DNA of 64,000 nucleotides from Saccostrea cucullata (lineage: Eukaryota), in the NCBI RefSeq assembly GCF_032062105.1, contig NW_026928460.1, positions 124,001 through 188,000 of the forward strand. Direction: 5' to 3'. The position numbers and the translations under genes were made by a program. Numbering within the stretch: the first letter of the stretch is position 1; the number at the start of each line of letters is the position of its first letter. The notes below the pieces were generated by a model. That model searched no databases, was not told the origin of the DNA, and was given only the letters and a program-made list of their open reading frames with translations. Below are positions 1 to 64,000 of this stretch, one piece after another.

Positions 1-145
1 GGACTTTTGATCTTGAATACTGTTCGTTATCTCCATATCCTTCAAACATCGGTTCGGTTAAGATAATACAGAAACTAACGATCTTTTTTTTTAATCTTTT
101 TTATTACAATAAATCGGATTTGAAAATTAATTTAAAAAGTAATCA

Positions 146-386
146 GCACAATATCATCTAACTACAGACATTATCCATTATGAGGCACAATTTCACCTAA
201 CTACAGACATTATCCATTATGAGGCACAATTTCATCTAACTACAGACATTATCCATTATGAGGCACAATTTCATCTAACTACAGACATTATCCATTATGA
301 GGCACAATTTCATCTAACTACAGACATTATCCATTATGAGGCAAAATTTCATCTAACTATAGACCTTACCTACTATGAGGCACAAT
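146..386. repeat. 39-bp minisatellite, about 6 copies
   Basis: Unit TTTCATCTAACTACAGACATTATCCATTATGAGGCACAA repeated head to tail; the last copy is degenerate. Confidence 0.95.
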
Positions 387-1963
387 TATCTTTGCAGCTT
401 ACCTATATGAGGGAGTGAGGTATATGATTTGTGTTGATTGATAACCAATTAAGGTTAGCGATGAGTTGACCTATAATCTCACATGTAAAAACTTAACATG
501 ACTAAGTAACTGAATAAATATATCATAAATAAATTTCTCTGATTAGGAAATTTACGACTATAGATCAAAATAGTGTGTCATTCAGAATCAGCACAACTTG
601 ATTATTCATATAATTTCGATATTACATAGAATTAGCAGGATTATTTTTCTTTACACATTTTCATCACAATTCAATCAACGTATAAGATGACAGACTTCTA
701 AATTGCAAACTCTTCTTTTTCATAGAATATTTTACGGGATCATTCAAGGCAAATGAGCTACAGATGGACTGTATTTTCACCCAGCTTTGGTTATAATCAC
801 ACAATCACACCCACCAGAAAACTAATTAATTATCATCAAGTGTGTACAATGAGCAGGTGTACGTTCAGATTTTTTTGGATGAAGTTGAATTAACAAGGCT
901 AAGATAACGAGATTAATTATATTCAAGTTCGAAGATGTTCAGAATCGGAAGTTGCTGTCATGAAATTTTAATTTATTGTGAAAATTTTAGGCAATATAAA
1001 ATTTTTTTTTGTTCATTTATTCCATATAAAGTTAAATTGCTGCATTAATATTGCTTTTAGTTATTAGTCTGAACTATTAAACGTGTCTGATGTTTAACAA
1101 TAATATATCTTTTTAAAATAAGTATGTGTTGCATTGTGTTTATAAAATTCGTGAAAGTGACATAGATCTTGGCAATTTAAAAGATACATAATATCATTGA
1201 ACCTCAATAAGAAAAGGTTAAAAATAACCACCAATGACAAGATAATTTACTAGAGAGCCTTACGTTTTCATACAGCTTTTGTTTGTGTTCAGGTATGGAT
1301 ATATAGAATATAGCAGTTTTTATGCATTTGTTGTTGCTGTAGTTGTTGCTTGTCTTCTCCTTTGTTATGAAGAACTTAAGTCACCTTATATAATACAGAA
1401 TGATAATTTATAATATCTATTGAATAGATCGAAATGTAAACCGAAAGTAGAACAGGTATTCCTTGTCACCATATCAACCTTGTTTTCCTGTGGGTCATTA
1501 GACATTTGTTTGGCAAACTATATATATATATCTGTCGTCACAAAATGTAAATGTACTTACCCCTTCCCTTTTTTGTTAGTGTACTATCAAGACTGAAAAA
1601 TTCCAGTACTTAAAAATATATAGAAAAGATTAATATAGAGAAATAGATAAAGATTCAACCCTCTTACACTAAATTGTACTTTCGAGTACGAACAGTTTAT
1701 AACTTTAATTTTTATTTATTTATGCACCTTTGTTTGCTTCAACTTTTATTAGGTTAACCAATATCACTCTGAAACACTGGAAACTATCCTGACTTACATA
1801 CACTATGTGTATATTATTCATGTTACTGTTTATACCAGTATCTTATCAAATATCTGGTCTTTTCGTACAGAAATTAACATCCAGTTTTTATACAGTGTCT
1901 GAAAAACTTTTTTTTATATATATTTAAGAAGTGTATAATAGAGGCATTTCCCTCAATTGTTCC

Positions 1964-2390
1964 TTTTTGGCTCAACTGAATCTACAGTTCAACTGAGCTG
2001 TTCTGATAACATTTGTCCGGTGCCTGATAGTCAACATTTACATTTTCGACTTTGAAAGACAATACTTTATCAATTATTTCAAACAAACGTGCATTATGTA
2101 AGTTTGTTTAAATGAAGCACCATGTCTTCTCAAGAATTACAAATAAGTTGACATCTTTTAAAAAACCCAAAACGTTCTTGATCAGGTAAGATGAAACTCA
2201 TACGGAAGCATCCTTGGGTAGTATAAACTAGGTTGGTCAAATGTTGACCCCCAGAGGCAGGGTCGGTAATAAAAGTTTTACACAGGAATGCATAGAAAAA
2301 ATCTTTTAAAAAGTCATCTTATTCAAAAGCATCTTCTGTAGATTCAAAATTGTTCAAGCCTTAAACCCTAATTGGGTGTGACTATAATTG
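1964..2390 (+). mobile_element. Degraded non-autonomous Helentron/HINE-like repeat remnant
   Basis: Starts TTTTTGGCTCAACTGAA...TTCAACTGAGCTGTTCTGAT...TTTACATTTTC, resembling the decayed 5' end of bivalve HINE-type elements. The end is uncertain. Confidence 0.5.
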
Positions 2391-2431
2391 GTTGAAAATC
2401 AAAACTCGTCTATTATTTCAAGATACGTATA

Positions 2432-4123
2432 ATGGCCAGATCTCAAATCCAGGACGTCATTCGATGTCAATACTGTGAGAACGAGCCCGCTGTCTTCCAC
2501 TGTGTTCCGTGTGGAGATGAACTCTGTCCTCGATGTAAAGTCTTCCATCTTAAAAGTAAAGTTCCCTCCGGACACAACATCGTCCGTCTGTCTGAGAGAC
2601 TTCATCCAGCCAATCAGATCAAAATGTGTGAGGTCCACTCATCTAAAGCGTACGAGATTTGTTGTAAAGTTTGCCAAGTCCCCGTGTGCATTATGTGTAT
2701 TCAGGAAGTTCATAGCGAACACGCTATCGGGAAGATACAAGATCTTTACGAGAAACTAAAAGCCGAAACTATTGAGGAATTGACTACAATAAAGACACAG
2801 TTGAAGTCAGAGATCAGTCAGAGAATAAAAGATTACATCATGGGAGAAAAGGGAATAAAGACCAGTCATGAGGATATACGTGAGAAAATGAAAAAACAAG
2901 CTCAGATATTTATAAATGATATCAGCGCCATTTTGGCAGAAGCATTGCAAGAGTCTGAGAAAGATGAGAGAAAATATATAGTGGAAATAGCCCGACATAC
3001 TGCGGAGGCTGAGAATTTTGAACAAACTTTGGATCAAATGATAGAGAAATGGGAAACACTTACAGATTCAACTCATCCTGTCGAACTTATTTTGTATCGA
3101 AAGCAAAATCCTGACATATTTAAGCTATTGAAACTTCCAAACAAACTAAGTATTGTTATGCCTTCGTTTTCAGTTGGTCAGATTAACAAATCTCAAAATA
3201 AGCATCAATTTGGCAAGCTAATAACAAGTAAGGTTAACTTGATAAAATCACCCGTTGAAAGCTCAAAACATATACAGCCAACTATGTCTGCAAAAGGAAA
3301 TAAATCCAAGAAAAGAGTACTGGAGCGTTCAGTAAAAACAAGCCAAATAAAAGCTGAAAAGAGAAAGTTATGTTACATGGCTTGCCGTGATGATAGATCA
3401 GCGTACATCAGTGGTGATGGTCCTGGAATACAACTGATAGACAGGTCAGGGACAGAGCTGGATAACATCAGTACTGACGGAGAACCAATTGGCCTGGCTG
3501 TGATGCTGGACAGAAGTCTGATTTATTCTGAATACGACAATAAAGTTATTTATAAAGTGGCGCTGAATAAACAGAAAACAGAGATTATAAGTACTGAGCA
3601 TAATCCTGGAGGACTCTGTTGTACCAAGTCAGGTGATATCCTGGTCTGTATGGGTTACAGAGGTACAGCAAGAGTGGTCAGGTACAACAGCACTGGGAGG
3701 AAAATCCAGGAAATTCAGACAGATCAAAACGGAGAGAGACATTTTAGTGATCCTTTCTTTATCTGTGAAAATGTCAACAAAGACATCTGTGTTTCTGAAT
3801 GGAACTTTCTTAAAAGTAAACTTGTTGTATTGAATAAGTCCGGAAATCTTCATTTTACCTATGACGGGCACGTCATAGCCAGTATTTTAAAAGACAGATT
3901 CCAACCCAGTGGTGTGGCTACCGACAGTCTTGGTCACATCCTTATCGCAGACAGAGCCAATAACGCCGTGCACCTGATCAGCCAGGACGGGGACTTCCTG
4001 TCTTACATCCTGACAGAGAACGATGGGATATCACGGCCATACGGAATCTCTGTGGACAGGCACGACAACCTGTGGTTGGTAGAACAAGAAAAAGCCTGTG
4101 TCAAAGTGTATCGGTATCTCTAG
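2432..4123 (+). CDS. RING-less TRIM-like protein (B-box1, B-box2, coiled coil, NHL/beta-propeller repeats), 563 aa, single coding exon
   Basis: B-boxes CQYC...CVPCGDELCPRCKVFH and CEVH...CCKVCQVPVCIMC...HSEH; helical middle; C-terminal NHL-type motifs (FQPSGVATDSLGHILIAD, RPYGISVDRHDNLWL). A splice-acceptor-like TTATTTCAAG lies just before the ATG. Confidence 0.9.
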   Translation: MARSQIQDVIRCQYCENEPAVFHCVPCGDELCPRCKVFHLKSKVPSGHNIVRLSERLHPANQIKMCEVHSSKAYEICCKVCQVPVCIMCIQEVHSEHAIGKIQDLYEKLKAETIEELTTIKTQLKSEISQRIKDYIMGEKGIKTSHEDIREKMKKQAQIFINDISAILAEALQESEKDERKYIVEIARHTAEAENFEQTLDQMIEKWETLTDSTHPVELILYRKQNPDIFKLLKLPNKLSIVMPSFSVGQINKSQNKHQFGKLITSKVNLIKSPVESSKHIQPTMSAKGNKSKKRVLERSVKTSQIKAEKRKLCYMACRDDRSAYISGDGPGIQLIDRSGTELDNISTDGEPIGLAVMLDRSLIYSEYDNKVIYKVALNKQKTEIISTEHNPGGLCCTKSGDILVCMGYRGTARVVRYNSTGRKIQEIQTDQNGERHFSDPFFICENVNKDICVSEWNFLKSKLVVLNKSGNLHFTYDGHVIASILKDRFQPSGVATDSLGHILIADRANNAVHLISQDGDFLSYILTENDGISRPYGISVDRHDNLWLVEQEKACVKVYRYL

Positions 4124-5151
4124 CTTTGAATGTTTGTTTCCGATCTTGTTGAGTTGTCCATGCTTATAAATAAACTACGCAAAGTGTCTCTTGACAAAAG
4201 CAGCAAGTACTTTTCAGTAGTATTTTGTGATGTTAAAAACATAACGTCTGTCTATGTTTACAGGAAATATAGTAGAATGTACTTGTACTAGTATTTTTAC
4301 TGGGAATGTATAAGCAATATTAATTTTGTATTAGCATATTAGAAAAAGAGACTGTATCTTAAATAAAATCAATACACTGTAAATTAAGTTTCTTGTTGAG
4401 AGAAGTTTACATGAACTGATAACTACTATACATGTAGTGGATTTAAAGAGAGTACCTCGCATTTTCTTTACCTCCTTTTTCAAAACTTGCAGTATTAAAG
4501 ATTCTTTGATTTATGCATATCCTCACCGTCTATAATATTGTATAAATGTATGAACAATTGATGAATCTTATATGTTGTGCCTTAGCCAATTATTGTAATT
4601 GACATCTTTATGATAATGAATATTTGTATTTGCATGTACATGTTCATAATATTTAAAAAAAAATCATTCAAACCATGGTAATACAAATTATCTCATAATG
4701 TGAGATATAACCTCAGTAGAGAATCAACATGTAAATATAAGAAGAGATTTTATAAATGTCTTCAAGTTAATATCACTGCAATGAAAAGAGTTTAACTTAT
4801 GTAGGCAAATTTGAGAGTCAACAGAATACAAACATATTTTACATGAGGTATCGTGAGTTATCGTGTATATAAATGCAACAAGTTTCTTTGCAGAATAAAA
4901 AAGTAAAAGTAAAATGAAATAAAGCTGTTTTGGTCCTATACTCTCCATCCTCCTCCCAGACAAAGTAATTTAACTCTACCTGTAGAGGAAAGCCCTTGGA
5001 ACTATGGAGTTAATGAAAAATATTCAAGCTCATAGTAATATTAAACAATGCAGAGTGGAAACACATGAGTCCCCCCCCCCCCCCCCCCCAAAAAAAAAAA
5101 AAACATCAAAGGCGGAATCAGGTGCCATGGAGGAGTAAGCATCCCCTGTCA

Positions 5152-6441
5152 ACGCCAAGAAATCTCGTCCGGTTTACGCACTGTGGAAGTCAATAAAAGT
5201 GTAATTGATGCAAATCACCCATATTCCCCAAACGCTAGCAAGACAATTTACGGCAGCAGATTTCGATTTTGATGCAAATCACCCATATTCCCCAAACGCT
5301 AGCAAGGGGGGGGGGGGGGATCATAGGTTTTCAGCTTTCTTAGTTAAAGAAAATAAACTTGATATATTCCACCATTTATTTCTATCAGTGATATTTTTAC
5401 ATTAAAATGAAAATATTAACATAGCCAATCAGGTTGCGTCACACGGGTAATTGTTTTGACTGTAAATTTCCATATAGAATAAAAAGTCTTTAAAAAAAAT
5501 TGGTAGTTGTTTACTTGAAAAAATATCTAGCAGGAGGTGTTAAACATTACCTGTCACACTAGCTGACACACTCTCACACACAAAACGGTACCTACACGGC
5601 ATTTCCTGACTTTTTCTATCTGTAAACAGGGCTACCCTCAAATCCACGTGTTTTCAATGTGTCTATAAACATTCCGAGTGTACCGCAGGAAGTAGCCTCC
5701 TATTCCCGGGAAAAAAATAGTTCCTGTCGAAAACCTTTATCTGTTCAAAAAGTACATAAAATTTAATAGGCACAGGTACCAAAGTTGTAAAAATGGCTTG
5801 GAAGAGAATAGAAAAACGTCTCAAAAGAAAGGAAAATCAGTTTTAAATGTATGGACCTACATTTGACTAAGTTCATTTTGATTGGTTAATTACCGGTGTG
5901 ATACCTCTACCCATTTAGTACTCCTCTCCCCTCTGGTTTAACCAGGAAATGATGTCAACTTCCGGGAATCTGGTACCCCTTTTTCCCATAATTCGACGCG
6001 CGCTACTTCCAAAACTACCATGTTCATCGTACCCGACGTTAATTTATGCTCAGGAAAAAAAAACTATATGGAATTACGTAAAAAATTGAAAGACAGCTTA
6101 TTTCTACTGACAAATTAGTTTACTATAATTAATAATTTTGTTTTTCTTTAACTTACTTTTTTTCTTACAGTATTTGATAAATATGACCCCCCCCCCCAAA
6201 AAAAAAAAAATAAAAAAAGAAAAGAAAAAAAAGAAGGGGTACAAAGGCTTCCAAATAATTAGTTTTGTACCAAAGGCTTCCAAATAATTAGTTTTGTACC
6301 TATGTTTTAAACCCAGTAAAACTTAAGATCCCTCCCTCAAAACTGCTGACATTAATTGCCTCGCCAACATCTACAGATTAACGTTAATTCGGCTTTTATT
6401 GAGTTCGCTCTCCGGACAGACTGCTAAGGTTTTCTTGGCAT
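5152..6441. mobile_element. TIR-bounded non-coding module A, copy 1
   Basis: Begins ACGCCAAGAAATC and ends TTTCTTGGCAT. Near-identical to 13390-14587 and 17111-18321. No ORF. Confidence 0.7.
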
Positions 6442-9400
6442 GGTAAAAGATCTCAACCCCCCTTTTCTGTTAGTTTGAATTCCATTTCTAATGCATCAAA
6501 TTCTTTTGATATAATATATTTAGGCATAAAATGACTTATACCGGTAATAATTTTGATTTAATGGACCGGGCGAAATGACTGAAATCTGCAGAACACCATA
6601 ATATACAGATAAAAGTAACACTCTCAAATATTTTTTAGGCAAAAATAATTAAATTTAAATATTTGAAAAAAATCCTTAAACGAGCAAAATTCAAATCACG
6701 ACAAGGTCAAAAATATTATATGTATCTCACACAACTTTTCTGGCTGATTTTCTGACTCGGTAAAAGATCTCAACCCCCCTTTTCTGTTAGTTTGAATTCC
6801 ATTTCTAATGCATCAAATTCTTTTGATATAATATATTTAGGCATAAAATGACTTATACCGGTAATAATTTTGATTTAATGGACCGGGCGAAATGACTGAA
6901 ATCTGCAGAACACCATAATATACAGATAAAAGTAACACTCTCAAATATTTTTTAGGCAAAAATAATTAAATTTAAATATTTGAAAAAAATCCTTAAACGA
7001 GCAAAATTCAAATCACGACAAGGTCAAAAATATTATATGTATCTCACACAACTTTTCTGGCTGATTTTCTGACTCGGTAAAAGATCTCAACCCCCCTTTT
7101 CTGTTAGTTTGAATTCCATTTCTAATGCATCAAATTCTTTTGATATAATATATTTAGGCATAAAATGACTTATACCGGTAATAATTTTGATTTAATGGAC
7201 CGGGCGAAATGACTGAAATCTGCAGAACACCATAATATACAGATAAAAGTAACACTCTCAAATATTTTTTAGGCAAAAATAATTAAATTTAAATATTTGA
7301 AAAAAATCCTTAAACGAGCAAAATTCAAATCACGACAAGGTCAAAAATATTATATGTATCTCACACAACTTTTCTGGCTGATTTTCTGACTCGGTAAAAG
7401 ATCTCAACCCCCCTTTTCTGTTAGTTTGAATTCCATTTCTAATGCATCAAATTCTTTTGATATAATATATTTAGGCATAAAATGACTTATACCGGTAATA
7501 ATTTTGATTTAATGGACCGGGCGAAATGACTGAAATCTGCAGAACACCATAATATACAGATAAAAGTAACACTCTCAAATATTTTTTAGGCAAAAATAAT
7601 TAAATTTAAATATTTGAAAAAAATCCTTAAACGAGCAAAATTCAAATCACGACAAGGTCAAAAATATTATATGTATCTCACACAACTTTTCTGGCTGATT
7701 TTCTGACTCGGTAAAAGATCTCAACCCCCCTTTTCTGTTAGTTTGAATTCCATTTCTAATGCATCAAATTCTTTTGATATAATATATTTAGGCATAAAAT
7801 GACTTATACCGGTAATAATTTTGATTTAATGGACCGGGCGAAATGACTGAAATCTGCAGAACACCATAATATACAGATAAAAGTAACACTCTCAAATATT
7901 TTTTAGGCAAAAATAATTAAATTTAAATATTTGAAAAAAATCCTTAAACGAGCAAAATTCAAATCACGACAAGGTCAAAAATATTATATGTATCTCACAC
8001 AACTTTTCTGGCTGATTTTCTGACTCGGTAAAAGATCTCAACCCCCCTTTTCTGTTAGTTTGAATTCCATTTCTAATGCATCAAATTCTTTTGATATAAT
8101 ATATTTAGGCATAAAATGACTTATACCGGTAATAATTTTGATTTAATGGACCGGGCGAAATGACTGAAATCTGCAGAACACCATAATATACAGATAAAAG
8201 TAACACTCTCAAATATTTTTTAGGCAAAAATAATTAAATTTAAATATTTGAAAAAAATCCTTAAACGAGCAAAATTCAAATCACGACAAGGTCAAAAATA
8301 TTATATGTATCTCACACAACTTTTCTGGCTGATTTTCTGATAGGTAAAAAGATCTCAACCCCCCTTTTCTGTTAAAAAAAATTCCATTTCTAAATCTCAC
8401 ACAACTTTTCTGCAGAACACCATAATATACAGATAAATTTAGGCAAAAATAATTAAATTTAAATATTTGAAAAAAATCCTTAAACGAGCAAAATTCAAAT
8501 CACGACAAGGTCAAAAATATTATATGTATCTCACACAACTTTTCTGGCTGATTTTCTGACTCGGTAAAAGATCTCAACCCCCCTTTTCTGTTAGTTTGAA
8601 TTCCATTTCTAATGCATCAAATTCTTTTGATATAATATATTTAGGCATAAAATGACTTATACCGGTAATAATTTTGATTTAATGGACCGGGCGAAATGAC
8701 TGAAATCTGCAGAACACCATAATATACAGATAAAAGTAACACTCTCAAATATTTTTTAGGCAAAAATAATTAAATTTAAATATTTGAAAAAAATCCTTAA
8801 ACGAGCAAAATTCAAATCACGACAAGGTCAAAAATATTATATGTATCTCACACAACTTTTCTGGCTGATTTTCTGACTCGGTGTTCGCTCTCCGGAGACT
8901 GGTAATAATTTTGAGGTTTGGACGCGGGCGAAATGACTGAAATCTGCAGAACACCATAATATACAGACTCTGACGTTAATCAAAATTCAAAACTATATGG
9001 AATTAAGATCTCAACCCCCCTTTTCTGTTAGTTTGAATTCCATTTCTAATGCATCAAATTCTTTTGATATAATATATTTAGGCATAAAATGACTTATACC
9101 GGTAATAATTTTGATTTAATGGACCGGGCGAAATGACTGAAATCTGCAGAACACCATAATATACAGATAAAAGTAACACTCTCAAATATTTTTTAGGCAA
9201 AAATAATTAAATTTAAATATTTGAAAAAAATCCTTAAACGAGCAAAATTCAAATCACGACAAGGTCAAAAATATTATATGTATCTCACACAACTTTTCTG
9301 GCTGATTTTCTGACTCGGTAAAAGATCTCAACCCCCCTTTTCTGTTAGTTTGAATTCCATTTCTAATGCATCAAATTCTTTTGATATAATATATTTAGGC

Positions 9401-12400
9401 ATAAAATGACTTATACCGGTAATAATTTTGATTTAATGGACCGGGCGAAATGACTGAAATCTGCAGAACACCATAATATACAGATAAAAGTAACACTCTC
9501 AAATATTTTTTAGGCAAAAATAATTAAATTTAAATATTTGAAAAAAATCCTTAAACGAGCAAAATTCAAATCACGACAAGGTCAAAAATATTATATGTAT
9601 CTCACACAACTTTTCTGGCTGATTTTCTGACTCGGTAAAAGATCTCAACCCCCCTTTTCTGTTAGTTTGAATTCCATTTCTAATGCATCAAATTCTTTTG
9701 ATATAATATATTTAGGCATAAAATGACTTATACCGGTAATAATTTTGATTTAATGGACCGGGCGAAATGACTGAAATCTGCAGAACACCATAATATACAG
9801 ATAAAAGTAACACTCTCAAATATTTTTTAGGCAAAAATAATTAAATTTAAATATTTGAAAAAAATCCTTAAACGAGCAAAATTCAAATCACGACAAGGTC
9901 AAAAATATTATATGTATCTCACACAACTTTTCTGGCTGATTTTCTGACTCGGTAAAAGATCTCAACCCCCCTTTTCTGTTAGTTTGAATTCCATTTCTAA
10001 TGCATCAAATTCTTTTGATATAATATATTTAGGCATAAAATGACTTATACCGGTAATAATTTTGATTTAATGGACCGGGCGAAATGACTGAAATCTGCAG
10101 AACACCATAATATACAGATAAAAGTAACACTCTCAAATATTTTTTAGGCAAAAATAATTAAATTTAAATATTTGAAAAAAATCCTTAAACGAGCAAAATT
10201 CAAATCACGACAAGGTCAAAAATATTATATGTATCTCACACAACTTTTCTGGCTGATTTTCTGACTCGGTAAAAGATCTCAACCCCCCTTTTCTGTTAGT
10301 TTGAATTCCATTTCTAATGCATCAAATTCTTTTGATATAATATATTTAGGCATAAAATGACTTATACCGGTAATAATTTTGATTTAATGGACCGGGCGAA
10401 ATGACTGAAATCTGCAGAACACCATAATATACAGATAAAAGTAACACTCTCAAATATTTTTTAGGCAAAAATAATTAAATTTAAATATTTGAAAAAAATC
10501 CTTAAACGAGCAAAATTCAAATCACGACAAGGTCAAAAATATTATATGTATCTCACACAACTTTTCTTGCTGATTTTCTGACGGTAAAAGATCTCAACCC
10601 CCCTTTTCTGTTAGTTTGAATTCCATTTCTAATGCATCAAATTCTTTTGATATAATATATTTAGGCATAAAATGACTTATACCGGTAATAATTTTGATTT
10701 TAGTTTGAAATTCCATAATATCAGATAAAATGCATCAATATTTTTAGGCAAAAATAATTAAATTTATATTTAGCAAAATTCAAATCACACAAGGTAAATA
10801 TTATATGTACTCACACAACTTTTCCTGATTTTCTGACTCGGTAAAAATAACCCCCCTTTTCTTTAGTTTGAAAAAATTTCTAATGCATCAAATTCTTTTG
10901 ATATAAATATTCTTTTGATATAATATATTGCAGAACACCATAATATGACTTATACTCGGTAATAAATATTTGATTTAATTCACTGTTAGTTTGAATTCCA
11001 CATAAACTTCCAAAAAATTCTTTTGATATAATATATTTAGTAAAAAATATGACTTAGTTTACCGGTAATAATAATTTTGTATCAGTATTTGATAAATATG
11101 ACCCCCCCCCCCCCCAAAAAAAAAAATAAAAAAAGAAAAGAAAAAAAAGAAGGGGTACGGGCGAAATGAAATCTGCAGAACTAATGCATCAAATTCTTTT
11201 GATATAATATATTTACCATAATATACAGATAAAAGTAACACTCTCAAATATTTTTTAGGCAAAAATAATTAAATTTAAATATTTGAAAAAAATCCTTAAA
11301 CGAGCAAAATTCAAATCACGACAAGGTCAAAAATATTATATGTATCTCACACAACTTTTCTGGCTGATTTTCTGACTCGGTAAAAGATCTCAACCCCCCT
11401 TTTCTGTTAGTTTGAATTCCATTTCTAATGCATCAAATTCTTTTGATATAATATATTTAGGCATAAAATGACTTATACCGGTAATAATTTTGATTTAATG
11501 GACCGGGCGAAATGACTGAAATCTGCAGAACACCATAATATACAGATAAAAGTAACACTCTCAAATATTTTTTAGGCAAAAATAATTAAATTTAAATATT
11601 TGAAAAAAATCCTTAAACGAGCAAAATTCAAATCACGACAAGGTCAAAAATATTATATGTATCTCACACAACTTTTCTGGCTGATTTTCTGACTCGGTAA
11701 AAGATCTCAACCCCCCTTTTCTGTTAGTTTGAATTCCATTTCTAATGCATCAAATTCTTTTGATATAATATATTTAGGCATAAAATGACTTATACCGGTA
11801 ATAATTTTGATTTAATGGACCGGGCGAAATGACTGAAATCTGCAGAACACCATAATATACAGATAAAAGTAACACTCTCAAATATTTTTTAGGCAAAAAT
11901 AATTAAATTTAAATATTTGAAAAAAATCCTTAAACGAGCAAAATTCAAATCACGACAAGGTCAAAAATATTATATGTATCTCACACAACTTTTCTGGCTG
12001 ATTTTCTGACTCGGTAAAAGATCTCAACCCCCCTTTTCTGTTAGTTTGAATTCCATTTCTAATGCATCAAATTCTTTTGATATAATATATTTAGGCATAA
12101 AATGACTTATACCGGTAATAATTTTGATTTAATGGACCGGGCGAAATGACTGAAATCTGCAGAACACCATAATATACAGATAAAAGTAACACTCTCAAAT
12201 ATTTTTTAGGCAAAAATAATTAAATTTAAATATTTGAAAAAAATCCTTAAACGAGCAAAATTCAAATCACGACAAGGTCAAAAATATTATATGTATCTCA
12301 CACAACTTTTCTGGCTGATTTTCTGACTCGGTAAAAGATCTCAACCCCCCTTTTCTGTTAGTTTGAATTCCATTTCTAATGCATCAAATTCTTTTGATAT

Positions 12401-13390
12401 AATATATTTAGGCATAAAATGACTTATACCGGTAATAATTTTGATTTAATGGACCGGGCGAAATGACTGAAATCTGCAGAACACCATAATATACAGATAA
12501 AAGTAACACTCTCAAATATTTTTTAGGCAAAAATAATTAAATTTAAATATTTGAAAAAAATCCTTAAACGAGCAAAATTCAAATCACGACAAGGTCAAAA
12601 ATATTATATGTATCTCACACAACTTTTCTGGCTGATTTTCTGACTCGGTAAAAGATCTCAACCCCCCTTTTCTGTTAGTTTGAATTCCATTTCTAATGCA
12701 TCAAATTCTTTTGATATGATATATTTAGACATAAAATGACTTATACCGGTAATAATTTTGATTTAATGGACCAGGCGAAATGATTGAAAACTGCAGAATA
12801 CCATAATATACAGATAAAAGTAACACTCTCAAATATTTTTTATGCAAAAATAATTAAATTTAAATATTTGAAAAAAATCCTTAAACGAGCAAAATTCAAA
12901 TCACGACAAGGTCAAAAATATTATATGTATCTCACACAACTTTTCTGGCTGATTTTCTGACTCGGTAAAAGATCTCAACCCCCCTTTTCTGTTAGTTTGA
13001 ATTCCATTTCTAATGCATCAAATTCTTTTGATATAATATATTTAGACATAAAATGACTTATACCGGTAATAATTTTGATTTAATGGACCGGGCGAAATGA
13101 CTGAAATCTGCAGAACACCATAATATACAGATAAAAGTAACACTCTCAAATATTTTTTATGCAAAAATAATTAAATTTAAATATTTGAAAAAAATCCTTA
13201 AACGAGCAAAATTCAAATCACGACAAGGTCAAAAATATTATATGTATCTCACACAACTTTTCTGGCTGATTTTCTGACGGTAAAATATCTCAACCCCCCT
13301 TTTCTGTTAGTTTGAATTCCATTTCTAATGCATCAAATTCTTTTGATATAATATATGCATAAAATCACCGGTAATAATTTTGATTTAATC
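6442..13390. repeat. 317-bp satellite array 1 (about 22 monomer lengths, some scrambled)
   Basis: GGTAAAAGATCTCAACCCCCC recurs at 6442, 6759, 7076... (period 317); most monomers are near-identical. Confidence 0.97.
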
Positions 13391-14587
13391 CCCAAATATA
13401 CTAGCAAGACAATTTACGGCAAATAATTAAATTTAAATTTTGGGGGCAAAATTCAAATCATAGGTTTTCAGCTTTCTTAGTTAAAGAAAAAAACTTGATA
13501 TATTCCACACAATTTTATCAGTGATATTTTTACATTAAAATGAAAATATTAACATAGCCAATCAGGTTGCGTCACACGGGTAATTGTTTTGACTGTAAAT
13601 TTCCATATTGTTTTGACTGTAAATTTCCAATAAAAAGTCTTTAAAAAAAATTGGTAGTTGTTTACTTGAAAAAATATCTAGCAGGAGGTGTTAAACATTA
13701 CCTGTCACACTAGCTGACACACTCTCACACACAAAACGGTACCTACACGGCATTTCCTGACTTTTTCTATCTGTAAATAATACCCTCAAATCCACGTGTT
13801 TTCAATGTGTCTATAAACATTCCGAGTGTACCGCAGGAAGTAGCCTCCTATTCCCGGGAAAAAAATAGTTCCTGTCGAAAACCTTTATCTGTTCAAAAAG
13901 TACATAAAATTTAATAGGCACAGGTACCAAAGTTGTAAAAATGGCTTGGAAGAGAATAGAAAAACGTCTCAAAAGAAAGGAAAATCAGTTTTAAATGTAT
14001 GGACCTACATTTGACTAAGTTCATTTTGATTGGTTAATTACCGGTGTGATACCTCTACCCATTTAGTACTCCTCTCCCCTCTGGTTTAACCAGGAAATGA
14101 TGTCAACTTCCGGGAATCTGGTACTTTCCCATAATTCGACGCGCGCTACTTCCAAAACTACCATGTTCATCGTACCCGACGTTAATTTATGCTCAGGAAA
14201 AAAAAAACTATATGGAATTACGTAAAAAATTGAAAGACAGCTTATTTCTACTGACAAATTAGTTTACTATAATTAATAATTTTGTTTTTCTTTAACTTAC
14301 TTTTTTTCTTACAGTATTTGATAAATATGACCCCCCCCCAAAAAAAAAAATAAAAAAAGAAAAGAAAAAAAAGAAGGGGTACAAAGGCTTCCAAATAATT
14401 AGTTTTGTACCAAAGGCTTCCAAATAATTAGTTTTGTAATGTTTTAAACCCAGTTTAAGATCCCTCCCTCAAAACTGCTGACATTAATTGCCTCGCCAAC
14501 ATCTCTCTGGGGAGTTTCACAGATTAACGTTAATTCGGCTTTTATTGTGTTCGCTCTCCGGACAGACTGCTAAGGTTTTCTTGGCAT
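13390..14587. mobile_element. Module A, copy 2 (5' end mosaic with satellite)
   Basis: Matches roughly 5225-6441; ends TTTCTTGGCAT followed by GGTAAAAG. Confidence 0.7.
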
Positions 14588-17110
14588 GGTAAAAGATCTC
14601 AACCCCCCTTTTCTGTTAGTTTGAATTCCATTTCTAATGCATCAAATTCTTTTGATATAATATATTTAGACATAAAATGACTTAGACCGGTAATAATTTT
14701 GATTTAATGGACCGGGCGAAATGACTGAAATCTGCAGAACACCATAATATACAGATAAAAGTAACACTCTCAAATATTTTTTATGCAAAAATAATTAAAT
14801 TTAAATATTTGAAAAAAATCCTTAAACGAGCAAAATTCAAATCACGACAAGGTCAAAAATATTATATGTATCTCACACAACTTTTCTGGCTGATTTTCTG
14901 ACGGTAAAAGATCTCAACCCCCCTTTTCTGTTAGTTTGAATTCCATTTCTAATGCATCAAATTCTTTTGATATAATATATTTAGGCATAAAATGACTTAT
15001 ACCGGTAATAATTTTGATTTAATGGACCGGGCGAAATGACTGAAATCTGCAGAACACCATAATATACAGATAAAAGTAACACTCTCAAATATTTTTTAGG
15101 CAAAAATAATTAAATTTAAATATTTGAAAAAAATCCTTAAACGAGCAAAATTCAAATCACGACAAGGTCAAAAATATTATATGTATCTCACACAACTTTT
15201 CTGGCTGATTTTCTGACTCGGTAAAAGATCTCAACCCCCCTTTTCTGTTAGTTTGAATTCCATTTCTAATGCATCAAATTCTTTTGATATAATATATTTA
15301 GGCATAAAATGACTTATACCGGTAATAATTTTGATTTAATGGACCGGGCGAAATGACTGAAATCTGCAGAACACCATAATATACAGATAAAAGTAACACT
15401 CTCAAATATTTTTTAGGCAAAAATAATTAAATTTAAATATTTGAAAAAAATCCTTAAACGAGCAAAATTCAAATCACGACAAGGTCAAAATATTATATGT
15501 ATCTCACACAACTTTTCTGGCTGATTTTCTGACTCGGTAAAAGATCTCAACCCCCCTTTTCTGTTAGTTTGAATTCCATTTCTAATGCATCAAATTCTTT
15601 TGATATAATATATTTAGGCATAAAATGACTTATACCGGTAATAATTTTGATTTAATGGACCGGGCGAAATGACTGAAATCTGCAGAACACCATAATATAC
15701 AGATAAAAGTAACACTCTCAAATATTTTTTATGCAAAAATAATTAAATTTAAATATTTGAAAAAAATCCTTAAACGAGCAAAATTCAAATCACGACAAGG
15801 TCAAAAATATTATATGTATCTCACACAACTTTTCTGGCTGATTTTCTGACTCGGTAAAAGATCTCAACCCCCCTTTTCTGTTAGTTTGAATTCCATTTCT
15901 AATGCATCAAATTCTTTTGATATAATATATTTAGACATAAAATGACTTATACCGGTAATAATTTTGATTTAATGGACCGGGCGAAATGACCGAAATCTGC
16001 AGAACACCATAATATACAGATAAAAGTAACACTCTCAAATATTTTTTATGCAAAAATAATTAAATTTAAATATTTGAAAAAAATCCTTAAACGAGCAAAA
16101 TTCAAATCACGACAAGGTCAAAAATATTATATGTATCTCACACAACTTTTCTGGCTGATTTTCTGACTCGGTAAAAGATCTCAACCCCCCTTTTCTGTTA
16201 GTTTGAATTCCATTTCTAATGCATCAAATTCTTTTGATATAATATATTTAGGCATAAAATGACTTATACCGGTAATAATTTTGATTTAATGGACCGGGCG
16301 AAATGACTGAAATCTGCAGAACACCATAATATACAGATAAAAGTAACACTCTCAAATATTTTTTAGGCAAAAATAATTAAATTTAAATATTTGAAAAAAA
16401 TCCTTAAACGAGCAAAATTCAAATCACGACAAGGTCAAAAATATTATATGTATCTCACACAACTTTTCTGGCTGATTTTCTGACTAAGATCTCAACCCCC
16501 CTTTTCTGTTAGTTTGAATTCCATTTCTAATGCATCAAATTCTTTTGATATAATATATTTAGACATAAAATGACTTATACCGGTAATAATTTTGATTTAA
16601 TGGACCGGGCGAAATGACTGAAATCTGCAGAACACCATAATATACAGATAAAAGTAACACTCTCAAATATTTTTTATGCAAAAATAATTAAATTTAAATA
16701 TTTGAAAAAAATCCTTAAACGAGCAAAATTCAAATCACGACAAGGTCAAAAATATTATATGTATCTCACACAACTTTTCTGGCTGATTTTCTGACGGTAA
16801 AAGATCTCAACCCCCCTTTTCTGTTAGTTTGAATTCCATTTCTAATGCATCAAATTCTTTTGATATAATATATTTAGACATAAAATGACTTAGACCGGTA
16901 ATAATTTTGATTTAATGGACCGGGCGAAATGACTGAAATCTGCAGAACACCATAATATACAGATAAAAGTAACACTCTCAAATATTTTTTATGCAAAAAT
17001 AATTAAATTTAAATATTTGAAAAAAATCCTTAAACGAGCAAAATTCAAATCACGACAAGGTCAAAAATATTATATGTATCTCACACAACTTTTCTGGCTG
17101 ATTTTCTGAC
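14588..17110. repeat. 317-bp satellite array 2 (about 8 copies)
   Basis: Same monomer as array 1. Confidence 0.97.
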
Positions 17111-18321
17111 ATGCCAAGAAATCTCGTCCGGTTTACGCACTGTGGAAGTCAATAAAAGTGTAATTGATGCAAATCACCCATATTCCCCAAACGCTAGCAA
17201 GACAATTTACGGCAGCAGATTTCGATTTTGGGGGGGGGGGGGATCATAGGTTTTCAGCTTTCTTAGTTAAAGAAAATAAACTTGATATATTCCACCATTT
17301 ATTTCTATCAGTGATATTTTTACATTAAAATGAAAATATTAACATAGCCAATCAGGTTGCGTCACACGGGTAATTGTTTTGACTGTAAATTTCCATATAG
17401 AATAAAAAGTCTTTAAAAAAAATTGGTAGTTGTTTACTTGAAAAAATATCTAGCAGGATGTTAAACATTACCTGTCACACTAGCTGACACACTCTCACAC
17501 ACAAAACGGTACCTACACGGCATTTCCTGACTTTTTCTATCTGTAAACAGGGCTATCAAATCCACGTGTTTTCAATGTGTCTATAAACATTCCGAGTGTA
17601 CCGCAGGAAGTAGCCTCCTATTCCCGGGAAAAAAATAGTTCCTGTCGAAAACCTTTATCTGTTCAAAAAGTACATAAAATTTAATAGGCACAGGTACCAA
17701 AGTGTAAAAATGGCTTGGAAGAGAATAGAAAAACGTCTCAAAAGAAAGGAAAATCAATTTTAAATGTATGGACTCTCAAACATTTGACAAAAATAATTAA
17801 AGTTCATTTTGATTGGTTAATTACCGGTGTGATACCTCTACCCATAGTACTCCTCTCCCCTCTGGTTTAACCAGGAAATGATGTCAAAATCTGGTACCCC
17901 TTTTTCCCATAATTCGACGCGCGCTACTTCCAAAACTACCATGTTCATCGTACCCGACGTTAATTTATGCTCAGGAAAAAAAAACTATATGGAATTACGT
18001 AAAAAATTGAAAGACAGCTTATTTCTACTGACAAATTAGTTTACTATAATTAATAATTTTGTTTTTCTTTAAAACTTTTTTTCTTACAGTATTTGATAAA
18101 TATGATCTCCCCCCCCTGTTAGTTTGAAAAAAAAAATAAAAAATCAAAAGAAAATAAAAGAAGGGGTACAAAGGCTTCCAAATAATTAGTTTTGTACCAA
18201 AGGCTTCCAAATCAAAAATAAACCCAGTACCTCCCTCAAAATGACATTAATTGCCTTTAAACACAACTTCGGCTTTTATTCAAATTCGCTCTATTACAGA
18301 CTCTACAGGTTTTCTTGGCAT
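17111..18321. mobile_element. Module A, copy 3, with both TIRs (ATGCCAAGAAA...TTTCTTGGCAT)
   Basis: Left junction TTTTCTGAC|ATGCCAAGAAA, right junction TTTCTTGGCAT|GGTAAAAG. No TSD visible. Confidence 0.75.
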
Positions 18322-20406
18322 GGTAAAAGATCTCAACCCCCCTTTTCTGTTAGTTTGAATTCCATTTCTAATGCATCAAATTCTTTTGATATAATATATT
18401 TAGACATAAAATGACTTAGACCGGTAATAATTTTGATTTAATGGACCGGGCGAAATGACTGAAATCTGCAGAACACCATAATATACAGATAAAAGTAACA
18501 CTCTCAAATATTTTTTATGCAAAAATAATTAAATTTAAATATTTGAAAAAAATCCTTAAACGAGCAAAATTCAAATCACGACAAGGTCAAAAATATTATA
18601 TGTATCTCACACAACTTTTCTGGCTGATTTTCTGACTCGGTAAAAGATCTCAACCCCCCTTTTCTGTTAGTTTGAATTCCATTTCTAATGCATCAAATTC
18701 TTTTGATATAATATATTTAGGCATAAAATGACTTATACCGGTAATAATTTTGATTTAATGGACCGGGCGAAATGACTGAAATCTGCAGAACACCATAATA
18801 TACAGATAAAAGTAACACTCTCAAATATTTTTTATGCAAAAATAATTAAATTTAAATATTTGAAAAAAATCCTTAAACGAGCAAAATTCAAATCACGACA
18901 AGGTCAAAAATATTATATGTATCTCACACAACTTTTCTGGCTGATTTTCTGACTCGGTAAAAGATCTCAACCCCCCTTTTCTGTTAGTTTGAATTCCATT
19001 TCTAATGCATCAAATTCTTTTGATATAATATATTTAGGCATAAAATGACTTATACCGGTAATAATTTTGATTTAATGGACCGGGCGAAATGACTGAAATC
19101 TGCAGAACACCATAATATACAGATAAAAGTAACACTCTCAAATATTTTTTAGGCAAAAATAATTAAATTTAAATATTTGAAAAAAATCCTTAAACGAGCA
19201 AAATTCAAATCACGACAAGGTCAAAAATATTATATGTATCTCACACAACTTTTCTGGCTGATTTTCTGACTCGGTAAAAGATCTCAACCCCCCTTTTCTG
19301 TTAGTTTGAATTCCATTTCTAATGCATCAAATTCTTTTGATATAATATATTTAGGCATAAAATGACTTATACCGGTAATAATTTTGATTTAATGGACCGG
19401 GCGAAATGACTGAAATCTGCAGAACACCATAATATACAGATAAAAGTAACACTCTCAAATATTTTTTAGGCAAAAATAATTAAATTTAAATATTTGAAAA
19501 AAATCCTTAAACGAGCAAAATTCAAATCACGACAAGGTCAAAAATATTATATGTATCTCACACAACTTTTCTGGCTGATTTTCTGACTCGGTAAAAGATC
19601 TCAACCCCCCTTTTCTGTTAGTTTGAATTCCATTTCTAATGCATCAAATTCTTTTGATATAATATATTTAGGCATAAAATGACTTATACCGGTAATAATT
19701 TTGATTTAATGGACCGGGCGAAATGACTGAAATCTGCAGAACACCATAATATACAGATAAAAGTAACACTCTCAAATATTTTTTAGGCAAAAATAATTAA
19801 ATTTAAATATTTGAAAAAAATCCTTAAACGAGCAAAATTCAAATCACGACAAGGTCAAAAATATTATATGTATCTCACACAACTTTTCTGGCTGATTTTC
19901 TGACTCGGTAAAAGATCTCAACCCCCCTTTTCTGTTAGTTTGAATTCCATTTCTAATGCATCAAATTCTTTTGATATAATATATTTAGGCATAAAATGAC
20001 TTATACCGGTAATAATTTTGATTTAATGGACCGGGCGAAATGACTGAAATCTGCAGAACACCATAATATACAGATAAAAGTAACACTCTCAAATATTTTT
20101 TAGGCAAAAATAATTAAATTTAAATATTTGAAAAAAATCCTTAAACGAGCAAAATTCAAATCACGACAAGGTCAAAAATATTATATGTATCTCACACAAC
20201 TTTTCTGGCTGATTTTCTGACTCGGTAAAAGATCTCAACCCCCCTTTTCTGTTAGTTTGAATTCCATTTCTAATGCATCAAATTCTTTTGATATAATATA
20301 TTTAGGCATAAAATGACTTATACCGGTAATAATTTTGATTTAATGGACCGGGCGAAATGACTGAAATCTGCAGAACACCATAATATACAGATAAAAGTAA
20401 CACTCT
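18322..20406. repeat. 317-bp satellite array 3 (about 6.6 copies)
   Basis: Same monomer; truncated at CACTCT by the hairpin element. Confidence 0.97.
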
Positions 20407-21085
20407 AATAGTTAGATCATATTAAGTAAAATTCTAGTGGTTAAGAAGGGGCGGAGGGAGCGAAGCGACCGAGCCCCCTTCTTAACCACTAAAAATTTTA
20501 CTTAATATGATCTAACTTACTTAGAACCTAATCGTGCTTTTTCATTGGCTAATTAGTCAGCCCGCGGAGTTACTGCATAAACATAAAATCTTAACAATTA
20601 AGTGATCAACTTAATAGAAAATTTAGCAGCTGCTGATTGGAGGAAAAAGCGGGTTAGGTTCTAAGCATAATTATTCACTGTTTCAAAATATGCATTGTAT
20701 ACATAAAACATATTAAAGTTTACTGTTTGTTAAATAATTGCGTTATTTTTCTTTTGTTCTGTAGCAGTCCGATTTTGTAAGATATCAGTACTGAGACAGT
20801 CTGATATTACGGTTAATATCAGACTGCTCACTAATATCGGACTTTTTTTTTTTATAAAATATTTATTGCACATATACATAATACAAATTATGTAAATTTA
20901 TAACAAATAGATATGAAATTAACAATGTTACTTTGTGACAAAGTATAATATAAGGTTAAAAATCTGATAAAAACAAACGTGACACTTACTGACCTCTACA
21001 ATCTACAACACAGAAAAACATGAATGAAACAAAAACCGTTTTGACAACATAGAGTATGGAGTACGACACAGACAATACAAGGAAT

Positions 21086-24000
21086 TTACACACTGATCTT
21101 AAGATTAAGATCGCCGTTATCAATGGAGCAAAACAGGTGCGTGGAAGCCCAGTATTTATGAAATTTGTTTACATTAAATCGGTAAAAATCAGCTTGTATT
21201 CTTTGAATTAATTTATTGATGTACATTAAAATCATTCTGTTAGAGTTAATATCTTTCTTTTCAAACTTAATAACACATCGTACTTGCCAAATAATAGAGC
21301 ACATTAATGAAATTAAATATAGACACAAGGAATCAGTTTCCGTACTTAAAAACGTTATTGGAAAATCATGAAAGCGAATATGTGACAAGTTAAATCTTGC
21401 AAACTTATTGTTTGTTATAATATTTAACCAGTTTTTAACAATGGAAATCAAAGGCTTCACAAAAGTACATTCATAAAAAAGATGACTTATAGTTTCGACA
21501 TGAATTTTACAAAGTGCACATTTATTATTTTTGTAAAAACCAATATTATGCATATAATAGGATACAGGTATAATTTCGTGCATAATCCTGAACATTATGT
21601 CTCTAACATTTTTATCTATAAAATCATCATTCAATCTTTGAAAAACTAATTCAAAATTGACACTAGGAAATATATTGATAACACGTGGAGTTGTAACAAT
21701 ATTTTCTAATAAGATTGTATAATAAAATTTCGTTGTCATGTTACCAAAGGAATACAAATAATTATCATTTTCAATCTGTAAAAAATTCCTTAAGTCTTTT
21801 AAACATTCCTGATAAAATTCTGGTATAACCTCTGAATGAGGCCTATTGTTACTAGCAAAACTTGGTTGGTTTGAACATATTTTATTGTTTTGATGTTTAA
21901 ACAAAAGGATTGGACACAAGTTCTTAAAAACTTAGAACGTCCTCTCCTTTAAAACAATTTGTAACACAAAGTACATTGTTCAAAATTAATTTACACAGGA
22001 ACCAAAGGTCAATAAGATTATCTAACATAGACAATGCATATACAGAATTGAATTAATGTAGTATGGACATACTAATCTAAAAGCATTACTCAAAAACGAC
22101 CAGATCTCTTAATATACAATTGCACATTTAAAAATAAACTTTCATTTTCAGAAATACTGATCGAATTATCTCCCCATAATAGAACATGAGTGTCTACAAT
22201 ACGTAAATTTATCATTCTAAAAATAGCATTGAACAAATCGTTTCTTGGGGCAGTGTAGTTCACACAAGAAAAAAAGAAATGATATGCATCTTCTATTTTT
22301 CCGCAAGTACACAGTGGACTGTCAATAATATTACACCTAAATAAGTCTTTATTTAGGACACAATTGTGTCTTAATCTAGTATGAATTACACTCCAGTAAC
22401 GATCACCAAAAGTAAAAAATGACGGGGTGGGTGTTTTCTGAGAGTTTATACATTTTTTGAAGGAACCAATTGTAGTGGATTGTCTTGTTTCAAGAGATAA
22501 AGAATTCCATTCCCTTATTGCCATTGGAACAAACGATGATTTATAAATATTTAATCTACACCTAGGGATACAGTTCAACTTGGTTGAAATTTTCGTAAAT
22601 TTAAACCAACCCAATAAACAGTAAAGAAAGTATATTTTGAAACGTCATTTTCTAGAATATTTTGCAAATGCTTTAACCTTAAAGACTGTAATTTTAAACC
22701 AATATTAACAATTTCCAAACCGCCGTTTTTTCTATAATTATAACATACAGTTCTTTTTAAAGGTTCCGCCGTACTGGGCCATAAAAATCTAAAAATAGCT
22801 TTTTCGAATTGTTTTAAGTAATAATCAGGTAAAAGACAGACAGATCCTACATACCAAATTTTAGAACAGGCTAAAACTTTTACGACAATTGACTTTTCTA
22901 CAAAAGACAAAAACCTCTGTTTCCATAAATTTAAAGTTTTAATAAATTTCGTAAGAATCGGTTGCCAAATATCATCTGAAGTAAGATTATTGCCAAATTT
23001 AACCCCTAAAAGTTTACAATTTTCAACCCATGATATGCCGAAAGGATGGTCTGACCTATTTTTCCATTTCCCTAACCAAATACCTTTTGTCTTTTGTAGA
23101 TTGAGCCTTGCACCCGAGGCGCGTCCATACAGCGAGCACCAATACAGTACTCGCTCTATGGACGCGTCACAGGTACAAATAGCCAAACTATCATCTGCGT
23201 ATAAAGATAATTTACTAGTTTTAGAAGAACCTGGTAGTTTAATGCCTGAAATTTGTTCGTCTTCCCTAATTTTAATGGCGAACGGTTCTAAAACTAAAAC
23301 ATATAATAATGGGCTCAGGCTGCACCCCTGGCGCACCCCTCTATGTAACAAAATAGGTTCCGAAATATGATTATTAACTATAACAGAGGAACATACATCA
23401 GTATATAAAGTTTTAATCCATCGAATGAGAGAAGGCCCAAAATTATAAGCCGAAAGTGCTTGAAATAAAAAGTCATAATTGACGCGATCAAAAGCCTTCT
23501 CTTGATCTAAAGAAATAAAAGCCACCGGGGCCTGTTTTTGTTCACAGTAATCAATAATGTTCCTCATTAAATGTAAATTATCAAAAATGGTGCGCCCTGG
23601 CACGGCGCAGGTCTGATCAGGATGAATAATGTGTTCTAAAACTTTTTTGACTCTATTTGTAATTACTTTAGATATCAATTTATAGTCGTAATTCAACAAT
23701 GAAATAGGTCTGTAATTTTTAACATTTTCAGAATGCTCTTGATCTTTACAAAGTAAAGTAATATAAGATAATTTCTGACTATCTGATAAATGCCCTTCTT
23801 GAAAAGTACAATTCATAACTTCTAATAATGGGTCAATAAGTATATTTATAAACGTAGAGTAAAATTCTTTAGTAAGACCGTCTGCACCGGGAGACTTATT
23901 GTTGTCCATATCGCGGAGCGCTATTAATACTTCTTCTTTTGTTATTTGACCTTCACAGGTGGCCGAAATATCGTCAGGTAATTTTGGCACGCCTTGTAAA

Positions 24001-25213
24001 AAATCATCAGCTAAATCCTGATCAATACCCTCGTCCGTGTATAATTTAGAATAGAAATTTTTAAAAACACCCAAAATATCGCCGGAATTTGTATAAGTAT
24101 TGGAAGACTCTGTAATTTTTGTAATAGTTTTCTGTTTGGCTCTTTTAATTTCCTGTTGAAAAAAGAATTTAGACGGTTTTTCTTCATTATCTAAACTTTC
24201 AGCTTTTGACCTAATTTTCGAGCCGGTATAATTTTGTAGCTGAAACTCTTTAATTTGACTTTTAATTTCCTTTAATCTATCTATAAACTGACCAGGATTT
24301 TTATTTTCAAAATATTGCATTTGATAATAAGACTTTTCTAATTGTCGTAAAACGTTACGCTTAACATTAGATTTTTTCTTACAATAGTGAATAGTAAAAT
24401 TTTTAATTTGTTCTTTTAAATGGTCCCAAAGCTCTAAATACATATCAAATCCCTCTATTAATTCAGTCCAATATTTAGTAAATTGTTTAATGAAAGTTTT
24501 ATCTTGTAATAAAGAATTGTTAAATTTCCAGTAGCCCTGCCCAAAATTAATTGTATCAGAATTTGAAACATTGATTTTTAATAATACAATGTCATGGTCA
24601 CTATGACCAAAAGGAATATTTTGAATACTTGTAATATTTTTACATAAAACCTTAGATACATAGAATCTGTCTAACCTACACGCAACATTTGAAGAAGCCC
24701 AAGTAGTTTTAATTACATTAGGATATAAAAATCTAAAACAATCACTAAGTTGGAAATCGTTAATAATATTTTTTAAATTGTCGCTACCGACGCTACCGTA
24801 TATGGGGTTTCCCCCCGATCTTATCTAATTTTGTATTTAAAACACAATTAAAATCTCCCCCCATTATTAAATGCTTATTACATAATAATAAAGGATATAA
24901 ATCTTCAAAAAACATAATTCTGTCTTTCTCATTATTAGGAGCATAAATGTTAATAATTCTATAATTCATATCATTATAAATAACATCTACATACACTAAC
25001 CTACCATCCATATCTAAATGAAATTTACTAACTACAATATCAGGATTTAAAATAATTATTCCGACTCCTCTACTTCTGTTAGATCCAAAGCTAAAATAAC
25101 ATTTATCTGTATTAAATATAGACTTTATAGCTAAAACGTTATTTATATTATTAAAATGGGTTTCCTGGAGTAATACAATAGAGATCTTTTCCTTTAAACA
25201 TTGAGTAAATAAT
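21086..25213 (-). pseudogene. L1/Tx1 ORF2 (APE endonuclease, reverse transcriptase, C-terminal CCHC domain), disrupted
   Basis: APE motifs LLQETH, NIYAPN, GDFN, RLDRFY, SDHD; RT motifs KSPGADG, RPISLLN, QGCSLSP, YADD; C-terminal CALC...HLFYEC. One frameshift at the C6 run 24811-24816, plus the CR1 insertion. The N-terminus of APE is missing. Confidence 0.9.
21869..22576 (-). mobile_element. 5'-truncated CR1/L2-group LINE 3' fragment inserted in L1 ORF2
   Basis: ORF 22090-22614 encodes a CR1-type C-terminus (SFVPMAIREWNSL, SPLCTCG..EDAYHFFFSC). 10-bp TSD AACTTGGTTG at 21859-21868 and 22577-22586. Excision rejoins ...LRKFQPS|FASNNRPHS... Confidence 0.9.
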
Positions 25214-26531
25214 TCGGACTGCCACAGGTAAATTTTTAGACTGCAAGAACAAAGGAATGATGTCACAGCAATGTTTTAATATATAGTATACAAGCTTGTT
25301 ATCCATTAGCTTTGACTAAACATTTGCATAATCTAAAGCAGAGAGCAAGGAGCGTTTTGTCTACGTTGTTCAAAGGGCCGTAATTTGAATTATCGAACTT
25401 TGTAACAAACTTCCATTATGCAAATTTTACAACATACATTAAATCGCACATGAAAAATTGTATAAATAAGGTGTCCCTGGAAGGGTGGATGGTAGGGGAT
25501 TAAAATAACTGTGCTTGTCCAAATATAAGTAGAATTGAATCTAATTGAATCTACTTCCACTGACAGCTACACTCTGCTGCAAAATAATAATGCATTACAT
25601 TGTAATCCGGGCAAATCATCCAATCAAAGTAAACTTTGTCTTTTTTTTTTTAATCAATTGAATTAAAAATAGGATTGACAATTCACACTATTTTATTTAT
25701 TGTTCTGAAAGAGAGTTTCAAAAACCAGACTGGATGTGATTGTTCATTCACAATTCTTTAATATATGTTCTCATTATTTGTACACTTTGAAAGGAATCAA
25801 AAATTAACAATCAGAAATTACATTGAAGGACATCACAAATAATATCGAAGGACTTTTCGACAACCTAAATATTGCTAATTTTTATTCATCGAATGACCAG
25901 TTTGGGTATGCGAAAACATTCGGAATCTTTAAATGAACACCCATCTTTGACTGGTGAGTGGATTTTTTTTTCTTTTGCGAGGAATTCATATAGCTTGCCT
26001 AAAAAAAATAATTTAACTGCACTCTATATACTGTATATTTTGATAATTTTTTTTCACTGAACGACTATAGTTGGGGTATGCGGAAACATTCAGAAATTTA
26101 AATGAACACTCATCTTTGACTATACTGAGTGGATATTTTTTTCTTTTGCAAGGAATTGATACAGCTTGCCTTAAGAAGAATTTAAAACTACTCTCCAGAA
26201 ACCACAATGTAATGTCAGTTAAAAAATGAAGTCCAAATTAATTTTACATCATTTTATTGAAAATAATAAGGTTGAATCCAACATTTCTTTTTTTTACGAT
26301 TCAGCGTTCTTTTTCAAAACAAAAATTGAAGAAAAGATTGGATGGAATAATTTAATATACATTTTAGGGTATGGCAGATCTCCGTATGAATCTAGATAAA
26401 CATGTCAGCAATTATGTCGAGAGATTACTATGAAGTGCCGTATTGCTCTTCAGGGCTTAAAGAGCTGAGTTCTCGTCAAACAACAGTTACTTTTGCGGTA
26501 TTTTATATCGAAACTGATTTCAGCATTATGC

Positions 26532-26682
26532 AGCTCTGCAGAACTGTAGCCATTTGAATTAAATGAATTTATATACTAGTCTTTGACCATAACTGTAGCG
26601 TTATGGTTTTATATATTAGTCTGTGACCATCATATGGTCAAAGACTAAGATATAAAACCATAAAGCTACAGTTCTGCAGCTA
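26532..26682. mobile_element. Palindromic MITE-like insert within the 1.9-kb unit (also at about 27975-28120 and 35968-36110)
   Basis: Inverted ends CTGCAGAACTGTAGC...GCTACAGTTCTGCAG, flanked by the direct repeat GCATTATG(C). Confidence 0.6.
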
Positions 26683-27713
26683 AGCATTATGCAAAACATC
26701 CATGCACTTCAATACCAGGATACTGCATGCATTGTACTGCTTGACGTACAGTCTGTTTAAAACATACATGTACATGGTCAATATTTAATGCAACTACAAT
26801 TTGTGAGAATCATGTTAAAAATGTAAACTATTTCCAATTTTGCCTAGTCTTCTTCCATAAAATAGACGTGGTGGAATAGATTTCTTAATAATTACTCCAT
26901 AAACTTTGATAAGATTGTTCTCTTACTATATACATTTAGAATTTAGAAATGATCATATCGATACTTTATAATAAAGTTACATTTTGTTTCTTTGTTGCAC
27001 TTGCCCGGGTAGTCAAAATAGTGTAAATTCAAACGTTTGACTTATGAGTTCACATTTAGAGTCTCAATCAAGCAAAGCACCAATATGCTTTGTATAACAA
27101 TCAAACGCAATATTCAATCCTGCCTGCTTAGCATTTCTTGTGTAGTGAGATAAACTCACCAACCAAATGAAAAGCTCTTGACATGGCAAAACTAGTTTAC
27201 TGAGGAGTGACTCTCTAAAGTCTTATATAGTATACAAGCTTGTTATCCATGAGTTTTGCCTAAACATTTGCATAATCTAAAGCAGAGAGCATAGATCGGT
27301 TTGTCTACGTTGATTAAAGGGCCGTAATTTGAAATATCGAATTTTGTAACAAACTTCCATTATGCAAATTTTACAACATACATTAAATCGCACAAGAAAA
27401 AATGTATAAATAAGGTCTTTGTAACAAACTTCCATTATGCAAATTTTACAACATACATTAAATCGCACAAGGCAAAATGTATAAATAGGGTGTCCTTGGA
27501 AGGGTGGATGGTGGGGGAGTAAAATAACTGTGCTTGTCCAAATACAAGTAGAATTGAATCTAATTGAATCTACTTCCACTCACAGCTACACTCTGCTGCA
27601 AAATAATGCATTACATTGTAATGCCGGGCAAATCATTCAATGAAAGTAAAGTTGGTCAATTTTTTTTTAATCAATTGAATTAAAGATAGGATTGACAATT
27701 CACACTATTTTAT

Positions 27714-29200
27714 ATTCTAAATGTATATAGTAAGAGAACAATCTTATCAAAGTTGATCGAGTTATTACTAACAAACCTATTCCACCATGTCTGTTTTAAG
27801 GAAGAAGACTAGGCTAAATTGGAAATAGTTCACGTTTTAAACACAATTTTCACAAACCGTATTTGAATACAATATTGACCATGTGTGTTTTAAATAGACT
27901 GTACCTCAAGCAGTGCAATGCAACGCATTGGAGTGCAAATATATCTTTATTAAAAGCAGACTTAATGCATAATGCTTAGTTGCAGAACTGTAGCTTTATG
28001 GTTTTATATATTAGTCTTTGACCATATCATGGTCACTGACTAATATATAAAACCATAACGCTACAGTTAAGGTCAAAGACTAGTACATAAATTCATAACG
28101 CTACAGTTCTGCAGAGCTACATAATGCTCCAATCAGTTTTCGATGTTAAATTCCGCAAAAGTAACTGTTGTTCGACGAGAACTCAGCTCTTTAAGCTCTG
28201 AACAACAATACGGGACTTCAAAGTAATCTCTCGACATAATTACTGACATGTTTATCTTGATTTATACAGAGAACGGCCATACCCCAAAATTTAAATAAAG
28301 ATATTCCATCCAATTTTTCTTCATATTTTGTTTTGATAAAAAACGCCGAATCATAAAAAGAAATATTAGATTCAACCTTATTATCAATACACATGTAAAA
28401 TTATGTAAAACTAATTTGGACTTCATTTTTAAAATGACATTACATTGTCACAATGATTGTGGTTTCTGGAGAGTAGTTAAATTCTTCTTAAGGCAAGCTG
28501 TATTAATTCCTTGCAAAAGAAACTAGAGGTACTGTGAGCGATGAGCTCACTAAATGATACCCCCCGCCTCCCATATGGTTATAACTGGTGAAAAGTCCAC
28601 GTTTTCCTGTGGCCGGGAAACCCAAAATATGTGTAGGATCAAAAAGTAAAATAGGAGGTGCACAATGGCAATATGTAATAAAGATTCTGTGAAAGTTTCA
28701 TCAAATTTCATTCAGTGGTATGAGAGGAGTTGCGGATAAGAGATGGGTACCCCAAAGCGTAACAGACGGACGGACGGACGGACGGACGTACAGACGGATG
28801 GACGGAATTAACGATTACTATATACCCTCCCGCTTTTCAAGCGGGGGGTATAAAAAAAATCCACTCAGTATAGTCAAAGGTGAGTGTTCATTTAAATTTC
28901 TGAATGTTTCCGCATACACCAACTATAGTCGTTCAGTGAAAAAAAATATCAAAATATACAGTACATAGAGTGCAGTTAAATTATTTTTTTTAGGCAAGCT
29001 ATATGAATTCCTCGCAAAAGAAACAAAAATCCACTCATCAGTCAAAGATGGGTGTTCGTTTAAAGATTCTGAATGTTTTCGCATTCTGATTGTTAATTTT
29101 TGATTCCCTTAAAATTGTACAAATAATGAGAACAAATATTAAAGAACTGTGAATGAACAATCACATCCAGTCTGGTTTTTGAAACTCTATTTCAGAACAA
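27714..29200 (-). repeat. Inverted internal segment of macro-repeat unit 2
   Basis: Reverse complement of about 25700-26943 and of 35185-36392; the flanks remain in direct orientation. Confidence 0.9.
28523..28851 (-). mobile_element. Non-autonomous Helentron/HINE-like element
   Basis: Sub-terminal IR ATACCCCCCGC / GCGGGGGGTAT, terminal hairpin CCCGC-TTTTCAA-GCGGG, (GACG)n microsatellite. Inserted in an A-run of the host unit and absent from the other units. Confidence 0.8.
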
Positions 29201-29759
29201 AAATTAGAATCGATCATATCGATACTTTATAATAAAGTTAAGTTGTGTTTCTTTGTTGCACTTGTCCGGGTAGTAAAAACAGTGTAAAATCAAACGATTA
29301 ACTTATGAGTTAAAGTTTAGAGACTCAATCAAACAATGCACCGATATGCTTTGCATAACAATCAAACTCGCTTTTCAGTCCTGCATGCTTAGCATTTCTT
29401 GTGTTGTGAGATAAACTCTGCAACCAAAAGCAAGCGCTTGACATGGCTAACCTTGATTACTGATGAGTGCCTCCATAAAGTCTTATATAGTATACAAGCC
29501 TGTTATCCGTTAGCTTTGCCTAAATATTTGCATATTCTAAAGCAGAGAGCAAAGAGCGTTTTGTTTACGTTGTTCAAAGGGCCATAATTTGAATTACCGA
29601 ACTTTGTAACAAACTTCCATTATGCAAATTTTACAACATACATTAAATCGCACAAGAAAAATTGTATAAATAGGGTGTCCCTGGAAGGGTGGATGGTGGG
29701 GGAGTAAAATAACTGTGCTTGTCCAAATACATGTAGAATTGAATTCAGCTGCAACTTAC

Positions 29760-30063
29760 ATAAATTTCTTTTCGGTTACATTATTAATTAATGACTATTA
29801 AAAAAAAAAAAAAAAAAAAATGATTGGTGTTCCTGGGAGTTGAACCTGGTTCCTTTGGCGTGCAGGGCAGCGGGTATAATGATTCGGCTATCAAGTCAGT
29901 ATGTATTACTTTGGTAATTTCTATTTATCTTACGTATGTGCTTTAATAATTTAAATATCTTTTGGGGTCTATTTTGCGGCACGCGGTGAACCGGTCCAAG
30001 GGTATTTAAACTCGTGTTTTGTGTTCTTTTGTCATTCGACAAGTTAGCCACGACGTATCAGTT
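29760..30063 (+). repeat. Split direct repeat A1
   Basis: Identical by eye to 34448-34748 apart from poly(A) length. Confidence 0.95.
29825..29897 (-). ncRNA. tRNA-derived Pol III promoter cassette (degenerate, not a functional tRNA); second copy at 34510-34582
   Basis: Minus strand, 73 nt: box A-like TAGCCGAAT, box B GGTTCAACTCC, ending ACCA and followed by a long T-run. The acceptor stem does not pair. Confidence 0.55.
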
Positions 30064-30073
30064 AGAAACACAG

Positions 30074-30895
30074 ATGAATCTGTCCGATTCAGATAGTGAG
30101 CCATCTCCACGTGGTAGCCCGGGGAAAAGTGTTCCTCATGAGCCAAAAAGACGTCCGTCTAACAACAATGAGGCTAGCCGCAACCGTTCGCAAACTTTGA
30201 ATGAAGACCTTACTAACGCAGAGGCATTCCAATTGTTTTCCCGCAAGTTAGACGTAGCTTTAGCAGAGAACAAAAAGCTGCTTTTGAAGGAGTTAGAAGC
30301 AAAAAATTCAACTTGTGTATCCAGAGAAAGTTCGGTTGATTTTAAGTTGGATCATCACAAAGAAAGGTACAACTTCTTAACAGATTTACAAAGTGACTTT
30401 GAAAGTATTGATAAATTTATTGACTTTGGTGATAGTTTGAATGCTAAAGAGATAATCAAAAAAGCTGTTCTTCGTATTAACGACCAGAAAAAAGTTATAA
30501 GAATTGCAGATAAGTACGGCTGGGATGTGGCTAAAGAGTACAAAGATGACCCAATCACGGAGAGTACAGAGGAAAGTCAACGACTCCGGCAAGCAGAAGC
30601 CAGGGCTAAAAGGAAAAGGTTTGACAAAAGAAATTATAATAATCCTTTTCGTACAGATAGCAGCAAATTTTTCCAGCAAAGATTTACTCCTTACACCAGG
30701 CAGTTTAGTTCATACGGGAACTTCGGAGGATCACAACCAAGCCCATACAGAATACAACCAGACCAATGCCTGTATTGCAATGGGTTCGGGCACTGGAGTG
30801 TCAACTGTCCCCTCAAGAAAAAGAGCCAACCTTTCGCGATCGGCAAGCCAACTTCAACACAAACCGGACCCTCCACAGATAACCAAAGAACCTAA
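30074..30895 (+). CDS. gag: DIRS Gag-like ORF1 with CCHC zinc knuckle
   Basis: KVIRIADKYGWDVAKEY motif typical of DIRS gag; CLYCNGFGHWSVNC knuckle. First ATG at 30074 (the ORF track opens at 30014). Confidence 0.85.
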   Translation: MNLSDSDSEPSPRGSPGKSVPHEPKRRPSNNNEASRNRSQTLNEDLTNAEAFQLFSRKLDVALAENKKLLLKELEAKNSTCVSRESSVDFKLDHHKERYNFLTDLQSDFESIDKFIDFGDSLNAKEIIKKAVLRINDQKKVIRIADKYGWDVAKEYKDDPITESTEESQRLRQAEARAKRKRFDKRNYNNPFRTDSSKFFQQRFTPYTRQFSSYGNFGGSQPSPYRIQPDQCLYCNGFGHWSVNCPLKKKSQPFAIGKPTSTQTGPSTDNQRT

Positions 30896-32837
30896 ACTGG
30901 TAAAAGATATTTTGTCTTGTGAAAAAGAAAATGTTAATTTACAAACGGTTAAAGGGAGATTAGTAAAAAACATTTCTTTTTGGAAAGAACAATTGCATGC
31001 TGAACAATACATAGTTGACACTATTCAGTATGGTTATAGTATTCCTTTTGATTGTTTTCCAGAGACTATTATTTTGCATAACAATAAGTCTTCTCTTGAT
31101 CATGAGGAATTTGTAGACAACGAAATAAGAAGTTTGTTAGCCAATAAAGTCATTGTAAGGTGTAGTACTGTTCCTTCTATAGTTAATCCTTTGTCAGTTT
31201 CTATAAATTCTCATGGCAAGAAAAGACTTATTTTGGATCTTAGACATGTTAACAAATGCGTACGAAAAAATAAATTTAAGTTAGAGGGTGTTAGCAGCGC
31301 TATCAAACTTTGCAAGAAAAATGACTTTATGTTCAAGTTTGATCTTAAGAGCGGTTATCATCATTTGGACATAAATCCATTGCATTTTCAATTTTTGAGT
31401 TTTTGTTGGAAAAGTACCTATTATTCTTTCACGGTACTTCCTTTTGGTTTGAGCTCTGCTCCTTTTATTTTTACACAGCTGCTCAAGCCTTTGTTGAAAT
31501 ATTGGAGAGCAAAAGGTCATAAAATTGTTGTTTATTTAGATGATGGATTTGGGTTAGCAAACGATCTAGAATCATGTAAAGTTATGTCTTCAGCTATTAA
31601 AGCAGACTTAATTTCAGCAGGTTTTTTGGTTAACGAGGATAAGAGTATTTGGACTCCCTGTCAATCAATGGAATGGTTGGGGTTTTCTTGGGATACTGTA
31701 CATGGTATGCTTTTCATACCTCAATCTAAAATTGATAAATTATTTGGCAAAATCAGGGAAGTTATTTCATCCGAGAAAATTACTCCACGTGTTCTAGCTA
31801 GCATAGCTGGAAACATAATTTCTTTCCAGCAATCCTTAGGAAATGTATGTTCTATTATGACGAGAGTTATGCATATGGTTATTGCCAATTCAGTTTCTTG
31901 GGATCATTGTATTGTTCTTTCAGATGAAATTGTGACTGAACTTAATTTCTGGTTGCGCAATTTACAATGTTTGCCATCTAAATGTTTTCTTAAAGGCAGT
32001 TTCATTCCTCAAAGGATCGTTTTTACGGATGCAAGCAAGTATGCAGCGGCTGGTTACATTGTGGAACTCGCAGATAGTGTAGTGCATAAAATGTGGACTT
32101 CTGTGGAAGCTCTAAAGAGTTCTACCTGGAGGGAGATGAAAGCAGTAGAGACAACTTTAATATCTTCTACAGATAAGATTAGCAACAGAACTGTAAAACT
32201 TTATACTGACAATCAAAATGTAGTTAAGATAGTTAATTCTGGTAGCATGAAAAAAGAGCTCCATGATATTGCACTTAATATTTATGCTTTTTGTATTCAG
32301 AATCAAGTAACATTAGAAGTTGAGTGGATTCCTAGAGAGGAAAATAGTGTAGCAGATTGTTATAGCAAAGTTTATGATTTTGATGACTGGTCTGTTTCTG
32401 ATATTATATTTCAATTTTTCAGTAAAAAATGGGGGCCCTATGATGTAGATCTTTTTGCAGATTGTAACAATTTCAAGGTAAAAAAGTTTTTTAGTAAATT
32501 CTGGACGCCAGGGAGTTCTGGGGTCGATGCATTTGGTTTCAATTGGAAAAAATTTAACTCTTGGATCGTTCCTCCAGTTTCTCTTATTCCAGATGTTATT
32601 AATCATTTAGGTTTGTGTAAAGCGCATGGTACACTTGTTGTGCCAAAATGGACATCCTCACTTTTTTGGTCCATGTTGGTAAATTCAGATGGAAAATTCA
32701 AAAATTTTGTGATTGACTATATTGAATATGACAAACCAAGAAATTTTTTCATTGCAGGGTCTTACAAAGAAAGTGTTTTCGCTGGAGTAAAATTTTTCTC
32801 CAATGTAATAGTACTCCTTGTTAATTTTGATATTTAG
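30504..32837 (+). CDS. pol: DIRS ORF2: reverse transcriptase, RNase H, C-terminal DNA adenine methyltransferase-like domain
   Basis: KRLILDLR, DLKSGYHH, LPFGLSSAP, YLDD; RNase H FTDAS...YTDNQ; MT-like VDLFAD...GVDAF...WIVPP. Overlaps gag by 392 bp; the true start is uncertain. Confidence 0.93.
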   Translation: MQISTAGMWLKSTKMTQSRRVQRKVNDSGKQKPGLKGKGLTKEIIIILFVQIAANFSSKDLLLTPGSLVHTGTSEDHNQAHTEYNQTNACIAMGSGTGVSTVPSRKRANLSRSASQLQHKPDPPQITKEPKLVKDILSCEKENVNLQTVKGRLVKNISFWKEQLHAEQYIVDTIQYGYSIPFDCFPETIILHNNKSSLDHEEFVDNEIRSLLANKVIVRCSTVPSIVNPLSVSINSHGKKRLILDLRHVNKCVRKNKFKLEGVSSAIKLCKKNDFMFKFDLKSGYHHLDINPLHFQFLSFCWKSTYYSFTVLPFGLSSAPFIFTQLLKPLLKYWRAKGHKIVVYLDDGFGLANDLESCKVMSSAIKADLISAGFLVNEDKSIWTPCQSMEWLGFSWDTVHGMLFIPQSKIDKLFGKIREVISSEKITPRVLASIAGNIISFQQSLGNVCSIMTRVMHMVIANSVSWDHCIVLSDEIVTELNFWLRNLQCLPSKCFLKGSFIPQRIVFTDASKYAAAGYIVELADSVVHKMWTSVEALKSSTWREMKAVETTLISSTDKISNRTVKLYTDNQNVVKIVNSGSMKKELHDIALNIYAFCIQNQVTLEVEWIPREENSVADCYSKVYDFDDWSVSDIIFQFFSKKWGPYDVDLFADCNNFKVKKFFSKFWTPGSSGVDAFGFNWKKFNSWIVPPVSLIPDVINHLGLCKAHGTLVVPKWTSSLFWSMLVNSDGKFKNFVIDYIEYDKPRNFFIAGSYKESVFAGVKFFSNVIVLLVNFDI

Positions 32838-32877
32838 ACTTTTTCAGGTGCATTTGTGTTATGACATTTAGATGGAA

Positions 32878-33180
32878 TTCTGACAGGGAGTCAGAACTGA
32901 GACTTTGTATTGTAAGGCTGAGTATTTGATTTGTGTTATGACAGGCTGAGAGCCTGATATTTGTAATGAATGGCTGAGAGCCCATGTGTATGATTGGCTG
33001 AGAGCCTTTGTGTATGATTGGCTGAGAGCCGGATATTTGTATTTGATTGGCTGAGAGCCTTATTTGTGTATTACTGGCTGAGAGTCAGAATTAGTTGTTT
33101 AGCAGGCTGAGAGCCTGATGAATGATTTCAATGGCTTGAGAACCAAAATTAAATTTAACTAGTTAAGGCTTAGTTAAGCC
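32878..33180 (+). repeat. Array of short palindromic GGCTGAGAGCC hairpin repeats between RT and YR
   Basis: Exact copies at 32944, 32972, 32996, 33020, 33049 and 33105; variants at 32916, 33076 and 33133; period 24-29 bp. Confidence 0.9.
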
Positions 33181-33280
33181 AGGATTTAAAAGTGTCTGCA
33201 ATTGCTTACTATTTAAATTCAACTGTTTCTTAAAATATTAAATCTTTATATGTTAACGTTTTGTTTGTTTATGATTTCAG

Positions 33281-34291
33281 TTCTTCAACCATTCACATTG
33301 GGCAGAATTGAGAACTCATGAAGAGGGGGACATTGCTAAGCTGGCTGGGAATATACCGGACTTAATTGAGGCTTCAAAATCAGAGTCCACTTTACGTAAA
33401 TACAAGACATATTTTTCTAAATTTGATCATTGGTGTTCATTTCACAAATTATCTTCTTTACCAGCATCACCTGCAACAGTGTCTCTCTTCATTTCTCATC
33501 TTGTTCAGAGTAAATCAACATCTTCAGTGTTAACCTCTCATTTTTACGCTGTGCAATGGTATCATGAGAAAAATTTGTTTCCAAATCCGTGTTCTGACAA
33601 ACTTGTGAAAATGACTTTTGAGGGAGCGTTGCGCACTCTTACAAAATCTTCAGTGAACAAGAAACAACCGATTACATCTAATATTATTTCCAAAGTCTTT
33701 AATTTAAGAAGTAACTTGTCAGATTTATCTGATTTGCGTACTAGATTACTCTTTGTTCTTGGATATGCAGGATTTTTCAGGGCCAGAGAGCTGTGCAACA
33801 TCAAGAGATCGGATATTACTTTTTGTGATACTCACGTGGAAATTGAACTTAGAAGCTCTAAGACAGACATATACAGAAGGGGTAACATTGTGCACATTGC
33901 AAAACTCGACTCTGATTTGTGTCCCGTTCAATGTCTTATTGATTATCTTAAATTAGCTGGTGTTCAAAACGATTCTAATGAATTTATATTTAGGTCATTA
34001 AGATATTTCAAAAAATGTAATTCTTATAGGCTTGCAAAAAGTAACAAAGCTATATCTTATACTTGTGTCAGAGAACTTATTTTGAAGGCATTGAAAGATG
34101 TTGGAGAGGACGCTTCAAAGTTTGGTGTGCACTCACTTAGATCCGGAGGTGCTTCAGCCGCAGCCAATCTAGATATTCCCGATAGACTCTTTAAGGCTCA
34201 TGGACGGTGGAAAAGTGAAACGGCAAAGGACGGTTATATTAAGGATAGTACAGAAAAGGTTCTATTTGTGTCAAAAAATTTGGGATTGTAA
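33281..34291 (+). CDS. DIRS tyrosine recombinase (probably spliced at its 5' end)
   Basis: Catalytic motifs GFFR, SKTD, HSLRSGGAS, HGRWKS..GY. The frame is open from 33275 with no N-terminal ATG; acceptor TTTGTTTATGATTTCAG ends at 33280. Confidence 0.92.
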   Translation, partial: FFNHSHWAELRTHEEGDIAKLAGNIPDLIEASKSESTLRKYKTYFSKFDHWCSFHKLSSLPASPATVSLFISHLVQSKSTSSVLTSHFYAVQWYHEKNLFPNPCSDKLVKMTFEGALRTLTKSSVNKKQPITSNIISKVFNLRSNLSDLSDLRTRLLFVLGYAGFFRARELCNIKRSDITFCDTHVEIELRSSKTDIYRRGNIVHIAKLDSDLCPVQCLIDYLKLAGVQNDSNEFIFRSLRYFKKCNSYRLAKSNKAISYTCVRELILKALKDVGEDASKFGVHSLRSGGASAAANLDIPDRLFKAHGRWKSETAKDGYIKDSTEKVLFVSKNLGL

Positions 34292-34337
34292 TTAAATAAT
34301 TTTTTCTTTTCATTTTCCCTCAGACGTTTTTTATTCG

Positions 34338-34748
34338 AATTTTGGCTAACATTGTCGCCTCCTCTATATTTGTGTTTGAGTTTTTGTTTATGTAAAGAGA
34401 ATATGAAATACTTTATGTTCGTCTGAGCGAAGCGAAAGAGAACATAAATAAATTTCTTTTCGGTTACATTATTAATTAATGACTATTAAAAAAAAAAAAA
34501 AAAAATGATTGGTGTTCCTGGGAGTTGAACCTGGTTCCTTTGGCGTGCAGGGCAGCGGGTATAATGATTCGGCTATCAAGTCAGTATGTATTACTTTGGT
34601 AATTTCTATTTATCTTACGTATGTGCTTTAATAATTTAAATATCTTTTGGGGTCTATTTTGCGGCACGCGGTGAACCGGTCCAAGGGTATTTAAACTCGT
34701 GTTTTGTGTTCTTTTGTCATTCGACAAGTTAGCCACGACGTATCAGTT
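34338..34748 (+). repeat. Internal B1-A2 junction of the split direct repeats
   Basis: B1 (34338-34447) equals 34958-35067; A2 (34448-34748) equals 29760-30063. Confidence 0.95.
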
Positions 34749-34957
34749 TTCCAAACTCTTTTACTTTTATTTAATGAAATAGAATTCTTTTGCAGATTGA
34801 TGCTTAGTTTCTTTGAAGTAGATTCCATTCCTTGTGTGGAGATGCATGTTGCAGTTTGCCTGGACCAATCCTGTGTTACCTTGGTGTTTTATCCTCCTTC
34901 CCGGGCTGTATGGACGCACTTAAGGACGCGTTTACATTTGTACAAATCAGTTTATTA

Positions 34958-35067
34958 AATTTTGGCTAACATTGTCGCCTCCTCTATATTTGTGTTTGAG
35001 TTTTTGTTTATGTAAAGAGAATATGAAATACTTTATGTTCGTCTGAGCGAAGCGAAAGAGAACATAA
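34958..35067 (+). repeat. Split direct repeat B2 (right terminus)
   Basis: Ends in the hairpin TTATGTTC...GAGCGAAGCGA...GAACATAA. Confidence 0.95.
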
Positions 35068-38000
35068 TTCCACCGACAGCTACACTCTGCTGCAATACAA
35101 TGCATTGCATTGTAATGCCGGGCAAATCATCCAATCAAAGTAAACTTTGTCAATTTTTTTTTAAATTGATTGAATTTAAAATAGTTTCAAACTCAGACTG
35201 GATGTGATTGTTCATTCACAATTCTTTAACATTTGTTCTCATTATTTGTACTCTTTGATAGGAATCAAAAATTAACAATCAGAAATTACATTGAAGGACA
35301 TCAGAAATAATATCGAAGGACTTTTCGACAACCTAAATACAGTGTATTGCTAATTCATAACCTTTAAATGAACACTCATCTTTGTCTAATAAGTGGATTT
35401 TTTTTTCTTTTGCGAGGAATTAATATAGCTTGTCTAAAAAAAAAAAAGAATCCAACTGCGCTCTATATACTGCATATATTGATAATTTTTATTCACTGAA
35501 CGACTATAGTTGGGGTATGCGGAAATATTCATAACCTTTAAATGAACACTCATCTTTGTCTAATAAGTGGATTTTTTTTTTTGCAAAAAATTAATGCAAA
35601 GAATTTATATAGCTTTCCTTGCAAAGAATTTAACTACTATTCAGAAACCACAATGTAATGTCATTTTAAAAATTAAGTCCATTAGTTTTACATAATTTTA
35701 TTGAAAATAAGGTTGAATCTAATATTTCTTTTTATGATTCGGCGTTTTTTATCAAAACAAAAATTGAAGAAAAGATTGGATGGATTTTTTTATTTACATT
35801 TTGGGGTATGGCCGTCCTCTGTCTAAATCTAGATAAACATGTCAGTAATTATGTCGAGAGATTACTTTGAAGTACCGTATTGCTGTTCAGAGCTTAAAGA
35901 GCTGAATTTTCGTCAAACAACAGTTACTTTTGCGGAATTTAACATCGAAAACTGATTGGGGCATTATGTAGCTCTGCAGAACTGTAGCGTTATGAACTTA
36001 TATACTAGTCTTTGACCTTAACAGTAGCGTTATGGTTTTATATATTAGTCTGTGACCATGATATGGTCAAAGACTAATATGTAAAACCATAAAGCTACAG
36101 TTCTGCAACTAAGCATTATGCATTAAGTCTGCTTACAATAAAGATTTATTTGCACTGCAATGCATTGCATTGCATTGCACTGCTTGATGCTTGATGTACA
36201 GTCTATTTAAAACACACATGGTCAATATTGAATTCAACTACGGTTTGTGAAAATTGTGTTTAAAATGTGAACTATTTCCAATTTAGCCTAGTCTTCTTCC
36301 TTAAAACAGACGTGGTGGAATAGGTTTGTTAGTAATTATAACAACTCGATCAACTTTGATAAGATTGTTCTCTTACTATATACATTTAGAATTTAAAATC
36401 GATCATATCGATACTCTATAATAAAGTTACATTGTGTTTCTTTGTTGCACTTGTCCGGGTAATAAAAACAGTGTAAAATCAAACGATTATCTTATGAGTT
36501 AAGGTTTAGAGACTCAATCAAACAAAGCACCGATATGCTTTGTATTACAATCATACACGCTTTTCAGTCCTGCATGCTAAGCAATTTTTGTGTTATGAGT
36601 TAAAGTCTCCAACTGAAAGCAAGCGCTTGACATGGCTAAACTTGATTACTGATGAGTGCCTCTCTAAAGTCTTATATAGTATACAAGCCTGTTATCCCTT
36701 AGCTTTGCCTAAAAATTTGCATAATCTAAAGCAGAGAGCAAAGAGCGTTTTGTTTACGTTGTTCAAAGGGCCATAATTTGAATTATCGAAGTTTGTAACA
36801 AACTTCCATTATGCAAATTTTACAACATACATTAAATCACACAAGAAAAATTGTATAAATAGGGTTTCCTTGGGAGGGTGGATGGTGGGGGAGTAAAATA
36901 AATGTGTTTCTCCAAATACAAGTAGAATTGAATCCAGCTGCACCTTACTTCCACTGAAAGCTACACTCTGCTGCAGTACAATTCATTGCATTGCAATGCC
37001 GGGCAAATCATCCAATCAAAGTTAACTTAGTCATTTTTTTTCAATTAATTGAATTAAAAATAGCGTTAAAATTCACACTATTTTATTTATTGTTATGATT
37101 TAGAGTTTCAAACTCAGACTGCATGTGATTTTTCATTCACAATTCTTTAATATTTGTTCTCATTATTTGTACCCTCTTTGATAGGAATCAAAAATTAACA
37201 ATCAGAAATTACATCGAAAGACATCAGAAATCATATCGAAGGACTTTTCGACAACTTATATACCCAACAAAAAAAGAAACGCATATTGTTTTACTCATCA
37301 AAGAAATTTTGAAAAAGTATTTGGAACAACTATTTTTTTTATCATTGGATACCTGTGGCCTATTTGAAATACAACATGGGCTTTTTAAACCCCAGTTGTT
37401 GAATTATTTCCCTTGATTAATCATGTTTATGAAAATAGTGTTTTACATGATTTCTTGTAAATCGAGAGTATTTTCAATGAAATTTTGGATTTTGAGAAAC
37501 AATAAACACTCCTATTGAACCCATATTTATGCTTTGATTGCAATGTTGATGCTGCAATGCTACGCCTAAACAAAGATGAAAGCAACAAAGCTCTACACCC
37601 ATTCTCAATATAAGGGCACAAATGCCTCTCTGATTTTTTAAAAAAATGAAGTTCAAGATAACAATTTTTCTATCAATTACCTTTGAAAGAAAGTATCTGA
37701 AGATTTTGTTTCCAGATTTTTTTTCATCAAGTTTTAATACATGGAATAATGACAAGACGGTAAAGTAGAGGGTGATTTTATTCAGAAATGTAGCTTGAAA
37801 TGTACGTTACTCTTTCTTCAATGTCCAAAAAGATATGTCAAAAAAATGTAGTCATTAAAATCACAATTGGAATATCTCATCTTAACACCAGCACATCCTA
37901 CCAACTCTGTCAGCATCATTTTCTCGGCATACGAACGTGCGTTTGATTTTTCCTTTCAAAAAACAAAGGTTACTTTTTGATCCAGATGTATAAAAAAAAT

Positions 38001-49920: not shown

Positions 49921-52900
49921 TCAGTTGGCCAGAAATTCTCTTTCCACAGCCTCTGCCATTTCATCATCAACAGAGCCAATAGATTCCGCAAAAGAATCTT
50001 GTGTTTCAGATTCAGTATCTGGTGCAAAAGCTGCCACTGTTTTTTCATACTTTTCTAGTTCATTTTCACTCTCTTCATCTCTGTGCTTCTGGGTTTCCTC
50101 ATTATCAGAGCTACTGTCCCCTGACTTGGAGGACCTGTGCCTCTTTTTCAGGCTCCACCCCCTGGGGAGATCCCCCGACATGCTCTCCTCGCTACTGGAG
50201 TTGTCGTCATCCCCACTGCTGAGGACAGACAATCGGATCCTCTCGTTTCGGTCGATGTCATCTTCCTCAGATTCATCTCCATCCTCGTCCATTAAGTCTT
50301 CCACTTCCTTGTCCATGCATTCTAGGTCTTCATCTGAGAAGGCTAACATTGGGTTATAGCTGGTGGAGAAACGAGCAGAGGTGATTTTAGCTGCCGATTT
50401 CACTTTCAGGTCTTCCACCTCTTCATCTTTTTCCACCTTTTCTGATGCCTCCATTTCTTCTTGGGGAGGAATTTTGTCACCATCATCATTCCTCCTAGAC
50501 CGTTTTCCTGAGTCTGATTCCTCTTCATTTTTGCGTTTTCTATTGAGCCGTGATGGATCAGGACTTTCACAGTAAGCATTTCCAGAAGTGGAGTCATTAA
50601 GTGGATAAAGTCTTTCATCCACATGCTGCATTCTTTCTGCACATGCCCACAGCCATTGAGGATTCACTAATTTCACATATTTGTGTTTCTGGGCCATTTT
50701 GACCTTAACAGTTCCAAGTCTAGCTGCCACTACATGAGTTGTGTAGTCAGATTTATTTGAACCATCTTTTGCTCTAGGAATGAAGTCCGTGTGAACATTT
50801 GCACCAAGCATTTTAGCCACATGGTAGGCCCTACTCTTCTCTAATGGAACACTCATAGGAAAAACACCACTAAATAGAATATTTTTTCCTTTAAGCACTT
50901 TTCTTTTCACATAAGGTAGGATGTTTTTCATATCAGGTTTTTCTGCATTCTCTCCCTTTAATTTGAGCTGATCATACATATCGTAAAATGCCTTATGAAC
51001 GGTGGTCAGGATTTCTTCTAAGTACAATAAATAGTCATCATCATCGTCCCATTCAATTTCCACATCCTCTGTCTTCACATCTTCCTTCTCTCTGTCCTCT
51101 TTCTTTTCTTCAGTTTCCTCTACTTTTCCATTCTTTTCACTATCTGACTTTTCTGTATCACATGAAACTGCTTTTGCAGCTTCTGAATTTGATTGAACAG
51201 TCTTTTCACAATCCATACTTTCATCCTTATTTTTTACAGAATCCTCTTCTTTTCCATTGTCTTGAGCTTTATTTGTTTCTTTTGCACTTTCAACATCATC
51301 TTTATTCTCTTTCTTTGTGTTATCATCAGAGGATTTTTTCTCAATGTCTTTTTCACACTTCCTATCAGTTTTTTCTGAGTCGGTTTTAGCTGCCTCACCA
51401 TTTTCTGTCCCTACATTTTTCTCTCCTCCTTCCTCTTCAGTTTCTCCCCCCTTATCTCCCTCTTTCTCACCATTGTCCTCTTTGCTGTTGGATCTGGAGA
51501 TGACATGTACTTTGTGAGTTAGTGGGTCTTTATCGTGTTCCTTTTTCTCCAGTCCTGGTGGAGCGTTGATGTCTGCGGTGCCTTGGAAGAAGCGGTAGGG
51601 CTTCACATGGATTAAGTTTGGGGAGTAATTCCATACGTCCTCTCTATCATCAATAATGCACACCATGGAATCCCCACAGGGAAAGAGAGCTCTAAGTAAT
51701 GAAGATAAGATTAAATTACTAAGAGGGAAACCATTTCATATCTGAGAGAAAAAATTATTTCATTCATTTCTCTCGTGTTACTAATGGTAAAATAAAGGGC
51801 CATAATTCTGTTTTCAGATTAAATCTATAACTTGGGAAAACTTTTGATTTGAGTGCCAAATTATTTCTATGGAATCTACCTTACTGTTTCATACAATTTT
51901 GAGCAATTAATATCCTGGGCATAGTAAATTATCTTGATTTTCATTACAACTTATCAGCATATAAGAAAATTTTAAATTTTATCTCTTACTTTAAGTTTGC
52001 CATTTTGGAATTCTGATTGAAGCATTCATCCCTGGAGAGAATTCTGTGTGAGAAGTATTTCCCATCTGGGTCTAAGAATTTGGCAATGATGTGAGCATAC
52101 ATGCGAGATCCAAATGTACAGATGTGTAGTTCATACAGCTTAGAGATATTCTCCAGGAACTTGTCTGCCATTGGACGAATACGAGTGTGATACCACGGCA
52201 TCATGTTTCCATGAGAAAGTTGAAAGTGATACACCCCCTACAAATAATCAATTTATACTTAAAGAATCAAAATATTCATGCATATGTTTTAACCAATTAA
52301 TTTTAAGAAGGTTTTGGCATAAATCAAATATTCATTTTATGTACCAGGTACACATTTTGAACATTTGCAAGCACACTGCTATTAAATTAATCAACTTCAA
52401 TTACTTAATATTGGTTCGAACTTAAATTAACTGATAAATTAATGCTCCTTCAAATGAAAGTAAAAGTTTGAGAATTTTCTAACCTTAAGGTTGGGAGGAA
52501 TGTTGTCATTGGTGGTGTGAATCAAAGTTTGATCAAGATCCACCAGTAACACGAGTTTTCTTGTTCTCAGCAGTCTCTCTTCATCCATCTTCCCAAGTTC
52601 CATTGCTTGCTGTGAAAACAAGACAAATCTCAAGAATTCAAAAAGTCAATGTAAATCTGTAGAGGAGAGAATCTTTAAATTGGATGAAAGGAATCATCAT
52701 CAGATTCTAGTCAATGATACATTTGATTTTTCCATCTTTCAAATACAAAATATGCTTAATGTATTATAAACAAATCTGCCTTGCAGACTTCAAATTCTTT
52801 AAAATAATTATAAATACCTTACATTTTTACGAACCTTGACTCAGATCAACTCCTTTCAACATGTATTATAGTTAATTCATTAAATCAGAGTACATTACAA

Positions 52901-53848
52901 CTTTGAATTTTTAAGAGGAATTGTTAAGAATGTTGATGGAATCTTAAAAATCATCGCTTCATACTTTAATTCACTATAATGTGTCTCTACTAAATTTCAT
53001 GTATTTGAGATATTTCATGTACAATAAAAAGACTTCAAATTGTGTGAAGACTACTAGAGTAAAAACAATTATACTGTATATTATTACTGATTTACCTTCT
53101 CGCTCACTATGAGCTCTGGAATATTGTGTACCATGGCAACCGATGCACTGACTGGTTCTTTCCTGTTACCAGCAATGCCTGCCTCCCTGCAAAATGTATA
53201 ACATAAAATGAAAGCCTTAAAAATCTTGAACAATACTTTTCTTCAATATTTTTCAATATGTCAAAATACCTTTTGCAGCATTTTCATGATAATTTAAGCA
53301 TAAATAATTCATTTTGTAAACAGTGAAGCTGTAGAATGGGAAGGATACAAAAGCTAATATTTACTGTCTTAAATCAGCTCCACAGTCTGCACACATATCC
53401 TTCATCACAGTGGGATGTGTACAAGACTCCATCTTTACCAGGCCTTCACTGAAATTTAAATGTCATTACAATTACAGTAACAGATTAACAACTGATGAAC
53501 ATGAAGCATATTTGTTACTTAACAATCCCGTTAGATAAGCTTCACATCAAATCAATAGAAAAAAGCTTTTTTACCGCATCGTCAACTAAAAAATCATAAG
53601 CCTTCTTATCACTGCCAGCCTCTTTTGAATTAGTACCTTCCAGGAATAAACTCTTGTTTCATTTCCAAAACAGTGCCCACCATGTTTGATTTCAGCTTAA
53701 GATTTTTGGCATCTTCCGTGTCATACAGACAAAGTAAGGCTCCTTTCCCAACCTTTGATCCAAGTTTTACTCTCCATTTTGTTACTTTGATGGGCTTATT
53801 TTCAGTTGGTTTAATCCAGGAGATAGTTCCCCTCTCCCCAGACTCCAT
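49921..53848 (-). CDS. CTDP1: RNA polymerase II CTD phosphatase FCP1
   Basis: Exons 53848-53637, 53448-53365, 53186-53096, 52609-52484, 52237-51990 and 51691-49921. CTHPTVMKDMCADCG, catalytic DLDQT, LFPCGDSMVCIIDDREDVW, BRCT (VNPQWLWACAER), acidic tail ending DDEMAEAVEREFL. Confidence 0.96.
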
Positions 53849-54574
53849 CTTGAAATCCGCGGGAACTATGTTTCACGAATATCAAGCCCGATCTTTATCA
53901 AGTGTCGAAAACTAGCTTTAATTTTTAACCTCTAGTAACTAAGTTTATGTATTGCAAATATCGATGTATGTGCTCTTGATTTGCCCCACAAACCTTAACA
54001 TATTATTTTAGTTATTTATTTCTTAAAAGAAAAACAAGTAACGTCAGGTGTCTATGATTTACGCTTGTTAATTAGAGAATCATACTGCCGCTGACCTAAA
54101 TTATTTTATGATTCTTGAATTAAAAAAAAAGAGCTTACGATTTAATTGGGATCCACCCCTCCCTTTTGACTAAAAATATATACATTCTCCCGGCATCAAG
54201 AATATTTTTTAGTGTTGTTGTTACATATGTTCCCCGACCCTTAATTCCACCCTTTTTCTTTCAAGTCTTGATCCGCCACTGCCTTTATACCGGTCTTTGT
54301 TGAAGATTCAGTGTTTGGCTAGTGCACAGGATTGAACACACGTGAATAATTTTTTTTTATTCTTTTCAAATAGCGTTTATTAATTTAAAGAATGTTATTT
54401 ACTAGAAAGGAATGCTAACATATGCACACAAATAATGAGTCTTTGTTTTCGAACACAAGCCACGTGCGTTACTTTATTGATTTCTGATTCACAGTTGGAC
54501 TGCGTGTGTAGATTTTTCTCCCCGGAGATGCCGGAGGAAGTCAGAGAATGATGGAATGGTCAAGACATTGAGAC

Positions 54575-54587
54575 ATGGCGTGGATCG
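54575..54587 (+). CDS. PMT: Candidate distal first coding exon of PMT (MAWI + G, phase 1)
   Basis: ATG GCG TGG ATC G|GTGAGG donor, in phase with the acceptor at 56775. Confidence 0.5.
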
Positions 54588-55517
54588 GTGAGGCTTCATT
54601 AGTATTGTATACTTAGCTTTTATTTATTCCTAATCAAGACAAAAAAAATAATCGTTTTCTTGTCAAATCCAAAACATAGTTATTTTTATTATCAGAAATA
54701 ATTCATTAATATTCCAGTGATACTGAAGTGAGTGATAAATTGTATATTTATACACACTAATGGAAATCTGTTTAGCATGACCAGGGAAATAGATAAGTGC
54801 ATATGATCAAAGTAGCTGCGTGTTACCTGTGTGTGTCTGTCGTATTACGTACAATCGTACGATTCTACCTTCCACATGCTGATTCAGCTATTTTTTATGC
54901 CCATTAATATTGTCATTAATGGAAACATGTGATCTTTATATATATATTATTTACAGTAGTGAAAAAAAAAACAAAGAAACTCAAGACATTATATTTTTTT
55001 TTAAACGGATGCATTAATTGTTATATAACAAATAAAACAGCGGACCTTAATTTACAGAAAATTAATAATGAAAATATCCTTATATTAGATTTTACGAGGA
55101 ATTAATTAACGTGTACCTTAATTTGCAAAATACATTTCTTAAATTAAAAATAGGGGAAGGAAAATGCGTTTCTTTCGACTTATAAATGCAGATCGATATG
55201 TTTACTTTTTTTAAGTGATAGGTCAGAGTGTTTGTGTGTCAGTAATTTTCCCTCACAGTAGCCTTGACCCCTTTAAACTTCGCAGCTAAGTTCCATGCAT
55301 CAAATTGAATTTCATGAATATTCATCAAACTTGATTTTTTTATGTCAATATTTTTCAACAAAAAATGTTATTTTCCTCCTAGATATTTTTATCTTTTGAT
55401 AACTGGATGCCAAAAAATTAATTGATAAGCTTGGGATTTTTTTTTTAAATTTTACTATAGTACTTAGTAAGTATATTTTACACATATAACAAAGAAACAA
55501 TATTGGGCAAATATATA

Positions 55518-55557
55518 GTCACGTGATAGGTTCCAGTCTCCTAGGTATGTATATAAG
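55518..55557 (+). promoter_or_regulatory. Candidate proximal PMT promoter (E-box GTCACGTGA, TATA box TATATAAG)
   Basis: The TATA-like motif lies about 50 bp upstream of ATGCCTGTCTTAAATG|GTAAGT. Confidence 0.45.
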
Positions 55558-55602
55558 TGAGACCTGAAACATCATTTTGTGACATGAATATATATTTCAA
55601 AC

Positions 55603-58600
55603 ATGCCTGTCTTAAATGGTAAGTGCAATTCAAGATTTGTAATTATGAGATGGAGCAAAATATGTACATGTTATTAAACTAAAATTGATTATTAATGCAA
55701 TAAGTTGCACTACCTTCCAAAATTATTAATATTTTTTCTTTGTTTTATTATGAAATTCTTTCAAAATTATTTATAAAATCGCTTTTGAATACCACAGATG
55801 CATTAATGTTATCAATTTAAATATTAAATATTCAAATGCGGCATAGTTATGTGTCGGGCGATACTGACTTCAGTGCAAACGGACCTTGAATATACAGTAT
55901 AATAAAAATCATTGTGTCATTTAAACCTTCACTGAAAGGCTATCAATCTTCTTGTGGACACTGGTGTCGAGTCGGTCTGGTAAGCACAATTACGAATTAA
56001 AATTAGTTTTTTTATGGTCTACTTAATATATTTTTTAATTCATTGCACATGTATAGCCGTATTAATTGATAAATATTCAACAGTTATCTACGTAGAAAAA
56101 AAGAACGTAGCTCAAACCATTTCCTATACATGTTTGTATTTCCGTAGCTTGAAAATAAAGTATGCTATTTTTATTATGTCTTCTTCATATTTAAATCAGC
56201 AAAACATGCATGCTGTATATACTTTACAGTATTCGGCGGGAGGGGGGGGGGGTGAGGATGGGTTATGTTTTAGAACTTGAAATTGGATTCTCTTTGTATT
56301 CTTCTTCTAATGTCGGAATTTACCACTACCATGACTACGGAGACATGTAATCTTCATATTTTGTCATTTCCCTTGAGGTTTTTCTATCCCCCCTTTTTTT
56401 TAAATAAAGTTTGACGATAATCTTAGATTTATCTATTCACAAAATGTCTGAATTTGAAGAAGACACCATGCCATATACCTCTTTCCGCATTTTTCACAAA
56501 CCCAAATTAAAGTAAATGATTAAAACTTATTTTTAAGAATTAAGAAAATAAAATGTTTGTCGTTTGATAAATCTTTTGATTGCGTTATCAAAAAAGTGTC
56601 AGTTTTTAAACTTCATGAAATTTTCAACAATGGAAGACATTCAGGACCCTCGAATTCTTATATATATTTGATGATCTTTAAGGCCGGTTTACACTATGCA
56701 TCTTGACACATGCATCTAAACTCATGCTTCAATTTTGTCTCATGCATTAGAGCCATTTTATATTTTCATTCCAGAGGTTCGGACTGCTATGATGGAGTTC
56801 TGGCAAGATCATTCTAAGGACGGGTCTATCGAAGAGATGATGCTAGACAACAATGCCGCTACCATGACAGAGGAGGAACTTCCGGAAATTCTGTCCTACA
56901 TCCCAAACGTTTCCGGAAAAGATGTAGTGGAACTGGGAGCCGGAATTGGGTAAGTAAATATTTTATATTCTTTATAGTGTATATTGTTTTTACTTTTAAT
57001 TGTTTCAATAACATTTTAGGAAGATATTGATGAGTTGTATATATATAATTTAAAGAAAAAAGTAGGTTCCAAGTTAATAAAGGTGAACTGATAGCAACTT
57101 TACAATTCAGAATGCGATGGCAGACCCGTAAGGGATTGGAAGGGGACACACATTCGATCCTTTATTTCTGTTTTTAGCTGTTTTTTTTTTAATGTGATAA
57201 AATATTCATTTAAAGGCTGTCCCCCCCTCCCCAATTTTCGTTGCAATGAAAAGGAGCTCTCCTTCTGGCCGTTATTAATCTACTGATGTAAGAGCATACA
57301 ATTTTAACATCCCTCCTTACACACTCTCCCACCCAGATTAAGAATTCGGAGTTATTCCTTTTGGGGGGAGGGGGGTGTCTTCAAGCCTAAGATTAATAAA
57401 CGATATCACTTGTCTGGATAGGTCACTGCATGATCTACCCACTTACCTACATGTTGATCAAGTTTTATCATCAGTAACTAGGACTAGTGGTCAGTTAGGT
57501 CGTGATCTGAGGTTGATGAACTGGGACAGTTTGAAGTACACGGCATGCAGTTGCGGTGACTAATTTAAAATACGCATTCAAAAAGATAAAAATTTGGTGT
57601 ACTTGAACTTAAGGTTATGCTAGACTTTCATTATCTCTTAACATTACTTTTTCGTTAAGTAGGCAAAATCTGGGCAACTTTCTTTCATAATGTATAGTTT
57701 TGTAATTTTCTTCAGCATATTTTAAAAAGCGCATGTGGTTGGTAAATGTACACTTGCTTCTTGCAGGCGATTTACGAAGGAGTTGGCCAAGGATGCGAAA
57801 TCTGTTTTAGCGGTTGATTTTGTAGACAAATTCATTGACAAAAACAAACAAGAGACTGCCAAATTTGGGAATGTTCAACATAAATGTGTTGATGTTACAA
57901 AATTACAGCTCCCAAAAGAGAGGTATGAAGAGAACCTTACCAAATAGAAAGAACAAAATGAAAAGAATCGATTAAAATAATTTTGAAAAAAATAATCAAA
58001 GTACTCGTATCTACTTTGAGTAAATCATCACGTATTCTTGTATATAGAAATATTGTATTTCAGCACCGATTTTGTTTTCTCCAACTGGTTATTAATGTAT
58101 CTACAAGATGAGGAAGTGAAGAATTTAATCAAAGAAACACTTTCCTGGCTTCGAGAGGACGGATACCTTTTCTGCCGAGAATCATGTTATCATCAATCAG
58201 GTATTGTAAATTGTAATGTCTATATATCCATGTTACATGTATTATAGCCATTTTTGGCGAGAATTAGTATTTTACATGTTAGAAATTTGGTATATTCTGT
58301 TGTTTTAGGGAACAAAGACAGGAAAGCAAATCCAACAAAATATCGAGAGCCAGGAATGTACGAGGCTCTGTTCACTTCTTTAGAAATTCCAACAGAAAAC
58401 AACGAGGAGGTGTATGGATACGACTTGGTGCTACAGAAATCAGTAGATGCATACTACAAGGTTCCTCTCTAACTCCGCCATCATTACTGTTAATCGGAAA
58501 TGCAAAGAGGATGACAGATTTTCGTTGTCTTCAAAAGAGCCGATCTGAGCAGCTTGATTAATATCTTAGTGTATCTTTTTTAGCTAAAGAACAATAAAAA

Positions 58601-59869
58601 CCAAATAGTTTGGTTATTGCAAAAAGTGCGACGAACAAAGAGCAGTAACCACGGTTACCGGACCTTCCAAGAATTTCTGGACGAGAAGCAGTATTCAGTG
58701 AATGGAATCCTCAGATACGAGAAAATCTTTGGGAGGACTTTTGTCAGTACTGGAGGGTTGGATACCACAAAGGTACTATGTCATTCATAAGAGATTTGAA
58801 CTACAGAAATACATACAATATGTGCTCTATATTTCTTCTTAATTTAAAAAAATTGGTTGATAATTGACTTTTTAAAAAATAAATTGCAGGAATTTGTGGA
58901 TAGATTGAACCTCAAGAAAGGGGAAGTAGTTTTGGACATTGGTTGTGGAATCGGTGGAAGTGCATTCTACATGGTCAAAGTAAATATCAAGTCTTCAGGT
59001 TTACTTTAAAAATAAAAAAGTTCCCATGATGTCTTTTGTTTCTTTTTAATGTCTCGTGGTGTACGATGCCATTTCATTGCAATTTCACATCTGATCAAAT
59101 AATAATTGGAAGAACAACTTTTATATAGGAGTTTGGCGTAAAGGTCGTAGCGATAGATCTGTCCTCTAACATGATCAAGATCGGTATGGAAAGGGCGGAA
59201 GAAATGGGAGTCTCGCTACTTGATGTAAGTGATGCAAATAAATGCTGAGAAAATTCTACTATTATAAGATGCGTGTTTCAGACATTTTATATTAACCATG
59301 TTTAATTTTTTTTAATAGGTGCAGTTTGAGGTAGCGGACGCTACAAAGAGGATATACCCCGACAATTATTTTGATGTCGTGTACAGTCGTGACACCATTC
59401 TTCATATAAAAGACAAACTCGACCTATTTAAAAGATTCTACGTAAGTTATTAATCATATCTCGAATCAATTATATACCTACATGTACATGTATTACTAAA
59501 AAAATACCACGTTGTTGTTTTTATAATATTTTAATTTTTAAAGAATGAAAAGGGAGTATAGATAAAACGAAATTCTTATATTCTAGTTGTTTGCACAATA
59601 TGTCCAATTATATTTTACATTTAGTAGAAAGAAAATGTTTAGTGTATCATGGAATAATAATATACATGCATGAGTATGTTGAAATTTTAACACTATACTC
59701 CATACCCCAGTACATTTTCATTATCTCCTTTTTTTATCTTTAAAAATCAATAAAAATAATTGTAAATGTAAAGATTGATCTTAAAATAAAACTTTAAAGT
59801 CATATTTTATTGAAAATCAATAGCAATGAGTACAATCATGTGGTGAAAGAAAATCAGTATAGATTAAGT

Positions 59870-59907
<38 letters not shown>

Positions 59908-60648
59908 CACTGTGGCTAGGAAAAAGTAGAATTGGTTTATTATTGAAAAGTTTAAATCCAAAAGTAGTCCCATGACCAATTATGGCTTTGTTATTCTTGA
60001 GAAGAAGATTTTAAAAGAATTTTACTATATTATATTTCTATGTAAAAATTTGGTCGGCCACTGTGGCCCCGCCCTAGCCCAGGGGGTCATGATTTGAAAA
60101 AATTGAGTCTACACTACCTCAGGATGCTTCCATATAAATATGAACAATTATGGCTTTGCTATTCTTGAGAAGAAGATTTTTAAAGAATTTTACTATATAT
60201 TTCTGTAAAACTTTGGTCGGCATTTTGTCCCTACCCTACCCCAGGGGATGATAATTTGAACAAACTTGAATCTACACTACCTGAGGATGCTTCCATATAA
60301 ATATCATCAATTATGGCTTTGTTATTCTTGAGAAGAAGATTTTTAAAGAATTTTACTATATTATATTTCTATGTAAAACTTTGGTCGGCCATTGTGGCCC
60401 CGCCCTACCCCTGGGAGTCATGATTTGAAGAAACTTGAATCTACACTACCTGAGGATGCTTCCATATAAATATGAACAATTATGGCTTTGCTATTCTTCA
60501 GAAGAAGATTTTTAAAGAATTTTACGATATATTTCTATGTAAAACTTTGGTCGGCCATTTTGGCCCCGCGCTACCCCCGGGGTTCATGATTTGAACAAAC
60601 TTGAATCTACACTACCTGAGGATGTTTCCACATAAGTTTCATCTTTCC

Positions 60649-60683
<35 letters not shown>

Positions 60684-60841
60684 CATACCACCAAATTTTC
60701 ATTAATTCCCAATTATCTCCCCTTGAATGAGGGTGTGGCCCTTCACTTGAACAAACTTGAATCCCCTTTATCCAAGGATGCTTTGTGGCTTTTTTGGTTG
60801 AAATTGACCCAGTAGTTCTTGAGAAGAAGTCAAAAATGTGA

Positions 60842-60874
<33 letters not shown>

Positions 60875-61712
60875 TGACAGACGGACAACGGACAAAATGT
60901 GATCAGAAAATGTGATCTAAAAACGTATCCTACAGTAACTTGAATCCCACTTAATTCTTATGTTTGACGATGGTAAATGATAAAATTGACTCTTAATGTG
61001 GAACAAATAAGGTACATGTATGTAGAGTTTTTATTTTATGAAAGATAATAATAGTAAGTTGTAATTGAGGTTTTCTCTCCTTTTTAGAGATGTCTAAAAC
61101 CCGGCGGACGACTTTTGATCTCGGACTATGCCTGCAGTCCTGACGAACACTCTGAACAATTCAAGGCTTACGTCAAACAGCGAGGGTACAACCTACTGTC
61201 TCCAGAACAGTATGGGAAGGTAATTAGAATTACTTTATTTTAACTGTCAATTTTAACATATGACCTATTGAATAATAAGCAGAAAGGTTACTTCATTTTT
61301 TATATTTTTATACATAACGAAAATGTCTATGATGGACAGTGTTGTATAAAATGGCGGTTGTATCTGTTTCAGGTTTTAGAGGAAGCAGGATTCGTTAATG
61401 TCGAAGCAGATGACAGGACAGACCTGTTTGTTAAATCATTGGAAAAGGAACTAGTCAATACTGAAAAAATAAAAGACGAGTTTGTTGGGGTAAATCTTCA
61501 AAACATGTCATAAAATTCTATGTCCAACATTATTGATCAAAGTACAATTCTTCTTCTAGAGGGAGTAAACATTTGATATTTTCTTTTCTTTTTAGGAATT
61601 TTCTCTCAAGGATTATAATGACATTGTTGGAGGTTGGAAGGACAAGTTACAGAGAACGGCGGCCGGGGATCAGAGATGGGGGGTTTTCTACGCAGAAAAG
61701 CCCGCCCATTGA
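55603..61712 (+). CDS. PMT: Phosphoethanolamine N-methyltransferase (two tandem SAM-dependent MT domains, plant-type PEAMT)
   Basis: Exons 55603-55618, 56775-56949, 57767-57922, 58064-58200, 58309-58460, 58584-58772, 58890-58979, 59129-59224, 59319-59441, 61088-61219, 61373-61489 and 61596-61712. Motifs [91 protein letters not shown]. Confidence 0.95.
59872..60922 (-). mobile_element. Helentron/HINE-like element carrying ~167-bp internal tandem repeats (Cg170-like), in a PMT intron
   Basis: Terminus AAACAAGAGGCCCATGGGCCACATCGCTCACCTGAG; TTCTTGAGAAGAAG recurs every ~156-169 bp; (GACA)n microsatellite near the other end. Confidence 0.88.
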
Positions 61713-64000
61713 GAGTGTTCGATTGATTCTGACATTTTTTTTAACTTTAGAAGTTTTTTAAAGAAACACTACAGGATAAGTGTTCGATTGATTCCAACGT
61801 TTTAAAAATGCTTACGAATACCAGATTTGAACTTTTTTAAAGAAACACTCCAGAATATGGGGTTTGTTTTTGGATTGGTTGTGCCAAATATTCCAACATT
61901 TCTAGCATCACTTAGTGGTGAATAATGCAATGTTGATTTGTTGCATCCCACATTGTAAACGGATTCAAAAAATTCCGAATATTTTGACATGTATACAGCA
62001 TGGTATATGCTAAAAGCTATGTTTTGTTTATTGTTTTCATTAAAAAAGGCAATAGATTTACCTTTGTTGCATTGTTGTGTGTTTATCGCAATTGCAAATA
62101 TTTGCAATATGCAATATGTTTACATTATTGGTACATGTTACATAAAAATGAAATTATTAAATGACGTTTCATTATTTTTTTAAGGTATACGTGTTTGAAT
62201 AGCAGTTAACAAAAACAAGTTTAAAATGTTGTTTCCAAATGAATTATTGTGCGTTACGACTTTGTAAAATGCAATCATGCATAGAATCAAATGAGCATCA
62301 AATAGATAAGCGGACGGATACAATGAAATAACAAGTATATTCGAATTCAATAAAAACAGAAGAAAAAAAAGAGATTATATGCATTAAGGATATCCGAACC
62401 TCAGCTAGGAACAATAACTCTAAAATTTATTATTATTATTTTTAAAACGTTTCAAAATGAAGCTTGAACTTGAAATAATTTCATGAAACAATTTTCATTT
62501 TATGCATCTCAATACGATTCAAAGTTCTTTGAAGTCTAGGAAGTGATATTATTAAAAGTTGATATTCATACCCCACAAAAGTATAAAAATAAAATTCGTA
62601 CTCTATCGGGTAAGCATTGGTTGAGGTTACAGATGTATTTTTGCCAAGAAAAAAAACATTGTATTTTTTTCACAAGAAGAAAATGCATAAGCATACTTTT
62701 ATTTTATCTGGATAACTATAATTGTTAAAGATTTCACGTAGTAAGATTCTCAATCATTAAAAAAAAAAGATTGGCCTGGTAAAAGATCTAAACACTTTAG
62801 ATATTCTTTTCACAAAAATCAACACATGAAACCGACAGATATTTTGAATGTCAAATCCCCCCCCCCCCCCCCCCCCCTGTTTTTTGACATTTAAAAAGGC
62901 TACAATAGATGTTAGTACATCGTACATTCTAATCTTATTTACTATCAGTAAATTGCACTACCCATATTGACCACAATTTTGTCCAAAAAAATTCCACGAT
63001 GTAAGTTATCACTTGTCCTTGATCTGCAGTTTATCATAAGTGTTAATTATGTCGTTTTTTCATATATGCTAGTATGCATGTAGATAAGTACTACTTGTAT
63101 CTTGATATTTTAATTTTGTTCTCCGGGAATCTTTTCTCAAATCAAAATGTCCAGGCCAGAGCGGATCCATTTCATAACGGAGGGGGGGGGGGGAAGGGGG
63201 GGTCCGCCTTTAATGCATGCATGGTAAATATATGTAAAACGTTACAGAAAAGATTATTCTCTTGAGGTAATACTTCAATCTTTAATAATAATAATTTCCT
63301 TATTTATGTACAATATTTACATGTGCAGTTAAATATCAAAATAATTTTGAATATCTAAATAATTTAAACGTAACCTTTCACCGTTAATTTAAAAACCCTC
63401 CCATCAAAATGCATTTAAAAATTTTGCTGGAAAAGTTGGAACTTATAAATCAACCTTTGTTTCGAGGTAAGGAGGTTATTACCTCTTTTTTCTCCCCCTT
63501 TTCAAAACCTAGACCAAGCGCCTTCAATTTCTGCAGAAAAAAAATGTATTTTTATTCGCATTTACCCACTGGATATCAGATTTTTTTGTAGTGCGTTTGT
63601 ATAGATTGTCTAGAAGAATCTCTTACACAAGAACAAGAGGAACTTCGACACTGATTTGGCAGTTAGTGTAAATTAAAACATATTTTCATATTTCTTAATT
63701 ACTGCATGGTATAAAAATGTCGAGAAAATGATATCGTGTCTTTGTCATCAACATCGCTATTGAATGCATGGATGCTAATTGACGAACATGAATGGAAAAT
63801 TTAGGTGTATATTTGAACTGATAACATTGTATGTTGAAAAGATAAAGCAAGTTCATGATGCCCCTGCACATGCCTAGCTTACGTGGCTGGGATAAACCAA
63901 TACACATGCACAGTCAATTTATAACGGATTTTAAAATCCATTGTCCATAGTCTATTCTCAGTGATATATATTTTTTAGCGAAATAGAAAATTATTAATAT

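Follow-up and report, generated by a model that had tools for sequence, protein, structure and literature searches.

A recurrent, family-specific hairpin array between pol and the tyrosine recombinase of PAT-like DIRS elements

Introduction

Retroviral packaging signals, such as HIV-1 Psi with its GGAG loop and MoMuLV Psi with its UCUG sites, are clusters of short hairpins with multiple G-containing sites. They work with Gag proteins that carry CCHC zinc knuckles and are restricted to unspliced RNA (passages of PMC7599994). Guanosines that are exposed are bound by the knuckles. In HIV-1 the signal comprises over two dozen nucleocapsid (NC) sites and is destroyed by splicing; MoMuLV NC, a protein with a single knuckle, failed to bind isolated hairpins (same passages, PMC7599994). 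Other retroelement signals act on RNA that retains an intron. The RSV stability element (RSE) and the musD/IAP elements are located downstream of a stop codon, in or beside the last intron of the retroelement (passages of PMC5784592). The HIV RRE and the MPMV CTE likewise license intron-retaining RNA, the CTE from a comparable location (abstract of PMC4829213). RRE, CTE, RSE and musD are all single larger folds of conserved sequence. The RRE is similarly placed within HIV.

DIRS elements are widespread. To our knowledge, almost no cis-acting signals are known in them besides the terminal repeats and the internal complementary region (ICR). Internal tandem repeats are present in the algal TOC1 and kangaroo elements. 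The echinoderm-form Pat1-like group is defined by split direct repeats, a methyltransferase, a Gag knuckle and a same-strand tyrosine recombinase (YR) (passages of PMC4157794). Open questions about DIRS elements concern RNA selection, YR expression, cDNA priming and the role of the methyltransferase (passages of PMC7192593; bioRxiv 10.64898/2026.05.21.726589). A compact, modular array that keeps a fixed position and differs in sequence between families makes these questions directly testable.

Here we describe such an array in an oyster element that lies within a 64-kb stretch of DNA (the window). The array is genuine and under selection, and it recurs among PAT-like DIRS elements. It most plausibly works like a retroviral cis-acting RNA signal, and it belongs to no such family. 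With Psi it shares clustered short hairpins, multiple G-containing sites and a Gag with a CCHC knuckle, and it too is probably confined to unspliced RNA. Psi is found in the 5' leader beside the major donor, whereas the oyster array (32878-33180) lies about 3 kb into the RNA, next to the acceptor at the 3' end of a predicted intron. Psi is a branched fold of distinct hairpins, whereas the oyster array is a homogenised tandem of a single unit. It is like the RSE and musD/IAP elements in its place downstream of a stop and in or beside a predicted last intron. Unlike the single larger folds, the arrays reported here consist of 3-16 repeats of an 11-16 nt hairpin, are family-specific and have no Rfam match in the elements scanned.

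Literature and Sequences

The literature was covered as titles, abstract openings and text passages of PMC2632668 (with supplements), PMC9210276, PMC4157794, PMC7192593, PMC3266345, PMC6681497, PMC8547959, PMC7599994, PMC5784592, PMC10309623 and bioRxiv 10.64898/2026.05.21.726589. No description of a hairpin array in DIRS elements was found in this material; the founding papers of Goodwin and Poulter, Repbase, the kangaroo paper and most supplements lie beyond this scope and could mention repeats. In the parts covered, which differed in topic from paper to paper, the DIRS/YR papers (PMC9210276, PMC4157794, PMC3266345, PMC6681497) gave no mention of tandem repeats, hairpins, introns or splicing in connection with the spacer between pol and YR.

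Relatives were collected by using an alignment of the reverse transcriptase (RT) in one scan of prokaryotic genome contigs, which gave 11 loci (L001-L011). These loci evidently stem from animals whose DNA was assembled together with that of symbionts into the symbiont genome records. Seven of them are complete, having both pol and YR (L001, L002, L003, L004, L006, L007 and L009). L005, L008 and L010, which have no spacer, and L011, which is cut before YR and has a decayed pol, were left out. The RT tree holds the window element and eight fetched loci only. Unit cores were picked by hand around the top repeated 9-mers. For L002 and L004 the mismatch limit was raised by one, which changed the units from 5 to 7 and from 6 to 9, respectively, and L004 7677-7899 (the decayed pol end) was excluded from the unit counts.

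The occurrence of animal DIRS DNA in 11 prokaryotic genome records, in some cases within very long contigs (L003, L007, L010), reflects host contamination or chimeric assembly. L002:1-9117 is a fold-back contig that holds the same element twice in inverted orientation, probably an assembly artefact.

The Element That Carries the Array

The components of the element are as follows.

29760..35067, + strand: whole element, intact, echinoderm-form Pat1-like (PAT-like DIRS), A1-gag-pol-spacer-YR-B1-A2-B2, 5.3 kb
29760..30063, + strand: split direct repeat A1, the same as 34448-34748 apart from poly-A length
30074..30895, + strand: gag, 273 aa; its one CCHC zinc knuckle lies at 30767-30808 (CLYCNGFGHWSVNC, CX2CX4HX4C); candidate reader of the array
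30501..32837, + strand: pol frame, +1 relative to gag; leader overlapping the gag end, RT, RNase H (RH) and Dam-like methyltransferase (MT)
32838..33280, + strand: non-coding pol-YR spacer, the 3' end of a predicted intron
33281..34291, + strand: predicted YR exon; first Met is residue 111; catalytic R-K-H-R-H-Y residues present
34338..34447, + strand: split direct repeat B1, identical to 34958-35067
34448..34748, + strand: split direct repeat A2
34958..35067, + strand: split direct repeat B2, 3' end of the element

The element is inserted into a host repeat without target duplication, and two empty-site homologs (27530 and 36905) join both flanks directly. Pfam profiles match pol at RVT_1 (7.5e-18), RVT_3 (7.4e-08) and Dam (4.4e-05). 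The Dam match covers pol residues 626-725 with a score of 23.6, which is below the curated cut-off of 28.1, and the region is alignable across homologs. The zf-CCHC match of Gag is weak (E 0.028, below cut-off). The Gag protein belongs to a cluster of four near-identical proteins, three of them named Saccostrea cucullata; this marks the family as young, with multiple copies in an oyster. Mussels, scallops, oysters, abalone and a brittle star supply the best named relatives of the YR.

The earlier note had called the locus an intact DIRS element. This is accurate, and the element can be placed more precisely as PAT-like rather than DIRS1-like. It has split direct repeats in the order A1-[ORFs]-B1-A2-B2, with the internal repeats downstream of YR, a methyltransferase domain after RT/RH (Ngaro elements have none), a Gag zinc finger, and YR on the + strand in the same orientation as pol. 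SpPat1-type Pat1-like elements share the Gag zinc finger, the RT/RH/MT order, the same-strand YR and the A1...B1-A2-B2 arrangement (passages of PMC4157794). Inverted terminal repeats and an internal complementary region of the DIRS1-like kind were looked for; the ends are split direct repeats, and no inverted repeat among the 25 longest listed connects them.

The motif ACATAA is found at the left end (29756-29765), the B1/A2 junction (34442-34453) and the right end (35062-35073) and is a candidate recombination core. The empty sites (27530-27610 and 36905-36985) read CTAC/TTAC and then TTCCAC, without ACATAA. Some pol homologs (P0193, P0208, P0212, P0227, P0244) have a short Cys-rich tail after the methyltransferase, which the window pol lacks. 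Gag and pol form one open frame in L002, L005 and L008, and a +1 overlap in the window element.

Units of the Array

The spacer holds the following hairpin features.

32878..32896, + strand: 5' bracketing hairpin TTCTGAC-AGGGA-GTCAGAA, 7 bp, loop AGGGA, -7.4 kcal/mol
32897..32922, + strand: two half units with 5' arm and loop only, without 3' arm (CTGAG at 32897, GGCTGAG at 32916)
32942..33146, + strand: array of 8 hairpin units, core GGCT-GAG-AGCC, with T/G-rich linkers of 13-18 nt
32944, 32972, 32996, 33020, 33049, 33076, 33105 and 33134, + strand: unit starts (the last unit is degenerate)
33167..33180, + strand: 3' bracketing hairpin GGCTT-AGTT-AAGCC, its end 100 nt upstream of the YR acceptor

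Successive units are spaced 28, 24, 24, 29, 27, 29 and 29 nt apart. About nine palindromes every 24-29 bp had been reported in the earlier note; the spacing stands, and the count becomes eight units plus two half units. GGCTGAGAGCC occurs exactly six times in the 64-kb window (32944, 32972, 32996, 33020, 33049 and 33105), and GGCTGAGAGTC at 33076 is its one-mismatch form, which yields a G-U pair. The eighth unit at 33134 has three mismatches to GGCTGAGAGCC. The six exact copies and the one-mismatch copy are confined to the array, with a chance mean of 0.19 over the 64 kb and at least seven copies in 0 of 100 shuffles. The stem extensions described before (CAG..CTG at 32942 and 33103, CTG..CAG at 33074) are all present, and 33018 contributes two further U-G pairs. 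Both bracketing hairpins exist as well; the one at 33167 had been drawn as GGCTTA-GT-TAAGCC and is given here a 5-bp stem and a 4-nt loop, since a 2-nt loop is unable to close.

The palindromes had been described as better conserved than the spacers between them, and the counts agree. With indels allowed and every consecutive period included, cores differ at 4 of 88 positions and linkers show 40 edits in 113 (Fisher p 4e-8), and the loop GAG is kept in all eight units. The linkers are similar to one another (consensus TTTGTGTATGATT), which indicates that the array arose through tandem duplication.

The motif ATTTGTG is seen in the linkers at 32853, 32929 and 33063 and was not seen as a common feature of relatives. 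Lying beside hairpins, it resembles an Sm-type site.

Arrays of Related Elements

The complete relatives are 38-42% identical to the window element in RT. The earlier note had proposed a comparison of the RT-YR spacers of related families, and this comparison bears it out: arrays recur at the same position in four of the seven, a weak one is present in a fifth and two have none. Their units are listed below.

L003: CAGCCT-GGA-GGGCTG, 6 units
L007: CCAGC-CGGAGT-GCTGG, 16 units, 23-nt period
L004: CCC-TCRGT-GGG, 9 units
L002: CCAC-YYG-GTGG, 7 units
L001 (weak): GCTC-ACCGA-GAGC, 3 units, equal to the shuffle maximum

L006 has no array in its pol-YR spacer. L009 has only two copies of a non-palindromic motif, which has ACAGGCTGAG in common with the window element, and the hairpin is absent. 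The top repeated 9-mer has more copies than the maximum of 60 shuffles in L003 (6 vs 3), L007 (14 vs 5), L004 (6 vs 4) and L002 (4 vs 3). The densest repeated 9-mer per 300 nt falls in the spacer of the window element (8 copies), L002 (4), L003 (5), L004 (5) and L007 (11), and elsewhere reaches at most 2-3. The last intact unit ends 90-117 nt upstream of the acceptor in each array. The four relatives with clear arrays group in a single clade (support 0.97), where they are 47-56% identical to one another, so the independent lineages number only about two or three. L003, L004 and L007 carry frameshifts and are probably dead copies.

Within families, loop conservation is 1.00 in the window element, 0.94 in L003, 0.93 in L001, 0.90 in L004 and 0.85 in L007, and only 0.67 in L002. 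In L002 and L004 the linker identity has fallen to 0.50-0.58 while the units persist. Between families, shared k-mers do not exceed shuffles (9-mers: 7 vs 13.4). In a hand-picked alignment the window and L003 units agree at 10 of 15 positions, one G-C pair being exchanged for C-G, and a hand-picked alignment of 13 units gave a few common G positions. We claim no universal sequence motif because an unbiased comparison of k-mers gave values no higher than those of shuffles. One L001 unit (2216-2228) is the exact reverse complement of one L004 unit (8434-8446).

Some L002 units resemble a CTCF motif and a CAC-N3-GTG site.

Pairing and Compensation

In six families (window, L001, L002, L003, L004 and L007) the hand-picked unit core reads as an inverted repeat whose stem has 3-5 bp. 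Over 49 units and 301 cells of these families, Watson-Crick changes on both sides of a pair were counted 13 times where 5.5 are expected (p about 0.001, an optimistic value because units within a family are related). For core pairs only, the pooled count is 5 against 0.9 expected. Covariation, proposed as a check in the earlier note, is seen when families are pooled and is not significant in the window element alone, where 3 both-side pairs are matched by 45 of 500 shuffles and the covariation score by 149 of 500; L004 alone is also not significant. The single G-U wobble reported in the stem at 33074 is present and does not generalise. A sense-strand G-U bias looked promising by eye and failed on count: at consensus Watson-Crick pairs there are 7 G-U and 10 A-C pairs pooled, and 6 and 4 without L007.

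A neutral minisatellite, in which slippage acts in the only unconstrained region and template-switch correction of quasi-palindromes keeps the arms complementary, is a very doubtful explanation of these data. It accounts for the related linkers, which indicate an origin by duplication, and the spacer is the main place that would tolerate repeats. The window also has palindromic minisatellites elsewhere, built on the 21-nt AGAGATATCTCT (39328 and 40037). L007, in which many pairs are broken, looks like an ordinary minisatellite of 23-nt period, and two of the seven relatives are without an array. Against this, the cores are about eight times better kept than the linkers and the units of L002 and L004 have outlived their linkers. 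Template switching would not protect the unpaired GAG loop, and the other non-coding parts of the element (the A and B repeats and the A2-B2 gap) are without such repeats. The earlier note had expected a neutral minisatellite to change equally in stems and spacers and to lack covariation. The changes are uneven and the pooled compensation exceeds expectation, and the idea of a selected multivalent stem-loop array, also found outside the window element, holds.

Double-stranded DNA sites are likewise a very unlikely reading. The units would then act as an internal promoter or enhancer of YR through CCAAT boxes. Alternatively, being interrupted palindromes, they would bind a protein as a dimer, for which YR and the Dam-like domain are examples. 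ATTGG (reverse CCAAT) is present in three of the eight window units (32993, 33017, 33046), and the units are regularly spaced interrupted palindromes. The reverse-complement relation of the L001 and L004 units is expected of a site that is free of orientation, and L009 keeps its motif in common with the window element where the hairpin is absent. However, ATTGG and CCAAT together number only 0-3 per relative spacer, on which count a CCAAT promoter was rejected. The arms change in compensation and the loops are fixed in most families, which is the reverse of what a dimer site predicts. A promoter in the spacer would yield a YR RNA with 13 upstream spacer ATGs and no in-frame Met before residue 111. 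In addition, the units of a family all share one orientation.

Short palindromes at regular spacing are shared by the oyster array with palindromic minisatellites, CRISPR-like arrays and miRNA clusters. Unlike CRISPR-like arrays, the oyster array has linkers of 13-18 nt that are mutually homologous and not unique spacers, and no cas-like gene is present in the element; this reading was rejected. A scan for bacterial promoters and terminators flagged three units as resembling terminators, a result of no relevance to a eukaryote. The suggestion that the array is a source of processed small RNAs was not supported: the hairpins are only 11-19 nt, too short for a small-RNA precursor or a ribozyme, and an Rfam scan of 29700-35200 with E up to 5 matched nothing in the array, nor were there matches at gathering score in L001, L002, L006, L009 and L011. 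Drosha and Dicer substrates are far longer than these hairpins.

Folding and Strand

The interval 32870-33190 folds better than dinucleotide shuffles on both strands (plus z -3.0 to -4.5, minus z -4.7 to -6.3). The entire spacer reaches a z of only -1.4; the signal is local. In the equilibrium model of the window sense RNA with a span of 150, the mean hairpin probability is 0.22 and pairing between units is preferred; over the six families the equilibrium values for sense RNA are 0.16-0.32. When the span is limited to 30 nt, local hairpins dominate the window sense RNA (mean pair probability 0.96). As DNA, the window array has a hairpin probability of 0.76 on either strand. Antisense DNA is the highest state in most families (37 C: L003 0.87, window 0.76, L002 0.51, L004 0.45). 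L007 folds poorly as DNA (0.14-0.20), and most copies of its unit fold no better than their own shuffles.

These values bear on the possibility, in our judgement rather unlikely, that the hairpins serve the minus-strand cDNA while it is single-stranded. In the one non-coding stretch available they would form a platform for loading or priming, used in making the second strand or by YR or the Dam-like domain. We give it some weight because DIRS-1 accumulates single-stranded, mostly linear antisense cDNA, whose route to double strand is not shown (passages of PMC7192593). As DNA, the minus strand of the window array has a beads-on-a-string centroid with all seven intact units (z -5.8, 0 of 100 shuffles). 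The high hairpin probability of antisense DNA is not a general gain, as 12 control hairpins elsewhere in the element show none (0.29 vs 0.28). Triloops occur in three of the six families, and the count of G-U against A-C pairs does not favour the sense strand. On the other hand, sense DNA of the window folds as well as antisense, so the DNA gain reflects energy rules and not strand, and L007 is poor as DNA. The U-G closing pair in four of the six L003 units becomes a mismatch on the minus strand. The loops of the minus strand have no common motif (CTC, TCC, ACTCCG, ACYGA, CRR), and the single-stranded DNA data come from Dictyostelium DIRS-1, not PAT-like elements.

A bolder form of this idea, to which we give a similarly small chance, is that in marine invertebrates the pol-YR spacer of PAT-like elements holds a hairpin code that evolves fast, differs between families and works on the single-stranded minus-strand cDNA. 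The code would co-evolve with a reader encoded by the element and would serve as a second-strand start or a loading site for YR or the Dam-like domain. If true, it would be an element like a single-stranded DNA origin in a eukaryotic retrotransposon, and the unexplained methyltransferase or priming step would gain a testable substrate.

A Probable Spliced Recombinase mRNA

The YR frame opens 6 nt upstream of a pyrimidine tract that ends TTTCAG at 33280, and its first Met, residue 111, falls beyond the N-terminal SAM-like domain. The candidate splice signals are given below.

30897..30905, + strand: candidate donor site CTG|GTAAAA with the cut at 30899|30900, immediately 3' of the gag stop
33251..33280, + strand: candidate branch point TTAAC (33253-33257), pyrimidine tract and acceptor TTTCAG|TTC (cut 33280|33281, phase 0)

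TTAAC is a candidate branch point by its likeness to the consensus. A matching acceptor precedes the YR start in all seven complete relatives. With this shared acceptor and a YR frame that lacks an early Met, pol and the array probably sit in an intron of a spliced YR mRNA. The candidate donor is in phase 0 in the pol-frame leader and in frame with the YR acceptor. From these sequence features, an env-like splice from 30899|30900 to 33280|33281 is probable, which would fuse a shifted-frame leader that overlaps the gag knuckle to the recombinase. The acceptor is well supported and the donor less so.

NCBI and UniRef gene models of relatives, which are themselves predictions, point the same way: 21 of 32 fuse upstream coding sequence to the YR start and omit the spacer. 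The upstream part comes from RT, RH or MT in 14 (by BLAST), from a short RT in one, from the shifted-frame leader in five and from gag in one; the five leader joins and the short RT join were identified by eye. The other 11 models comprise one ambiguous short leader, eight with an internal start, partial or unspliced, and two that are chimeric or deleted. The models disagree on the donor. A leader-YR model of 481 residues recurs at many loci of Mytilus californianus. BLAST found no similarity between the window leader and the leaders of the gene models, and their homology rests on recognition by eye of the shifted knuckle frame. In the titles, abstract openings and text passages of the DIRS literature covered, no description of a spliced, env-like mRNA for the recombinase was found.

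The window leader contains the hydrophobic stretch IIIILFV, and similar hydrophobic leaders are seen in gene models of mussel, scallop and brittle star. At 32838-32853, right after the pol stop, TTTTTCAG|GTGCAT combines an acceptor and a donor (AG|GT) and might act as an additional acceptor or in recursive splicing.

The position of the array between the pol stop and the acceptor would place it in every intron-retaining RNA, whichever donor is used. It could thus be an element read by host factors without Gag, either for export or stability of the intron-retaining transcript (CTE-, RTE-, MTE- or RSV-stability-like) or as a splice attenuator, and we consider this unlikely. The array starts just after the pol stop, with about 2.2 kb of 3' sequence remaining, and ends just before the acceptor, and its linkers are U/G-rich with seven TGTA in the window element. 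The RSE, also downstream of a stop codon, blocks nonsense-mediated decay (passages of PMC5784592), and retrotransposons require an export route for unspliced RNA (passages of PMC10309623). However, a host reader should impose a common sequence, and 9-mers shared between families do not exceed shuffles. No Rfam match was obtained in the elements scanned. Decoy donors, one form of the regulation of YR splicing suggested in the earlier note, are not enriched: 34 donor-like sites were counted over nine spacers against 38.7 expected. Only L003 trends upwards (9 vs 5.6, p 0.09), and the hint that it gives of a U1 decoy or micro-exon array (CAG...CTG|GTATGT) is not general.

A Proposed Family-Specific Binding Platform

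The explanation that we prefer, with a confidence somewhat short of an even chance, is that the array is a family-specific multivalent binding platform on unspliced RNA that is read by Gag. Its architecture is kept while its sequence turns over, which points to a reader encoded by the element, and the lack of k-mer sharing above shuffles fits such a reader better than a host reader. We place our confidence in Gag because the spacer would be restricted to unspliced RNA, as the sole non-coding stretch unique to that transcript and absent from the YR mRNA, and zinc knuckles bind exposed guanosines. Retroviruses confine packaging to their genomes by the same logic. The probable location inside the YR intron is an extra argument for the packaging idea of the earlier note.

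The element would make two RNAs: one of full length, from which Gag, Pol and cDNA are produced, and one that serves the recombinase and would have lost pol and the array through the YR splice. Several copies of a protein encoded by the element, most likely Gag through its CCHC knuckle, may bind the G-containing loops cooperatively, and this binding would select the family's own unspliced RNA for particle assembly. The array may also keep the full-length RNA unspliced and stable, since it ends about 100 nt before the acceptor.

Five of the six families have, on the sense strand, G-rich loops or GGAG, GGUG or GAG adjacent to the loop, which counts for Gag as the reader. Against it count L002, in which GUG sits in the stem, and L001, whose loop is not G-rich. 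We also count against it the lack of a G-U strand bias, the preference of the span-150 sense RNA for pairing between units, the non-significant covariation in the window element and in L004 taken singly, the failure of MoMuLV NC to bind isolated hairpins, the relatives without an array (L006 and L009), the single clade, the weak folding of L007 and the reverse-complement unit of L001 and L004. If the reader is encoded by the element, the arrays would be natural orthogonal tag pairs of RNA or single-stranded DNA with protein.

Other Features of the Window

Two 21-nt minisatellites on the palindrome AGAGATATCTCT extend over 39328-39668 and 40037-40454. Long arrays of a 317-bp satellite, broken up by recurrent modules of poly-A and 29 bp, occupy 6442-20406. 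A non-LTR retrotransposon with endonuclease-like and RT frames, frameshifted, is located at 21086-25275 (- strand). Host genes are represented by a single-exon B-box/NHL (TRIM-like) gene at 2396-4123 (+ strand) and by a large BRCT-containing exon at 49921-51735 (- strand), which presumably belongs to the CTD phosphatase FCP1.
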